This document shows positions 1 to 64,000 of a DNA stretch of 64,000 bases, piece by piece. The number at the start of each line of letters is the position of its first letter. Positions within the stretch are counted from its first letter, which is position 1. The position numbers and the translations under genes were made by a program. The DNA is from Macrostomum lignano (lineage: Eukaryota): the NCBI GenBank assembly GCA_002269645.1, contig NIVC01001129.1, positions 177,390-241,389 of the forward strand, read 5' to 3'. The notes under the pieces are model-generated. The model was not told the origin of the DNA, did no database searches, and worked only from the letters and a program-made list of their open reading frames with translations.

Positions 1-90
1 GGCAATTCACTCGCGGGCAATTCACTCGCGGGCAATTCACTCGCGGGCAATTCACTCGCGGGCAATTCACTCGCGGGCAATTCACTCGTG
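1..90. repeat. 15-bp tandem repeat (GGCAATTCACTCGCG)x6, truncated by window edge
   Basis: Unit read directly six times; the last copy ends GTG. Confidence 0.95.
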
Positions 91-465
91 GGAAAATCTC
101 GGCGGGCATATCTCATGGACCCGATATTCGATTCTGTGTTGGAAGTGGCCAAAAGTATGAAAATGCTTAAATTTTCAACTGATTCAAACATTGCGCAACC
201 AATTGCGAAAATTGTATTATCAATTTATTTATTTATTTAGTAAATACGTATCTCAAATGAAAGAGAATTCAAGGGCAAGACCAGTCATTTTCTGGATCTC
301 TTGGCTGCTTCCTCCAGTTCCTTTTGGCCCTGTCTCTTTATTCTTATGGCTGACGGCATTTTAATGCTTTTGGTTGCAGCGCCAGCAGCGGTTTAAGTCT
401 TGGGATTGCGGCGGACTCGGAATTTCGATCAGATCGACGATAAAGTGAAACGGTAAACACTAAAA

Positions 466-1333
466 CAGGGATTGGCAAACTCCGGCCTGAGGGCCAGATG
501 TGGCCTGCAAAGCCTCTATATCCGGGTCTTGGGTCCTTTGAATCTTCACAATAGCAATCCGGCCCGCTCAAGGTTTGCGTCTCTTCTCAGCTCTCTTCCC
601 TCACCTATCTCTTCTCATATTCTCCTGTCCTGTCCTCTCCTCTCTCCTGTCCTCTCCTCTCCTCTCCTCTCTCCTCTCCTCTCCTCTCTCCTTTCCTTTC
701 CTCTCCTCTCCTCTCTTTTCCTCTCATCTCCTCACCTCTCTCCTTTTCTCTCATCTCCTCACCTCTCTTCTCTCTTCTCCTCTCATCTCCTCACCTCTCT
801 CCTTTCCTCTCCTCTCCTCATCTCTCTCCTTTCCTCTCCTCTCCTCACCTCTCTCCTTTCCTCTCATCTCCTCACCTCTCTCCTTTCCTCTCCTCTCCTC
901 ACCTCTCTCCTCTCCTCTCCTCTCCTCATCTCTCTCCTTTCCTCTCCTCTCCTCACCTCTCTCCTTTCCTCTCCTCTCCTCATCTCTCTCCTCTCCTCTC
1001 ATCTCCTCACCTCTCTCCTCTCCTCTCATCTCTCATCTCCTCTCCTCTCTCTTATATTTCGACTCTCCTCTCCTCATTCATCTCCCCTCTCCTCTCTCCT
1101 TTCCTATTTTATCTCTCTTCTCGTCTACTCTCTTCTCTTTTATTTATTCGCCTCTCCTTTCTTCTATACTCGTATAGTTCTCTTCTCTATTCCCTATCCT
1201 CTCTCCCTATAGGCCGCAGTCATCAGGGACTCCTGGGTGCGTTTCTTTTAGGGGGCCCAGCGAAGCGGACCCAGAAGGGCAGATAGCGCTGTTCTCAATC
1301 TGGCCCTTGAGGTAAAAAGTTTGCTGACCCCTA
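466..1333. mobile_element. Old non-autonomous hAT/Charlie-like element filled with CT-rich low-complexity DNA
   Basis: Left end CAGGGATTGGCAAAC (466) and right end GTTTGCTGACCCCTA (1319-1333) resemble hAT CAGGGGTxxxCAAAC TIRs. Flanking 8-mers CACTAAAA / AACTAAAG match 6/8, consistent with a decayed 8-bp TSD. Confidence 0.6.
575..1210. repeat. (CTCTC/CCT)n pyrimidine-rich low-complexity tract
   Basis: Almost purely C/T; explains the spurious L/S/P-rich ORFs. Confidence 0.95.
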
Positions 1334-1851
1334 AACTAAAGCACTAAGCTTAGACACATTAGATAAAACTGTAGTGGAATGGGATTGCGAACAACATTAA
1401 CGATTAAATCAGCTGCTACCCTTAGCTTCCAAGACTCAGAAAAGCCAAAGCCCAAAACCAGCCGACATTTGTTTAAATTCAAAAAGGGCACTTGCTGGAT
1501 CATGCTAAAAAGTGTGGAAGGCTCAAACCCATGCCCCCCCGGTTCCGACACCCCTGTAGAAAGCCACTGGATTTAGGAAGTCATTGTTCATAATCTTTAT
1601 GCTAAAACTTTATTGAACTTTCATTTGCCTTTGCAGAAGCAATGCTGATCGTTTCGTTGACTGAGTTCATTCAACACGTTCAAGGATGCCATGCTTCAGT
1701 TTTTTTAAGCCAATTGTAATTCGCCTCCATTTTGATTGGTTTAGAAACCATGCATTTAAGATTTGGCCACGTCGCACTTCCGATTTCCTTGCAAGCAACA
1801 AAACTGCATTTTCTAAATAATTTCTTCAAATAGCTGGGATAAATTTGAAAA

Positions 1852-4800
1852 ATGAAAACGTTGAATTTAATTCTGCTTCTGCTTTTCTGCTCCCAGTTCG
1901 CTGAAAATGTGCTTGGTAAGAATTGATTCGATTTAGAAAAGCTGTACTTTTTGTCTCAGAACTCTGTTATTAGTGAACTGCTATTAGTAGACTGCTATTA
2001 GTAGACTGCTATTAGTAGACTGCTATTAGTAGACTGCTATTAGTAGACTGCTATTAGTAGACTGCTATTAGTAGACTGCTATTAGTAGACTGCTATTCGA
2101 ATATAGGTATAACGCCTATTGATTTCAACTCTGTATTTTATGAATCCGTGCTTTTAATAGCCTAACATAGAGTATAATTTGTTAGACTTGACCAGAGTTA
2201 GGCTAAATTGGAAAACATACTGTCAAATGTCTGCAGGTGCTGAGCAAATCACCATTCCCAAAAACAAGCCTGCTAAGCAGTCTTCAAAGTACCGCTCAAA
2301 CGACGACCCAGCCCTGGCTAACAACGGCAACACCGGCGGCTCCCTTGTGCGCCTGTCGAACTGCTTCGAATGCGCGAACAACGACCCGCTACCCTGGTGG
2401 ATGGTTGACATGGGCGAGATCTACTTTGTCCACCAGGTGAAGGTGTGGAACAGAATCAACTGCTGTGCTGACCGGTTTCGGCAGGTTAGCGTTGGTAAGT
2501 TGCTGCTGCGAAGCTTAGATTGCTGCATGGCTTTGAGATAGATCGATCGGGCAAAAAACTACAGTAAATAGAGAAAAATTTACTGGTGTTGTATCAAGAA
2601 ATGTTTTGCTAAGCAAAAGCAAGCTACAGGGAAACGATGAAAATACATTTTTGTTAACGCTTCATGTTCAACAATATAAACGGAGATCTAGAACACTCAG
2701 ATTTACTCAAACTCAGAAACATTGCACAAACAATAAAATACTCGTATTTATATTCAATCAGAAAATGTTTGTGGAATTCCCAAATATGTGCCAAAAAGAC
2801 TTTTGATAGGGCATTACTTTACTTTGCAGCAGAGGGCTTTCAGGGATGAAATGCTATATGTATTTGAGCTGTAAATGGATGCTTGTAAGAGGCCCCTTTC
2901 ATGTAGGAACACGTGCGATGGTCTACAATTGTGGTAGCATTGTCCATGCATGTTGCCGATTCTCTGTACGGGGTCCGAATTCGGGCTTCAAAGCAGCTTA
3001 TCCATGACGAGCTTCACGATCTGAGCTTCAGGGGCTGAGGACTCCACCTTGCAGTCCACCTTTCTGGACCTCAACAGAACGAGAGTGTCCCAGGAGGTGC
3101 AAGGTGGCAGTCCGATGGGAGAACATGATGTACATGATCAAGCGAGTGAGTTGCTCGTGCGGGCCACTTGATTAAAAAAAGCACGTTATCCAAGGTACCA
3201 ATTTTTTTCGTAAAAACGACTGTCGAGCACCGTGCGTTTCAATTTGTTGACAATGGCGTGCAATGCGATTTCGATAGAACGGTCCAGACCGAAAGACGTG
3301 CCGGTTGCAGGAGGGGGGAAACGCCAGAGCCCATCCGTTCTATCAGTTTAACAGTAGAAAGACCACGCTATTTTTCCACATGGGGAAAGACCATGGGATC
3401 CCGGCTCGTCAGGGCCGCGTGGTGGCACTCCGTTGAATTCGAAGGTCCCGAAGGTCGTCCAGACAGAGCTGAATGCTGAACATGGTGCAGGACCATTGTA
3501 TAATACGCAGACATGCCTGGTTTGGTCCTTGATAGAAAAATCACGATGTTGGCGGTGTCAGCTCGTCGGGGCCGCGTGGTTGCCCTCCCTTAAAGGTCCC
3601 GAAGGTCGCCTATATGTCTACAGGTCAGCCTAGAGGGTCGCCATCGTCCATTTCATTCACCGATTATGTCTACTGACTGAATGCTACATGCAGAAGAGGA
3701 TTGTTCCACTTCAGTTTTGGAAACGCAGCCGTCTCTGCGATACCGATCGGGTGCTTTTGTTGAAGGTCCCGACGGTCGCCGCCGATGCTCCAGACGGTGA
3801 TGAAGGGAGGGGACCCTGGTGTCTTAGATGCTGAGAGCAAACGTCCCTGCGACTGATATGCATAGTTTTTTTAGTGCTTTCATGATGAGATTTTGTGAGC
3901 AGAAATTTTTTTGCCAATGTTGTTGGTTTTTTTCCACCAGACACCCCGAGGAGAATCGCTGAATATCTCGACGATGCCGATTTTTCGTGATTCTCGAAGT
4001 TGCTTCATCAAATAGAGCGGAAATTTTTAGCCCGTGATCTGGATTTTCATGGAAATTGGTTGAATATTCTTGGAGATATAGACAAAGGAAAAATTGGTGT
4101 ATTTGAAATACACCCCATGGTCTTTCTACTGTTATAGGCGATAACGCTAGGGAGGATCGATAGAGAGAAATACAGTACAAGCGCATAAAACACTGCACAA
4201 GGCGAGTATGCATGTAATGTGATGAGTCAGAGACTCTAAGAAGAACAGATTGGTGTTCGCTGGTGTCAGATTGATATTGCAGGAAGCTTTGGCAGAGTGT
4301 TAGCCTCCCTTCCATGGTTTGAGATAAAGACAATCGTGGCTTCCTGCCAGCCACGGTTGCTGAGGAGGTCGAGGAACCTGTCATTTTCACTGCTGTTGCT
4401 GCTTGAAGATTTTTTCAAGAGTCGAAGAGTTTACTGCAAATAAAATCCTCTCCATATTCCAGGTGTGGCTAAAAATCCCATCGTATGGACGTCCTTCAAC
4501 CAGGACCTGTTCGAACGCTGCGACTACTGGCCCGGGGTGGCCACGGTGGCTGACAATCCCATCGTGTTCACCTGCCCCAGCCCCATCGGAGGCAGGTACC
4601 TGGCCGTGTACAAGAACACCAGCGGACTGAGCGACGGCAGTGCCAGGCTGCACTTTTGCGAGGCTGACATCCTTGCAGGTTAGATGGGCCTTTGTAGCTT
4701 TGGTAGCTGCACTTTTGCGAGGCTGAAATCCTGGCAGGTTAGATGGGCCTTTGTAGCTTTGGTAGCTGCACTTTTGCGAGGCTGAAATCCTGGAAGGTTA

Positions 4801-5908
4801 GATGGGCCTTTGTAGCTTTGGTAGCTGCACTTTTGCGAGGCTGACATCCTGGCAGGTTAGATGGGCCTTTGTAGCTTTGGTAGCTGCACTTTTGCGAGGC
4901 TGAAATCCTGGCAGGTTAGATGGGCCTTTGTAGCTTTGGTAGTTTTTTTATAGTATTCTGGCAGTCTAAATACAGAATTAGAAAATTCTAACAAAAGAAA
5001 CGTCTCTCCAGTCAATAAAAAATCTCTTCTGAAGTCTATCCAGTAAAAGATCGAATTTTTATTCAGATACTAATTACAGTTACATAGTTTTGATAGAGCT
5101 GATTGATGGGCAACTCGGGCCACTGCAGAGGCAGATTCCAGCTAATGTCTTCATGAGGAGTGGTTCCTCGAGATTCTGGATTTGTCGCTGCACTACCTGT
5201 AAATATAAAATAAGTTGACATGAAAGACAAGCATGTGTCACCCAAGGACTACTAGACTAGAAGGACGCAACACTTGAAAATCGTGCAAAAATGATTGAAG
5301 GATGATAATTAAAATATCTATATCTCCGAATCGATTGCATGTTTAAGGTTACTTTTTTCGACAGATTGTTCAGATTTTTGTTCCCTACTGAGTAAGTTTA
5401 GTTTCATATTAGATGTAGATGCTAGAAAAGACTGTACAATGGAGACCTTGTATTTTCGGGCGTTTGGTATTCAAATCGGTAAGTTTAGGGACCAAATGAT
5501 GAAGGTAGCGAAAATCTTAAACGCAATTTTTTGTGAAAATTTTTTCTCACAAATATTGCCACTTCGATCTATAGTTCGCTCTTTACTAATACAACCTACG
5601 AGCGTAAAGTTATAAAAACATATTTTTTTAATAAAAAAATTTCAGTCCTGAAGCCGTCCATGGCCTCATTCAAGGCTGAGGTCATTCCACCAAGGTTCTC
5701 AACGAAGCCAACCGACTCGCAGCTCGATGGCTCTCCAATTGCTGCCAAGTTGAACATCGCCTGCCTGCGTGAGTGCGGCAGCCATCCAATGTGCCTCTAC
5801 ACTCTGTACAAGCAGGGCAACTGCTGGCTGTTCTCATCTGGCAGCATCTCCGAAAGCTTTATCAGCATCCTGAGTAGTGGAGATGCCAAGTTTATGCAGC
5901 TAAACTAA
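1852..5908 (+). CDS. Secreted F-type lectin + PAN/apple protein, copy 1 (266 aa)
   Basis: Exons 1852-1915 (MKTLNLILLLLFCSQFAENVL, signal peptide), 2237-2494 (PWWMVDMG...NRINCCADR, F-type lectin fold), 4463-4678 (CPSPIGGRYL...LHFCEADI) and 5646-5908 (CLRECGSHPMC...CWLFS, PAN-like cysteine pattern). All introns GT-AG and phase 1; the joined frame is open. Confidence 0.9.
1977..2097. repeat. 14-bp minisatellite (ACTGCTATTAGTAG), ~8.6 copies, in intron 1 of lectin copy 1
   Basis: Read directly; the paralogous array at 13612-13802 has ~13.6 copies. Confidence 0.95.
3349..4134. mobile_element. MITE-like element with 17-bp perfect inverted ends in intron 2 of lectin copy 1
   Basis: TAACAGTAGAAAGACCA (3349) and TGGTCTTTCTACTGTTA (4118-4134). 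The outer TA may be a TA target duplication. Also present at 15062-15846. Confidence 0.6.
4647..4941 (+). repeat. Five tandem 59-bp copies of the exon-3 3' end plus its splice donor
   Basis: Unit GCTGCACTTTTGCGAGGCTGA(C/A)ATCC...CAG|GTTAGATGGGCCTTTGTAGCTTTGGTA; only one copy in the other paralogs. Confidence 0.95.
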
Positions 5909-6424
5909 TCATCAAATATTCGGACATTTTTAATTGTAACTAACTGAACTCGAATAATTAAACTCTTCTTTAAAACTTTTACGCAGAGCTTTTAGCCTTT
6001 GAAGAACACTATAAATGTCTCTATCTACCATAAATTTTAATGTAGAATAACCTGAGTGGCAGGGTTACCTTATCCAGAGTAAAGTGCATGAAACAGTCAA
6101 GCAGACATGCAGCTACGCTCGTATAGTTAATATAAGTACGAAGCACGAGTGCCTTGCATTTTCTAAAGGGTTTTTTCAGGACTTCTCATAGCCGATATTT
6201 TTTGTTTGTCCAGATGTTAACAAATGGAGTCGTTTTAAGATAAAAAATTCCTAAATATTTTAGTCTGTGATTTTTCTGCAACAAAAATTCCTGCCTTGGC
6301 TTGTAAATCGTAATTGTGCCTCGATTCGTTTGGGCCACAAACGATTGCGCTGAAGGAAATTGTGAACTAAGTAAATTTTTGCGCGCCTTTCAGGCATCGA
6401 AACAGGAATACAACAGATTGCTTA

Positions 6425-7096
6425 TCTGCGAATAGTCTATGGTCAAGCCGCCCCCCATATTTGGATATTCTCAACGGGTTATATTTGGATGTACCCATTT
6501 GCAGATGAGCAGTCTGTATATTCCTGTATCAATGCGTTTGCGAGGATATTTTTTACGCTCACATCGTTACACGTTACACTTACATCGGCCGAATTGCATT
6601 GTTTGTTCCGCATGGGATCCTCGGGGCAAGCCTCTTCTTCGCTTGGCAGTGATGGCAGAGCATCATCGTTACCGCATTCAATGAATCGGATGAACTCCAT
6701 CAACTCGTTCATTCGAGGAATGAGGATGACAATCGAGGATGACAATCGGATGAACTCCTTCATACGCCTCGTCACGTCCACCCATACTCAAGTCGCTGAG
6801 AAAGTTGACCTCATTTCCATTCAAGCCGTCAATGCTTTCAATCGGCAAATTCGACCAATTTATCATTCGGATGAGCGGCATGAATAGAGGTAAGGGCAAA
6901 CAGAAGAAATATGAACATGTACCCTCTGCTGCAGAGTTCCAGCTTATAAGACCACAACTTCATTTAACCTGTTTCGTTTATTGTAATTTCAGACTGTTCC
7001 GCCTAACTTTTCGTTCCAGACGTTTTGTCTTTGGCCATCATTTTGCTTGCGCCAAGTGGAAAATGCCTATGACAAAAATCCCTAGAATCGCTTAGT
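6425..7096. mobile_element. MITE-like element with right TIR deleted (complete copy at 31694-32410)
   Basis: Left arm TCTGCGAATAGTCTATGGTCAAGCCGCCCCCCATATTTGGATA present. The ~67 bp containing the right arm seen at 32368-32410 is missing after GCTTAGT. Confidence 0.65.
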
Positions 7097-8494
7097 GAAC
7101 AATTCCCGTCTGGGAAGTTGTGTCCTAGCCGTTTTGTACCGTCCTCGATGCTATGGCAGTTGTGTGTGAAGCGTGACCTCTCGATAATCATACATTGTGC
7201 CTAGTCCCACTTACTACTCAGACTCATGCAGATCAGGGACTGTAGTAAAATTTTCCTGAGTAAATTTGAGTTTCTATCACTTTGCAAGCGTCTCAGGAAC
7301 ACCTCCTGACTAATACAAAGGCCAATAACTCCGTGAAGTGTCTGTATGTCGAAGGCTCCAAGACAATCAATTGACTACATACATTTCTTCTTTTTACTCA
7401 AAAACACTCTAGTGAAAAAAATTATCTTCAAAGATTAGGCGACTTTATTGTCAATTCTCTTTCACAATACGAGGTATCTATATAGGCGCACATGTGCTAC
7501 AAGCACTGGGATTTCTGTAAAGTCTGTTGCGATCCTATTCCCAAAAGATTTCTGAGCTTGAAAGTAGTTGTTTTTTCCACAATTGCGAACCTTCCATGGT
7601 TCTTAATACTCGTAGAAAAGGGCTCTTGAAAATGTTCCTACCGCATTGTCCTTACTTGGGGTGCATGACTTCAAGCAAGCCTATGAGAAACTAAAAGTTC
7701 CTGCGAATCAAATTTTATTCAATTTTAACTATAAAGCGAATCTCCTAAAGAACTTCTTGTTGATTTAAAGTAAGTATGCTCGATTCCAACAAATTCATAT
7801 CTCTCTCGTATTTCTCAGACGCATCCGATTCTGTGTGAGTTTCTTTCTCCCATTTCTAAGAATTCCTTCTGAGTTTGGACAGGTGATGTCGCCAGACGAA
7901 ATTCTCACGAGTTTGAAATTCTTGCCTCGCATTGTTTTCAGTTCCAGCTATTGACACTACTGGAATGGGCACTAGTTTGGTTGGTCCAAGCACTAACAGG
8001 CTCTAAGAATATCTTCTGACATAACTAAGGTGGATGCATGCATGGTGCCTTTTATGTCCATTGACATGCATGCAAACTTATACAAGATGGTACAGATTTC
8101 ATCAGCTAAATATCCCTTTGAGGCTGTCACCCATGACAAGCTCACCCACACAAATCGTAAAATAGCTACAAGTTAGATTTGCTGGTGTCATCGCAGATTC
8201 ACATTTAGATTTTAGTAAAGCTGCACCTACTTACTTACTGTGAGTAGTGTGCTTAGGAAAAGTATTTAAAGAGTGTATTTGCTCAAAGCATCTCCGACTG
8301 TAAATATTATTGATTGCATATAGTTTGTCAGAAAAGTCAAGGCATGCGCAATAATAATAATACTACGCACACGCACTCATTCACACGCTCACGCACTCAT
8401 TCACACGCTCACGCACTCATTCACACGCACTCATTCACACGCACACGCACTCATTCACACGCACACGCACTCATTCACACGCACACGCACTCAT

Positions 8495-9115
8495 TCACAC
8501 GCTCACACAGGGTTTAAAGCGGCCTGAATTTCTAATCGTCAGGCATGTACACTCTCTGTGCCTTGGCGGTTGGCCCTCGTGGCTGTGAATCGCACGACAA
8601 TCCGCCGGCCAATTATTGGTGCACACAAGCCCCAAATGAACTTGGTGCTGGCGCCCCTGGTGCTGGCGCTCCTGGTGCTGGCGCCCCTGGTGCTGGCGCC
8701 CCTGGTGCTGGCGCCCCTGGTGCTGGCGCCCCTGGTGCTGGCGCCCCTGGTGCTGGCGCCCCTGGTGCTGGCGCCCCTGGTGCTAAAGCCACTGGTGCTA
8801 AAGCCACTGGTGCTAAAGCCACTGGTGCTAAAGCCACTGGTGCTAAAGCCACTGGTGCTAAAGCCACTGGTGCTAAAGCCACTGGTGCTAAAGCCACTGG
8901 TGCTAAAGCCACTGGTGCTAAAGCCACTGGTGCTAAAGCCCCTGGTGCTGGCGCACCTAAATGAGTCTGAATTTTGGTTCGATTCGGTGCTTGTGTGCTC
9001 AAAAATTGGCCTTTGGGGTTGTCGTGCAATTCATGCACATGATGGCCAGCCTCCAAGGCACAGTGGGTGTTGCAGAGAGGATTAGAAATTGTCAAGGCCG
9101 CTGTAAACTCTGTAT
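8495..9115. mobile_element. Fold-back module 1: inverted copies of a dispersed repeat flanking a 15-bp minisatellite
   Basis: Left arm ...TGTGCCTTGGCGGTTGGCCC...GCACGACAA...GGCCAATT...GCACACAAGC matches the reverse complement of 8975-9110. Array 8644-8958 holds ~21 units of GGTGCTGGCGCCCCT and GGTGCTAAAGCCACT. Confidence 0.75.
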
Positions 9116-9783
9116 TTGCGCAACTGTAAAACAATTATTGGACAAATTATCAAAGCATCATACAGCGCAGGCAGTAACCCGTCTGTTCTTTTGCTATTGT
9201 CTTATTGACATGATTTTTGCTAATTAAAATGTTACATGGCACGTACAGGTATTTAATAAATAATACATTTGAACAAGATAAAACCGATGCTTTTAAATCT
9301 GCATGCACAACGTGTTCGCGCATCCACACAGCTTGCTGATCCTCTATTTGATGGAGCAACTGACCGGAAGCTTTCAGTTTTGTGGCTGCTGTTACTGCAT
9401 TGTCGATCAGACAAATATGAGCTAGAGATGAGAATTTATCGCGAGGAAGAAGTTGCCTTAGCTAGTTCAGAAGAAAATGAAGCAAGCAGTCAGTCATCAT
9501 GGTGACAGGATGCTTGCTTTTCTTGAAAAACTTATCTAAAAGGCGCCCTAATGGATCCACACGCAGTTTAATGGGCAAACAAAGTTTGCTCGCTAACTGA
9601 AAGCTAGCTAACTTTTAAGCGTTTTAGTGTTCTGAATGGCTTCCGCTGACTGATGGACGGCTAGATATGACAAACCGGAGAGATTGGAAGACAATTTTGC
9701 TACTTTTGAGCATTCACGATTGCATAGGAGTTTAGTTACTCCAGTATCCTGAGAAACTGGTGCGAAGTTTGTACTCACACTCG

Positions 9784-9980
<197 letters not shown>

Positions 9981-10206
9981 CATTATATTTCATTCACACC
10001 AATGAGGGCCAGCCCCCCAAGGCACAGAGAGTGCACATGCCTGACGATTAGAAAGTCAGGGCCGCTGTACACCTACATACTGCTTGAATACGGTATTGCG
10101 CGCTTGCATATGCTTGGCAGTCAGCAGAATGGGCAGACTCGCATCAGAGCTGGTTGAGGGACGATTTTGCTGAAGGCGCTGCACCTGGGAACTCACAGCT
10201 CTCGTG

Positions 10207-10400
10207 TGTGGTAACTGAGACAGAGGCCGTGTTTGCTGTAGCCGAAAATCTTACACTCTCGCCGCGCTGGGCACACATCTATATATTTAGAGCTTGAATT
10301 GGGTTGGCGGCACCCACCCGCTCTGCAGCCCATCAGACCGCCCGGGCGTACACGTTGGGCTAACATACCGTGCGTACGCACACTACATCTCTCCCCCTTT
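10207..10400 (-). mobile_element. Polypurine tract and 3' LTR of the Gypsy element
   Basis: Minus strand AAAGGGGGAGAGA (10400-10388) is immediately followed by TGTAG at 10387, with a TATA-like AATATATA inside. The distal end is either ...GTTACCACA (10207) or ...GGCTACA (10237). Confidence 0.75.
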
Positions 10401-12955
10401 GAATAGAGACTTCGAGAGAAGAAAATCGATTTATACGCAACTCGAAAATACAAAACTCAAAAGATTCACCGATGCTGCGCATTGAAAACGGAGATATAAA
10501 TATTGAGGAAATAAAATACTTAAATCGAATGCAGCAGCGACAATGCTTTAAAAAACTTCAGTCCGCATATTTCAAAATTCAAAATTCAGTGCTTGAAGAT
10601 TTTCACGCCCCCCGAGCAGCGCGGGGGTGCGGGCGCAGCGCCACCGGAGAGGCAGGTGGGTCTCAGGCCGCCTGGCCTAGAGCTCTCGGTGCAGCAGTTT
10701 GCGGCTGGGCGACGGCGTCGGCCAAGTCGGGGCTGACGACCTTGACCGCCGTGCAGTGCCGCCAGCAAGTCGTGCCATAACGGCGCAGCAGCAGCGAGTT
10801 GCCGGTCACCCGGCAACGTGCCGGCGTGGTCGCCTTTTTGCGTCCGCGTGCTACTTCATCGCCGCCTTGGCGCCGGCGTCCGCGTCTCTCAGCCGCTGCT
10901 CGTTGATGCGGACTCGCTGGGACGGCTGGGCGGCGGGAATGACGTCGTTTGGCCGTCGGCCCATCAGCAGCTCGGCTGGTGCGCGCCCGGTGGCCGTGTA
11001 AGGCGTGTTCCTGTAGGCCAGCAGCCACTCGTCCAGAGCGGCCTTCCAGTCCCGCCGTTCCTCGATGGCAACGCGCACGACTTTGTTGATGGAGCGGTTC
11101 AGTCGCTCTGTCATGCCGTTGGCCGCTGGGTAGTAGGGCGTGATGAGGCGATGCTTGACCCCGTAGCTCGCCAAGAACCGGCCGAGCTCCTTGGACGAGA
11201 AGGGTAATCCATTATCTGTCACGAGCTCCTGCGGGATCCCGAAGTGAGCGAACATCTCTCGTAGGCGGGGTATCAGTGCCTCGGCCGTCGTCGTCTGCAT
11301 GAGCTGCACCTCCGGGAACCCTGAGTAGCGGTCCACGCACACCAGCAGCATGTTGCTGTTGATGGGTCCCACGAAATCGGCGCCGATCGACAGCCAGGCG
11401 CTCGCGGGGATCGGCGTCGGCTGCAGAAGCGTGGCTCGGACGGCTGGCGTGTGCGACGTGACGGCGCAGCTGCAGCATCGACTGACGAACTCCTCCGCTT
11501 GAGTTGCCATCCTCGGCCACCAGACCATCGTGGCGAGCCTCGCGATTGTCTTCTGCGAGCACTGGTGCCCTTCGAGCATATGCTGCCGCAGCTCCGCTGG
11601 CACAAAGATTCGCTGGTGCTGAAGGAGGGACCCCGTCAACCGCAGACAGCTCCTCTCGCAACGCGTGGAGCGACCGTATCTCGGCGTTGGAGCGATCCCA
11701 CCGGCCGCCTTGCGTCGCCGCTGTCGCCGCCCGGATGACTTTGTCACTGGCAGAGCTCTTGCGGATGTCGTCGAGCGTCAGCGCCATTGGCACAGCCGCC
11801 TGCGCCACCTCGTTGATCTAGGCCTCCCTCCGCTGCTCGCCAAAACTTCCGCCGTGCGCGCTTAGGGGCTGCCTGCTGAGTACATCTGCAGCATTGGAGG
11901 CTCCCGGCTGGTACTCGACCTTGAACACTAGGTGCTGGATCCTTAGCGCCATTCGCTCGACTCGTGGAGGCGGCCGCGACCCAGGCGCGAACATGGCAGT
12001 CAGCGGCTTGTGATCAGAGACCACTGTGAACTCGGGCGATCCATGCAGGTAGTACTCAAACTTCAGGCAGCCGAACTTCACGGCCAGTGCCACCTTCTCG
12101 GTTTGCGAGTATCGCCACTCGATGTCGGAGAGGGTCCGGCTGGCGTATGCGACCGGCCTCGAGCTGCCGTCGCACTGGCCTCGCGTCCATGATCAGCTGC
12201 GTGCGCAGTCGCTTGTCGTAGAAAGCCAGCGTTGTCGGCTCCGCGATGCTGCACTTCAGCTGCTCAAAGGCGCTGGCCTGGTCGGCGCCCCACTGCCAGT
12301 CGACGCCCTTCCTGGTCAGGCGCCGCAGCGGCTCCGCCACCTTGGCTAGCTGTGGCGTGAACACGGTGAGGTAGTTCACGAGGCTTAGAAATGAGCGAAG
12401 CTGTCCAATCGTCTCGGCCTCTTGAAGTCTTGAACGGCGGCGACCTTGCTTTCGGTGGCCTGGACTCCTTCCGTCGTGAGCCGCATTCCCATGAACTCGA
12501 TGCTGCTGCACTCCAGTCGGCTCTTCCGAGCGTTCAGCGTGCCGTGCTGCGCCAGGCGGGCCAGACATGCCTCGAGGCTGCTGTTGTGCTCCGCCATCGT
12601 GCGGCCGAACACGACCACGTCGTCGTGGATCCATTTGACGTTGGGCAGGCCTCCTGGGAGGATCTCCTGGGAGGTGGACAAACCCATGCACAGCCGGGTG
12701 AGACAGCGAAGTCCGCGAGGCGTTGAGAATGTTAGCAGGTTGCGGCATTTCTCGGCCACAGGCACCTGGTAGAACGCCTTCGCGATGTCCAGCTCCGAGA
12801 ACACAGTGCTGCCGGCCATGTCCCCGGTCACCTCCTCGAAAGTTGGAATCTGGTGTCGCTCGCGGATGACGTAGCGGTTGACATCGCGGAGGTCCTGCGT
12901 GATGCGCACCTCGCCCGGCTCCTCCATGGGCACGACGACCATCCTCGGTGCGACA
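10207..12955 (-). mobile_element. 5'-truncated, degenerate Ty3/Gypsy LTR retrotransposon (RT-RNaseH-integrase-PPT-3'LTR)
   Basis: RT: FSELDIAKAFYQV...WIHDD (12385-12950). RNase H: EFTVVSDHKPL (11818-12093). Integrase: H..C..C, ADFVGP, VTDNG, TERLNRS (10851-11747). RT-RH-INT order is Gypsy-type. Frameshifts and deletions present; no gag, protease or 5' LTR. Confidence 0.92.
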
Positions 12956-13486
12956 AAGTTTGTCCAAGTCAAAATGCTGAAGAATCTTGGAAAAATGATG
13001 GCTCTTCTGAATCGCTGAAAGAAAAGTTTGTAAGCGTACACTGTGTAGAATTTTACACTGTTTCCCAATCATAAAATATTTTTTATGGAGGAATATCCTG
13101 CAAAAATAAATAATTGTAATGGAAAGTCACTGGATTTAGGAAGTTACAAAATGATTGGTTAGCGAATTTTGGCTTTCAAAACAGAATAGACGTTGAATAC
13201 GAGCTTAAACCAACAATTATTGTCCATAATCTACATGCAAAAACTTTATTGAACTTTCATTTGCCTTTGCAGAAGCAATGCTGATCGTTTCGTTGACTGA
13301 GTTCATTCAACATGTTCAAGGATGCTATGCTTCAGTTTTTTAAGCCAATTGTAATTCACCACCGTTTTGATTGGTTTAGAAACCTTGCATTTAAGATTTG
13401 GCCACGTCGCACTTCCGATTTCCTTGCAAGCAACAAAACTGCATTTTCTAAATAATTTCTTTAAATAGCTGGGATAAATTTGAAAA

Positions 13487-16400
13487 ATGAAAACGTTGAA
13501 TTTAATTCTGCTTCTGCTTTTCTGCTTCCAGTTCGCTGAAAATGTGCTTGGTAAGAATTGATTCGATTTAGAAAAGCTGTACTTTTTGTCTCAGAACTCT
13601 GTTATTAGTGAACTGCTATTAGTAGACTGCTATTAGTAGACTGCTATTAGTAGACTGCTATTAGTAGACTGCTATTAGTAGACTGCTATTAGTAGACTGC
13701 TATTAGTAGACTGCTATTAGTAGACTGCTATTAGTAGACTGCTATTAGTAGACTGCTATTAGTAGACTGCTATTAGTAGACTGCTATTAGTAGACTGCTA
13801 TTCAGAGAAGCATAAGGTATAACGCCTATTGATTTCAACTCTGTATTTTATGAATCCGTGCTTTTAATAGCCTAGCATAGAGTATAATTTGTTAGACTTG
13901 ACCAGAGTTAGGCTAAATTGGAAAATGTTCCGTCAAATGTCTGCAGGTGCCGAGAAAATCACCGTTCCCAAAAACAAGCCTGCTAAGCAGTCTTCGAAGT
14001 TCCACTCAAACGACGACCCAGCCCTGGCCAACAACGGCAACACCGGCGGCTCCCTTGTGCGCCTGTCGAACTGCTTCGAGTGCGCGAACAACGACCCGCT
14101 ACCCTGGTGGATGGTTGACATGGGCGAGATCTACTTTGTCCACCAGGTGAAGGTGTGGAACAGAATCAACTGCTGTGCTGACCGGTTTCGGCAGGTTAGC
14201 GTTGGTAAGTTGCTGCTGCGAAGCTTAGATTGCTGCATGGCTTTGAGATAGATCGATCGGGCAAAAAACTACAGTAAATAGAGAAAAATTTACTGGTGTT
14301 GTATCAAGAAATGTTTTGCTAAGCAAAAGCAAGCTACAGGGCAACGATGAAAATACATGTTTGTTAACGCTTCATGTTCAACGGTATAAACGGAGATCTA
14401 GAACACTCAGATTTACTCAAACTCAGAAACATTGCACAAACAATAAAATATTAGTATTTATATTCAATCAGAAAATGTTTGTGGAATTCCCAAGTATGTG
14501 CCAAAAAGACTTTTGATAGGGCATTACTTTACTTTGCAGCAGAGGGCTTTCAGGGATGAAATGCTATATGCGTTTGAGCTTTAAATGGATGCTTGTAAGA
14601 GGTCCCTTTCATGTAGTAACACGTGCGATGGTCTAAAATTGTGGTAGCATTGTCCATGCATGTTGCCGATTCTCTGTACGGGGTCCGAATTCGGGCTTCA
14701 AAGCAGCTTATCCATGACGAGCTTCACGATCTGAGCTTCACGGGCTGAGGACTTCACCTTGCAGTCCACCTTTCTGGACCTCAACAGAACGGGAGTGTCC
14801 CAGGAGGTGCAAGGTGGCAGTCCGATGGGAGAACATGATGTACATGATCAAGCGAGTGAGTTGCTCGTGCGGGCCACTTGATTAAAAAGCACGGTATCGA
14901 AGGTACCAATTTTTTTCGTAAAAACGAATGTTGAGCACCATGCGTTTCAATTTGTTGACAATGGCGTGCAATGCGATTTAGATAGAACGGTCCAGACCGA
15001 AAGACGCGCCGGTTGCAGGGGGGGGGGGGGGAGACGCCAGAGCCCATCCGTTCTATCAGTTTAACAGTAGAAAGACCACGCTATTTTTCCACATGGGGAA
15101 AGACCATGGGATCCCGGCTCGTCAGGGCCGCGTGGTGGCACTCCGTTGAATTCGAAGGTCCCGAAGGTCGTCCAGACAGAGCTGAATGCTGAACATGGTG
15201 CAGGACCATTGTATAATACGCAGACATACCTGGTTTGGTCCTTGATAGAAAAATCACGATGTTGGCGGTGTCAGCTCGTCGGGGCCGCGTGGTGGCCCTC
15301 CCTTAAAGGTCCCGAAGGTCGCCTGTATGTCACAGGTCAGCCTAGAGGGTCACCCTCGTCCATTTCATTCACCGATTATGTCTACTGACTGAATGCTGCA
15401 TGCAGAAGAGGATTCTTCCACTTCAGTTTTGGAAACGCAGCCGTCTCTGGGATACCGATCAGGTGCTTTTGTTGAAGGTCCCGACAGTCGCCGCCGATGC
15501 TCCAGACGGTGATGAAGGGGACCCTGGTGCCTGAGATGCTGAGAGCAAAAGTCCCTGCGACTGATATGCATAGTTTGTTGAGCCGACGTGGTTTCATGAT
15601 GAAATTTTGTGAGCAGAAAATTTTTTGCCATGTTGGTGGTTTTTGCCACCAGACACCCCGAGGAGAATCGCTGAATATCTCAACGATGCCGATTTTTGTG
15701 ATTCTCGAAGTTGCTTCATCAAATAGAGCGGAAATTTTTTAGCCCGTGTTCTAGATTTTCATGGCAATTGGTTGAATATTCTTGGAGATCGAGACAAAGG
15801 AAAAATTTGTGTATTTGAAATACACCCCATGGTCTTTCTACTGTTATAGGCGATAACGCTAGGGAGGATCGATAGAGAGAAATACAGTACAAGCGCATAA
15901 AACACTGCACAAGGCGAGTATGCATGTAATGTGATGAGTTAGAGACTCTAAGAAGAACAGATTGGTGTTCGCTGGTGTCAGATTGATATTGCAGGAAGCT
16001 TTGGCAGGGTGATAGTCTCCCTTCCATGGTTTTGAGATAAAGACAATCGTGGCTTCCTGCCAGCCACGGTTGCTGAGGAGGTCGAGGAACCTGTCATTTT
16101 CACTGCAGCCTGCTGCTTGAAGATTTTTTCAAGAGTCGAAGAGTTTCCTCTTTCCTGCCAATCAAATTCTCTCCATATTCCAGGTGTGGCTAAAAATCCC
16201 ATCGTATGGACGTCCTTCAACCAGGATCTGTTCGAACGCTGCGGCTACTGGCCCGGGGTGGCCACGGTATCTGATAATCCCATCATATTAACCTGCCCCA
16301 GCCCCATCGGAGGCAGGTACCTGGCCGTGTACAAAAACACCAGTGGACTGAGCGACGGCAGTGCCAGGCTGCACTTTTGCGAGGCTGACATCCTGGCAGG

Positions 16401-18110
16401 TTAGATGGGCCTTTGTAGCTTTGGTAGCTCTTTTGTAGTATTCTGGCAGTTTAAATACAGAATTAGAAAATTCTAACAAAAGAAGCGTCTCTCCAGTCAA
16501 TAAAAAATCACTTCTGAAATCTATCCAGAAAAAAATCTGAATTTTGCACCACGGATGTCTTCAGATACTAATCACAGTTACATAGTTTTGATAGAGCTGA
16601 TTGATGGGCAACTCGGGCCACTGCAGAGGCAGATTCCAGCCAAGGTCTCTGTTGTGTATTGAACGCGTGGGTTTTTTATGCGCGTGAGAATAAGAATTGC
16701 GGAGTCTCGACTGACTCCGCTGCTTTACATTTATATTTGTTAGTAAATGAAGCGTGCACGTTGGGTGTATACACCTGGCCGATCGGCTAAATGTTAAGCA
16801 ATGCTTGAGTTGAATACAATATTGTTGAAACATAAATACGATACAACTGAAGTACTCCATACTAGTACTTAGTACTCACGCCACAACAGTCTCCCTGAGG
16901 AGTGGTTCCTCGACGTTTCCTCGAAATTTAAAATAAGTTGATATAGCTCGTAAAAGACAAGCATGTTTCACTCAAGGACTACTAGACTAGAAGGACACTT
17001 GCAAATCGTGCAAAAATGGTTGAAGGCCGATTATTAAAATGTCTGTATCTCCGAATCGATTGCATGTAGGCTACTTTATTTCGACAGATTGTTCAGATTT
17101 TTGTTCCCTACTGAGTAAGTTTAGTTTCCCACTAGATGTAGATGCTAGAAAAGACTGTACAATCGAGACACCTATATTTTGGGGCGTTTGGTATTTAAAT
17201 CTGTAAGTTTAGGAACCAAATTAATAAAGTGGTGAAAATCTTAGGCGCAAGTTTTTGTGAATACGCTCGTAGTGTCATTAGTGACATTAGTGACGTTTCT
17301 GAAAATATATCGGAGCCTGGAGATCATATACAGAACCCGCATACTTTGGCCTATAGCTACCAGTATCCTTTAAAAACTTGCTTATAAGATGGCCAGTCAT
17401 CAAAAATGAGTGAGAGGAAAAAGTCAAACATCACGAAGCAGACTCCTCTTTTAACATTCTGTTCTAGACAATCTGTAAATTGAAGTGGCAGTAGAATTTA
17501 GCAAGCAAGAAAGAGTTTTGTTTAGTTTATTTGCTTATAATGTTCGCACGGATTCGAACCATGGATGCTTACGCCACTGAGCTACTCGACCTCTTTCACC
17601 TTCGGGGCCAGGAGCATTACTCGTACAGCAATGCATCCATCCATCGATAGGCATCTCGGGCCACTGTAAAAGTATATATATGTCAGCGACGTCGGATTGC
17701 AGTACAGGTTACCTGGTTAAAATTCATGTATTCGAAATTCAGCAGCTGCCGTATTGAATTTAAGTCACAAATATCGGCATCCTTATAGTTCGCTCTGTAC
17801 TAATACAACCTAAAGTTATTAAAACATTTTTTGAATAAAAATTTCAGTCCTAAAGCCGTCCATGATCTCGTTCGAGGCTAAGGTCATTCCGCCAAGGTTC
17901 TCAACGAAGCCAGCCGACTCGCAGCTCGATGGCTCTCCAATTGCTGTCAAGTCGGACATCGCCTGCGTGCGTGAGTGCGGCAGCCACCCAATGTGCCTCT
18001 ACACTTTGTACAAGCAGGGCAACTGCTGGCTGTTCTCATCTGGCAGCATCTCCGATAGCTTCATCAGCATCCTGAGCGGTGGAGATGCCAAGTTTATGCA
18101 GCTGAACTAA
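13487..18110 (+). CDS. Secreted F-type lectin + PAN/apple protein, copy 2 (266 aa)
   Basis: Exons 13487-13550, 13947-14204, 16184-16399, 17848-18110; same sizes and phases as copy 1; GT-AG intact. Confidence 0.9.
13612..13802. repeat. 14-bp minisatellite, ~13.6 copies, intron 1 of copy 2
   Basis: Same unit as 1977-2097. Confidence 0.95.
15062..15846. mobile_element. MITE-like element (paralog of 3349-4134)
   Basis: Same 17-bp inverted ends. Confidence 0.6.
16650..16888. mobile_element. 239-bp solo LTR in intron 3 of copy 2
   Basis: TGTTGTG...CACAACA ends with a perfect 5-bp TSD GTCTC (16645-16649 / 16889-16893); absent from copy 1 intron 3 (~5145). Confidence 0.9.
17541..17594 (-). other. 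Truncated tRNA-derived (SINE-head-like) fragment
   Basis: Minus strand TAGCTCAGTGG (A box) and GGTTCGAATCC (B box) with the anticodon arm missing; not a functional tRNA. Confidence 0.4.
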
Positions 18111-18734
18111 TCATCAAATATTCGGACACTTTTAATTGTAACTAACTGAACTCGAATAATCAAACATTTCTTTAAAACTTTTACGCAGAGCTTATAGCTA
18201 ATGCTGAAAGAATAAAAAAGTGTCTCTATCTACTTACAAATTTTAATGCTGAATAATACCCTCAATGGCAGGTTTATCTTATCCAGAGTAAAGTGCGGGA
18301 AGCAGTCAAATATTTGACAAATTATCTGTTCAATCGGATTTCCAATTTTACAACAATTTTGTTTCTAATTATTTCAAATTTGTAATAACACTATCGAAGA
18401 CAGCTAGTTAGTAAGTACGAGTGCATTGCGTTTTCTAAACGGAATTTTTCATTTTTTAGGATTCGATGCATGGCTTATCATACCGATCTTTTGTCTTTGT
18501 CCAGATGATAAAGAATGGCGTCGTTTCAAGATAAAAAATTCCTAAAATTGTTGGTCCGACCGGGCGTAGCTTGGTTGGGTGTTAAACCAGTGGGGCGTGG
18601 CTCTTGTGCGTTGGTGCGGGGGGTGGTGGGCCGGGCCTTGGTCACGTGCCCGCGGCCTGGGTGGCGTTTATTTAATACGGTGCGGGCTGTCGCTGACCCG
18701 CCAAGCGCGTATTGATTTTTTTTCAATTTTTGCA

Positions 18735-19853
18735 ATGGCTGACCGCGACAAACTTATGCACCTGAGCAAGGTGGCTCTGCAAGCCTTGTGTGCCCACGCT
18801 AACATAAGCAGTCGGGGCAACAAGGCCGACCTTGTCAGCGCCCTGCTCGCAGCCCCAGACCAGTCGTGGACAGATTCGCTGTTGCAGAACATGGAGCAAT
18901 CTGAGCAAGAAGCCGAAGCAGACGACAACATCAGTACGGAGGCGGCTCGGGAGTCGGCGGCGGGCCTGGACGAGGACATCGCGAAGGCGGAGAAGGAGAT
19001 CAGACTGTTGTAGCTACGCAAGGAAGCCGCTCAACTCAAGAGGGAGATCAGAGATCTGCAGCGCGAGTGTCCATCCGCGCGTCCTATGAATCGCGGTGAG
19101 TGTGCCAAGCCTGCTGGCCCCAGTTACTTTCCTGATGGGTGTGATGATGCTGAATTAGACCAAGCTGATAATGGCAATGAGCTGCTTGACAGATTGTTGT
19201 CACAGAACAGGGCCAATGAACGGATGGAGTGTTCTGGTAGACGTAAGGCTCTCCTGGTTCGTGATTTCCTCGACGGCTTTGAGCAGGAAGAGGTGCTGGC
19301 TAATGGTTCTGGTGGCCGAATCACTTACAAGAGCAGAAAACCTAATCCAGATAGCATCACGGCAGCGCAGTATTTGGTAGGCAATTGCAGGCTGATGATG
19401 CAGATGATCAAGGATGGTGCCCTGGTGACTAGTAGAAATGGAACTGCCGACACGACTGATTTGATGAATTACTTACGCTACTCAATACAGATTGGCGAGC
19501 TGTTTGACGCGGGCTTCGGCCTTGCGCAGGTGAATCGTTTTGACGAGGACTACCGCACTAGGCAAGCTGAAACTGGCATGCGATGGGGCAAGGAGTCTTT
19601 CCAACTCGTTGCTAAGCACTTAATCAGAACTGGAACTCCAGCAAACCATGGAGTCAGCAAGTCTTTGCCCCAGCCACGGCAGCAGCGTTTTCAAAAACCA
19701 ATAGACCCCAAGAGCCTCAGAACGCCAGACGGGGAAGAGATCTGCTTGCACTTTAATCGCCGGGGGTGCTTCCGGTCGAGCTGCAAATTCCGGCACGTCT
19801 GCCGCATCTGTTTCGAGGCCCACCCTGAGGCCAACCATTCGACAAAAAACTGA
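18735..19853 (+). CDS. Gag-like ORF1 (SAP-like N-terminus, coiled coil, C-terminal CCCH/CxxC zinc finger), with one in-frame TAG
   Basis: ORFs 18579-19013 and 19086-19853 share a frame and are separated only by TAG 19011-19013. Motifs LMHLSKVALQALCAHANISSRGNKADLVSAL and CLHFNRRGCFRSSCKFRHVCRICFEAH. Confidence 0.8.
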
Positions 19854-19861
19854 AGTCTGCG

Positions 19862-21671
19862 ATGCTCTGTTTTAATCCTAAAATTTTGCCTAATGCTCAG
19901 CCTGCTTTAAATTTTAACAATCCTGTCGTTGGCAGTGCAGGGGGTCGCCTGCGTTTTTGTTCGTGGGATTCTGAGCTTGAGAATGACCCTGATCGGAATT
20001 TTATCCTAGACGGCATCGCAAATTGTTTTCGCATTACTGATGGCAAAGGGCTTTGTGAGACTTTTAATGCCAATTACATGTCTACTTCTACTTTTCATCG
20101 CGCTGTTGAGCTGCAAATTAAGGAAGAGATTGAGAATGGCAGGTATTTGATTGTGCCTAAGAAGCCTACGATGGTCAGCCCTCTGGGAGCAATTCCCAAG
20201 GATAACGGGAAGGTTCGACCTATTCATGACTGCAGCACGCCTCCGGGCTACTCGGTAAATGACCATTATACGAAGAAGCTGAGCCCCAGGTTTGAGTCCG
20301 TCAAGAAGGTTGCAGCCTCTATCGGCAAGGGCTGGTTCATGGCAAAGCTTGACTTGTCGCAAGCTTACAGAAGCGTGGCGATCCATCCGGATGATTACCA
20401 GGCGACCGGCATTGGTTGGCGCTTTAAAGGCAACCGTGATCTGACATGGCTTGTCGACACCCGGCTACCCTTTGGTAGCTGCGCCTCGGTCGAGATTTTC
20501 TACCGGCTTACTCAAGCGGTCAAGAGGATGATGGTGCGACGCGGCGTGGCCAATATTTCGGTTTACCTGGATGATTTTCTGGTTGCGGCCGAGAGCGAGA
20601 AAGAGTGTATGGATGCTCTGAAAGAGCTGATTAAGCTGGTTCGCCAGTTAGGTTTTGGTGTCAATTGGAACAAAGTGGTTGAACCTACGCAATGCTTGGT
20701 GTATCTCGGTGTGAAGATTGATACTGTCCGTGGAGTTCTTAGTGTGCCGGCGGAAAAGTGTGAGGAAATGCGCACCACACTGCTTAACTTTTCGCAGCGC
20801 AGGCGTCTCTCGAAACGACAGCTTTCGTCGCTTTGTGGCAAGCTCAGCTGGGTCGTCCAGGTGGTGCACGCTGGGAGTTGCTTCCTAAGACCCCTGTTCG
20901 ACCTGCTTAATGCCCTGGAAAAGCCACGTCACAAAGTGCGAGTGTCCGCTGACACTGCGTATTTTACTCTGGTGGCGAGGTGCCCTTCTGAAGCTGCCTG
21001 ATTTTCAGCTTTGGAGAAGTTGCACAAACGGCTGGATCATCGAAACCGATGCGAGCAGTGCTGGTGGCGGAGCCATTTTGCGCAATGGTAGCGGTATGGT
21101 GGATTGGCTGTACGTCAATTGGGATCTGGATGCTGGAGGAAAGTTTAAAGACAAGCATATCACGTACAAAGAAGCTATTGTTCCGCTACTGGCTATGGTT
21201 CGCTGGGGTGCCTTTTTAAATGACAGTTCGGTCGTGGTCTACTCCGACTCTAGTGCGACTGTTGGCATGATTAACAGAGGTTGCTGTCGGCAGCCTGAGT
21301 TGCAGCCGCTGTTCCAGACTGCCATGCTCATTGCTGTTAGGCGTGGGGTTGAGGTGCGCGCTTTTCATGTGCCTGGCTGGTACCATGTCTTTGCGGACCC
21401 GTGCTCTAGGCTGCACGCCGTGGACAAAATGCGCGATTTTTTATTTCGGGTGTATGGCTCTGTTGACTGCTGTTTTAACGAGATCGCTAGCCATGCTTTC
21501 TGCCCTGCTGCCTCCATTTTTCTCATTTTACAGGCCCTCCGCGCCAGACTCCCGACCGCCTCAGCAAGCGTTGCGCGTTTATCCTGGGCAATGCCTACGC
21601 GCCCCGCACGAAGCGGAGTTACCGGTCGCAGCTCGCGTCTTGGCTGCGATTTTGCAATTCCCGGCACCTGA
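19862..21671 (+). CDS. DIRS-type reverse transcriptase + RNase H (one +1 frameshift at ~20962-20965)
   Basis: RT: KLDLSQAYRSV, RLPFG, YLDDF. RNase H: TDASSAGGGA, HITYKE, YSDS, ADPCSR. Removing one T from TTTT 20962-20965 joins ORFs 19862-21001 and 20910-21671. Confidence 0.9.
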
Positions 21672-22534
21672 CGCCGCTGCGGGCAGAGCCTGTGCACGTG
21701 GCTGAATACCTGGCCGAGCTGTCCACCCGGCTGTCAGCCTTTCGGAGTTGCCAGGCGTATGCTAACGCGGTCTCGCTGTACTTCAGAGCTCTCGGCCGGC
21801 CGGACCCGTGCGAGTCGTCGATGGTTAAGCTGGTGCTTCGTGGTCTTCGCCGGTGTCTCAGTCGGCAGCAGCGCTCAAGGGAGCCATTCAGAGTCACGGA
21901 TCTCCTCAAGCTACACGCCCACCTGGACCAACGTCTGAAGAGTGACATCGCGTTCTGGGCAGCAGTTCTGGCAGCCTGGTGGGGTATGCTGCGAAAAGCG
22001 AATGTGACGACGCAATCGGGGCAGCTCGATCTGTGGTGCGACCTGGCAGCATCGAGCATCGTCTTTTCAGAGTACGACTGTGAGCTCACTGTGCGGCATT
22101 CGAAGACCAACCAGTTTGGCGATCGAGTTCAGCGAGTGTTTCTTCCGAAACTGCCTGATGGAAGCTTGGGTGTCCTGTGCCCGTTCCGTGCGCTCGAGCG
22201 GCAGCTACGGACAAACCGAATCGGCCTGGCGCCGCGTCCGGTTCACCTGTTCTCCACGTGGTCGTCCGCGGGATGGTTGCCTCTGACGGCTAGCAGGTTT
22301 GATAGCCGGCTTCGTTCGCTCTGCACATCGGCGGGTTTGTCGCCACGCGAGTTCACTGGCCACGGGCTGCGGCGGGGCGGCGCTACGGCAGCCATGCGGC
22401 TCGGTGTTCCACTGCCGATGATCAAGAAGCTGTGCGACTGGAAGGGCAACTCAGTGTTTCGCTATCTATCTGTTCGGGACTCGGATGCCAGGGCGGCTGT
22501 GCATGGCTTGGCTCGTCGGGTTGGCGCGCTCTAA
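21491..22534 (+). CDS. Tyrosine recombinase (ORF3)
   Basis: Frame open from 21491. N-terminal AYAPRTKRSY...WLRFC; catalytic R (MLRK), K (HSKTNQ), HGLRR, W and RYL residues present. First in-frame ATG is only at 21821. Confidence 0.92.
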   Translation, partial: PCFLPCCLHFSHFTGPPRQTPDRLSKRCAFILGNAYAPRTKRSYRSQLASWLRFCNSRHLTPLRAEPVHVAEYLAELSTRLSAFRSCQAYANAVSLYFRALGRPDPCESSMVKLVLRGLRRCLSRQQRSREPFRVTDLLKLHAHLDQRLKSDIAFWAAVLAAWWGMLRKANVTTQSGQLDLWCDLAASSIVFSEYDCELTVRHSKTNQFGDRVQRVFLPKLPDGSLGVLCPFRALERQLRTNRIGLAPRPVHLFSTWSSAGWLPLTASRFDSRLRSLCTSAGLSPREFTGHGLRRGGATAAMRLGVPLPMIKKLCDWKGNSVFRYLSVRDSDARAAVHGLARRVGAL

Positions 22535-23939
22535 CTCTCTCTCTCTCTCTATGTCGAACTTTCTGGTTTGGGTTGGGCCAGGCTCGAACCTGCGCCTCTC
22601 GTGCCAACTGCCTTGACTTCGTCTCACTGGTTTAATAACGTCAGTTAGTTGTTGCTGCTAAATTTCTGCAACAAAAATTGCTGCATTTGCTTTGCAATCG
22701 TAATTTGTTCCTCCCACTTACTACTCAGACTAATGCTGATCAGGAACTGTAGTAAATTTGGCTGAGTAAATTTGAGTTTTCCTCACTTAGAAAGTGTCTC
22801 AGGATCCCCTCGCTAGTTTTCTATTCTTACAAAGGCCAATAAATCTGTGAAGTGTCTGCACGTCGAAGGCTCCAAGACAATCAGAAGATTTCGACTACAT
22901 TTCTTCTTTTACTCAAAAACACTCTAGTGAAAAAAATTATCTTCAAAGACTTTATTGTCAATTCTCTTTCACAATACGAGGTATCTATATAGGCGCACAT
23001 GTGCTACAAGCACTGGGATTTCTGTAAAGTCTGTTGCGATCCTATTCCCAAAAGATTTCTGAGCTTGAAAGTAGTTGTTTTTTCCACAATTGCGAACCTT
23101 CTATGATTCTTAAGACTCGTAGAAAAAGGCTCTTGAAAATGTTCCTACCGCATTGTCCTTACTTGGGGGTTACTGACTTCAAGCAAGCCTATGAGAAACT
23201 AAAAGTTCCTGCGAATCTAATTTTATTCAATATTAACTATAAAGCGAATCTCCTAAAGAACTTCTTGTTGATTTAAAGTAAGTAGCTCGTATGCTCGATT
23301 CCAACAAATTCATATCTCTCTCGTATTTCTCAGACGCATCCGATTCTGTGTGAGTTTCTTTCTCCCATTTCTAAGAATTCCTTCTGAGTTTGGACAGGTG
23401 ATGTCGCCAGACGAAATTCTCACGAGTTTGAAATTCTTGCCTCGCATTGTTTTCAGTTCCAGCTATATTGACACTACTGGAATGGGCACTAGTTTGGTTG
23501 GTCCAAGCACTAACAGGCTCTAAGAATATCTGACATAACTAAGGTGGATGCATGCATGGTGCCTTTTATGTCCATTGACATGCATGCAAACTTATACAAG
23601 ATGGTACAGATTTCATCAGCTAAATATCCCTTTGAGGCTGTCACCCATGACAAGCTCACCCACACAAATCATAAAATAGCTACAAGTTAGATTTGCTGGT
23701 GTCATCGCAGATTCACATTTAGATTTTAGTAAAGCTGCACTAACTTACTTACTGCGAGTAGTGTGCTTGGGAAAAGTAATTAAAGAGTGTATTTGCTCAA
23801 AGCATCTCCGACTGTAAATATTATTGATTGCATATAGTTTGTCAGAAAAGTCAAGGCGGACTGTGCATAACCAATATTTATAATATTAATAATACTACTC
23901 ATTCGCACTCATACACACGCACTCATTCACACGCACTCA

Positions 23940-25430
23940 TACACACGCTCACACAGGGTTTAAAGTGACCTGAATTTCTAATCGTCAGGCATGTACACTG
24001 TGCCTTGGCGGCTGGCCCTCGTGGCTGTGAATCGCACGACAATCCGCCGGCCAATTATTGGTGCACACAAGCCCCAAATGAATATGGCGCTGGCGCCCCT
24101 GGTGCTGGCGCTCCTGGTGCTGGCGCCTCTGGTGCTGGCGCCCCTGGTGCTGGCGCCCCTGGTGCTGGCGCCCCTGGTGCTGGCGCCTCTGGTGCTGGCG
24201 CCCCTGGTGCTGGCGCCCCTGGTGCTGGCGCCCCTGGTGCTGGCGCCTCTGGTGCTGGCGCCCCTGGTGCTGGCGCCCCTGGTGCTGGCGCCCCTGGTGC
24301 TGGCGCCCCTGGTGCTGGCGCCCCTGGTGCTGGCGCCCCTGGTGCTGGCGCCCCTGGTGCTGGCGCCCCTGGTGCTGGCGCCCCTGGTGCTGGCGCCCCT
24401 GGTGCTGGCGCCCCTGGTGCTGGCGCCCCTGGTGCTGGCGCCCCTGGTGCTGGCGCCCCTGGTGCTGGCGCCCCTGGTGCTGTGCTGGCGCCCCTGGTGC
24501 TGGCGCCCCTGGTGCTGGCGCCCCTGGTGCTGGCGCCCCTGGTGCTGGCGCCCCTGGTGCTGGCGCCCCTGGTGCTGGCGCCCCTGGTGCTGGCGCCCCT
24601 GGTGCTGGCGCCCCTGGTGCTGGCGCCCCTGGTGCTGGCGCCCCTGGTGCTGGCGCCCCTGGTGCTGGCGCCCCTGGTGCTGGCGCCTCTATTGCTGGCG
24701 CCCCTAATCGCGTCTGAATTTTGGTTCGATTCGGTGCTTGTGAGCTCGAAAATTGGCCTTTGGGCTTTTCGTGCAATTCACGCACATGATGGCCAGCCTC
24801 CAAGGCACAGGGAGTGTTGCAGAGAGGATTAGAAAGTGTGAGAAGATTTCGCTTTAGCACACTAGAGAGAGGGGAAAGGAGAGAGAGAATTAGGTCTAAG
24901 TGTCTAAACGCTCGAACTCCCACTTCCAGACACTAAGTCTGGGAACAAAAATGTAGTGCACTTACTGTTGCAGGCTCCTCGTCTTTGTCGGGCAGGTTCT
25001 CCGAGCTCGTGTCTTCAAATCTTCTTCTCCGGAGGAATCCCTCAGAGATGTAGCCTCGAGTAGCCTCTGCAGTAAGCTCAAGATGTTTTGAGGCTGCTCC
25101 GAGTCTGAGATTTTTAGCTCGGATTTTGGCTTGTATTTATAGGAAAACTTCGTGAAAAAACAGATTATTTTAGTAGGTGACAGTTTTGCGTTTTAGAAAT
25201 TTGACCCCTATAGAATACATTAGGTTTGAGCATCGAATACCATATTCAGAGTTCTAATTTTAAATGTTGCACAAGATGGTCATTTGTTGCTTTCATGGTC
25301 TTAAATACAGTGTGACAATTTGCAGTTTTTAGCTTTTGAGTTTTTACGTTACTACTTATAGTACTTTACTTTGTACCGTATTTGGAGATCTCTACAAGTC
25401 AAGGCCGCTGTAAACACTGTATTTGGGCGA
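23940..25430. mobile_element. Fold-back module 2; 15-bp array 24086-24705 (~41 units); right arm interrupted by a solo LTR
   Basis: Same arms as 8495-9115. Confidence 0.75.
24837..25396 (-). mobile_element. 560-bp solo-LTR-like insertion
   Basis: Minus strand TGTAGAGA...TCTCACA ends with an internal CCTATAAATAC. Absent from the unit-1 arm (9085 AAATTGTCAAGG). TSD ambiguous (AG or AAGT overlap). Confidence 0.7.
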
Positions 25431-26040
25431 CTGTAAAACAATTATTGTACAAATTATCAATGCATCATACAGCGTTTCAAATGTAAATAATAAATATGAA
25501 CAAGATAAAACCGATGCTTTTAAATCTGCATGCACAACGTGTTCGCGCATCCACACAGCTTGCTGATCCTCTATTTGATGTAGCAACTGACCGGAAGCTT
25601 CCAGTTTTGTAGCTGCTGTTACTGCATTGTCGATCAGACAAACAGCCTGAGGCAGCACAGAGCAAGCTAAATATGAGCTAGAGATGAGAACTTATCGCGA
25701 AGAAGAAGTTGCATTAGCTAATAGCAGAAACTGAAGCAAGCAGTCATGGTGACAGGATGCTTGCTTTTCTTGAAAAACTTATCTAAAAGGCGCACTAATG
25801 GATCCACACGCAGTTTAATGGGCAAACAAAGTTTGCCATTATGTTTGCTCGCTAACTGAAAGCTAGCCAAGCTTTAAGCGTTTTAGTGTTCTGAATGGCT
25901 TCCGCTGACTGATGGACAGCTAGATAAGACAAACCGGAGAGATTGGAAGACAATTTTGCTACTTTTGAGCATTCACGATTGCATAGGAGTTTAGTTACTC
26001 CAGTATCCTGAGAAACTGGTGCGAAGTTTCTACTTTACGC

Positions 26041-26081
<41 letters not shown>

Positions 26082-26082
26082 A

Positions 26083-26129
<47 letters not shown>

Positions 26130-26168
26130 ATTTCTACGCTAACTATCTATCTATCTATCTATATATGG

Positions 26169-26254
<86 letters not shown>

Positions 26255-26255
26255 A

Positions 26256-26304
<49 letters not shown>

Positions 26305-26328
26305 AAACTACACCCATAAGGATACATG

Positions 26329-27233
26329 TGTAGTGACTGGCTGCTAACTAGCTATTCAGCAGCATTCACTAGCTTTCCCTAAGGGTGCTGTGATCCGCTG
26401 CACAGTAGCTCAGTCCACCTGATCTAGTGAGAGAGATACCCTGTGCTGGGCCTAAGTGTTTACTGCCCGATGACTCATCGCCTGAGCAGGCGCGGGCAGC
26501 CACACTCAATGTCTTTCCACTCGCGCTGAGGAGGCGTAGCAGGATGACTCATCACCTGCGCGGAGTGTAAGGGCTGCCTAGAGGGAGTAAACAGGATGAC
26601 TCATCCGCCCATGTTATATTTTTAGCACAGAAAAGCACGTGACTGTGCACGCACACTGTGCGTGGCCACTGACCTTGAGTCACGCCACTGCTGCGTGACA
26701 GGCTTGCCTTATTTGGAAGTTGGCCTTGAATCACGCGTCGCTCGCATGATTTTAGTGACCAAATAAGGAAGTTTCACGCGCTCACCGCATGAAACTCACG
26801 TGACTTTTGGGAGTCCGCTCGGCTATAAATACGGAGCATCTGCGAGCCATTTTTCTCCAGATCGCGTCGTCCTGCCTGAGCTCGACCGGAGCTGCCTCTC
26901 TGCCTCCGAGCTCTCCTCTCTCATTTCAGGTTTTACAGGTTTTCAGGTTCGAGCAGCATTTAACTAAGACGATCGACTGTCGAGACGTTTTTCAGATTTG
27001 CCTTTGCTCCGAGCGACTTCATTATTTTATTTCAGGTGACGGATAGACAACTCTGCCGACGCGTCGAGTCCGCACACCAAGGTGGCAGCAACCCTACCAA
27101 GTCAAGGCTAACGTTTTAGGTTCTTTTTCAGGCAAATCGATAGGTAGTACAACGGTACTACCTAGCTACTTCAGGAGCAGCGGGTTCTATTTCTAGGAAC
27201 ACCTTCAAGAACTCGGGAAGGAGTAGTACATCA
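26329..27233 (+). mobile_element. 905-bp solo LTR with TATA box and four AP-1-type sites
   Basis: TG...CA ends with a 4-bp TSD CATG (26325-26328 / 27234-27237). TATAAATA at 26824. TGACTCA at 26471, 26545, 26597 and TGAGTCA at 26676. Confidence 0.85.
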
Positions 27234-27820
27234 CATGCCTGAAGATTAGAAAGTCAGGGTCGCTGCACACCCTGAGCAAGAGTGTGCATGAGTGCTGTGC
27301 CTGCGTACAGTATTGGCGCGCTTGCATGTGCGCAGGAGCCGGCGGAATGGGCAGAATTGCGATCAGCGCTGCTTGTGGGATGATGTCGCCGAAGGCTTTG
27401 CGCTATGATGCCAACAACCTTTCTTAACTCTTCTTTTTGATAAGTTGATACCGGTATTCTCAGTCACTGGATTTACAGAGCTAGACAATTATTGGCGTTT
27501 CACTCGTGTTGGTTTCAAACACCTGAATAAACGTTAAATACCGGAAATCAATCGTCCAAAATATTATTGAATTTTCATAAATTATTTGCCTTTGCAGAAA
27601 CAGAGCATATCGAGTCCACTACTGATCGTACATTTAACGTGGTCAAGGATGCTATGCTTCAAATATTTCAACCCAATTATAATTCCCCCTCTTTGTGATT
27701 GGTTTAGAGAACATGTATTTAAGTTTTGACACGACGCATTTCTGATTCCCTTTGGAAGCCATTTCCATTTGAAGCATAAAAATTTATTCTGAAAAATCAT
27801 TGCTTCAAAAAGCTAGGGAA

Positions 27821-30800
27821 ATGAAAACGTTGCCAATGATCTTCAATTTAACTCTGCTGCTGGTTTTCTGCTGCGATTTCGCTCAAAAAGTGCTTGGTAG
27901 GTTTGATTTAACCGCGTCTATCTATCTGTCTATCTATCTATCTATCTACGCTATCTACTATCTATAGCCAGGACCTGCACCGGAGCGGTTACGAAAATTA
28001 GATTTCTCGGTAGTTGCACGTACTCTTTTGCACTACTTGAGTAGTCTGATTTTCGTTCGGCATGGCTGGTTCCAGCAGGTGGTTTTGTCTCGCATAGAGA
28101 CGCCTAACCGCAGTCACTTCTGTGAAACTTGTCTCTGCCTGGCTGAAAGCTTGTAATGAGTGAGTAGGCTGGGTTGGAGGGTAATAGTGGATCGGGAGGG
28201 GCTGTGGGTAGCTGTATAGGAAGGCAGGCCTATACCTGTACCAAGGTGCTCTGACGGTATCCCTCAGGCGCCCTCTGAGCGTACAGCCAGCGACCCTATT
28301 AAAGCTGGAGTGTGCCAGAACCAGGACTGAGTCTGAGCAGGACGAGACCGTTGGCACGGTCATAATAGAAATGGCGGGTTGGCGAAGCAAAGGGTGAAAT
28401 AGTCCCGGCGATTAGCCCTCCTGCCGCTTCAAAGATAAGAGACTGTCTGTTGGCAAGAGTACCCGGGGTTTAGTTGGGGGGGAGGCTCCTTCGGGTTGCC
28501 ACGGCCGTGGGGGCGGTCTTATGACCGGTGTTTTGGCCTATCTAACCCAGGAGAAGGCACGGGCTCCCCTGAATGGTTCACTCTTCTCCCTCTAGCCTCG
28601 GGGAGGTTTATGATTTGTACCCGGGGGTGGTGGGCGGTCGGCCCCAGCATGGTAGCCACGGCTCTAGGCCTTCGGGCCATCCCTAATAGGCTTGGGTCTA
28701 TCTAACCTGGTTTTTGGGCACGGGCTTCCTGACTGGTATGTCGTTCCGCTGTCACTGTCCCCGGGGAGGTTTGGTTTTTTTGATACAGCCCTGTACAGTC
28801 CTCTATAGTCTAACTTGGCTTTTAGTGTACATTAGTACACTCCCTAGTAGGAAACTTATTTATGTCTAGTGGCGTAAGAGCCTATTTCAATGGCTGAGGC
28901 GCCGGAGCACTTATTTAGTTAGTTAGTTAGTCGTTCGGCATGGCTGGTTCCAGCAGGTAGTTCCTCTGGATAAAAGCGCTTACCGCGCCCATTGGCTTTC
29001 CAGCTGCCTTAATCGTTTCCGGTGATCTTGTGTGCGTGCTTTCAGCTTGATTGGCTGCGGCTTGGTGACAACCGGCAAGAGGCATTGCTGCCCATTCCAC
29101 CGACTCCCCTGTGCAGGCACACAAACGCTTGGATATATACGCACAGGCACTCACTCACACAGGAGTGTACAGCGGCCCTAACTTTATTTATCGTTTTGTC
29201 TTGGGGCTTTGGCCCTCAAGGCCATAAAGTGCACGAGCAGAGCCAAGCCGAGATTCCAATTTAGCCCCAAACTGATGTGACTGCACTTGGAATCGAGCCT
29301 GGGCCGCTGGCACACCAGAGCGCCGCGACAGACCACTGGGCTCCGCCCCTCCTAGACTGCTGTTAGTAGAAGCTCGAGATGGGACGTCCAATGAGAAAAT
29401 ATTTCAACTCAGTTTTCTATGAAGAGGTAGCTTCGACAGATCGAATTGAGATTGATACACAAGAATAGGTAGCTTTGGGCAGATTTAACGAATTAGACTA
29501 AATAAATAAATATACTGTCATATGTGCATCGTCTGCAGGTGCCGAGAAAATCACCGTTCCCAAAAACAAGCCTGCTAAGCAGTCTTCAAAGTACCGCTCA
29601 AACGACGACCCAGCCCTGGCCAACAACGGCAACACCGGCGGCTCCCTTGTGCGCCTGTCGAACTGCTTCGAGTGCGCGAACAACGACCCGCTACCCTGGT
29701 GGATGGTTGACATGGGCGAGATCTACTTTGTCCACCAGGTGAAGGTGTGGAACAGAATCAACTGCTGTGCTGACCGGTTTCGGCAGGTTAGCGTTGGTAA
29801 GTTGCTGCTGCGAAGATTTTTTAATCCATTGTTTTACATTAACTACGAGTACATTGCAGCGATGGCAAAAATTTAGGTTTGATTTTTTTCTTTTTCACTA
29901 GTGTACATGTATCTTTTACTAATCGAAATGCTGAGAGCGGCATAAAGCTTGCATTTTGTGTTGGCATATTGGTAGCAATTTCGAGTATTTTATGTCAGCT
30001 CCATTAATCCGAATCAGTTCGACGAGTCTGACTGGTCAATATGCTATAGACGATTATCTTTTTGAAAGGGCAAGAATCACCTGGCAGGCTGGAGCTCAAT
30101 GCTTTATGCCTGCCGCTTGAGAGATTGTTGGTAATTACGAGCGTAATATTAACTTTGCACAAATATTAGCCTGCCTCCAAATTTCCAGAGATTTTTCCAT
30201 AAGAGACTTATGGGATAGTCTTCGTACTTTGAAGATTCGGGCACCTGGCTCAATGTTTCTACTTTGCTAACCCCTGAAATATGCCTCCCTAATCAAATCC
30301 TCTCTATATTCCAGGTGTGGCTAAAAATCCCATCGTATGGACGTCCTTCAACCAGGACCTGTTCGAACGCTGCGGCTACTGGCCCGGGGTGGCCACGGTC
30401 GCTGACAATCCCATCGTGTTCACCTGCCCCAGCCCCATCGGAGGCAGGTACCTGGCCGTGTACAAAAACACCAGCGGACTGAGCGACGGCAGTGCCAGGC
30501 TGCACTTTTGTGAGGCTGACATCCTGGCAGGTTAGATGGACCTTTGTACGAGCGTAGCTTTGGTAGTTCCTTCATATAATGCTCTGGCAGTTCAAATATA
30601 GGAATAATGGGCTACATCACCGTCACTGAGTGTTACTTGGGCTGATTAATAGGCAACAAGATTAAGACGCGCCGGTAGATACTGAGCTACCGTATTTAAT
30701 TTAAGTCACAATTATTGGGTATTTCTAGTTCGCTCTTGACTATCACCTTATTTTATTAAAAATATTCTTAAAAATTAAATTTCATTCCTAAAGCCGTCCA

Positions 30801-31048
30801 TAATCTCGTTCGAGGCTAAGGTCATTCCACCAAGGTTCTCAACGAAGCCAACCGACTCGCAGCTCGATGGCTCTCCGATTGCTGTCAAGTTGAACATCGC
30901 CTGCGTGCGTGAGTGCGGCAGCCACCCAATGTGCCTCTACACTTTGTACAAGCACGGCAACTGCTGGCTGTTCTCATCTGGCAGCATCTCCGATAGCTTC
31001 ATCAGCATCCTGAGCGGTGGAGATGCCAAGTTTATGCAGCTGAACTAA
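27821..31048 (+). CDS. F-type lectin + PAN gene copy 3; exon-4 acceptor mutated (probably lectin-only product or pseudogene)
   Basis: Exons 27821-27896 (MKTLPMIFNLTLLLVFCCDFAQKVL), 29539-29796, 30315-30530 and [30786-31048]. The acceptor reads TTCAT (30781-30785) instead of TTCAG. Confidence 0.8.
28053..28958 (+). mobile_element. ~850-bp insertion ending in (TTAG)n and bounded by a 28-bp direct repeat, intron 1 of copy 3
   Basis: TCGTTCGGCATGGCTGGTTCCAGCAGGT at 28053 and 28931, with TTAGTTAGTTAG just before the second copy. Paralog at 37725-38650. Confidence 0.55.
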
Positions 31049-31260
31049 TCATCATATATTCGCCAACTAACTGAACTCGAATAATTAAACTCTTCTTTAA
31101 AACTTTTACGCAGAGCTTTTAGCCTTTGAAGAATACTAAAAATGTCTCTATTTACCTATAAATTTTTTATGTAGAATAACCTGAGTGGCAGGGTTACCTT
31201 ATCCAGAGTAAAGTGCATGAAACAGTCAAGCAGACATGCAGCTACGATCGTATAGTTAAT

Positions 31261-31398
31261 AAATTAAAATAGCCTAAAGCCTGATCCGGAAAATTTGCAG
31301 TTTTCCCATATAAGTTTCGACGCTGACTTGCCAGAATTGTAGGAGTTCACTTACAACATACAGACAGACAAACATCGCGTCAGTTTTTGTATTAGGGG
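31261..31398 (+). mobile_element. 138-bp Helentron-associated (HINE/DINE-1/Lep1-like) insertion
   Basis: Absent from unit 1 (6130 TTAAT|ATAAGT). Contains ACAGACAGACAAAC and ends TTGTATTAGGGG(AT); no TSD. Confidence 0.5.
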
Positions 31399-31693
31399 AT
31401 AAGTACGAAGCACGAGTGCCTTGCATTTTCTAAAGGGTTTTTTCAGGACTTCTCATAGCCGATATTTTTTGTTTGTCCAGATGTTAACAAATGGAGTCGT
31501 TTTAAGATAAAAAATTCCTAAATATTTTAAAGTCTGTGATTTTTCTGCAACAAAAATTCCTGCCTTGGCTTGTAAATCGTAATTGTGCCTCGATTCGTTT
31601 GGGCCACAAACGATTGTGCTGACGGAAATTGTGAACTAAGTAAATTTTTGCGCGCCTTTCAGGCATCGAAACAGGAATACAACAGATTGCTTA

Positions 31694-32410
31694 TCTGCGA
31701 ATAGTCTATGGTCAAGCCGCCCCCCCATATTTGGATACCCATTTGCAGATGAGCAGTCTGTATATTCCTGTATCAATGCGTTTGCGAGGATATTTTTTAC
31801 ACTCACATCGTTACACGTTACACTCACATCGGCCGAATTGCATGGTTTGTTCCGCATGGGATCCTCGGGGCAAGCCTCTTCTTCGCTTGGCAGTGATGGC
31901 AGAGCATCATCGTTACCGCATTCAATGAATCGGATGAACTCCATCAACTCGTTCATTCATTCGCCTCGATGACAATCGAGGATGACAATCGGATGAACTC
32001 CTTCATTCGCCTCGTCACGTCCACCCATACTCAAGTCGCTGAGAAAGTTGACCTCATTTCCATTCAAGCCGTCAATGCTTTCAATCGGCAAATTCGACCA
32101 ATTTATCATTCGGATGAGCGGCATGAATAAAGGTTAGGGCAAACAGAAGAAATAGGAACATGTAATCCTCTGCTGCAGAGTTCCAGCTTATAAGACCACA
32201 ACTTCATTTAACATGTTTCGTCTATGGTAATTTCAGACTGTTCCGCTTAACTTTTCGTTCCAGACGTTTTGTCTATGGCCATCATTTGGCTTGCGCCAAG
32301 TGGAAAATGCCTGACACAAATCCCTAGAATCGCTTAGTCTCGTCTGGCAAATATAACCCGTTGGGAATATCCAAAGATGGGGGGCGGCTTGACCATAGAC
32401 TATTCGCAGA
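31694..32410. mobile_element. 717-bp MITE-like element with ~43-bp terminal inverted repeats
   Basis: 31694-31737 is the near-perfect reverse complement of 32368-32410. Confidence 0.8.
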
Positions 32411-33754
32411 ACAATTCCCGTCTGGGAAGTTGTGTCCTAGCCGTTTTGTACCGGCCTCGACGCTATGGCAGTTGTGTGTGAAGCGTGACCTCTCGATAGT
32501 AGAATTGTGCCTAGTCTCACTTACTACTCAGACTCATGCAGATCAGGGACTGTAGTAAAGTTTTCCTGAGTAAATTTGAGTTTCTATCACTTTGGAAGCG
32601 TCTCAGGAACACCTCCTGACTAATACAAAGGTCAATAACTCCGTGAAGTGTCTGTATGTCGAAGGCTCCAGGACAATCAATTGACTACATTTCTTCTTTT
32701 AACTCAAAAACACTCTAGTGAAAAAAATTATCTTCAAAGATTAGGCGACTTTATTGTCAATTCTCTTTCACAATACGAGGTATCTATATAGGCGCACATG
32801 TGCTACAAGCACTGGGATTTCTGTAAAGTCTGTTGCGATCCTATTCCCAAAAGATTTTTGAGCTTGAAAGTAGCCATTGTTTTTTCCACAATTGCGAACC
32901 TTCTATGATTCTTAAGACTCGTAGAAAAAGGCTCTTGAAAATGTTCCTACCGCATTGTCCTTACTTGGGGGTTACTGACTTCAAGCAAGCCTATGAGAAA
33001 CTAAAAGTTCCTGCGAATCTAATTTTATTCAATTTTAACTATAAAGCGAATCTCCTAAAGAACTTCTTGTTGATTTAAAGTAAGTAGCTCGTATGCTCGA
33101 TTCCAACAAATTCATATCTCTCTCGTATTTCTCAGACGCATCCGATTCTGTGTGAGTTTCTTTCTCCCATTTCTAAGAATTCCTTCTGAGTTTGGACAGG
33201 TGATGTCGCCAGACGAAATTCTCACGAGTTTGAAATTCTTGCCTCGCATTGTTTTCAGTTCCAGCTATTGACACTACTGGAATGGGCACTTGTTTGGTTG
33301 GTCCAAGCACTAACAGGCTCTAAGAATATCTGACATAACCAAGGTGGATGCATGCATGGTGCCTTTTATGTCCATTGACATGCATGCAAACTTATACAAG
33401 ATGGTACAGATTTTATCAGCTAAATATCCCTTTGAGGCTGTCACTCATGACAAGCTCACCCACACAAATCGTAAAATAGCTACAAGTTAGATTTGCTGGT
33501 GTCATCGCAGATTCACATTTAGATTTTAGTAAAGCTGCACTAACTTACTTACTGCGAGTAGTGTGCTTGGGAAAAGTAATTAAAGAGTGTATTTGCTCAA
33601 AGCATCTCCGACTGTAAATATTATTGATTGCATATAGTTTTTCAGAAAAGTCAAGGCGGACTGTGCATAACCAATATTTATAATATTAATAATACTACTC
33701 ATTCGCACTCATACACACGCACTCATTCACACGCACTCATACACACGCACTCAT

Positions 33755-35050
33755 TCACACGCTCACACAGGGTTTAAAGTGACCTGAATTTCTAATCGTC
33801 AGGCATGTACACTGTGCCTTGGCGGCTGGCCCTCGTGGCTGTGAATCGCACGACAATCCGCCGGCCAATTATTGGTGCACACAAGCCCCAAATGAATATG
33901 GTGCTGGCGCCCCTGGTGCTGGCGCCCCTGGTGCTGGCGCCCCTGGTGCTGGCGCCCCTGGTGCTGGCGCCCCTGGTGCTGGCGCCCCTGGTGCTGGCGC
34001 CCCTGGTGCTGGCGCCCCTGGTGCTGGCGCCCCTGGTGCTGGCGCCCCTGGTGCTGGCGCCCCTGGTGCTGGCGCCCCTGGTGCTGGCGCCCCTGGTGCT
34101 GGCGCCCCTGGTGCTGGCGCCCCTGGTGCTGGCGCCCCTGGTGCTGGCGCCCCTGGTGCTGGCGCCCCTGGTGCTGGCGCCCCTGGTGCTGGCGCCCCTG
34201 GTGCTGGCGCCCCTGGTGCTGGCGCCCCTGGTGCTGGCGCCCCTGGTGCTGGCGCCCCTGGTGCTGGCGCCCCTGGTGCTGGCGCCCCTGGTGCTGGCGC
34301 CTCTATTGCTGGCGCCCCTAATCGCGTCTGAATTTTGGTTCGATTCGGTGCTTGTGAGCTCAAAAATTGGCCTTTGGGCTTTTCGTGCAATTCACGCACA
34401 TGATGGCCAGCCTCCAAGGCACAGGGAGTGTTGCAGAGAGGATTAGAAAGTGTGAGAAGATTTCGCTTTAGCACACTAGAGAGAGGGGAAAGGAGAGAGA
34501 GAATTAGGTCTAAGTGTCTAAACGCTCGAACTCCCACTTCCAGACACTAAGTCTGGGAACAAAAATGTAGTGCACTTACTGTTGCAGGCTCCTCGTCTTT
34601 GTCGGGCAGGTTCTCCGAGCTCGTGTCTTCAAATCTTCTTCTCCGGAGGAATCCCTCAGAGATGTAGCCTCGAGTAGCCTCTGCAGTAAGCTCAAGATGT
34701 TTTGAGGCTGCTCCGAGTCTGAGATTTTTAGCTCGGATTTTGGCTTGTATTTATAGGAAAACTTCGTGAAAAAACAGATTATTTTAGTAGGTGACAGTTT
34801 TGCGTTTTAGAAATTTGACCCCTATAGAATACATTAGGTTTGAGCATCGAATACCATATTCAGAGTTCTAATTTTAAATGTTGCACAAGATGGTCATTTG
34901 TTGCTTTCATGGTCTTAAATACAGTGTGACAATTTGCAGTTTTTAGCTTTTGAGTTTTTACGTTTTTACGTTACTACTTAAAATACTTTACTTTGTACCG
35001 TATTTGGAGATCTCTACAAGTCAAGGCCGCTGTAAACACTGTATTTGCGC
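33755..35050. mobile_element. Fold-back module 3; 15-bp array 33900-34319 (~28 units); solo LTR 34451-35018 in right arm
   Basis: Paralog of 23940-25430. Confidence 0.75.
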
Positions 35051-35667
35051 GACTGTAAAACAATTATTGGACAAATTATCAATGCATCATACAGCGTTTC
35101 AAATGTAAATACGGTAATAAATATGAACAAGATAAAACCGATGCTTTTAAATCTGCATGCACAACGTGTTCGCGCATCCACACAGCTTGCTGATCCTCTA
35201 TTTGATGTAGCAACTGACCGGAAGCTTCCAGTTTTGTGGCTGCTGTTACTGCATTGTCGATAAGACAAACAGCCTGAGGCAGCACAGAGCAAGCTAAATA
35301 TGAGCTAGAGATGAGAATTTATCGCGAAGAAGAAGTTGCATTAGCTAATAGCAGAAACTGAAGCAAGCAGTCATGGTGACAGGATGCTTGCTTTTCTTGA
35401 AAAACTTATCTAAAAGGCGCACTAATGGATCCACACGCAGTTTAATGGGCAAACAAAGTTTGCCATTATGTTTGCTCGCTAACTGAAAGCTAGCCAAGCT
35501 TTAAGCGTTTTAGTGTTCTGAATGGCTTCCGCTGACTGATGGACAGCTAGATAAGACAAACCGGAGAGATTGGAAGACAATTTTGCTACTTTTGAGCATT
35601 CACGATTGCATAGGAGTTTAGTTACTCCAGTATCCTGAGAAACTGGTGCGAAGTTTCTACTTTACGC

Positions 35668-35724
<57 letters not shown>

Positions 35725-35725
35725 A

Positions 35726-35770
<45 letters not shown>

Positions 35771-35824
35771 ACGCTATCTATCTATCTATCTATCTATATA
35801 TGGTATCTATCTATCTATATATGG

Positions 35825-35922
<98 letters not shown>

Positions 35923-35923
35923 A

Positions 35924-35976
<53 letters not shown>

Positions 35977-36000
35977 AAACTACACCCATAAGGATACATG

Positions 36001-36905
36001 TGTAGTGACTGGCTGCTAACTAGCTATTCAGCAGCATTCACTAGCTTTCCCTAAGGGTGCTGTGATCCGCTGCACAGTAGCTCAGTCCACCTGATCTAGT
36101 GAGAGAGATACCCTGTGCTGGGCCTAAGTGTTTACTGCCCGATGACTCATCGCCTGAGCAGGCGCGGGCAGCCACACTCAATGTCTTCCCACTCGCGCTG
36201 AGGAGGCGTAGCAGGATGACTCATCACCTGCGCGGAGTGTAAGGGCTGCCTAGAGGGAGTAAACAGGATGACTCATCCGCCCATGTTATATTTTTAGCAC
36301 AGAAAAGCACGTGACTGTGCACGCACACTGTGCGTGGCCACTGACCTTGAGTCACGCCACTGCTGCGTGACAGGCTTGCCTTATTTGGAAGCTGGCCTTG
36401 AATCACGCGTCGCTCGCATGATTTTAGTGACCAAATAAGGAAGTTTCACGCGCTCACCGCATGAAACTCACGTGACTTTTGGGAGTCCGCTCGGCTATAA
36501 ATACGGAGCATCTGCGAGCCATTTTTCTCCAGATCGCGTCGTCCTGCCTGAGCTCGACCGGAGCTGCCTCTCTGCCTCCGAGCTCTCCTCTCTCATTTCA
36601 GGTTTTACAGATTTTCAGGTTCGAGCAGCATTTAACTAAGACGATCGACTGTCGAGACGTTTTTCAGATTTGCCTTTGCTCCGAGCGACTTCATTATTTT
36701 ATTTCAGGTGACGGATAGACAACTCTGCCGACGCGTCGAGTCCGCATACCAAGGTGGCAGCAACCCTACCAAGTCAAGGCTAACGTTTTAGGTTCTTTTT
36801 CAGGCAAATCGATAGGTAGTACAACGGTACTACCTAGCTACTTCAGGAGCAGCGGGTTCTATTTCTAGGAACACCTTCAAGAACTCGGGAAGGAGTAGTA
36901 CATCA
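36001..36905 (+). mobile_element. 905-bp solo LTR (duplicate of 26329-27233)
   Basis: TSD CATG 35997-36000 / 36906-36909; TATAAATA at 36496. Confidence 0.85.
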
Positions 36906-37492
36906 CATGCCTGAAGATTAGAAAGTCAGGGTCGCTGCACACCCTGAGCAAGAGTGTGCATGAGTGCTGTGCCTGCGTACAGTATTGGCGCGCTTGCATG
37001 TGCGCAGGAGCCGGCGGAATGGGCAGAATTGCGATCAGCGCTGCTTGTGGGATGATGTCGCCGAAGGCTTTGCGCTATGATGCCAACAACCTTTCTTAAC
37101 TCTTCTTTTTGATAAGTTGATACCGGTATTCTCAGTCACTGGATTTACAGAGCTAGACAATTATTGGCGTTTCACTCGTGTTGGTTTCAAACACCTGAAT
37201 AAACGTTAAATACCGGAAATCAATCGTCCAAAATATTATTGAATTTTCATAAATTATTTGCCTTTGCAGAAACAGAGCATATCGAGTCCACTACTGATCG
37301 TACATTTAACGTGGTCAAGGATGCTATGCTTCAAATATTTCAACCCAATTATAATTCCCCCTCTTTGTGATTGGTTTAGAGAACATGTATTTAAGTTTTG
37401 ACACGACGCATTTCTGATTCCCTTTGGAAGCCATTTCCATTTGAAGCATAAAAATTTATTCTGAAAAATCATTGCTTCAAAAAGCTAGGGAA

Positions 37493-40400
37493 ATGAAAAC
37501 GTTGCCAATGATCTTCAATTTAACTCTGCTGCTGGTTTTCTGCTGCGATTTCGCTCAAAAAGTGCTTGGTAGGTTTGATTTAACCGCGTCTATCTATCTG
37601 TCTATCTATCTATCTATCTACGCTATCTACTATCTATAGCCAGGACCTGCACCGGAGCGGTTACGAAAATTAGATTTCTCGGTAGTTGCACGTACTCTTT
37701 TGCACTACTTGAGTAGTCTGATTTTCGTTCGGCATGGCTGGTTGTTGTTGTTGTTGCTGGTTCCAGCAGGTGGTTTTGTCTCGCATAGAGACGCCTAACC
37801 GCAGTCACTTCTGTGAAACTTGTCTCTGCCTGGCTGAAAGCTTGTAATGAGTGAGTAGGCTGGGTTGGAGGGTAATAGTGGATCGGGAGGGGCTGTGGGT
37901 AGCTGTATAGGAAGGCAGGCCTATACCTGTACCAAGGTGCTCTGACGGTATCCCTCAGGCGCCCTCTGAGCGTACAGCCAGCGACCCTATTAAAGCTGGA
38001 GTGTGCCAGAACCAGGACTGAGTCTGAGCAGGACGAGACCGTTGGCACGGTCATAATAGAAATGGCGGGTTGGCGAAGAAAAGGGTGAAATAGTCCCGGC
38101 GATTAGCCCTCCTGCCGCTTCAAAGATAAGAGACTGTCTGTTGGCAAGAGTACCCGGGGTTTAGTTGGGGGGGAGGCTCCTTCGGGTTGCCACGGCCGTG
38201 GGGGCGGTCTTATGACCGGTGTTTTGGCCTATCTAACCCAGGAGAAGGCACGGGCTCCCCTGAATGGTTCACTCTTCTCCCTCTAGCCTCGGGGAGGTTT
38301 ATGATTTGTACCCGGGGGTGGTGGGCGGTCGGCCCCAGCATGGTAGCCACGGCTCTAGGCCTTCGGGCCATCCCTAATAGGCTTGGGTCTATCTAACCTG
38401 GTTTTTGGGCACGGGCTTCCTGACTGGTATGTCGTTCCGCTGTCACTGTCCCCCGGGGAGGTTTGGTTTTTTTGATACAGCCCTGTACAGTCCTCTATAG
38501 TCTAACTTGGCTTTTAGTGTACATTAGTACACTCCCTAGTAGGAAACTTATTTATGTCTAGTGGCGTAAGAGCCTATTTCAATGGCTGAGGCGCCGGAGC
38601 ACTTATTTAGTTAGTTAGTTAGTCGTTCGGCATGGCTGGTTCCAGCAGGTAGTTCCTCTGGATAAAAGCGCTTACCGCGCCCATTGGCTTTCCAGCTGCC
38701 TTAATCGTTTCCGGTGATCTTGTGTGCGTGCTTTCAGCTTGATTGGCTGCGGCTTGGTGACAACCGGCAAGAGGCATTGCTGCCCATTCCACCGACTCCC
38801 CTGTGCAGGCACACAAACGCTTGGATATATACGCACAGGCACTCACTCACACAGGAGTGTACAGCGGCCCTAACTTTATTTATCGTTTTGTCTTGGGGCT
38901 TTGGCCCTCAAGGCCATAAAGTGCACGAGCAGAGCCAAGCCGAGATTCCAATTTAGCCCCAAACTGATGTGACTGCACTTGGAATCGAGCCTGGGCCGCT
39001 GGCACACCAGAGCGCCGCGACAGACCACTGGGCTCCGCCCCTCCTAGACTGCTGTTAGTAGAAGCTCGAGATGGGACGTCCAATGAGAAAATATTTCAAC
39101 TCAGTTTTCTATGAAGAGGTAGCTTCGACAGATCGAATTGAGATTGATACACAAGAATAGGTAGCTTTGGGCAGATTTAACGAATTAGACTAAATAAATA
39201 AATATACTGTCATATGTGCATCGTCTGCAGGTGCCGAGAAAATCACCGTTCCCAAAACAAGCCTGCTAAGCAGTCTTCAAAGTACCGCTCAAACGACGAC
39301 CCAGCCCTGGCCAACAACGGCAACACCGGCGGCTCCCTTGTGCGCCTGTCGAACTGCTTCGAGTGCGCGAACAACGACCCGCTACCCTGGTGGATGGTTG
39401 ACATGGGCGAGATCTACTTTGTCCACCAGGTGAAGGTGTGGAACAGAATCAACTGCTGTGCTGACCGGTTTCGGCAGGTTAGCGTTGGTAAGTTGCTGCT
39501 GCGAAGATTTTTTAATCCATTGTTTTACATTAACTACGAGTACATTGCAGCGATGGCAAAAATTTAGGTTTGATTTTTTTCTTTTTCACTAGTGTACATG
39601 TATCTTTTACTAATCGAAATGCTGAGAGCGGCATAAAGCTTGCATTTTGTGTTGGCATATTGGTAGCAATTTCGAGTATTTTATGTCAGCTCCATTAATC
39701 CGAATCAGTTCGACGAGTCTGACTGGTCAATATGCTATAGACGATTATCTTTTTGAAAGGGCAAGAATCACCTGGCAGGCTGGAGCTCAATGCTTTATGC
39801 CTGCCGCTTGAGAGATTGTTGGTAATTACGAGCGTAATATTAACTTTGCACAAATATTAGCCTGCCTCCAAATTTCCAGAGATTTTTCCATAAGAGACTT
39901 ATGGGATAGTCTTCGTACTTTGAAGATTCGGGCACCTGGCTCAATGTTTCTACTTTGCTAACCCCTGAAATATGCCTCCCTAATCAAATCCTCTCTATAT
40001 TCCAGGTGTGGCTAAAAATCCCATCGTATGGACGTCCTTCAACCAGGACCTGTTCGAACGCTGCGGCTACTGGCCCGGGGTGGCCACGGTGGCTGACAAT
40101 CCCATCGTGTTCACCTGCCCCAGCCCCATCGGAGGCAGGTACCTGGCAGTGTACAAGAACACCAGCGGACTGAGCGACGGCAGTGCCAGGCTGCACTTTT
40201 GCGAGGCTGACATCCTGGCAGGTTAGATGGGCCTTTGTACGAGCGTAGCTTTGGTAGTTCCTTCATATAATGTTCTGGCAGTTCAAATATAGGAACAATG
40301 GGCTACATCACCGTCACTGAGTGTTACTTGGGCTGATTAATAGGCAACAAGATTAAGACGCGCCGGTAGATACTGAGCTACCGTATTTAATTTAAGTCAC

Positions 40401-40740
40401 AATTATTGGGTATTTCTAGTTCGCTCTTGACCATCACCTTATTTTATTAAAACATATTCTTAAAAATTAAATTTCAGTCCTAAAGCCGTCCATGATCTCG
40501 TTCAAGGCCAAGGTCATTCCGCCAAGGTTCTCAACAAAGCCAACCGACTCGCAGCTCGATGGCTCTCCAATTGCTGTCAAGTTGAACATCGCCTGCGTGC
40601 GTGAGTGCGGCAGCCACCCAATGTGCCTCTACACTCTGTACAAGCAGGGCAACTGCTGGCTGTTCTCATCTGGCAGCATCTCCGATAGCTTCATCAGCAT
40701 CCTGAGCGGTGGAGATGCCAAGTTCATGCAGCTGAACTAA
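37493..40740 (+). pseudogene. F-type lectin + PAN gene copy 4 with a 1-bp deletion in exon 2
   Basis: Exons 37493-37568, 39231-39487 (257 nt, CCCAAAAC versus CCCAAAAAC in paralogs), 40006-40221 and 40478-40740. The frameshift leads to an early TGA. It could be a homopolymer sequencing error. Confidence 0.75.
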
Positions 40741-41304
40741 TCATCAACTATTCGGGAAAGTTTTGAAACAAGCTAAACTGAACTCAAATAATCAAACAGG
40801 TTTAAAAAATTTCAGGTGAAATCTAAAGCCAGCGCGAAAAGAATTATTAATAATAAGCTACTGTTTTAAATGATGTGATTAAAATAAAGTAAATTTATAA
40901 TTTCCCAATTATTTACCGTGTAACACAGATATTAGAATAACTAGATGGTCCACTCAGCACATTTGCGCCTTTTAGCTACTTTCAGTTCAGTAGTAAGTCA
41001 AACTGAAGAATTTTAATGTATTTTTAAACACAAGGATTATTCTTTAATACCTGAAGAACAAGAACCTTCAGGCCTTATATAGACTCCATACAGAAACCTC
41101 TACCTTTTTTCCCTAGCCAGCAAAAGCAGGAAATTTCATTGTTCGCAGGAAACAGAAAGAATATTTTGATGTGGTCTTTCAACTTCTTAAAAATTATTTC
41201 GAAAAATAAGATCTGGGTTTGAAGAACTACCTGTAGAAAGAACAACGCTATTAAATAGCTTTATATATACAGTAATAGCACTACGAGGTGGAACTCTTTG
41301 GGGC

Positions 41305-41530
41305 AGGTTCCGACACCTGGATCCTGACGGATGCCTTGGAGAGGCAGCTGGACGCTGCGCACGCGGCCATGCTGCGAGCGGCGTTCGGAAAGCAGCGGTC
41401 CAGACAGCGAGACCAATGCGCCGCGCTCTGCAGGTCAGATGCGGCCTTCTGACCTGCCTACGCCGGCGGCGACTTCGACTGGCTGGTCACATCATTAAGT
41501 CTGAGGCCCGCTGCCCTGAGCCGCTGCTCT
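41305..41530 (+). mobile_element. Degenerate non-LTR (RTE-like) retrotransposon fragment, C-terminal part of RT ORF
   Basis: GSDTWILTDALERQLDAAHAAMLRAAF followed, after frameshifts, by LRRRRLRLAGHII, matching the post-RT region of RTE-clade LINEs. Confidence 0.7.
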
Positions 41531-41584
41531 CTGACTTCTCCCCCTTTCTGGCTACACTGCGTGGCTGGCGGGGTGTAGTATGTT

Positions 41585-41766
41585 TTGTTGTTGTTGTTAT
41601 TGTTGTTGTTATTGTTATTGTTGTTGTTGTTGTTATTGTTGTTGTTATTGTTGTTGTTGTTGTTATTGTTGTTGTTATTGTTGTTGTTGTTATTGTTGTT
41701 GTTATTGTTATTGTTGTTGTTACTGTTGTTGTTATTGTTGTTGTTTTTATTATTGTTGTTGTTGTT

Positions 41767-41799
<33 letters not shown>

Positions 41800-41910
41800 A
41801 TTGTTGTTGTTGTTGTTGTTGTTGTTATTGTTGTTGTTGTTATTGTTGTTGTTGTTATTGTTATTGTTGTTGTTAGTGTTGTTGTTTTTGTTGTTGTTGT
41901 TGTTGTTGTT
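41585..41910. repeat. (GTT/ATT)n trinucleotide microsatellite
   Basis: Direct. Confidence 0.97.
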
Positions 41911-44900
41911 GGGGCAGGTCAAGAGGAGTAAGGAGAAAAGAAACACATAATTTCTTTATTTTTAATTAAGAAGTTCAGACGATTGAGATATATTGTGAAC
42001 TAAGCTAGTGCTAAGAAAACTGAAAACTTACTCGCTAATCTTCTTTGCGGCGAACACCGGCAAACTTCCAGCAAAATTTGCAGCCAGCTTTTGAAAGCAG
42101 TAAAGCGGAGTGTGGATCGACCGTAGACCCTTGAGCTTGCCAAAGAGTTTCTTGTTCATATAAGGCTTTTCAGGTAACCATGGTTTCTAGCGTAAGCAGG
42201 ATGCCTTACCCTAAATGTAAGCACTAGTAAAGCGCTGCACTTTTGTGCTCACTCATGTCAACAATGCATGCCATTTGAGCTTCTGCCTGTGAGAGTCTGC
42301 TTCTGAGAGAAACAATGGGTGAATGGCTCACTGAGCATGTTAAGAGCCAGGAAAAGCACTTGTAAGTACTTGGTTGTAGTTAAAGGCTCAAGTTTTCCTC
42401 TTAAGACTCTAAGCCACTAGTTAATGAAGACAAAGTCTTCGCCCCAGTGAGCTTTGGGGTTGGAATTTTATAATACCTAGTGTTGTATCGATTATTTAAA
42501 GACTTTCAAGGCATTATTAACGCTGATGCTCCTAATATTTTGCGTCGTGTCATACATAAAGTTAGCCTAATAGATAAAGTAGGGCGAGAGTTGTAAAATG
42601 TCTCTAACGTCAAATGATTTATAGGAAGGGAATTAGGGATGTCGATTCCCCAGGGAATTATCTTATCGGGGACCCCGGTGAAAAGAAAAAATAAGTAAAA
42701 ACGGCGGATCACTTAGATTGTAAGTGGAATTTTTTAAACTTTGATTTAAGCTTTGTACTACATGTTCAAGGCGCAGGGGTAAAAATTTTAAACAATGTTT
42801 TTTTAAACTGTATTTGACAATGTGGCATCACGAAATCGTGCGCGCACCTTTATCGGAAAAGTGCATTTGTTGGAATGCATGCTAAACAGCTACGCTCGTG
42901 AGAGGATAATTAATGAATGAGACTGTTTTTATAATCGGAATTTTATTTCTTGCATATATATGTAAATCACCATTTTGTCCTTGTCTAATAGGGAGTATAT
43001 GTATGACACCCCCCTATGCGTCAGTGCCTGACGCATGACGCAGCGCTGCGCCTGCGTCAAGCCGTCAACGCAGACCAACACAGCAGTCACTAGTCAGTAA
43101 GGCTTCTTTTTCCTGACGGGTTTCTTTTCTACGTGCAATTTGCTTGATTGAATGACTTATTAGTGAAAAAACAATCAAACGTGTGTTGTGTTTCAAATAC
43201 ATGTAATGCATTGAAATAAGCAATTATGCGGTAAAAGAGCATAGACAGAGTTTCAATCAGCTTTCTGTGAATCAGTTTCTTATTTTAATGGCAAAAATTA
43301 AGTTACAAATGCATTTTTTCATATTTTTTCTCCCCAGGGTCCCCGGTTAAATTCCCCGGAGAGTATTCCCCGACAAGCTCCCCGGGGAGCACTCCCGGGG
43401 TCAACATCCCTAGAAGGGAAACTACGAGCATAAGTTCTGCAACACATATACAAGTAGCTAAGCATTAATAGACGCACTGCACCGATAAAATGTAATGGAA
43501 TTGCTCGAATCACCGACACCAAGACCCATAAAACTGGAGAAACTGGCAGGATATAGTAGATACATGTAGGTCAGAATCAGAAGTGATCATGGGTGGGTGG
43601 GTCAAGTGATCATGGGTTCGACCTCGATTGTATTATTCCTTCTTAATCTTATGCAATTAATTGTAAATTAGGTATGAAGTAACAGTAATTATCCTTGACC
43701 ATGCTAGAGTAAAGACAAGTCAAAGTCAAGTTAATAAAAATAGACACACAGTGTAACAATAACAATGGTTTTTAGAGCCATTTTTCTTGTCTGTGTTTGT
43801 CTTTGTACATACATGTACATTTGGGAAGACTTATCTGGACCCAATCCCTTCTTATTCTACATGTACGCTGTTTTGGGTATGGGGGTTAGAGTTGGGCCGT
43901 CTGACACCCCCCTCCCCCCCCTACCATAGTGGACTGGAGAGAAAGAAGCACATGCTATCGCTATTGGCTAGCCTGTCGTTCTCTTTCTCTTTACCTTCTG
44001 TCTTGTGTAGCGTACACTATCCAATGCACAAGGCCCAACTTTCCACTAAAGGAAGGTTCATATAGTCCGCCCATGGGCTTCCTCTTGCTTTCGCGTACAC
44101 TCAAGGCCACTCACTCTCAACACCAGCCACTAGAGGCTTGTTTTAAATAATCGATCGATAATATTAAATGTACACTTGAAAGCTTGCTTTGGATCCTAGC
44201 AGAAGGGGGAGAAAGTGGCCAAGGCCACCACACCCCACAAGGCAGGCAGGCCGGCCCGAGTGCGATAACGAATGACAAAAAAATAGAAAAGTACAATTTA
44301 CACATCAACTTTCAATACAATAAATACAATAATAGGTACGGTATTAATGACAGTGTATTTTCGCACAAAGTAGCTACGTTCAAACCACCAGCACGTAAAC
44401 AGCTAAAATTTCACTGTTTATGAAATTTTATAAAATTTAACACATCATTTTAGATATTGAAAACTTTTAAAGGAGGGTATTACTGTTGCATGTGACTATA
44501 AAATCGTGGTAGGTATAGCTGATGATGAAACTGGTGATTGGTATCTAGCTTTTTTGATAACTTAGCCGGTTAGACCCCGAAATAGCTATTGTAATTTGTA
44601 ACGCTGGAGCCAAATACAAATACAATGGAGCAATTAGTTTCTCTCAAATCTGTCTCTGCCAGTGCCAGTTTAGTCCATAGTAAGTAACCAAAGTAAAATA
44701 CCCATTAGTGGTCCCGTTTCTAATGTTTATAAATATTAAGCTTCAGTTTACTTTTGGCACAGTATGCAATTTTGAAAATTCACCCTAATAACGGTTTGCA
44801 CCAGCAGGAAAGCAACTATTTTGTTGTTGGAAATCGGATTAAGCAGTCAAAAGAGTGTATTTCTATGAAAAAAGGTACTTTTTTCCATTTTTTCAAATAT

Positions 44901-45671
44901 TTAAACAGGTTTCGCTCTTTCAATAAAAAAATCATCGCAGTACCTTAAAGTACAGTTAGTTTGGAATTAGATGACGGCGTTGAATTGTTTCTTCCATATT
45001 CCAAAAATTATAATGAGCACTTTTCCTCAAATCAGTTTGAGATCATGATTTTTAGTCTTTCGTCGATAACTTTCTGATTTCAAATGTTTAAGAATTGAAA
45101 ACTTCCACACTTGTGTATCTTTGAATTGCGCATCAATTGGTGCATAGTATGTATGCTTAACTATTAGCAGTATAGAAAAAAATGCAAAAAACTGTAAAAG
45201 TACATTTTCAATTTTTGCATTTTTTGCAACCAAAGTGCCAACTTTTTGATACAATTGAAAAAAACAACCCAATAATGTTATGCATCTTAGTAAGGCGCAC
45301 CTATAACCCTCGAACATTTTTAGCTCGAGTTTTAATGTGCATGAGGAAATGCACTTTTGTAAAGACATAATCTTAAGACAAACATTTCAACTGAAGCCTG
45401 TTCCTTTTCTCCGCAGTGAATCCATACAAAACTATACTCGTTAAATAGATCAGATTCTTCTCTTTAAAATGACACCTCACTTGTGAAATTCGCACTTGTA
45501 GTTTTGAAGTTACAGCAGTTTTTGTGAGATTTTTCTTGTCATTTTTTCGATGCACACGTCTCATATTATTATATTCGTCACAAGCCAGACCACCCAATGC
45601 GCTTCGCGCATTGGCTGGCTGTTTGTTCCTCATGCTCGGCACTTTGTGCCTCGCGCGTTCGCTCCGCTCAC

Positions 45672-45720
45672 CCCACAAACCCAAGGACACGCGCTTCGCG
45701 CGTGTCCTTGGGTTTGTGGG
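45672..45720. other. Perfect 23-bp hairpin with 3-nt loop
   Basis: CCCACAAACCCAAGGACACGCGC-TTC-GCGCGTGTCCTTGGGTTTGTGGG. Confidence 0.95.
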
Positions 45721-45873
45721 TTTCGCGGAGCTCACTGGGAACTAGCTGCAGCTTCAGGAGAGGTTTAGATTCTTTTTAAGCAGAATTTCTTTCCAAATTT
45801 TCTGTAGACATTTTTTCTCTAAATTTTACTCAACATTTTCCAAGAAGAATTGCTAGTTCGTAAAATAAACGCG

Positions 45874-47225
45874 ATGAATAGGCAACAATACAAGTTCGAC
45901 GCGAATTCTTTCTTTATCGTTTTCATCATCTGCTTGTTGAGATGCTCAACCACTACCGGTAAGGCAAACTTATTTGAAAATTTTACAGGTAGTTTAATCA
46001 TAAATTTATACTCTGAGAATGCATTCTCTAATTCTAATTGAATTTCTCAGCTCCCACCGTGCCGAAAAACTTACCGACCAAAATGTCGTCTTCGTACGAG
46101 GCGCCATCGAATTCTGCCTATGGCTACAACGGCAACACTAATGGAGTTTACAATCCATCCACGCAATGCTTCGCTACTAGCAACACAGACTTTAGTCCTT
46201 GGTGGATGGTGGACATGGGAAAGGACTACATTGTTTCTGGTGTTCGAGTGTGGAATCGAGTCGATTGCTGCGCTGAACGGTTTAGACTGATCACTGTTGG
46301 TGAGTGGCAGCTGATTCCAATTGGTTTTTATTGACGATGTTGTTCACCTTGAGAGTTTTCAACCGCATCCAATCCAAGGAGTCACCTCGAATCCGACCGC
46401 GTGGAACAGCGCAGATCGCAACCTGTTCAGCAAGTGCTTCGATTGGCAGGGAGTAGCCGCGGCCGTTGACAATCCACTGAGCTTCTCTTGCAATCAACCG
46501 ACTGTAGGCAGGTACCTGGCTGTGTTTAAAAACACGAGCGGACAGACTGGAGACGTCATTGTGCTGACAATGTGCGAGATCGACATCTACTGTAAGTTCA
46601 ACACAACCAGGGTGGCGCAGTTCTACGCAGTTTTATTGGGAGACGGGTCTTTATTGGGAGATGGGTCTTTATTGGAAGATGGGTCTTTATTGGAAGATGG
46701 GTCTTTATTGGAAGATGGGTCTTTATTGGAAGATGGGTCTTTACTGGGAGATGGGTCTTTATTGAGAGATGGATCTCTAATGGGCTTTAGCACCAAGGGG
46801 CGCCAGCACGAAGATGCACCAATAAGGGGCGCCAACACTTAAAATGAAAATGTTATTTCAAGACCATCCAGTCAATATTCAGCTATTCCGTCAGGGACCA
46901 GATGTACAAGTTCGTACATATAACCCAGGCAGAAGGCTAACAAAACGATCGTGAATCGCTTCCAGACAAAGATCCATCGTCCGGCGTCTTCAAGACTACT
47001 CTGCCAAGCTTCTCAGCGAGCTCGACTAGCCTGGTGGCTTCAACCTCCGCCAGCACAGACGTGCATTGCACCATCATCTGCGCCGCCAAAACTGAGTGCT
47101 TGTATATTCTGTTCCAATCAACCACACTCAATTGCTGGCTGCTGTCATCGTCCACCGCTCCAGACAATTTGCGCATCGAGTATAACAATCCGGATGCTAA
47201 ATTCTTGGGATTTATCGAGGAGTGA
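45874..47225 (+). CDS. Divergent secreted F-type lectin + PAN/apple protein, copy 5 (268 aa)
   Basis: Exons 45874-45958 (hydrophobic SFFIVFIICLL), 46051-46299 (PWWMVDMG...NRVDCCAER), 46379-46591 (VGRYL...TMCEIDIY) and 46966-47225 (HCTIICAAKTECLY...NCWLL). All phase 1, GT-AG. Confidence 0.88.
46633..46776. repeat. 18-bp minisatellite (TTATTGGAAGATGGGTCT) x8 in intron 3 of copy 5
   Basis: Direct. Confidence 0.93.
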
Positions 47226-47624
47226 ATTCAATGACTGATAATTTACTCAAAGTCGAAGCAAAATTAGTTTGAACTGCTACAGTACGGTGTTCTCACACTG
47301 CTCCCACTATTATTAGATTCATGGGATTCATCTACCCCCCCGTAGGTCTATTCACAGAGCCCAAGTTATTATTTACAATTTGCTGTCATTCTATTGCACA
47401 GCGCAACACGTGTTCGATCTATCAACTTAGATAACAACTTGGTGTGCTGTCAAGAATCTCGAAAATAAATCAGCTAGATTGACAGGTTGGCATTGCACTT
47501 GGAAGGAATAAACAGTACTTTCTGCACATCAAACTTGTTTTATCTTAATTGGCTGGGTGTTTTACTTAAATTGGTTTAATGATCAGTGTGTAGCATGCGG
47601 AGTTGAATGTAGAGTGGAGTATGT

Positions 47625-48160
47625 AGCTTGTGGACTGGAATGTAGAGCTTGTGGACTGGAATGTAGAGCTTGTGGACTGGAATGTAGAGCTTGTTGACTG
47701 GAATGTGTAGCTTGTGGACTGGAATGTGTAGCTCGTGGACTGGAATGTGTAGCTTGTGGACTGGAATGTGGAGCTTGTGGACTGGAATGTGTAGCTTGTG
47801 GACTGGAATGTGTAGCTTGTGGACTGGAATGTAGAGCTTGTGGACTGGAATGTGTAGCTTGTGGACTGGAATGTGTAGCTCGTGGACTGGAATGTGTAGC
47901 TTGTGGACTGGAATGTAGAGCTTGTGGACTGGAATGTGTAGCTTGTGGACTGGAATGTGTAGCTCGTGGACTGAAATGTGTAGCTTGTGGACTGGAATGT
48001 GTAGCTTGTGGACTGGAATGTGTAGCTCGTGGACTGGAATGTGTAGCTTGTGGACTGGAATGTGTAGCTTGTGGACTGGAATGTAGAGCTAGTGGAGTGG
48101 AATGTGAAGCTTGCGGAATAAAATGTGGAGCTAGTGGAGTGGAATGTAGAGCTTGTGAGG
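47625..48160. repeat. 21-bp minisatellite (GCTTGTGGACTGGAATGT(A/G)(G/T)A), ~25 copies
   Basis: Direct. Confidence 0.95.
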
Positions 48161-48935
48161 TGGAGTTTCTGGAGTGACTGAGTATTTAATGTCTTGCTTG
48201 ATCTGTTTAGTCATATCATAAGTACACAGCTACATGTTTGCTAGTTTTTCAAAACCATTACTATAGCTTATTGATAAAATGAAATAAGAAAATTAAACAA
48301 AAAAGCAATAGATTTACCATGATAATTTCAAGAGCGGAACTGCCCAACCAAATTGATGACAGATATTGATTGAGTCGACTTATACTTGAGCAAAACTGCA
48401 ACGCAAACAGACAACTAAGAAACCAACGCTTCCGTAGATCACGTACAGACTTTACGACCATATTATATAGTTAAAAACAAATGAAAAATAAACAAGTGTT
48501 ACAGTCTGCAAGGGTAGCCTAAAGATAAATAAAAAATACACTCATGGAGTTAAGTAAGACGAATTGATAACTACTTATTAAGTAAATTGAAGGTCAAAAG
48601 TAAGAAAATAGATTCGAAAAGGTTAGAGATGCTTGTTAAATTGTTGAAATTGATATGCAAACAGAACAGTAAAAAATGGAGGGTGACAGTGACAGTGTAA
48701 ACGCGTTTTAGACTTACAACTAGCCAACTAAATGCAGATTAGTTAAGCACAACAAAAATAGTTACTATTATTAAATGTATCGATACTCAGACTTCTGTAC
48801 TACAAATGGGCGCGCGGCAATCAAGCAAAACTTGAAATATAATTATAGCACCATTTCACCTAACATCAAATTTTACTGCTTAATGCCAAAGTAATAAAAA
48901 AACTCGATAACAGACTGAATCAGAGTTAGTGTTTT

Positions 48936-51900
48936 TCAACAGGCTTTAGCCTGAGCCCGAGCCTGAGCTCTAGCCTGCTCTTCTGCAACAGCGATGGGCC
49001 GACGGAACAGTATAATGTGCGGCTCCGGGTGGTGAACCATATAGTTAACCCAGCCTAGGCTCTGTTGAATGCCCAGACTGCGCCACTCGGCTTCGCTCAT
49101 CAAACGGATTGAATCGCCACTCCTTGGCAGTCTGGACACCAGCTCCTTGGGAATGTGGCAGTGCCTAAAAATTTATGCATTTAGTGTATAGTAGTAGTAT
49201 GTTATTAAATTCAAAGTGTAGTGTTTAACTGTAATTATAGCTGCGGCTATGGAACATGTGCTAGGTTGATCTTTCTTTTACCTTGGGCATTATAAAGAGG
49301 GTTGCGGTACCAAGAACCTTAATTTACTCATAGTATATAAAATAAGTCTGCTTGGTGCCAACCTTAAAATATTCTTTATGCTGGGATTACAAAAAATGAT
49401 AGAGAATGAACTGGCATAAGTAAAAAACTAAATAGGAGTGGTTGCATCTAGGCCAGAGCACCTTCTCATACCCAATAACTTAATTGCAAACTTTGTTACC
49501 TTTGCTATTGAAAATTGAACTATAATGTAAGGGAAGAAATCTTACGATTAGAATGCTAGGGACTGATAACCTAGCAAATAAGAACAACAAGGTTGACAAC
49601 TATCTTTCCTGACCCATCCCATTAGCCTAGCTTGCCAATGAGATAGCTAAAAACATTTAAAAGCTAAAACACAAATGAGACTCCTATATACTGCCAATAT
49701 TTACATAGCAACAAAATTTATAAAGCATCCTAGCTCTTAATAAGTTGAAATCTAATAACAAAATCTAATGAATTAAAGGAAAGCATTGATTTAGTAATTT
49801 TAATAAGGATATAAAATTTTATTAACTGTATTAATTTTGATCTTTTGTAGCTTTTTGAGTAGCCCCTAATAGGCTAATAGACTTATAGGACCTATATAAA
49901 TTTTTAGCTAAAAATAGAACTCCACTGTAGCTACAGATGTGGCTACAGGAAGTTATAGATATGGAGGTTTTTTAGCAAAGTATACAGATAGAGATATGGT
50001 TATGGGAACTTGTACTTCACATATATATTAATACCACTCAACTGAGACTCAAAAATACCACAGGAACTGTTGATCTGATGGAGAATAAGAGAAATTAATA
50101 AATGTTACTTGCTAGCCTTCAAAGTGGTAAGAACTTTAAAGTCTCTAAAATTTAGGACTCAGCATCAACATAGACTGTCAATGCAATTTCCATGTCGTAG
50201 TTGGATAGTAAAGACTAAAATAAAGATGAATTTTTTCACTTTCAAAGGAGAGCTTTTAAGTCCCTATATGGATTTGGAAACTTAGCAACAGAGTTGATAC
50301 CACATGTACATGCACAAGGGAAGGGGGCTAAAGTTAGATGAATATTTTCACTTTCAATGTAGGGAAGCTCTTAAGTCCCTAGGGTTAAAGACTTCAACAA
50401 AAGAATTTTTTGATGCCATATGCTAGGTTGTGGGGCTAAAATTAAGACAAATATCTTCACTTTTAATGTGAAGGCCAAAGGGAATTTTTAAGTTCTTAGA
50501 ATTGGAGACTAAAGCAACAAAGATAGAAATATTTGATATTGGAATTGGAATTAAGGTTGGAATAAAGGGCAATAAAGTTAAGATATGTTTTTATTGTAAA
50601 TAAACAGGGAACTCCAAGTCCTTAGGGTCAAGCCAAAGACTTAAGCAATATATATTTGACACTTTAAACACATTGTGGTTAGGATAGTGGGTGCTTAAAT
50701 CAAGATCAATGAAGCAAATTGGGAAGCTGACTAGTAGTAGTATCTACCATTATCAAAGAAGGTTAGATTGCAAAAAGAGGCTTTTTGGAAACCAACTAAT
50801 AGGCCTAAGTAAACTATTATAATTGCAGAAGATCTCGATAAGAATTAAAGATTTTGTTACTTTAGTTACCTAAACAATATAAGAAAGAAAAAAAAGAAAA
50901 GGAACAATAATGAAAAAAGGAAAAGAGGGGAAAAAGAGAAAAGGAAAGGAAAGAAGAGAAAGAAGAGGGGATAAAAATAACAAAAGAGAGAAAAAAGAAA
51001 AGAGAAGACATTTGCCCTTGGCTACAATCCATAGTTTAGATCATATATTAGTATATGCTAGGTTTAGTAGAAGAAAAAAATAAGACTAAGACCTTGTATA
51101 TATACTAGGACTAAAAATGTCACTGATGTTTTTTATTGTATAATGTATATATGAAATGTAGGCTATCCTTCAGTTTTATTCGTTTAATTATTTTCAGAGT
51201 CTTATATTATTTTTTACCCCTTTTTCAGCATGGCGGGTCGCCCATCTGCTCTGACAACAATTGTCCTACTGGCTGAGGTCAGGCCAACAACTGACCTATG
51301 CAATCTTCTGTTCATGAAGATGCGTGACCTTGCTATCCTGACTGCTGACACACAATCTGTGATGCGCTGGCTGGCGAAGTACCGGCTGCTGCCCAACAAG
51401 CACTAGTGCCACAACAACAACTGCCCTATAATACCCCAAATGCGGCTTCAATGTCATCAAGGTGATTGTTACGTTGATGGCTGGGCCTAGGCCTGCAAAG
51501 ACTGCCGCACTCAGGAGTCTATCATTAGGCTCGTTCTTTGAGCATAGCCACCTGCAGCTAACCCAACTGGTGGACTTCCTATACTGGGTGAGCCACTACT
51601 ACCTTGCCTGAACACTCTTCGCGGCTAGTGTACGGTAATTGTACCTGAACAATAAAATGACCCTTTTTAGGGCCACCAAATAATTTGATAGTCTTATTTC
51701 GTGTCACGACAATCGTCGTCGGAGCAGAGCAGAAAAAGGGGTAAAAAATAATATAAGACTCTGAAAATAATTAAACGAATAAAACTAAAGGATAGCCGAA
51801 ATGTATATATAATATATGCAATATCTAGCTGTTTTTTAAAAGTATTTTATTTATCAAGGTCTAGGTCTTAGTACTATATTATATAATAGTTACAGAAAGT

Positions 51901-52263
51901 TTATTAACTAGGTAGATATAAATACCAATTGTTGATTTACATGTATCTTAATAATTTATATCTCCCATTCAAAATTTTCTAGAACCTGACAGACAGATAT
52001 GGATAAGGATAGGCAGCTATAGTCATATAGAAAAATTATAATAGGCCTATAAGATTATGGCTGGCCTAGCTCTAGGTTATTTTTTTAGCCAAGACCTAGT
52101 CCTAGTCCTAGGTTCTACTCCTAGGTCTAATAATAGGCCTAATATTTATAATTAAAATTTTATTAATTAATAATTATCAATATCATGACTTCACTTACCT
52201 ATATTCATACATATCATCTCTGTACTTCTCAGAGTATAAAATTTTTGATGCCAAATTGCTCAT
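48936..52263 (-). CDS. CKS1: Cyclin-dependent kinase regulatory subunit (CKS/Suc1 family), 97 aa
   Basis: Exon 1 52263-52199 ([22 protein letters not shown], donor GTAAGT) and exon 2 49164-48936 (HCHIPKEL...[36 protein letters not shown]); the phase-2 junction is in frame. Confidence 0.95.
51161..51797 (+). mobile_element. Internally deleted Merlin/IS1016 (ISXO2-like) DNA transposon in the CKS1 intron
   Basis: 69-bp TIRs starting GGCTATCC (2 mismatches) with a perfect 8-bp TSD GAAATGTA (51153-51160 / 51798-51805). Internal fragment from ATG 51230 reads C..NC...M...[15 protein letters not shown]...YW, with stops. Confidence 0.85.
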
Positions 52264-53750
52264 CTTTTCGTTTTATAATTTTTTGTACTTGTAAAATTGT
52301 ATGAACAAGGTGGTCTAGTTTTTTCAATGTAGTAGGGGCCTATTAGTAGAATCTAGGGGCTAGGCCTAATCTAAACTAGGGCCAATGCTTTGCTTTTTAT
52401 AGTTCTTGTTTTGGGTCGCTATAGAAGCCTATGGCTAGGGGCCTAGGCCTGTTTATCACAATATTAAAATAAAAAAATTTAAGATGCAAGTAGCAGTGTA
52501 GTGCGTAGTCCCTATTTAACTTGAATAGGCCTAAGTATGATGAGCTTTTGTCTAAGACTACAGATTGTTAAAATGGAACTTGTGGCTGTGCGCTCTAGTA
52601 TATAGTCGAACGTCAAAGCAAATAATAAATGTTATCCTTTATGCCACTATTGTGGGCCTGATCGTGGGCCTAAACCGTCTAGTAAGTAGGCACTAAGACT
52701 AAATTTACGAAGGCTTCAATTATATTGTGCACGGCGCCATATAAGTGGCAATGCCAAAAAACAAAACTCTCACGTGATATACTTTAAAGTTTACGTTAAC
52801 TAAAACAACACTTAAAAGTAGGTTTCATTTCATATTTTTCAGATAGCGTATCTCTTTAAGTAATTAAACTAAATTAACTTTAATTCTTTTAAATACATTA
52901 AAAAAGTTGTATAATATTTATGCAAAAAGATTTTGAGTCCTTAGCATTTTTAACATCAGCAATTGATTATTTAATGACCGGCGGTGCGGCAGACAGACAG
53001 CAGTCTCGACTACTCTGGAAGATTTCATCACATCGTATATAGACAGAGCTTCCCTAAATGCTTAATTAAAATAATGTAAAATTCCCTCGCAAAGCATTAA
53101 CACTTTGAATATCTGTCGTGTTGTAAAATACAACACCCTGGCCCCTCGTTCGAATCGTTCTCCCCTGCTAGTACTACTTTAACTGAAGGTCCTAACTATA
53201 GCAAATTATTTTTCATCAAACACTAGACTTTGGTTTTCTAGCTTACATGCACTGCTATCATTGTTTTGAAAGTTAATATGAGGCTCCCAGTAGTAGCACT
53301 AGCTGGTATTATTCATTTTAGGCAATTTTCATCTTCAGTTCGTTATAATAATTTTTTTCGTTTTAAATGAAACAAATTTTGCTTAATAGCTTACAAATAA
53401 CACGTGCTTTCACTTCTATATGGTTTCTGCAATCTATTAATTATTAAAAGCTACAGAATTTTTAATATTGGGTAGGGTAGACTTGTCATTAAATACATCC
53501 TCTTTGGAACTTTATATTTTATATTTATAAAAGTTTCTATATTTATTCTTACAGTTGCAAGTTTTAAATCAATTTTAAAATTTTAAATTATTGAAAATAA
53601 TGTTTTTAACTTTTTAGTTATCTCCTTAAAATCACTTCTGGCATATAATGGGAAACCAAAGCGGAGGCTAAATTTAACCCTAATTTTACTGGAACAATCA
53701 AAGAATAACTTACTAAGCTTATAAGCCGTGTAAGTCAGAACAAAAGTCAC

Positions 53751-55768
53751 ATGACATCGCTACGTCAAACAGCGATTGGCATCGAACGAAAACTGGACGA
53801 GAACGACAATGCCTTATCAGCATCGTCCAGCAGTAACGACGAGGACTTTGATGAAGACTTCGAAGAGAATGCTGACTCCGAGCTGGTCGCAGCCGAAGCT
53901 ACCGAGCTGACGCTTGAAGACGACCCGACCTGCGACCTGCTGGTCAGCCAAGGCTTCCTGCGCGGCGTCTACGACTACGACGAAGGAGACGATAATGAAG
54001 AAGAAGAAGAAGAGGAACTCGGCGACGACTACGGCGAGGAAGATGGCGATGAAGCTGCTGGCAGCTTCCGTTTAGTCAGGCAGGCGAAACCGTCTGTCAG
54101 TCAGCGAGCGGAGGAGCGCAGGGCAGAACTGCGGCCAGCCATCTCCACCCTGCCGGAGCTGCCGCCCGCAACGGGGGGCGCAACTGGTAGCGCCAGCCGA
54201 TCACTAGGTGTACCCGTCTCCATGGCAACGCCGAACCAAACTTCTTCGCAAAATCAACAGCCACCTGTGCGTAAAAAGAAGAAGAAAAAGAAGTGAGGAA
54301 CAGAACTGCGTGAATCTTCTGTTTAAAGTACATTGTAATACTGTTCACGTAGTCATTTTATGAGAAAACTAATATTTAACATTCCTTTATATTAACAGAA
54401 GCTACGAGATTTGTTTGAGCAACTGCAAGTATGAAGTTGGTAAGTACTGCATTGTGTCTATCTGATGTCGTACTGAACTGAACTGAAACTGAATCACCGC
54501 TTTTGACAGGGGAATTACCGGTTTTGTAAGGGGGATCACTGGTTTTGACAGGGGAACTACCGATTTCGGACGGGGAATGACCTGGTTTGTCCATGGAAGT
54601 ATCGGTTTTGACAGGGGAATCACTGGTTTTGACAGGGGAATTACCGGTTTTGACAGAGGAATCACCGGTTTTTACAGGGGAATCACCGGTTTTGACAGAG
54701 GAATCACCGGTTTTGACAGGGGAATTACCGGTTTTGACAGGGGAATTACCGGTTTTGACAGGGGAATTACCGGTTTTGACAGGGGAATTACCGGTTTTGA
54801 CAGGGGAACTAATGGGATTACTGGTTTCGACAAAGGAAATGTACTGATTTTTACTGCAAAAATTTCAAATTTCAACGCAACAATTTTCAGTGCAAAAAGC
54901 TGCCCAAAAATTCGGCTTGAAGGAAGTTGAAGAAGACGACGAATGGAACGTGCTGTGGACTGACACCTACGTGTCAATGGACAGAGCGTGTTCAATGAAG
55001 AAATACCAGGTAATCAATTTGACTTAATTTGAAACTTCCCATGGATACCAACTTGCGAGAAAGTCTATGATCGATAAAATTGTGCCCGCAGAAAATTAAC
55101 CATTTCCCTGGGATGAGCGAAATCTGTCGCAAAGATTGCCTGGGAAGAAACTTGGCAAGAATGCGAAAACTATTTCCCAAGGAGTACAACTTCGCTCCGC
55201 GGACTTGGGTGCTGCCGGCTGAGTGAGCACTGCTCCACTGTTTTATTTACCGTCTATTCCACCAGCGATTCTTCATTACAGATTCCTATCTTTAATCGTC
55301 ATGAAACAGATCCCAATCACAGATCCCAATCACACAGATCCCCATCACACAGATCCCCTTCACACAAATCCTCATCACGCAGACCCCCACGCCCACCACA
55401 CAGATCCCCATCACACAGATCCCCATCACACAGATCCCCATCACACAGATCCCCACCACGCAGATCCTCATCACACAGATCCCCATCACACAGATCCTCA
55501 TCACACAGATCCCCATCACACAGATCCCCATCACACAGATCCCCATCACACAGATCCGCAACCCCCCATAATGTGCCGCAGCTATGGCGATTTCCAAGCG
55601 TACGCGCGGGCCAACAAGAAGCACCGCACCTACATTGTAAAGCCAGACGCCGGTTGCCAGGGCAAAGGGATCTGGTTTACGCGAAATCCTAAGGATATTA
55701 AGCCTGGCGACAATCAAGTTTGCCAGCTTTACGTATCCAAGGTAAGTTTTTACAATTGCATACCAGCG

Positions 55769-55842
<74 letters not shown>

Positions 55843-55854
55843 CCTAACTAACTG

Positions 55855-55909
<55 letters not shown>

Positions 55910-55964
55910 GACTGACTAACTAACTAACTAACTGACTAACTAACTAACTAACTAACTAACTAAG

Positions 55965-55997
<33 letters not shown>

Positions 55998-56022
55998 GAC
56001 TGACTAACTAACTAACTAACTG

Positions 56023-56077
<55 letters not shown>

Positions 56078-56122
56078 GACTGACTAACTACCTAACTAAC
56101 TGACTAACTAACTAACTAACTG

Positions 56123-56189
<67 letters not shown>

Positions 56190-56194
56190 GACTG

Positions 56195-56265
<71 letters not shown>

Positions 56266-56270
56266 GACTG

Positions 56271-56332
<62 letters not shown>

Positions 56333-59300
56333 GAACTAACTAACTAACGAACTAACTAACTAACCAACTAAACCAGGAATCATAATATTGTTAAAACATG
56401 TCCCCGCAGCCACTGCTCATTGACGGTTACAAATTCGATCTTCGAATTTACGTGTTGGTGACGAGCTGCGATCCGCTGAAAATCTTCGTGTTCAAGGAGG
56501 GCTTGGCGAGATTCACCACCGTCAAGTACAAAGATCCAACTGCTGGGAACCTGGTGAGCGTGAGCGAGAATCAACAATTCCTTGCCTCATCAGTAGAGTT
56601 TAAATTCGCTTCAGAATCATTCCAGAAAGTTTTAGGTTTCTTGACTTAACGCTAACTTAACTTCAGCAAGTTAGACCATTTCGATAGACCATTTCGATAA
56701 TGGTCTATCGAAAACACGGGAAAATCTAGATTACGATTACTCACGCTTGATGACTCAGCGCTGAGTTTACGTCCAGGCGCGACCCCGCTGATGTGACGCT
56801 GGACTGCATGATATCTGAGGGCCGCAACTGGTGAATTATTAATCGCCGCACTCGCTGACATGCATGGTCAGGAAAGAGATTTTCCGGCCTCAGAGAATGA
56901 GAATGGACTCAGTTATTCTTGTAAAGCGCCCAGTCCTGGAGGCGCCCAACCAGATTATATTTGCTCATTAGCAATGTGCTCTTTCTCATGGAAAAAAACA
57001 GGTCGAAAGAGGCGAGAAGTGTGTCCCGTGTGGGGTGGCAGCCTGTATGTTGCATAGAGATTTTAGCCGTAGAGTCACGGGTATTGAACTTGTTAGGTAA
57101 ACACAAGTTGTACCTCCTGGAATTAGTACTTGTTAGACGGGAGTGGTAACTGTTAGATAGGAGTGGTACCTGTTAGATAGGAGTGGTACCTGTTAGGTAG
57201 GAGTGGTACCTGTTAGATAGGAGTGGTACCTGTTAGATAGGGGTGATACCTGTTAGGTGGGAGTGATACCTGTTAGGTGGGAGTGATACCTGTTGCGCAG
57301 GAGAGGTACCTGTTAGGTACTCGTAGGAGTGATAAAAATTCGACTTAAGTTGCATCCGTTCTGAGCTCGTAAATCGTCCTTTCGAAGTGCAAATACTCAT
57401 GTCAGTCACCGACTTGACCCACCCCATTCCCGCAGGAAAATGTCTTCATGCATTTAACTAATTACGCAGTCCAAAAAAATCGCAAAGATTTTGTTAGAAA
57501 CGACGAAGAAGGCGGAACTAAACGGTGAGACTATAGTTGCATTTCAAAATCGCGCCAATTTTATTCCGGAAAAAAATTTACGCACAAAAACACACGTACA
57601 CGTACTATTGTTATTAAAAATGGACTCTGATAAAGCAGGCTAATATACATGTATATTTTGAAATGATTGGCTTCTATGCCTTCGGCGACATCGTCCCGAA
57701 ACCAGCGCTGCGTTAATTCTGCCCATTCCACTGACTGCTGAGCACATACGAGACACACGCTCACACGGGGTGTACACCGGCCCTTTGACTTTCTAGTCGT
57801 CAGGCATGTGCACTCTCTGTGCCCTGGGATTGGCCCTCATCGGTCGGGAATAGCACAACAACCCACTTGACAGCCACAACTCAACCCACTTGAGTGCTTC
57901 AATTATATCAAACCAATTTCCAACTTTTTCAGTCGAATATCAACAATAAACCGGTGGCTGGTGCAGAACAACTATGACGCGGCAAAGCTGTGGTCGGACA
58001 TTGATGACGTCATCATTAAGACAATCATTTCGGCGCACAGCGTACTGAGGCACAATTATCGATCGTGCTTTCCAAACCACGTCAAAGGTTCAGCGTGCTT
58101 TGAGATTCTTGGATTTGACATTTTGTTGGATAGAAAACTGAGACCCATTGTGCTGGAGGTGAGTCACCGCTAGGCCGGGATGGATTTGACATTTTGTTGG
58201 ATAGAAAACTGAGACCCATTGTGCTGGAGGTGAGTCACCGCTAGGCCGGGATGGATTTGATGCGGTCCAATTTGACATTTTGTTGGATAGAAAACTGAGA
58301 CCCATTGTGCTGGAGGTGAGTCACCGCTAGGCCGGGATGGATTTGATGAGGTCCAGTAATTGTCCTTGAAAACTACCGAAACAGGAAAAAAGTTCGTTGA
58401 ATCCTGCTTTCAGCTTTAACTGAGAAAATTACAGCTAAAGAGTAAAAATATGGGAACATTTTTGTCTACGTCTCTGGTGGGTTTTCTAGATTTTCTAAAT
58501 TTGTCCACACATGGACCGGTTTAGCATAGCAACTGAGCGCTGATTAGAGCCGACAGTGGGGACAGGGAAATTTCTGCTTAAGCATGCTAGAAAAAATCTC
58601 TCAAGGTAAAAAAATTAGAGGCCAGTTGAGACCGTCTGTGGTACTGCACTCGGACAACAAAGAAATCTTGAGCCCAACACAATACCCGTGCGATGGCTTG
58701 ATGATGGAAGGTTGCAGCGAGTCAACAATGGGTGTGAGGAGGGGGGACCTTGACTCCCTCGTGTCGGGAGGGAAGGGAAGCAGGATTAAGGAGGATTAAG
58801 GAGGCGAAATCCAAACTGCATCCTATCCTATTCTCGGACCTCCTGCTGTGTCTAAACTGTGGCAGCAGCGGAGAGGGGCTGAGAGGTGAGAGAGAGGAGG
58901 GAATAACAAGGTAAGTGTTGTAGCCATAGCCGTGGCTTCGCTGCTATTGCTTGCAAAAGAGATTGTTGGACAAAAGCGAGTACTTATTAAGTGTATCATG
59001 GGTTCTTAAGTGCAGTGATTATGTAGAATTTATGGCCAACAGAAATTGACGGACGCTGCCAACAAATCGGATTCGTCTAGCGCGGACTTTTATTGACTAA
59101 ATTCGTCTATGGCAGAACCCCATTCAGCGCTGTGTTTTGTAGAGCATACAAAAATGCACTGGCAATACCCACTTAGCGATCTCAAGCTCATTTCTAAGAA
59201 ATCGAGTTAAAATAAATGAGAATAATTAAGAAAGCTCCTAGTTTGCCGCGTGACTTATCTCGTAGCTGCCCAGGCTGGATTCCAAGTGCAGTCACGTTAA

Positions 59301-62300
59301 TTTGGGGCTAAATTGGAATCTCGGCTTGGCTCTGCTCGTGCACTTAATGGCCTTGAGGGCCAACCCCCAAGGCACAGTGAAGTTTACATGCCTAGGGCCC
59401 CTGTACACTCCTGTGTGAGTGTGTGCCTGTGCGTATGACTGCTCAGGGGAGTCAGCGGAACGGGCAGTAATTGCCTCTCACCGGTTGCTCGACAATGTCG
59501 CTTAAAGTGCGCCAGGGTGCACACAACCCCACGCCTCTATTAATTATTAATATCACAAAGCTAAAAGTACATCCATCGATTTCCTGGAATCGCATTGGCG
59601 CAGGTGAACCACAGTCCGTCATTCGCCACCGACTCCCGGCTGGACAAAGAGATCAAGGAGGCCCTGATCTGGGACACCCTGCACCTCATCAACATTGGCG
59701 CTGTTGACAAGAAAAAAGCAATCGAAGATGAGAAACGAAAAGTTCGAGAGCGACTCTTCCAGCGCAGCAACAAGAAAGAGGCCAGGTGAGTGTCCGGGGT
59801 GTCCGAGAGTGTTACTGTCCGGCAATGGAGCCGAACCCGCTGCTCGAATGCCAAACTTTGCGGCGATGTATGAACAACAGATTTTAATAGAGAGAAACAG
59901 ATAAAAATTAACAAAAACAGACAGAAGCAGACAGAAGCAGACAGAAACAGAAACAGACAGAAGCAGACAGAAGCAGACAGAAGCAGACAGAAACAGACAG
60001 CAAGATACAGCAACATACAGAAACAGACAGAAGCAGACAGAAACAGACAGAAACAGACAGAAATAGAATGCAACAGAATGAACGACAAAACCAGAAAGAA
60101 GCAGCACACATAGAAGAGAAAATATTCAAGTAGAATTGCAGGGAGTTCGCTAAGAGAATAAACTGCAAAACGCCCCCCCCCCGGAGGGAGAGTGCATGCA
60201 CATACAAAACTGTCCTGGGTGTTTGAAACTACTTGAGAAGCTCGTGTGTGAAAGACAAGCACTTAGAATTCGAAGGTGCAGTTCTAAAGCCTACAATAGA
60301 CTTGAGTATAGACTCAAAAAAACTCTTTCAAATGCTGCTATATATTCATACCTTGGTGTGTTTGCACAATAACTGCTCAACTGCTCAATTATCTGAGTAG
60401 CTGGGAATCTGCAGCTCAACCGTTTCTCTTCGGGGTTGGCTAAAATGTAGATTTTACTCTTTTAATTTGCAGCTCCATTAATAAATTATTTACTGCAGAT
60501 TGAAGCTGTCCAGGATGCGTGTAGCACTTCCAGATTCAACTTCCAGATTCAAACCCAATAGTATCAAATTTAATGACAATAGTCAGAGCACTGCTTTAAT
60601 TTCGATTTCAGGAAGCTTCGGTGTCAATCAACAACTAGTAAAAATTTACTTTGTTAATTCGACGTAAAAGATCAACATTTTGAGAATTAAAATCATATTT
60701 ATTGTTTTTTTTAATCCAAGTTCACTAAATTTAATAAACGGCTATGGCCCTTTGACAGTCCATGTTCGAGTAACCTATGATATATGATTAATTTCGTAAC
60801 TTGGTATTAAGTCATAAAATATCATTAAGCCTTAACTAAGACCAGAAACACTTGATCAGTTTGCCGATATTTACACGTAACCTCTGTGTTGCTTACACAC
60901 ACAGTCTCATCAATGCTCAAATCAACTGATTTTTGCTGTCACAGCCATCCTGATTGATAAGCAGTTTAATTACGAGTATCATAATTATGTATTGAGGCTG
61001 ATAACTAGGACGGTCCTGAGAACCTATCTTTAAGGAGAACTAAATCCCAGCTCACTCCTCATCTTATGAACTCCCCTCGTCTCTCCTCTCCTCTCATCTC
61101 CTTTCCTCTCCTCTCCTCTCCTCTCCTCTCATCTCCTCTCCTCTCCTCTCCTCTCCTCTCCTCTCCTCTCCTCTCCTCTCATCTCCTCTCCTCTCCTCTC
61201 CTCTCCTCTCCTCTCATCTCCTTTCCTCTCCTCTCCTCTCATCTCTTCCTCTCCTCTCCTCTCATCTCCTTTCCTCTCATCTCCTCTGCTCTCACCTCCT
61301 CCCTCTCCTTTCCTCTCCTCTCCTCTTCTCTCCTCTCCTCTCATCTCCTTTCCTCTCATCTCCTCTGCTATCATCTTCTCCCCTTTCCTTTCCCCTCCTC
61401 TCCTCTGTTCTCACCAGCTCTCCTCTCCTGAGCCCTTGCAAGCCTCTCTCACCTGCAACCCACCAACTGCAGAGAGGAATTGGAACGCGAAGCGGCTCGC
61501 TTTGCCGAAGCTCAGGAGCGCTACGAGAATGATCACCTGGGCAACTACCGGCGCATCTACCCCCTGTCAACGCCGGCGGCCACTGATCGGTACGAGCGGT
61601 TTTTCACTCAGGCTGCCTCGCTGTACCAGGAGACGGCGGCAACCAAAGCCCGGGCCGACTGCGCCAGACAGCAACGCGAGGAGATTGAGAAGAAGCTGCA
61701 GTTGTTGAAGGGGCCTCAGCGTGGCGGCGGCGGCGGCGGCGGTGGAGGTGGAAGTGAAGTGCGCCAGCTGCCAGTGAGACCCGAGAGTCCGGATTCAGAT
61801 GCAGCGATGCAGACGCAGCGAAGACAGCGGCAGAGGCAGCGGCAGGGACTGTCCAATTCTCGGCAGCAGCAGAGACGGTCGCAGCAGCAGCAACAGAGGC
61901 AGCGGATGAGTCGGCGAACTGGAGCCAGTCCAGTGAGTTGCGGCCGTGTTGGTGCTGTATTGTGTGACTGAGTTGGTGCTGTAGCTTGTGGCTGAGTTGG
62001 TGCTGTATTGTGTGACTGAGTTGGTGCTGTAGCTTGTGGCTGAGTTGGTGCTGTAGCTTGTGACTGAGTTGGTGCTGTAGCTTGTGACTGAGTTGGTGCT
62101 GTAGCTTGTGACTGAGTTGGTGCTGTAGCTTGTGACTGAGTTGGTGCTGTAGCTTGTGACTGAGTTGGTGCTGTAGCTTGTGATGTTCATGCCGTACAAC
62201 CAGAAAAACGAGTCGTTATAGTGTTCTAAATAGACAAAACATCAGTACGAGCGTATTCTACTAAAAATAAGTAGAGCAAAGCGGACATGACCGTTATTTT

Positions 62301-64000
62301 ACCCACAGAGCGGTCCCGAACCCGTGTTTGACACCAGTCAGCCAGTGCCGATTGTTGACGAAGAAGAAATTCAGCGACTATCCGGTCTGCTGCAACGGGA
62401 CAGCCTAGTTCGCGGCATGGGAGTGGTGGAACTGGTCTACCGAATGCTGCACTGCACTGCCGGCACCATGGCTCTGATTCCTACTAGTTACCCGGTGACT
62501 TTGCCTGGCAACGGTATCCATGGCAACGGACCAAACGCTACTAATAATCAAACAACGCGCTCTTCATACAACGACGAATTGTCTGCTAGCAAGTTCGGAG
62601 CAGGCATGGTGACGACAGGAAATTTTCAGCATTCGCAAAGGTCCGGATCGAACCAGAGTCTGCGGCAGTCGCAGTTCGGTGGCTACCCAGCTGTTCCTGC
62701 CAGTAATGCCACCGTACCGCCGTTGTTGCCAGCCAGTCAGAGACCGTCTTATCTGCAGCAGCAACAGCAGCAGCAGCATGCTCCAGAGCTTCCAATACCA
62801 TTGTCTGCTGGCAGAGCACGCGTTGGTGCGTTTCTTAACGAAGGATGGCTAAATCAAATGATTTCTAATTTTCTCCTAAGGTTGTAAGAGAAATATTTGA
62901 GCATTAGACTAGCAATCTAGTGTCCCCCTCTGGGGCGGCCGATAAGCCAGAACTGTACTTTACATTGACTAGCATTTCATTAGTTTCCAGCGCCCATGGG
63001 AACAGCGCAAATGCAAGGCCAACACAAGGGTTCAAAAATCGGCACCCATTCGAGCATACGGTCACATGATTTCCATGGTCATTGTTAAACAACAAAAAAG
63101 AGTTCATCAAAACTTATATCGAAATTTAACAAACTTTAATTTGGTATTGCATTCCTTCAATATACCGAGGATGAACTTTTCCATTTCCAACGTCAGTTAT
63201 TTTACCCTTTAGGAAAAATTGGGACCTTTTCAATGCAGTACAGTAAGTCAATGGTCCCTTCCAAACTCATTAAGATATTCAAATAATTGGATTTTGAAAA
63301 CCTTCCTGCAATTCTAAAAGTATTTGGACAAACTGAAAGAAACCTGCTACTTTTAATTCGAGGTGCACTTTAAGCGACATTGTCGCACAACCGGCGAGAG
63401 GCATTACTGCCCATTCCACCGACTCCCCTGAGCAGGCACACAAGCGCGCGATACGTACGCAGTCATACGCACAGGCACACACGCACACAGGAGTGTACAG
63501 CGGCCCTAACTTTTTTATCGTTAGGCATGTACACTTCACTGTGCCTTGGGGGTTGGCCCTCAAGGCCGTTAATTGCACGAGCAGAGCGAAGCCAAGATTA
63601 CAATTTAGCTCCAAATTAATGCGACTGCATTTGGAATCGAGCCTGTCCGTTGTACTTGTAGGCCACTAGGCTGTAGTCTCCCATTCTCTGCTATAAAAAC
63701 TAACCTATACAGCAATCGTCCTTGTTTTGCAGGACCGCTACGGACTGGCAGGACTGGGTCACTACGGCCACCGGCAACCGCACAGTAGGGCGGTCCCAGC
63801 GGCCCTGCCAACCACCGCTCAGCAGCAGCTGGTGCAGCAGCAGCACAGCAGCAGCAGCAGAGCCAACTGTTTCCTCAAGTCAGTCTGTCGGCGGCCAACA
63901 TTCAACCAACGGCAACTCAAGCTGCGGGATTCGCCGGTCTGTCAATCATTTCCGGAGCTGCCCCGGCCGCCACAGCGGCTACGGCTGCAGCCCGGCGACA
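53751..64000 (+). CDS. TTLL6: Tubulin polyglutamylase TTLL6/TTLL13 family (3' end beyond window)
   Basis: Exons 53751-54292, 54399-54439, 54891-55009, 55092-55222, 55582-55741, 56410-56553, 57436-57524, 57933-58158, 59604-59785, 61473-61932, 62309-~62825 (donor uncertain), 63733-edge (frame uncertain). Phases match through exon 11. Motifs [60 protein letters not shown]. Confidence 0.9.
54490..54835. repeat. 21-bp minisatellite (CCGGTTTTGACAGGGGAATTA) in TTLL intron 2
   Basis: Direct. Confidence 0.9.
55305..55560. repeat. 15-bp minisatellite (CACACAGATCCCCAT) in TTLL intron 4
   Basis: Direct. Confidence 0.92.
55769..56372. repeat. (CTAA)n microsatellite, ~600 bp, filling TTLL intron 5
   Basis: Direct. 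Confidence 0.97.
57148..57320. repeat. 20-bp minisatellite (GTGGTACCTGTTAGATAGGA) in TTLL intron 6
   Basis: Direct. Confidence 0.88.
58111..58357 (+). repeat. Triplication of TTLL exon-8 3' end plus splice donor (71-bp unit)
   Basis: GGATTTGACATTTTG...CTGGAG|GTGAGTCACCGCTAGGCCGGGAT, with donors at 58159, 58230 and 58316. Confidence 0.93.
59275..59520 (-). repeat. Dispersed ~150-300 bp repeat family ('family A', SINE- or MITE-arm-like)
   Basis: Core ...GGCATGT(A/G)CACT..CTGTGCCTTGGGG(G/C)TGGCCCTC... is also seen at ~8495, 9000 (-), 10003 (-), 23940, 24720 (-), 27234 (-), 29065, 33755, 34335 (-), 36906 (-), 38760, 57690 and 63370. Confidence 0.75.
59925..60065. repeat. 10-bp repeat (AGACAGAAGC/AGACAGAAAC) in TTLL intron 9
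   Basis: Direct. Confidence 0.88.
61075..61430. repeat. (CTCTC)n pyrimidine tract before TTLL exon 10
   Basis: Direct. Confidence 0.95.
61950..62185. repeat. 24-bp minisatellite (TGACTGAGTTGGTGCTGTAGCTTG) in TTLL intron 10
   Basis: Direct. Confidence 0.92.

What the first reader, a model, noticed from the sequence alone, without database searches (positions are those of the whole stretch)
18582..22635. Element ends are complementary through stems completed by G.U wobble, implying RNA-level end pairing
Seen: 18582-18597 pairs with 22620-22635 over 16 contiguous pairs (2 G.T). After a 12/11-nt internal loop, 18610-18625 pairs with 22593-22608 over another 16 contiguous pairs (5 G.T/T.G). Every non-Watson-Crick position within these two stems is a wobble. 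Established: DIRS1-type elements have DNA-level inverted terminal repeats plus an internal complementary region, while Ngaro/PAT have split direct repeats. I found neither an ICR nor split direct repeats here. Inference: the transcript circularises by base pairing to guide template switching and circular cDNA formation, an unusual terminal architecture.
Basis: partly seen in the sequence, partly recalled or inferred. Interest (0 to 1): 0.72.

Follow-up and report, generated by a model that had tools for sequence, protein, structure and literature searches.

The report
Retrotransposon ends form split RNA hairpin
A young but already broken Ngaro-type tyrosine-recombinase retrotransposon, in a genome like that of the flatworm Macrostomum lignano, lacks its relatives' split direct repeats, and its two ends instead pair over about 61 base pairs, a quarter of them G.U wobbles, on the sense strand only.

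Summary
The two 16-bp stems exist as described. Pairing extends to 61 pairs (37 G-C, 9 A-U, 15 G.U) between 18582-18657 and 22565-22635. The joined ends fold at z = -7.6 on the sense strand and z = -1.9 on the antisense strand.

The element runs gag (SAP plus CCCH), RT, RNase H, YR, with no methyltransferase. Its RT is 97% identical to a Macrostomum lignano protein. Paralogous empty sites in the window show that it has no A2-X-B2 module and no ICR.

Relatives (36-50% RT identity) carry canonical Ngaro split direct repeats. They also carry a long, G.U-rich, sense-biased hairpin that starts at a conserved GGTTTGGG motif just after the YR stop, and they end in GGTTTAA. The window copy has the same motif in the same place and the same end motif. 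Here the partner strand of the hairpin lies at the element's 5' end, so the family hairpin appears split by the integration junction.

Transitions between the arms are 13-19 wobble-compatible against 1-2 A.C-type. The coding region is about 97% intact, so the arm differences are not post-insertion decay.

Panhandle-guided template switching is plausible but untested. Whether the whole family lacks split repeats is also unknown, because only this one copy could be retrieved.

The parts
18582..18657 (+). 5' arm of the panhandle, which would be the descending strand of the hairpin if the ends were joined. It is G-rich and A-poor. Over 18582-18665 the composition is G40 C20 T19 A5.
   Evidence: (outermost pair 22565-18657).
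22565..22635 (+). 3' arm of the panhandle, the ascending strand. It starts with the family-conserved G-motif GGTTTGGGTTGGG (22565-22577) and ends with the family-conserved end motif GGTTTAA (22629-22635).
   Evidence: the B ends of relatives read ..GGTTTAA; GGTTTGGG occurs once in the 64-kb window on either strand, at 22565.
18582..18592 (.). Perfect 11-bp terminal inverted repeat TTAAACCAGTG, paired with CACTGGTTTAA at 22625-22635. It is a candidate recombinase binding and crossover region. The first 4-5 nt (TTAAA) may derive from the target, by analogy with relatives.
   Evidence: One search shows left flanks GTTAAA, GTTGAA and ATTTAT next to A1 in L084, L083 and L082.
22625..22635 (.). Right-hand copy of the perfect 11-bp terminal inverted repeat (CACTGGTTTAA).
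18732..19853 (+). gag-like ORF with an N-terminal SAP domain and a C-terminal CCCH-type zinc knuckle. It is broken by one in-frame stop, TAG at 19011-19013, where P0001 has Gln.
   Evidence: (SAP, E = 3.7e-5).
19862..21001 (+). Reverse transcriptase ORF (Pfam RVT_1, motif YLDD). Its 3' end is out of frame with RNase H. P0001 runs uninterrupted across the RT-RNase H junction, whereas in this copy its match shifts reading frame at about 20952-20972.
   Evidence: E = 1.1e-17; 97% identical to the M. lignano protein P0001.
20952..21671 (+). RNase H region, in a different reading frame from RT in this copy.
   Evidence: (this segment matches the segment next to RT in relatives).
21545..22534 (+). 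Tyrosine recombinase ORF (HGLRRGG ... FRYL). The frame is open upstream of the first start codon at 21692 and overlaps the RNase H ORF.
   Evidence: (Phage_integrase 25.2 bits, just below the 27.1 cut-off, E = 1.6e-5).
22536..22557 (+). (CT)n tract in the 3' UTR, between the YR stop and the G-motif.
18554..18581 (+). GC-rich 28 nt just left of the 5' arm, forming a small G.U-rich hairpin at 18555-18579. The empty-site paralogs lack it. It is unclear whether it belongs to the element or to the host, where it would be an indel.
6125..6340 (+). Paralogous empty site of the host repeat that carries the insertion. A second one lies at 31392-31610.

Best explanation
This is one recently inserted, already inactivated copy of an Ngaro-like tyrosine-recombinase retrotransposon (gag, RT, RNase H, YR; no methyltransferase) in a genome like that of Macrostomum lignano.

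Its relatives carry a long, G.U-rich stem-loop just downstream of the YR gene. That stem-loop folds well only on the sense strand, starts at a conserved GGTTTGGG motif, and lies a short distance before the element end motif GGTTTAA.

In this lineage the recombination junction lies at the tip of that stem-loop. In a circular or head-to-tail form the structure would be one contiguous hairpin of about 150 nt, with the crossover site (..CACTGG TTTAA CCAGTG..) at its apex. In the integrated copy it is split, so its ascending half is the element's 3' end and its descending half is the 5' end.

A full-length sense transcript would rebuild it as a 5'-3' panhandle. The excess of wobbles shows that the constraint acts on a single sense strand, most simply the RNA. 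It is neither symmetric DNA recognition nor random decay.

Inferred, not shown: the panhandle does the job that the A2-X-B2 redundancy does in relatives. It would bring the two RNA ends together, so that only full-length RNA is used and reverse transcriptase can cross from the 5' end to the 3' end to recreate the junction.
For: Identity and age:
- Pfam finds RVT_1, SAP and a near-threshold Phage_integrase match. There is no room for a methyltransferase domain.
- The RT is 97% identical to a M. lignano protein, and the differences from it show no directional bias.
- The only lesions seen are one gag stop and one RT/RNase H frameshift. The roughly 43% non-identity between the arms therefore cannot be post-insertion decay.

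Structure:
- 61 inter-arm pairs with 15 G.U.
- Co-fold energy is -107 kcal/mol on the + strand and -68 on the - strand.
- z = -7.6 on the + strand and -1.9 on the - strand.
- Aligning the 5' arm with the reverse complement of the 3' arm gives 45 matches, 13-19 wobble-type transitions and 1-2 A.C-type. By my own arithmetic, a two-way binomial gives P of about 1e-3 to 1e-4.

Family context:
- 85 related loci share the same gene order.
- Most loci with sequence downstream of the YR stop show a stem that starts at (G)GTTTGGG and closes on CCCAAACC. The outer base pairs differ in sequence between relatives.
- The relatives' long hairpins have 16% G.U (range 6-22%) and an E-/E+ ratio of 0.55-0.99. 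The window's joined ends have 25% G.U and a ratio of 0.56.
- GGTTTGGG occurs once in the whole window, 31 nt after the YR stop.
- The B ends of relatives read ..GGTTTAA, as at window 22629-22635. This was verified on three copies with different flanks.
- L073 and L085 have weak hairpins that straddle the B1|A2 junction.

No split repeats here:
- No direct repeats or ICR were found.
- Both flanks are host repeat, with empty paralogous sites elsewhere in the window.
Against: - Only one copy of this family could be examined, so covariation within the family is untested and the family's normal architecture is unknown.
- In the relatives with mapped ends (L082-85, L016) the conserved hairpin lies wholly inside B and the junction is outside it. 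The homology between 'split hairpin' and 'local hairpin' therefore rests on position, the G-motif and general character, not on an alignment or a covariance model.
- The empty-site paralogs lack about 41 nt that flank the arms here: 28 nt on the left and 13 nt on the right. The exact ends are therefore uncertain (18582-22635 or up to 18554-22648).
- There is no AATAAA in the 3' UTR (the nearest is about 200 nt downstream, in host DNA), and there are no transcript data. It is not known that any RNA carries both arms.
- With DNA energy parameters the strand asymmetry is small (-31.7 vs -27.1), so a sense-strand DNA structure is not excluded.
- All structures are predictions.
Confidence: 0.5

Rival explanations
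1. The family is a canonical Ngaro with split direct repeats (A1-int-B1-A2-X-B2), and this copy lost A2-X and one B by homologous recombination between B1 and B2, or by a similar deletion. The hairpin is real, but in intact copies it is local (B1-A2). The terminal panhandle would then be a by-product with no role of its own.
For: All relatives with mapped ends have split direct repeats. The literature reports that Ngaro copies often lack part or all of their repeats (PMC9210276). B1xB2 recombination would leave exactly A-int-B with precise flanks. In L073 the G-motif and the C-motif enclose B1-A2, so a junction-spanning structure exists in an element that has split repeats.
Against: B would be only about 55-70 nt here, a short substrate for recombination. 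In relatives the partner motif (C-motif) follows A2 only, not A1. Here the partner of the G-motif is followed directly by the 5' UTR and gag, which a simple B1xB2 product of the relatives' layout would not give unless A is longer in this family. No remnant of X or B2 is present.
Confidence: 0.27
2. The wobble excess is a mutational footprint, not selection. An originally near-perfect duplex RNA was hyper-edited A-to-I by an ADAR-type enzyme, or deaminated C-to-U on the sense strand, and reverse transcription fixed the changes as G.U pairs in this copy or its recent ancestor.
For: The direction fits. Relatives have A-rich descending arms (CCCAAACC; 73 T-A pairs against 10 T.G in basal stems). 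This copy has 12 T(3' arm).G(5' arm) pairs against 4 T-A, and its 5' arm has only 5 A in 84 nt. The T residues of the G-motif are conserved in the family, so an A-to-G change in the 5' arm is the parsimonious reading. This rival would still mean the arms paired as RNA.
Against: The arms also differ by 8-15 transversions and 5 gap columns, including a 12/11-nt internal loop, which editing cannot produce. Most putative edited sites follow a G, the least favoured 5' neighbour of known ADARs (my own knowledge; sites read). The 3' arm keeps 9 A. There is no A/G asymmetry in the coding region relative to P0001 (5 vs 4).
Confidence: 0.1
3. The arms act at the DNA level only. They would be imperfect inverted terminal repeats serving as recombinase binding sites or as a cruciform at the circle junction, as in DIRS1-type ITRs, with no RNA role.
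For: The outermost 11 bp are a perfect inverted repeat. If the ends were joined directly they would make a 22-bp palindrome around TTAA. Tyrosine recombinases typically use inverted binding elements around a short core (general knowledge). DIRS1 ITRs are also imperfect (PMC9210276). With DNA parameters the two strands fold almost equally.
Against: Beyond the first 11 bp the arms are only about 57% identical as DNA (45 of 79 columns). The transitions are strongly one-sided (13-19 vs 1-2), which symmetric duplex recognition does not predict. The outer base pairs of the relatives' hairpins differ in sequence while pairing is kept. That pattern fits a structure rather than a sequence-specific protein site.
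Confidence: 0.1
4. The complementarity is a chance or compositional effect of a G-rich 5' end facing a pyrimidine-rich 3' end.
For: G+U-rich strands fold well in general. Low-complexity segments in the window can give large co-fold gains (minimum -29.7 and -51.5 in genomic controls).
Against: z = -7.6 against dinucleotide shuffles. There are 45 identities in register, including two uninterrupted 16-bp stems and a unique 16-mer found only at the two ends. The arms sit exactly at the insertion boundaries.
Confidence: 0.02

Closest known systems
Ngaro-like tyrosine-recombinase retrotransposons (order DIRS; e.g. DrNgaro, DIRS-53_XT)
   Same: Same gene set and order (gag, RT/RNase H, YR), no methyltransferase, overlapping ORFs and no clear target-site duplication. 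The nearest relatives found here (36-50% RT identity) have A1-int-B1-A2-(X)-B2 with the internal repeats downstream of YR. They share the G-motif after the YR stop and the GGTTTAA end motif.
   Different: This copy has no A2, X or B2. Its A-equivalent and B-equivalent are complementary to each other over about 75 nt, whereas the ends of relatives with split repeats are not significantly complementary.
DIRS1-like elements (ITRs plus internal complementary region)
   Same: Imperfect inverted termini. In the Cappello model, inverted complementarity is used to restore or juxtapose the ends and form a circle junction (PMC7192593).
   Different: This copy has no ICR and no methyltransferase domain. 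Its arms are much shorter (about 75 nt, against 120-350 bp) and far more divergent as DNA. Its RT relatives are Ngaro-type. In DIRS-1 the ICR is experimentally essential (PMC7192593), and nothing equivalent exists here.
5'-3' RNA cyclisation in other reverse-transcribing elements and RNA viruses (Ty1 CYC5/CYC3, the bipartite primer-binding site of Ty3, panhandles of segmented negative-strand viruses) - from my own knowledge, not tested here
   Same: Complementary sequences at the two ends of the genomic RNA bring the ends together and are needed for efficient initiation or strand transfer.
   Different: Those interactions are short (about 7-15 nt) and coexist with LTR redundancy. Here the predicted duplex is about 61 bp and there is no terminal redundancy at all.
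The 3' stem-loop of this Ngaro clade (the relatives' local hairpin; not described in the papers I could search)
   Same: It starts at (G)GTTTGGG shortly after the YR stop, is 70-210 nt long, has 6-22% G.U and is sense-strand biased.
   Different: In relatives both strands of the stem lie in the 3' region (inside B), and the loop often contains AATAAA. Here the descending strand is at the other end of the integrated element, and there is no AATAAA.

Membership tests
Ngaro-like (YR retrotransposon without MT) | Encodes gag, RT/RNase H and a tyrosine recombinase in the same orientation | tested here: met
   (RVT_1 E = 1.1e-17; Phage_integrase E = 1.6e-5, 25.2 bits against a 27.1 cut-off, with the HxxR...Y motifs visible). 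One search shows the same order in 85 relatives.
Ngaro-like (YR retrotransposon without MT) | No methyltransferase domain | tested here: met
   The ORFs tile 18732-22534 with no spare coding space, and Pfam gives no MT hit.
Ngaro-like (YR retrotransposon without MT) | Split direct repeats A1 ... B1-A2-B2, with the internal repeats downstream of YR | tested here: not met
   No direct repeats were found in 16500-24800 apart from minisatellites. The element matches nothing else in the window. The right flank is host repeat with empty paralogous sites. The relatives do meet this feature.
Ngaro-like (YR retrotransposon without MT) | RT/RNase H groups with reference Ngaro sequences in a phylogeny | tested here: inconclusive
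   The nearest homologues have the Ngaro structure (split repeats, no MT). No tree with named reference Ngaro sequences was built.
DIRS1-like | Inverted terminal repeats | tested here: inconclusive
   The ends are inverted-complementary, but only 45 of 79 columns are identical as DNA. Complementarity is good only when G.U pairs are allowed, on the sense strand.
DIRS1-like | Internal complementary region matching both extremities | tested here: not met
   The terminal 16-mer, allowing up to 2 mismatches, occurs only at the two ends. No internal inverted or direct match to the termini was found.
DIRS1-like | Methyltransferase domain downstream of RT/RNase H | tested here: not met
PAT-like / VIPER-like | Split direct repeats (plus MT for PAT; kinetoplastid host for VIPER) | tested here: not met
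   There are no split repeats and no MT. The host signal is a flatworm.

The most novel reading that the evidence does not exclude
A lineage of Ngaro-like retrotransposons has given up split direct repeats altogether. It replicates from a non-redundant genomic RNA whose ends are held together by a panhandle of about 60 bp rich in G.U pairs. The recombinase crossover site sits at the tip of the corresponding hairpin in the circular form. Reverse transcriptase recreates the circle junction by an end-to-end jump across the panhandle. Such an element would be the missing intermediate between split-direct-repeat and inverted-repeat architectures of YR retrotransposons. PMC4157794 says such intermediates are required but 'not observed'.
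Probability: 0.22. Interest if true: 0.75.

Novelty: new variant of a known kind. Interest (0 to 1): 0.5.

Why it matters
How tyrosine-recombinase retrotransposons regenerate complete ends and a circle junction from an RNA is still largely a model. Only the ICR of DIRS-1 has been tested experimentally (PMC7192593). The terminal repeats are the main structural character used to classify these elements, and their evolution from one type to another is unexplained (PMC4157794).

Two results here bear on that. First, this Ngaro clade has a conserved, sense-strand-specific long hairpin next to the recombination junction. Second, one member has that hairpin split across the junction and no split repeats at all.

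Together these give a concrete, testable alternative to terminal redundancy: end juxtaposition by RNA pairing. They also offer a possible intermediate between the two known architectures. M. lignano is a transgenic laboratory model, so the prediction could be tested. If this copy turns out to be a deletion derivative, the finding shrinks to a description of a conserved 3' RNA structure in Ngaro elements.

Tried and rejected
Leads that gave nothing:
- Other copies of the same family. The only close protein (P0001, 97%, UniRef only) has no contig on record. Exact look-ups of the window's gag and RT ORFs found nothing. Exact-match scans of genome contigs and viral contigs with 28-33-nt terminal sequences found nothing.
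- Known RNA families. Rfam at gathering thresholds gave no match in the window, and no tRNAs were found.

Methods that were uninformative:
- RNAduplex on kilobase-long flanks pairs everything and tells nothing.
- An unanchored local 'pairing' alignment also ran into long low-density alignments and could not discriminate.
- An anchored-register tabulation of basal stems was too disturbed by bulges to serve as a formal covariation count. I therefore rely on the base-anchored list.

Readings considered and rejected or downgraded:
- 'Decayed perfect ITR' is rejected. The coding region is about 97% identical to another copy, with an unbiased substitution spectrum, while the arm transitions are one-sided.
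- A direct repeat TTGTTG (18548-18553 and 22649-22654) as the true insertion boundary, suggested by the empty-site alignment, is downgraded. The relatives' verified end motif GGTTTAA coincides with 22635, and the flanks next to the insertion are poorly conserved among paralogs and rich in indels.
- A covariance-model test of the joined ends was not possible, because the model search accepts only the window or stored loci.
Full report
**1. The observation**

- 18582-18597 (TTAAACCAGTGGGGCG) pairs with 22620-22635 (CGTCTCACTGGTTTAA) over 16 contiguous positions, 2 of them G.T.
- After an internal loop of 12 and 11 nt, 18610-18625 pairs with 22593-22608 over 16 positions, 5 of them G.T or T.G.
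- The repeat finder reports the first stem as I5.
- The terminal 16-mer occurs only at these two places in 64 kb. Chance expectation is 0.15, and no shuffle reached 2 matches.

The pairing is longer than reported.
- Co-folding the ends gives -107.4 kcal/mol on the + strand and -67.7 on the - strand.
- Folding the joined ends gives 61 inter-arm pairs from 22565/18657 out to the termini: 37 G-C, 9 A-U and 15 G.U.
- Against dinucleotide shuffles, the joined sequence has z = -7.6 on the + strand and z = -1.9 on the - strand.
- The intermolecular energy gain is -33.6 kcal/mol. Shuffled arms give -10.5 +/- 4.2 and random window segments give -7.7 +/- 4.7.

**2. What the element is**

The ORFs between the arms are as follows.
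- A gag-like protein with a SAP domain and a CCCH knuckle (18732-19853).
- A reverse transcriptase (19862-21001; RVT_1, E = 1.1e-17).
- An RNase H region (to 21671).
- A tyrosine recombinase (about 21545-22534; Phage_integrase E = 1.6e-5, with HGLRRGG...FRYL).

There is no room for a methyltransferase domain. The RT is 97% identical to a Macrostomum lignano protein known only from UniRef (P0001). The next hits are 50% identical or less and come from many animals and animal-associated metagenomes.

Against P0001, this copy has one nonsense codon in gag (TAG at 19011-19013, for Gln) and one frameshift between RT and RNase H (about 20952-20972). The other differences show no directional bias: 5 A/G against 4 G/A, and so on. 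The copy is therefore dead but young.

It is the only copy in the window.

**3. Boundaries, and the absence of split repeats**

The flanks belong to a host segmental repeat present three to four times in the window. Two paralogs (6125-6340 and 31392-31610) are empty at the corresponding position. There is therefore no space for an A2-X-B2 module, and no direct repeat or internal complementary region exists.

The empty sites lack about 41 nt that flank the arms here (18554-18581 and 22636-22648). That could move the ends outward. However, the flanks near the insertion are poorly conserved and rich in indels. In addition, the relatives' verified 3' end motif (..GGTTTAA) coincides with 22629-22635 (section 4). 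I keep 18582-22635 as the element, with that stated uncertainty.

**4. Relatives**

One metagenome scan returned 80 loci, and exact look-ups gave five more. All have the order gag, RT, RNase H, YR.

Many metagenome contigs close on themselves or are head-to-tail. Those with mapped ends are canonical Ngaro elements:
- L082, L083 and L084 are three copies with different flanks. A1 4295-4671 equals A2 9958-10334. B1 9633-9963 equals B2 10689-11019.
- L085, L073 and L016 have the same layout.

Their layout is constant:
- YR stop
- G-motif (GGGTTTGGG..TT)
- B (GGAGG ... AATAAA ... CCCAAACC ... GGTTTAA)
- A
- C-motif (CCCACCC..) plus spacer X
- B2, ending in GGTTTAA
- flank

The left flanks next to A1 carry core-like hexamers (GTTAAA, GTTGAA, ATTTAT). 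That is what a tyrosine-recombinase crossover in a short core would leave. A short junction sequence defining integration sites has been suggested for DIRS elements (PMC7192593).

**5. The family hairpin**

Downstream of the YR stop, most relatives have a stem that starts at (G)GTTTGGG and closes on CCCAAACC. The outermost base pairs differ in sequence from relative to relative while pairing is kept: CAGTG/CACTG, GAGAG/CTCTC, GTTGG/CCAAC, CAGGG/CCCTG and others.

The long versions of these hairpins are biased to the sense strand. G.U makes up 16% of pairs (range 6-22%) and the E-/E+ ratio is 0.55-0.99. An anchored stem score is also much higher on the + strand, for example 82 vs 36 and 69 vs 32.

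The window copy has GGTTTGGG exactly once in 64 kb, 31 nt after the YR stop. It has no local CCCAAACC. The partner of the motif is at 18640-18657, at the inner end of the 5' arm. The joined ends score 103 on the + strand and 48 on the - strand, higher than any relative. They have 25% G.U and an E-/E+ ratio of 0.56.

The simplest reading is that the terminal panhandle is the family hairpin, with the recombination junction (GGTTTAA) at its tip instead of downstream of it. Integration then splits the hairpin into the two ends. Weak junction-straddling hairpins in L073 and L085 show that this geometry is not isolated. By contrast, the ends of L082-85 and L073 are not complementary beyond shuffled controls.

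**6. RNA level or DNA level**

Aligning the 5' arm with the reverse complement of the 3' arm gives 45 identities, 13-19 transitions of the wobble-compatible kind, 1-2 of the A.C kind, 8-15 transversions and 5 gap columns. Random decay of an inverted repeat predicts equal numbers of the two transition kinds. By my own arithmetic, one-sidedness this strong has P of about 1e-3 to 1e-4.

The coding region is about 97% conserved, so the differences between the arms were inherited rather than acquired after insertion.

This supports a constraint, or an event, acting on the single sense strand. Two caveats remain.
- With DNA parameters the two strands differ little (-31.7 vs -27.1), so a sense-strand DNA intermediate is not excluded. 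The only documented DIRS cDNA intermediate, however, is antisense (PMC7192593).
- The direction of the changes (an A-poor 5' arm, and 12 T.G against 4 T-A where relatives have T-A) would also fit A-to-I hyper-editing of a duplex RNA fixed by reverse transcription. Transversions, indels, an unfavourable 5'-G context and the absence of bias elsewhere argue against editing as the sole cause. Even that rival requires the arms to have paired as RNA.

**7. Mechanism**

Shown:
- The structure is predicted to be strong, sense-specific and far beyond chance.
- It occupies the place of a family-conserved hairpin.
- This copy has no terminal redundancy.

Inferred:
- In a circular or tandem form the crossover core lies at the tip of a contiguous hairpin.
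- A full-length RNA from an integrated copy re-forms the hairpin as a panhandle.
- This juxtaposition replaces the role of A2-X-B2, by selecting full-length RNA and allowing an end-to-end jump or ligation that recreates the junction.

It remains untested. No transcript data exist here, the 3' UTR has no AATAAA, and the copy itself is inactive.

The main rival is that intact family members do have split repeats and this copy is a B1xB2 recombinant. Loss of repeats is common among Ngaro copies (PMC9210276).

**8. Comparison with known systems, and novelty**

By gene content and relatives the element belongs with Ngaro-like elements, but it fails their structural hallmark, the split direct repeats. 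It resembles DIRS1-like elements in having inverted ends, but it lacks their ICR and methyltransferase.

The literature I could search describes only these two architectures. It notes that intermediates between them 'are not observed' (PMC4157794). No paper links M. lignano with Ngaro.

I rate this a new variant of a known kind, with moderate interest. The structure and its family context are solid. The claim of a repeat-less replication strategy rests on a single dead copy.

Noticed in passing
window 5547-9980, 17744-26241, 30685-35869, 40376-40812; also 24280-31062 vs 33899-40754 (98%): The window is built from a segmental repeat of roughly 10 kb present three to four times at 87-98% identity. 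The retrotransposon sits in only one copy, so its insertion is younger than most of these duplications.
   Followed up: partly
window 24085-24705 (also 33899-34319 and about 8449-8958): A 15-nt minisatellite (TGGTGCTGGCGCCCC, about 41 copies, 96% matches) with 68% G+C and a strong AT skew. It recurs in each copy of the segmental repeat. A 14-nt repeat (CGCACTCATACACA) lies just upstream, at 23904-23948.
   Followed up: no
window 6322-7186 and 31591-32515, compared with 22713: The two empty-site paralogs carry a segment of about 870-920 bp that is missing from the filled copy, about 80 nt to the right of the retrotransposon. The matches on either side of it overlap by about 18 nt in the filled copy (22696-22713), which may mark a short direct repeat at its ends. 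It is either another insertion in the paralogs or a deletion here.
   Followed up: no
window 1583-4708 vs 13219-16429: Another repeat pair of about 3 kb at 95-97% identity, unrelated to the element.
   Followed up: no
window 18555-18579: A small GC-rich hairpin (TCCGACCGGGC GTA GCTTGGTTGGG), closed largely by G.U pairs, lies directly left of the 5' arm. It is absent from the empty-site paralogs, and it ends in GGTTGGGTG, which resembles the family G-motif. Its origin (element, filler or host indel) is unresolved.
   Followed up: partly
L010, L030, L031, L040, L042, L043, L046, L049, L050, L062, L074 (whole contigs): Many metagenome contigs of relatives carry identical overlaps of k-mer size at both ends, meaning they assemble as circles of 3.1-5.4 kb. 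L015, L061 and L077 are head-to-tail dimers of diverged units (85-95% identity). Both patterns fit B-A junctions, tandem integration into resident copies, or true circular DNA.
   Followed up: partly
L082-L084 10335-10350, L085 10504-10515, L016 4696-4710, L073 4069-4080: In every relative with split repeats, A2 (but not A1) is followed immediately by a C-rich motif (CCCACCC...), and B1 (but not B2) is preceded by the G-motif. B starts precisely at GGAGG inside the conserved TTTGGAGG. The split-repeat layout can be written as a full unit (A-int-G-B) followed by a short unit (A-C-X-B). That is what recombinase-mediated integration of a circle next to a resident short copy would give. This is speculative.
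   Followed up: partly
L020, L031, L036, L042, L043, L048, L075, L078, L082 hairpin loops; window 22535-22635: The relatives' 3' hairpins usually contain AATAAA about 15-25 nt before the descending CCCAAACC strand, so polyadenylation may fall inside the stem. The window element has no AATAAA or ATTAAA in its 3' UTR. The nearest AATAAA is in host DNA at about 22836.
   Followed up: no

What the first reader, a model, noticed from the sequence alone, without database searches (positions are those of the whole stretch)
19095..21534. DIRS recombinase appears to be expressed by splicing onto the Gag N-terminus (SAP-coiled-coil-YR fusion)
Seen: the YR frame is open from 21491 but has no ATG for 110 codons, although homology (AYAPRTKRSY...WLRFC) starts well before the ATG at 21821. 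At the start of that frame lies a consensus acceptor, CCATTTTTCTCATTTTACAG|G (21533/21534). Inside gag is a consensus donor, CGCG|GTGAGT (19095/19096). Both are phase 1, so removing the 2438-nt intron gives G+GC=Gly and fuses 120 Gag codons to 332 YR-frame codons (~453 aa), while deleting the Gag zinc finger and all of RT/RNase H. Inference: the recombinase occupies the spliced 'env-like' slot and gains a SAP-like DNA-binding and oligomerisation module. I cannot say whether this has been described for this family.
Basis: partly seen in the sequence, partly recalled or inferred. Interest (0 to 1): 0.88.

Follow-up and report, generated by a model that had tools for sequence, protein, structure and literature searches.

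The report
Ngaro recombinase made by Gag splicing
In a flatworm's Ngaro jumping genes, RNA-derived gene models show the DNA-inserting recombinase spliced onto the first 120 amino acids of the Gag protein, and matching splice sites in many distant relatives suggest this is likely how such elements generally make that enzyme, rather than by the ribosomal frameshift that a review proposed.

Summary
Window 18552-22636 is a Ngaro tyrosine-recombinase (YR) retrotransposon. Its proteins match Macrostomum lignano entries. The donor (19095/6) and acceptor (21533/4) exist, both phase 1. GenBank PAA89852.1 is exactly the predicted 453-aa SAP/coiled-coil/YR fusion and matches a sister copy's two exons without mismatch; PAA84308.1 also spans the junction. 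That annotation was built from RNA data only. Unspliced Gag is annotated too.

The acceptor recurs in 15 of 16 families in this genome (median YR identity 38%) and in 52 of 68 metagenome elements. The best gag donor is phase 1 in 31 of 33 (shuffles: mean 23, maximum 30). A review, quoted second-hand, proposed frameshifting; the pol/YR frame varies and 7 of 50 elements have no overlap.

Corrections: the element is Ngaro, not DIRS1-like. This copy is dead, with a stop before the donor. SAP is lineage-specific. I saw no junction in four contig runs, and no protein-level proof exists. I found no description in nine literature searches, but three key papers were unread. This scan earlier noted related splicing plans in other genomes; two of those notes say RNA support was lacking.

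The parts
18552..18724 (+). 5' split direct repeat A1 (element start)
   Evidence: repeated as A2 directly after B1 in sister copies
18735..19095 (+). coding exon 1 = Gag N-terminus, 120 codons + 1 nt (SAP, acidic linker, long helix); broken in this copy
   Evidence: equals residues 1-120 of PAA89852.1 in sister copies
18753..18848 (+). SAP domain (residues 7-38)
   Evidence: Pfam PF02037, E 3.6e-5; stronger matches in 5 of 5 sister families scanned
18960..19064 (+). long amphipathic helix, predicted coiled coil (residues 76-110)
   Evidence: conserved Leu spacing in 13 families; helix with pLDDT about 85-94 over residues 81-110
19011..19013 (+). premature stop in this copy's gag (codon 93)
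   Evidence: open in 16 of 16 aligned sister copies
19093..19101 (+). phase-1 splice donor
   Evidence: kept in 13 of 13 fully aligned copies; junction in PAA89852.1 and PAA84308.1; PAA72542.1 leaves gag at the same point
19096..21533 (+). 2438-nt intron holding the Gag core, zinc finger, RT and most of RNase H
18735..19853 (+). gag ORF (372 codons, unspliced product), CCCH-type zinc finger 19743-19823
   Evidence: PAA60543.1 is the unspliced Gag
19844..19850 (+). slippery heptamer just before the gag stop; likely -1 frameshift into pol
   Evidence: present 7-10 nt before the stop in 8 of 12 families; function inferred
19829..21671 (+). pol (RT, RNase H; no methyltransferase), frameshifted near 20957 in this copy
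21512..21534 (+). polypyrimidine tract and phase-1 splice acceptor
   Evidence: best AG of 249; kept in 19 of 19 fully aligned copies
21534..22534 (+). coding exon 2: complete Cre-like tyrosine recombinase (core-binding plus catalytic domain; R274, K311, H397-x-x-R400, W423, Y431 in fusion numbering)
22575..22636 (+). repeat B1; this copy lacks the following A2 and B2

Best explanation
This Ngaro retrotransposon family has a spliced RNA, recorded in RNA-derived gene models, that joins the first 120 codons of gag to the recombinase frame, and the resulting Gag-N/YR fusion is likely its working recombinase. One promoter in repeat A1 is inferred to drive a full-length RNA. Unspliced, this RNA is the genome and makes Gag (annotated) and likely Gag-Pol, by a -1 frameshift or stop readthrough at the end of gag (inferred). 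Spliced from a phase-1 donor just after the coiled coil to a phase-1 acceptor about 70 nt before the first conserved recombinase motif, it loses the Gag core, zinc finger, RT and RNase H. It also supplies the start codon that the YR frame lacks. The shared N-terminal module would then help co-package the recombinase with Gag and/or tether it to chromatin through SAP (inferred, untested). The same site pair is predicted to be used by related elements across animals, with different exon-1 modules. The window's own copy is dead.
For: (1) PAA89852.1 (453 aa) equals exon 1 and exon 2 of natural copy L023 with 0 mismatches. PAA84308.1 (335 aa) begins MNRG-PPRQ across the junction and its YR part equals copy L025 exactly. 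PAA72542.1 leaves gag at the same donor for another sequence. The M. lignano GenBank annotation was made from RNA-seq alignments and a de novo transcriptome, with TransDecoder ORFs and no ab initio step described (PMC5730564, section read). (2) None of 41 matches to the acceptor region begins at the acceptor, and none of 43 to the donor region ends at the donor, so no DNA copy with the intron removed was found. (3) 15 of 16 families in this genome have their best AG in phase 1, 65-77 nt before the conserved Thr. 13 of 16 score 6 or more, against 3 of 96 control windows in pol. 13 of 13 scorable families have a phase-1 GTRAG donor 3-23 codons after the coiled coil. One family keeps GTAAGT while the codon changes from Gly to Arg (L051). 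(4) Metagenome relatives: best AG is phase 1 in 58 of 68, and 52 lie 50-95 nt before the Thr. The top gag donor is phase 1 in 20 of 20; 0 of 300 synonymous shuffles reach that (mean 14.9). (5) RefSeq models of Branchiostoma belcheri, a Branchiostoma hybrid, Glandiceps and Patella carry N-terminal extensions on the YR; the conserved Thr lies at about residue 150-228. In B. belcheri a partial model reads ...NFTG-HHTQ where the long model reads ...PEKG-HHTQ. (6) The fold model (mean pLDDT 87) is a full Cre-like recombinase (E 1.9e-13). Its confident helices start at residue 127, after the junction (121) and 90 residues before the first in-frame Met (217).
Against: I saw no raw junction read and no peptide. 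The GenBank models allowed up to 1000 mapping places per read, so the three records may rest on the same reads, and I could not see their exon tables. Contigs of runs X5, X6 and X1 cross both sites unspliced, so unspliced RNA or DNA is abundant there. Six older copies (about 87-93% identical) have a deletion that reaches or removes the acceptor. One family of 16 (L071) lacks the acceptor. Donor phase in Macrostomum alone is not significant (11 of 13; 25 of 300 shuffles reach it), although the mean score exceeds all shuffles. Two of 20 metagenome top donors lie near the end of gag. 25 of 67 elements have a Met at least 10 codons before the Thr. RefSeq models can be partly ab initio, their genomic DNA was not seen, and only Patella's extension matched gag N-termini, weakly (E about 0.01). 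Splice scores used rough recalled frequencies.
Confidence: 0.85

Rival explanations
1. The YR is made mainly by a programmed -1 ribosomal frameshift from the end of pol, as Poulter and Butler 2015 proposed; the splice is a minor side product.
For: The YR frame is -1 to pol and overlaps it in 32 of 50 elements, the focal family included. The review calls this route 'probable' (quoted in PMC13003380). Contigs cross both sites unspliced.
Against: Only 6 of those 32 have a slippery heptamer before the Thr, and the focal family has none. 11 of 50 are in the +1 frame, 7 are in frame 0, and 7 have no overlap (the set was chosen for having the acceptor, and some frames may reflect broken copies). A clear slippery site sits at gag/pol instead. 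This rival does not explain a conserved phase-matched donor.
Confidence: 0.07
2. The splice is real but regulatory or host-imposed: it diverts genomic RNA, or yields a dominant-negative or unused fusion, while the working YR comes another way.
For: The donor also appears to join other sequence (PAA72542.1). Spliced RNA cannot make RT. No function has been tested.
Against: Keeping phase 1 at both ends across families with 30-69% YR identity and across other sources points to selection on an in-frame product. 42 of 67 elements have no Met 10 or more codons before the Thr.
Confidence: 0.05
3. The acceptor is mainly a spliced-leader trans-splicing site, or the YR starts at an internal ATG or non-AUG codon.
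For: M. lignano trans-splices many transcripts (PMC5730564). PAA60541.1 is a 237-aa model that starts at the internal Met.
Against: A flatworm leader ending in AUG (recalled) would enter phase 0, the RNase H tail frame here, not the YR frame. The internal Met would lose residues 127-216, the core-binding helices. The acceptor is phase 1 in many other sources.
Confidence: 0.03

Closest known systems
Ngaro retrotransposons (order DIRS; zebrafish, sea urchin, fungi, Xenopus DIRS-53_XT, Cafeteria, newt Bou1)
   Same: gag, RT-RNase H without methyltransferase, YR last, split direct repeats A1...B1-A2-B2, short pol/YR overlap
   Different: YR expression is described as probably by frameshift (Poulter and Butler 2015, as quoted in PMC13003380). 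The papers I searched for 'splic' (PMC3783388, PMC9210276, PMC3266345, PMC8547959, PMC6681497, PMC4157794) showed no passage on splicing of these elements.
Spliced subgenomic RNAs of LTR elements and retroviruses (Ty1/Copia short gag RNA, PMC5580714 abstract; retroviral and gypsy env, foamy virus pol, recalled)
   Same: one full-length RNA plus a spliced RNA that sets protein ratios
   Different: Here the splice skips pol and fuses a Gag domain to the integration enzyme. Copia splicing yields Gag alone; env and foamy pol carry little or no Gag (recalled).
Cre and other tyrosine recombinases; lambda integrase with its arm-binding N-terminal domain (recalled)
   Same: core-binding plus catalytic fold (PDB 1ma7, E 1.9e-13, target TM-score 0.77)
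   Different: The accessory N-terminal module comes from Gag by splicing.
Earlier notes of this scan on YR retroelements of other genomes (one donor, several acceptors)
   Same: a gag-derived first exon spliced to the recombinase
   Different: There RT is also reached by splicing, and two of those notes say RNA support was lacking. Here pol appears to be reached by recoding, and RNA-derived models span the junction.

Membership tests
Ngaro | RT + RNase H + tyrosine recombinase, YR last and on the same strand | tested here: met
Ngaro | split direct repeats A1-ORFs-B1-A2-B2, with the internal repeats downstream of YR | tested here: met
   met in sister copies and in several other families; the window copy has only A1 and B1
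Ngaro | no methyltransferase domain | tested here: met
   no Pfam match; in sister copy L019 pol stops 135 nt after the acceptor and the RNase H D..SR motif lies 141 nt before it
Ngaro | RT phylogeny groups with reference Ngaro elements | not tested
   no reference sequences were fetched and no tree was built
DIRS1-like | inverted terminal repeats and internal complementary region | tested here: not met
   no inverted repeat joins the two ends, only short chance pairs; direct repeats instead
PAT-like | split direct repeats plus methyltransferase | tested here: not met
   methyltransferase absent
Spliced subgenomic-RNA strategy | junction present in RNA | tested here: met
   met indirectly, through RNA-only gene models; not seen among the listed contig joints
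Spliced subgenomic-RNA strategy | fusion protein made and active | not testable with these tools
   needs proteomics or an assay

The most novel reading that the evidence does not exclude
Across animals, Ngaro-type retrotransposons make their recombinase only as a spliced Gag-N/YR fusion, so one element uses three routes (unspliced Gag, recoded Gag-Pol, spliced Gag-N/YR). The exchangeable Gag N-terminal module (SAP/coiled coil here, other modules elsewhere) packages and aims the recombinase. That would give a direct mechanism for the report that ORF1 decides Ngaro target preference in Cafeteria (PMC8547959).
Probability: 0.45. Interest if true: 0.88.

Novelty: new variant of a known kind. Interest (0 to 1): 0.76.

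Why it matters
How YR retrotransposons translate their last ORF is an untested assumption (frameshift). This finding names the likely natural recombinase, with its true N-terminus, which can now be tested by RT-PCR and expressed for biochemistry. It also implies that ORF-based annotations truncate these recombinases. It offers a physical link between Gag and target choice, and adds a splicing step at which hosts could control these elements.

Tried and rejected
Sequencing runs: no RNA holder listed; kinds were guesses. Laying 4 of 24 listed runs (X1, X5, X6, X18; contigs only): the 19095-21534 joint is not among the 15 joints shown, and 12 more were hidden. Contigs drop rare variants, so this is no evidence of absence. 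X5 holds RNA, since one contig joins the host exons across 16400-17847. Viral contigs: no relative. A single-sequence fold was uninformative (pLDDT 42). Coiled-coil homodimer prediction: no answer, no evidence either way. A search with 13 Gag N-termini found no further RNA-derived fusion. The UniRef A0A1I8 entries (P0012, P0019, P0029, P0061, P0088, P0140) come from an annotation whose method I did not check and show inconsistent joins; I did not count them as RNA evidence. The acceptor used by PAA72542.1 was not found in any held sequence. 'The acceptor is only RNase H coding (Leu-Gln)' is rejected as the sole cause: pol reads the acceptor in that frame and stays open in 30 of 50; the frame differs in 11, and pol has already stopped in 9. 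Literature: 9 searches found no description. Poulter and Butler 2015 is not held. Goodwin and Poulter 2004, Poulter and Goodwin 2005 and Repbase reports were not read and could hold a prior mention. No supplements were read.

Full report
What is there. Window 18552-22636 holds gag, RT-RNase H and a tyrosine recombinase (YR) on the + strand. A genome search with the acceptor region gave 41 matches, and I fetched 34 stretches. Sister copies (mostly 98-99% identical) run A1-ORFs-B1-A2-spacer-B2, have no methyltransferase, and no terminal inverted repeats were found in the window copy. That is the Ngaro layout (PMC4157794 and PMC7192593, passages seen). The window copy is dead: a stop at gag codon 93, before the donor; a frameshift in pol near 20957; and no A2/B2. 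Named proteins with 97-100% identity are from Macrostomum lignano, so the host is very likely that flatworm.

The observation. Coordinates and phase are right: 361 coding nt, a 2438-nt GT-AG intron, then 332 codons. With rough, recalled splice frequencies the acceptor ranks 1 of 249 AGs and the donor 2 of 49 GTs in gag. The donor is unchanged in 13 of 13 fully aligned copies (3 more partial) and the acceptor AG|G in 19 of 19 (1 partial); the rest of the 34 did not align there. Copies this close say little about selection.

RNA evidence. GenBank PAA89852.1 is 453 aa and reads ...PMNR-G-PPRQ.... Residues 1-120 and 122-453 equal the two exons of natural copy L023 without mismatch. PAA84308.1 starts MNRG-PPRQ, and its YR part equals copy L025, whose exon 1 has an upstream stop. 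PAA72542.1 leaves gag at the same point for another sequence. PAA60543.1 is the unspliced 372-aa Gag. The M. lignano GenBank annotation was assembled from STAR/StringTie/TACO and a mapped de novo transcriptome, with TransDecoder ORFs (PMC5730564, section 31 read whole). That these 'BOX15_Mlig' records belong to that deposit is my inference from names and recall. Reads could map to 1000 places, so the records are not independent and do not show which copy was transcribed. No genomic match begins at the acceptor (0 of 41) or ends at the donor (0 of 43, with 40 of 47 candidates scored), so a DNA deletion does not explain the join.

My own read check did not show the junction. In four contig runs it was not among the 15 joints shown (12 hidden), and contigs cross both sites unspliced, in X6 as one 3.6-kb piece. 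Contigs drop rare forms, so this neither supports nor refutes the model; the unspliced form is what these contigs hold.

Conservation in the genome. I fetched 40 loci from the 150 matches. They form 15 more families, with pairwise YR identity 30-69%, median 38%. Taking the best AG in a fixed 230-nt window, 15 of 16 families give phase 1 at 65-77 nt before the conserved Thr. In 11 of 16 it is the best AG of the whole element, and 13 of 16 score 6 or more against 3 of 96 control windows. All 13 families with a usable gag (3 had none assigned) have a phase-1 GTRAG donor 3-23 codons after the coiled coil, top-ranked in 10. The amino acids before it are not conserved.

Conservation elsewhere. Of 80 metagenome loci (hosts not determined), 12 could not be scored. 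The best AG is phase 1 in 58 of 68, in 41 of 42 scoring 5 or more, and 52 lie 50-95 nt before the Thr (no shuffle control for acceptor phase). Of 30 long loci, 20 had a gag next to pol, and the top donor is phase 1 in all 20. A phase-2 consensus donor would put a stop in gag, so I used synonymous shuffles as the null: mean 14.9, maximum 19, 0 of 300 reach 20. Pooled with Macrostomum it is 31 of 33 against a mean of 23.2 (maximum 30). Macrostomum alone is 11 of 13, reached by 25 of 300 shuffles. Related elements are not fully independent. RefSeq models from two amphioxus sources, a hemichordate and a limpet have long N-terminal extensions on the YR. In B. belcheri a partial model shows the same acceptor-like upstream frame (...NFTG) as the flatworm (...HFTG). 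Their DNA and evidence were not seen.

The product. With a 100-sequence alignment the fusion folds at mean pLDDT 87: SAP at low confidence, a long helix at 76-110, a flexible junction, and a full Cre-like recombinase from residue 127. The catalytic R, K, HxxR, W and Y are conserved. Starting at the first in-frame Met (217) would drop the core-binding helices. SAP is clear in 5 of 5 sister families and absent from 14 of 14 gags from other sources, so the shared feature is 'Gag N-terminal module', not SAP itself.

Rivals. A 2026 newt paper quotes Poulter and Butler 2015 that YR translation is probably by frameshifting in the pol overlap (PMC13003380, passages). Among 50 acceptor-bearing elements with a located RNase H, the YR frame is -1 in 32, +1 in 11 and 0 in 7; 7 have no overlap; only 6 of the 32 have a slippery heptamer. 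A slippery site sits instead at the gag stop in 8 of 12 families. 25 of 67 elements do have an upstream in-frame Met, so ATG starts are not excluded everywhere. Trans-splicing would enter the wrong frame (leader AUG recalled).

Mechanism. Shown: the sites, their phase, their conservation, and RNA-derived models across the junction. Inferred: translation of the fusion, its being the main recombinase, recoding into pol, and packaging or targeting through the shared N-terminus. The last fits the report that loss of ORF1 changes Ngaro target preference in Cafeteria (PMC8547959, passages), which those authors ascribed to Gag itself.

Novelty. Nine searches found no description. I saw keyword passages only of PMC3783388, PMC9210276, PMC3266345, PMC6681497, PMC4157794, PMC5633606, PMC7192593, PMC9341512, PMC4495291 and PMC8629364, and the abstract of PMC5580714. 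The founding Poulter/Goodwin papers and Repbase were not read, and no supplements. This scan earlier noted one-donor, several-acceptor plans in YR elements of other genomes; two of those notes say RNA support was lacking (not tested here). It had no note in this genome. Verdict: a new variant of a known kind, well supported and directly testable; interest 0.76.

Noticed in passing
window 19844-19853; gag ends of 12 families (L019, L046-L084): Gag-to-pol recoding switches between families. 8 of 12 have a slippery heptamer 7-10 nt before the gag stop. The other 4 end in CAY-TGA-CT, with pol in frame in the three where the open frames abut; this is a readthrough-type context (recalled).
   Followed up: partly
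window 13950-18110 and tandem duplicates at about 1600-9000 and 24300-40750: A host gene lies in segmental duplications; the element sits about 440 bp after its last exon. Its exons look lectin-like (F5/8-type) and PAN-like by eye; no scan was run. Run X5 joins its exons across 16400-17847.
   Followed up: no
L031-L036: Older subfamily copies have deletions that reach or remove the acceptor; L033-L036 also lack the start of pol. They are possibly non-autonomous derivatives.
   Followed up: no
L011-L027 ends: Flanks differ between copies with no obvious target duplication; the sequence 3' of the ends is often A/T-rich. The window copy and L019 lack A2/B2, consistent with B1-B2 recombination or truncation.
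   Followed up: partly
G000: At least 16 Ngaro-like families, many with near-identical copies, suggest recent activity in this genome (150 of 552 candidates scored).
   Followed up: partly
L093, L098, L108, L111, L117, L124: Gag N-termini from other sources share a different small helical module (matched to P0158 at E 6.7e-8 to 0.05; SAM-like by eye) instead of SAP.
   Followed up: partly
window 24050-24720 and 33900-34450: Long 15-nt GC-rich tandem arrays.
   Followed up: no

What the first reader, a model, noticed from the sequence alone, without database searches (positions are those of the whole stretch)
19844..19864. Canonical -1 ribosomal frameshift heptamer A_AAA_AAC at the gag/pol junction
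Seen: gag ends TCG ACA AAA AAC TGA, so A(19844) AAA AAC sits in the correct X_XXY_YYZ register immediately before the stop. The -1 frame reads AAA AAA CTG AAG TCT GCG ATG, which is the RT frame, with no stop. Established: A_AAA_AAC is a slippery site used at retroviral gag-pro junctions (e.g. MMTV, HTLV). Inference: a Gag-RT-RNaseH polyprotein is made by -1 frameshifting. Caveats: pol has its own ATG at 19862, and I see no obvious stimulatory stem 5-9 nt downstream.
Basis: partly seen in the sequence, partly recalled or inferred. Interest (0 to 1): 0.75.

Follow-up and report, generated by a model that had tools for sequence, protein, structure and literature searches.

The report
Frameshift signal shared across Ngaro retrotransposons
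The slippery sequence is real and is kept at the same spot in many distantly related tyrosine-recombinase jumping genes, while some relatives have a leaky-looking stop codon there instead, which suggests (without a reporter or protein test so far) that these elements make their reverse transcriptase the way retroviruses do.

Summary
Confirmed: A_AAA_AAC (19844-19850) is in register directly before the gag stop, and pol lies in the -1 frame. The element is a Ngaro-type tyrosine-recombinase (YR) retrotransposon, probably of a Macrostomum flatworm, not an LTR element. The heptamer alone is common (14 on the window's + strand), but its place is conserved. Of 17 other RT clusters in the genome (about 45-55% identity), 13 carry the same heptamer at the gag end, one has A_AAA_AAU, and three (one clade) have an in-frame UGA-CU stop, the readthrough alternative. 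It occurs at 0 of 4428 other gag positions. Nine of 29 metagenome relatives have it too. Seven of 15 frameshift families have a hairpin behind it; this family has none, and its AUG at 19862 is not shared. Best reading: programmed -1 frameshifting makes Gag-RT-RNaseH (0.85; inferred, not measured). This copy cannot use it: gag has an early stop, pol a frame break. Side result: a conserved donor in gag (19096) and acceptor before YR (21533) suggest that YR comes from a spliced RNA, not from a second frameshift as a review supposed; RNA contigs showed no such joint.

The parts
18552..22636 (+). Ngaro-type tyrosine-recombinase retrotransposon copy (A1-gag-pol-YR-B1; the A2-B2 end seen in sisters is missing here)
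   Evidence: Boundaries shared with sister copies at 98-99% identity; the flanks join up against paralogous empty host sites at about 6140-6320 and 31400-31590
18552..18724 (+). Split direct repeat A1
   Evidence: Repeated after B1 in 11 of 13 near-identical sisters; about 173 nt
18735..19853 (+). gag ORF, 372 codons, N-terminal SAP domain; interrupted in this copy by an in-frame stop at 19011-19013
   Evidence: Pfam SAP E 3.6e-5; 372 aa ending NHSTKN in 7 of 13 sisters
19093..19101 (+). Predicted splice donor GCG|GTGAGT (intron would start at 19096), phase 1, gag codon 121
   Evidence: GTRAG 203-252 codons before the gag stop in 14 of 18 family representatives, 13 in phase 1; not seen as a joint in RNA contigs
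19743..19823 (+). Cys/His-rich zinc-finger-like end of Gag
   Evidence: Sequence directly; the same pattern ends gag in own-genome and metagenome relatives
19844..19850 (+). Slippery heptamer A_AAA_AAC, predicted -1 ribosomal frameshift site
19851..19853 (+). gag stop codon TGA directly behind the heptamer
   Evidence: A stop is adjacent in 39 of 44 distant own-genome loci with the exact heptamer and one codon later in the other 5
19862..19864 (+). In-frame pol ATG, possible second route (reinitiation) in this family only
   Evidence: Present in 23 of 27 close copies; first Met at codon 2-14 in 3 of 12 other frameshift families
19870..19916 (+). Repeated TTTTA motifs behind the gag stop, function unexplained
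   Evidence: 34 in 18 x 150 nt after the stop, 0 in the matching upstream stretches, 15 in 18 x 1000 nt further on; not tied to one reading frame
19829..21671 (+). pol (RT, then RNase H; no protease or methyltransferase hit), -1 to gag; frame break near 20955 in this copy
   Evidence: RVT_1; RNase H-like hits in two related families; one 614-codon ORF in 4 of 13 sisters
21520..21533 (+). Predicted splice acceptor (pyrimidine tract, ACAG; exon would start at 21534), phase 1 of the YR frame
   Evidence: Seen in the printed DNA of 11 of 13 own-genome representatives and at the matching place in 9 of 14 metagenome relatives
21491..22534 (+). Tyrosine recombinase ORF, 347 codons, first Met at codon 111, after its N-terminal SAM-like domain
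   Evidence: Phage_integrase E 2e-5, Phage_int_SAM_4 E 3e-5 at residues 34-100
22575..22635 (+). Split direct repeat B1
   Evidence: Repeated at the far end of 10 of 13 sisters

Best explanation
In this family and most of its relatives the full-length RNA is translated into Gag. A minority of ribosomes slip back one base on A_AAA_AAC (tRNA-Lys and tRNA-Asn re-pairing), miss the adjacent stop and go on into pol, giving a Gag-RT-RNaseH fusion of about 980 residues at a low ratio to Gag. The pause that favours the slip comes from a GC-rich hairpin 6-11 nt downstream in about half of the families. In hairpin-less families such as this one it more likely comes from the stop codon directly behind the heptamer and/or the U-rich motifs (inference, weakest step). 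One clade has replaced the frameshift by an in-frame UGA-CU stop, probably read through. The recombinase is probably made separately, from a spliced RNA joining the first 120 or so gag codons to YR. Shown: sequence, frames, conservation, tree. Inferred: all translation and splicing events. The window's own copy is defective upstream of the site.
For: Exact heptamer at the gag end in 44 of 60 distant loci, 13 of 17 clusters. The -1 frame runs from it into the conserved Pol start in 12 clusters (one of them through a copy with a point variant). These fall in 9 deep lineages including the window's, whose nearest RT is 1.28 changes per site away. In-register AAAAAAC occurs at 0 of 4428 other gag-frame positions; if only the residues K-N were selected, gag codon use would give this spelling with p about 0.025 per lineage (from counts). 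9 of 29 metagenome relatives have it, several with 1-5 further codons before the stop. The 9 own-genome loci without it that have an intact junction show gag TGA-CT(A/G/C) pol in frame and form one clade, 100/97; UGA-CUA is a described readthrough motif (PMC3159437, passages). 5 of 12 other frameshift families have no Met before the first conserved Pol block (first Met at 84-387). Hairpins at 6-11 nt beat at least 27 of 30 background positions in 7 of 15 own families, and hairpins at 3-9 nt do so in 5 of 9 metagenome ones. Single contigs from three runs guessed to be RNA (three studies) cross the junction without joint or added base. A_AAA_AAC is among the most shift-prone heptamers for mammalian ribosomes (PMC5009743, passage).
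Against: No frameshift was measured. This family has no detectable stimulator, and 6 more of the 15 families lack one. It keeps its own pol ATG in 23 of 27 copies. 10 of 27 close copies deviate (4 AAAATAC, 3 AAGAAC, 1 GAAAAC, 1 shorter and 1 longer A run); the eight with point changes also carry internal deletions. Among 29 metagenome relatives, 4 have pol in +1, 2 in -1 without the heptamer and 8 are unresolved, so the signal is not universal. The window's copy cannot reach the site from its gag ATG.
Confidence: 0.85

Rival explanations
1. In this family Pol is made on its own from the AUG at 19862 by termination-reinitiation, and the heptamer is an inherited relic or a minor route.
For: AUG 8 nt behind the stop with a purine at -3, kept in 23 of 27 close copies; no hairpin; two other families have the stop and an AUG overlapping as TGATG, one of them without a hairpin.
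Against: The heptamer is still exact although the nearest other family is 1.28 RT changes per site away; 9 of 12 other frameshift families have no Met in the first 29 codons, so this cannot be the general route.
Confidence: 0.07
2. The A6 run works by polymerase slippage: transcription adds one A in some RNAs and fuses the frames.
For: Genomic copies with a longer run exist (L013/L042 gives one 1036-codon gag-pol frame; L085, L104); they may also be assembly errors in a homopolymer.
Against: Fixed X_XXY_YYZ register, a nearly invariant final C and hairpins at ribosome-sized spacing are not needed for polymerase slippage; the RNA-guess contigs list no added base there (contigs drop rare variants).
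Confidence: 0.04
3. Pol comes from a spliced or spliced-leader trans-spliced RNA, with the TTTTA motifs as branch or acceptor signals; the heptamer has another role.
For: TTTTA motifs are strongly enriched just behind the gag stop in both junction types; flatworms trans-splice (recalled, no call).
Against: No AG in a shared position or phase follows the motifs (read by eye); long contigs cross the junction unspliced in three studies; the motif is not seen in this position in metagenome relatives that keep the heptamer.
Confidence: 0.03
4. The conservation is at protein level (Gag must end in K-N) or is chance.
For: Most own-genome Gags end in K-N.
Against: The spelling is always xxA AAA AAC although gag prefers AAG (138 against 52) and avoids A at third positions (684 of 4428); the readthrough clade and many metagenome Gags end otherwise.
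Confidence: 0.01

Closest known systems
Ngaro retrotransposons (order DIRS), e.g. Cafeteria Ngaro1-4 (PMC8547959, section 11 read), fungal Ngaro (PMC3783388, passages), Xenopus DIRS-53_XT (PMC9210276, passages)
   Same: A1-[gag, RT/RH, YR]-B1-A2-B2 layout, YR instead of DDE integrase, no protease or methyltransferase hit, slightly overlapping ORFs.
   Different: The passages seen name no gag-pol shift site, no readthrough state and no spliced YR RNA. A review (Poulter and Butler 2015, seen only as quoted in PMC13003380) supposes that YR is reached by a frameshift; here the pol/YR overlap has an in-register heptamer in only 4 of 13 representatives, none at a shared place, and conserved splice signals instead.
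Retroviral and Ty3/gypsy gag-pro/gag-pol -1 frameshifting (MMTV gag-pro; A_AAA_AAC)
   Same: X_XXY_YYZ heptamer at the gag end after a Cys/His finger, pol in -1, 3' hairpin in many families. PMC5009743 (passages) lists A_AAA_AAC among the shiftiest heptamers and describes the MMTV pseudoknot; that MMTV, HTLV and BLV use this very heptamer is recalled, not from a call.
   Different: No protease follows, so any fusion is not self-cleaved; no pseudoknot or stem in this family; the element is not an LTR element or virus.
Gag-Pol by stop-codon readthrough (Moloney MLV; type II UGA-CUA/UGA-CGG motif of alphaviruses)
   Same: Three own-genome clusters have gag-TGA-CT(A/G/C)-pol in one frame; frameshift and readthrough are alternatives within one group, as among retroviruses (PMC5009743, PMC3159437, passages).
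   Different: The exact UGA-CUA occurs in 1 of 9 loci (the others CUG, CUC); no 3' structure was found in 45-nt windows; long-range stems were not tested.

Membership tests
Ngaro retrotransposon | gag, RT/RNase H and YR ORFs in this order on one strand | tested here: met
Ngaro retrotransposon | Split direct repeats A1-ORFs-B1-A2-B2 | tested here: met
   10 of 13 near-identical sisters; the window's copy and one sister end after B1
Ngaro retrotransposon | No methyltransferase domain in pol (separates it from DIRS1-like and PAT-like elements) | tested here: met
   No MT hit at E <= 0.1 in 4 pol proteins, and the 614-codon pol ends soon after RNase H; Pfam only, CDD not available
Ngaro retrotransposon | RT groups with reference Ngaro elements | not tested
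   No named reference Ngaro sequences were returned; the tree holds only own-genome and metagenome rows
DIRS1-like | Inverted terminal repeats with internal complementary region | tested here: not met
   Only a 16-nt inverted match near the ends; the ends are direct repeats
Canonical -1 programmed frameshift site | X_XXY_YYZ heptamer in register with an open -1 frame | tested here: met
Canonical -1 programmed frameshift site | Conservation of heptamer and offset beyond protein constraint | tested here: met
Canonical -1 programmed frameshift site | Stimulatory stem or pseudoknot 5-9 nt downstream | tested here: not met
   Not in this family; met in 7 of 15 own-genome families. It works like a -1 site but is not the textbook three-part signal here
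Canonical -1 programmed frameshift site | Measured frameshifting above background | not testable with these tools
   Needs a reporter, ribosome profiling or a junction peptide

The most novel reading that the evidence does not exclude
Animal Ngaro elements run a complete retrovirus-like expression programme that has not been described for YR retrotransposons: Gag from the full RNA; an uncleaved Gag-RT-RNaseH fusion by -1 frameshifting at an ancient A_AAA_AAC, repeatedly swapped for stop-codon readthrough; and the recombinase from an env-like spliced RNA that gives it Gag's SAP DNA-binding N-terminus. In the flatworm lineages without a hairpin the shift is driven by the adjacent stop codon and a U-rich UUUUA element shared with the readthrough clade, a structure-free stimulator serving both kinds of recoding.
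Probability: 0.35. Interest if true: 0.75.

Novelty: new variant of a known kind. Interest (0 to 1): 0.55.

Why it matters
How DIRS-order retrotransposons translate their overlapping ORFs is, in the papers seen here, left open or guessed. This junction gives a precise, short, testable answer for Ngaro elements. It also offers natural controls in one genome: families with and without a hairpin, a sister clade that switched to an in-frame stop, and a lineage that lacks both YR and the splice donor. If confirmed, Gag-Pol recoding is shared between YR elements and LTR elements/retroviruses, and a hairpin-free A_AAA_AAC-stop site would add a case of structure-independent -1 frameshifting in an animal. 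The mechanism itself is textbook, which limits the surprise.

Tried and rejected
Local stimulator in this family: none by MFE and shuffles, position-matched background and a crude pseudoknot search, or consensus folding of 7 close copies (covariation term 0.08). A long stem from 19859 to about 19948 appears in one fold but is no better than shuffles (z 0.14). DIRS1-type inverted repeats: rejected. A second frameshift into YR: an in-register heptamer in the overlap in 4 of 13 representatives, none at a shared place. A splice acceptor for pol behind the TTTTA motifs: no shared AG. RNA evidence: no run was on record as RNA; 4 of 24 listed runs were laid, all contigs, RNA by guess. They gave no gag-to-YR joint, only the genomic A2-to-B2 link. 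One run covered gag and YR but not pol; this is not used as evidence. Viral contigs (24 pattern matches) and prokaryote genomes (1 match) held no relative. Two of 31 metagenome loci (L169, L171; weak, short matches) were not examined. Rows L163 and L168 have very long branches and their place is not used. Literature: 10 searches. DIRS + retrotransposon + slippery + gag, Ngaro + gag + readthrough, Macrostomum lignano + Ngaro, and readthrough + UGA CUA + retrotransposon each returned 0 papers. Goodwin and Poulter 2004 and Poulter and Butler 2015 are not held and may already propose gag-pol frameshifting for Ngaro. Only the first 300,000 of 449,034 characters of PMC5009743 are held; 'DIRS' does not occur in them. 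No supplements were read; those of PMC9210276 (ORF overlap tables) could bear on novelty. Look-ups in earlier findings by full word list and by sequence were empty.

Full report
Observation. The sequence at 19844-19850 is AAAAAAC. The upstream frame starts at ATG 18735, has a SAP domain, ends in a Cys/His finger and closes TCG ACA AAA AAC TGA with the stop at 19851-19853, so the heptamer is in X_XXY_YYZ register. The -1 frame is open from 19829 and encodes a reverse transcriptase. The heptamer alone is not unusual: the + strand of the window has 14 copies.

What the element is. The ORFs are gag, RT/RNase H and a tyrosine recombinase. A search of the own genome with the junction gave 38 matches. 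Of 20 stretches fetched, 13 are near-identical sisters (98-99%); 10 of them have the layout A1-ORFs-B1-A2-B2, with A about 173 nt and B about 61 nt. No methyltransferase or protease hit was found in four pol proteins. This meets the Ngaro definition in PMC8547959 (section 11 read), PMC3783388 and PMC3266345 (passages); placement with reference Ngaro RTs was not tested. The window's copy runs from 18552 to 22636, lacks A2-B2, and sits in a duplicated host segment whose paralogues are empty. It is defective, with an in-frame stop at 19011-19013 in gag and a frame break near 20955 in pol. Seven of 13 sisters have a 372-codon gag and 4 of 13 a 614-codon pol. The best named protein hit (98% over 53% of the query) is labelled Macrostomum lignano, so the host is probably this flatworm.

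Close copies. Of 30 loci, 27 cover the junction. Seventeen have the exact heptamer, 4 AAAATAC, 3 AAGAAC, 1 GAAAAC, 1 a shorter and 1 a longer A run. The copy with the longer run has gag and pol in one 1036-codon frame, which shows that one base of shift at this place gives a complete fusion; it may be an assembly error. These copies are too young to show selection.

Distant families, the main test. An RT search scored 150 of 2186 candidates in the genome. I fetched 60 hits of 46-56% identity, chosen to cover the visible groups; they form 17 clusters. The gag end is A_AAA_AAC in 44 loci (39 directly before the stop, 5 one codon before), a longer A run in 2, a point variant in 2, an in-frame TGA-CT(A/G/C) in 9, and not found in 3. 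By cluster: 13 exact, 1 A_AAA_AAU, 3 in-frame. In 12 clusters the -1 frame was followed from the site into the conserved start of Pol. On the RT tree the heptamer families form 9 deep lineages including the window's; the three in-frame clusters form one clade (100/97), sister to a heptamer family. In-register AAAAAAC occurs at 0 of 4428 other gag-frame positions of 18 representatives. Gag prefers AAG to AAA (138 to 52) and has A at 684 of 4428 third positions, so selection on the residues K-N alone would give this spelling about once in 40 per lineage. Of 31 metagenome relatives 29 were examined: 9 have the heptamer in the pol register (4 with a recognisable gag end, 5 by register alone), 5 a single in-frame stop (one has a near-identical fused relative, so its stop may be a mutation), 1 is fused, 4 are +1, 2 are -1 without the heptamer, 8 are unresolved.

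Mechanism. The two states found among the genome's intact junctions, -1 with a slippery heptamer and frame 0 with a UGA-C stop, are the two known ways to make Gag-Pol (PMC5009743, passages; PMC3159437, passages). Separate initiation fails as a general route: among 12 other frameshift families the first Met lies at codon 2-14 in three, at 30-43 in four, and at 84-387, beyond the first conserved block, in five. A hairpin 6-11 nt behind the heptamer beats at least 27 of 30 background positions in 7 of 15 own families; one more is marginal and seven, including this one, have none. Long contigs from three runs guessed to be RNA cross the junction with no joint and no added base; contigs cannot show rare forms, and none of the runs is on record as RNA. 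I put 0.85 on programmed -1 frameshifting for the family, 0.07 on reinitiation at 19862 as the main route here, and less on polymerase slippage, a spliced pol RNA or protein-level constraint. What replaces the hairpin in this family is open. The adjacent stop codon is my preferred guess. A second candidate is a repeated TTTTA motif behind the stop: 34 in 18 x 150 nt, 0 upstream, 15 in 18 x 1000 nt further on, present in frameshift and in-frame families and not tied to one frame, but not seen in this position in 9 metagenome relatives.

The recombinase. The YR ORF has no Met before its N-terminal domain (first Met at codon 111; codon 60 or later in 11 of the 12 representatives that have one). 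At its start lies a pyrimidine tract with CAG in phase 1 (window AG 21532-21533), seen in the printed DNA of 11 of 13 own representatives and at the matching place in 9 of 14 metagenome relatives. A GTRAG donor lies 203-252 codons before the gag stop in 14 of 18 own representatives, 13 in phase 1 (window 19096), and 194-240 codons before it in 8 of 10 metagenome relatives. Two of the four without a donor belong to a lineage with no YR hit; the other two are decayed copies. Phase-1 GTRAG is favoured by codon use and the range was chosen after looking, so this is suggestive only. No such joint was seen in RNA contigs. I put about 0.7 on a spliced Gag(N)-YR product. It contradicts the supposition of a frameshift into YR (Poulter and Butler 2015, seen only as quoted in PMC13003380).

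Novelty and verdict. The mechanism is known from retroviruses and LTR retrotransposons. Ten literature searches found no report of a gag-pol shift site or readthrough in DIRS or Ngaro elements. The two main reviews of the group could not be read and may already propose frameshifting in general terms. PMC6681497, PMC9210276, PMC9341512, PMC7192593 and bioRxiv 2021.01.25.428050 were seen as passages and name no such site. Verdict: observation confirmed, interpretation supported for the family but not for this copy, new variant of a known kind, interest 0.55.

Noticed in passing
window 19096 and 21533; L084-L137; L141-L165: Conserved phase-matched splice donor in gag and acceptor before YR, suggesting a spliced Gag(N)-YR product; no RNA joint seen.
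   Followed up: partly
L120, L121, L139, L125-L128, L134, L135 (gag stop near 2580 in the oriented loci): One clade of the genome's Ngaro families has gag-TGA-CT(A/G/C)-pol in frame, a probable switch from frameshift to readthrough.
   Followed up: partly
window 19870-19916 and 14 of 17 other representatives: Two or three TTTTA motifs 5-70 nt behind the gag stop, independent of reading frame; could be a recoding stimulator, a guard against nonsense-mediated decay or a packaging signal.
   Followed up: partly
L105-L109: Family with gag, heptamer and an open pol of about 875 codons that begins with a long Ala/Pro/Arg repeat linker, but no YR hit and no splice donor: a possible YR-less dependent element.
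   Followed up: partly
L155, L159, L164, L165: Metagenome relatives with pol in +1 to gag; the three that were put on the RT tree form one clade (89/84). A third junction type, mechanism not examined.
   Followed up: no
window 10663-13126 (- strand): Broken LTR-type retroelement remnant with RT, RNase H-like and rve integrase hits in several frames.
   Followed up: no
window about 2100-8300, 13800-23800, 29400-33600, 39100-40800: Three- to four-fold duplicated host segment with a PAN-like exon (17835-18110); the Ngaro copy is inserted in one of the duplicates.
   Followed up: partly
window 23969-24800, 33783-34500, 8523-9065: Arrays of a 15-nt GC-rich repeat flanked by inverted arms shared with other places (10014-10072, 59271-59394, 63522-63645): possibly satellite-filled non-autonomous DNA transposons.
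   Followed up: no
L089-L092, L081-L084 (pol/YR overlap): In some families the pol frame stays open across most of YR (860-890 codons), in others it ends after RNase H (570-620 codons).
   Followed up: no
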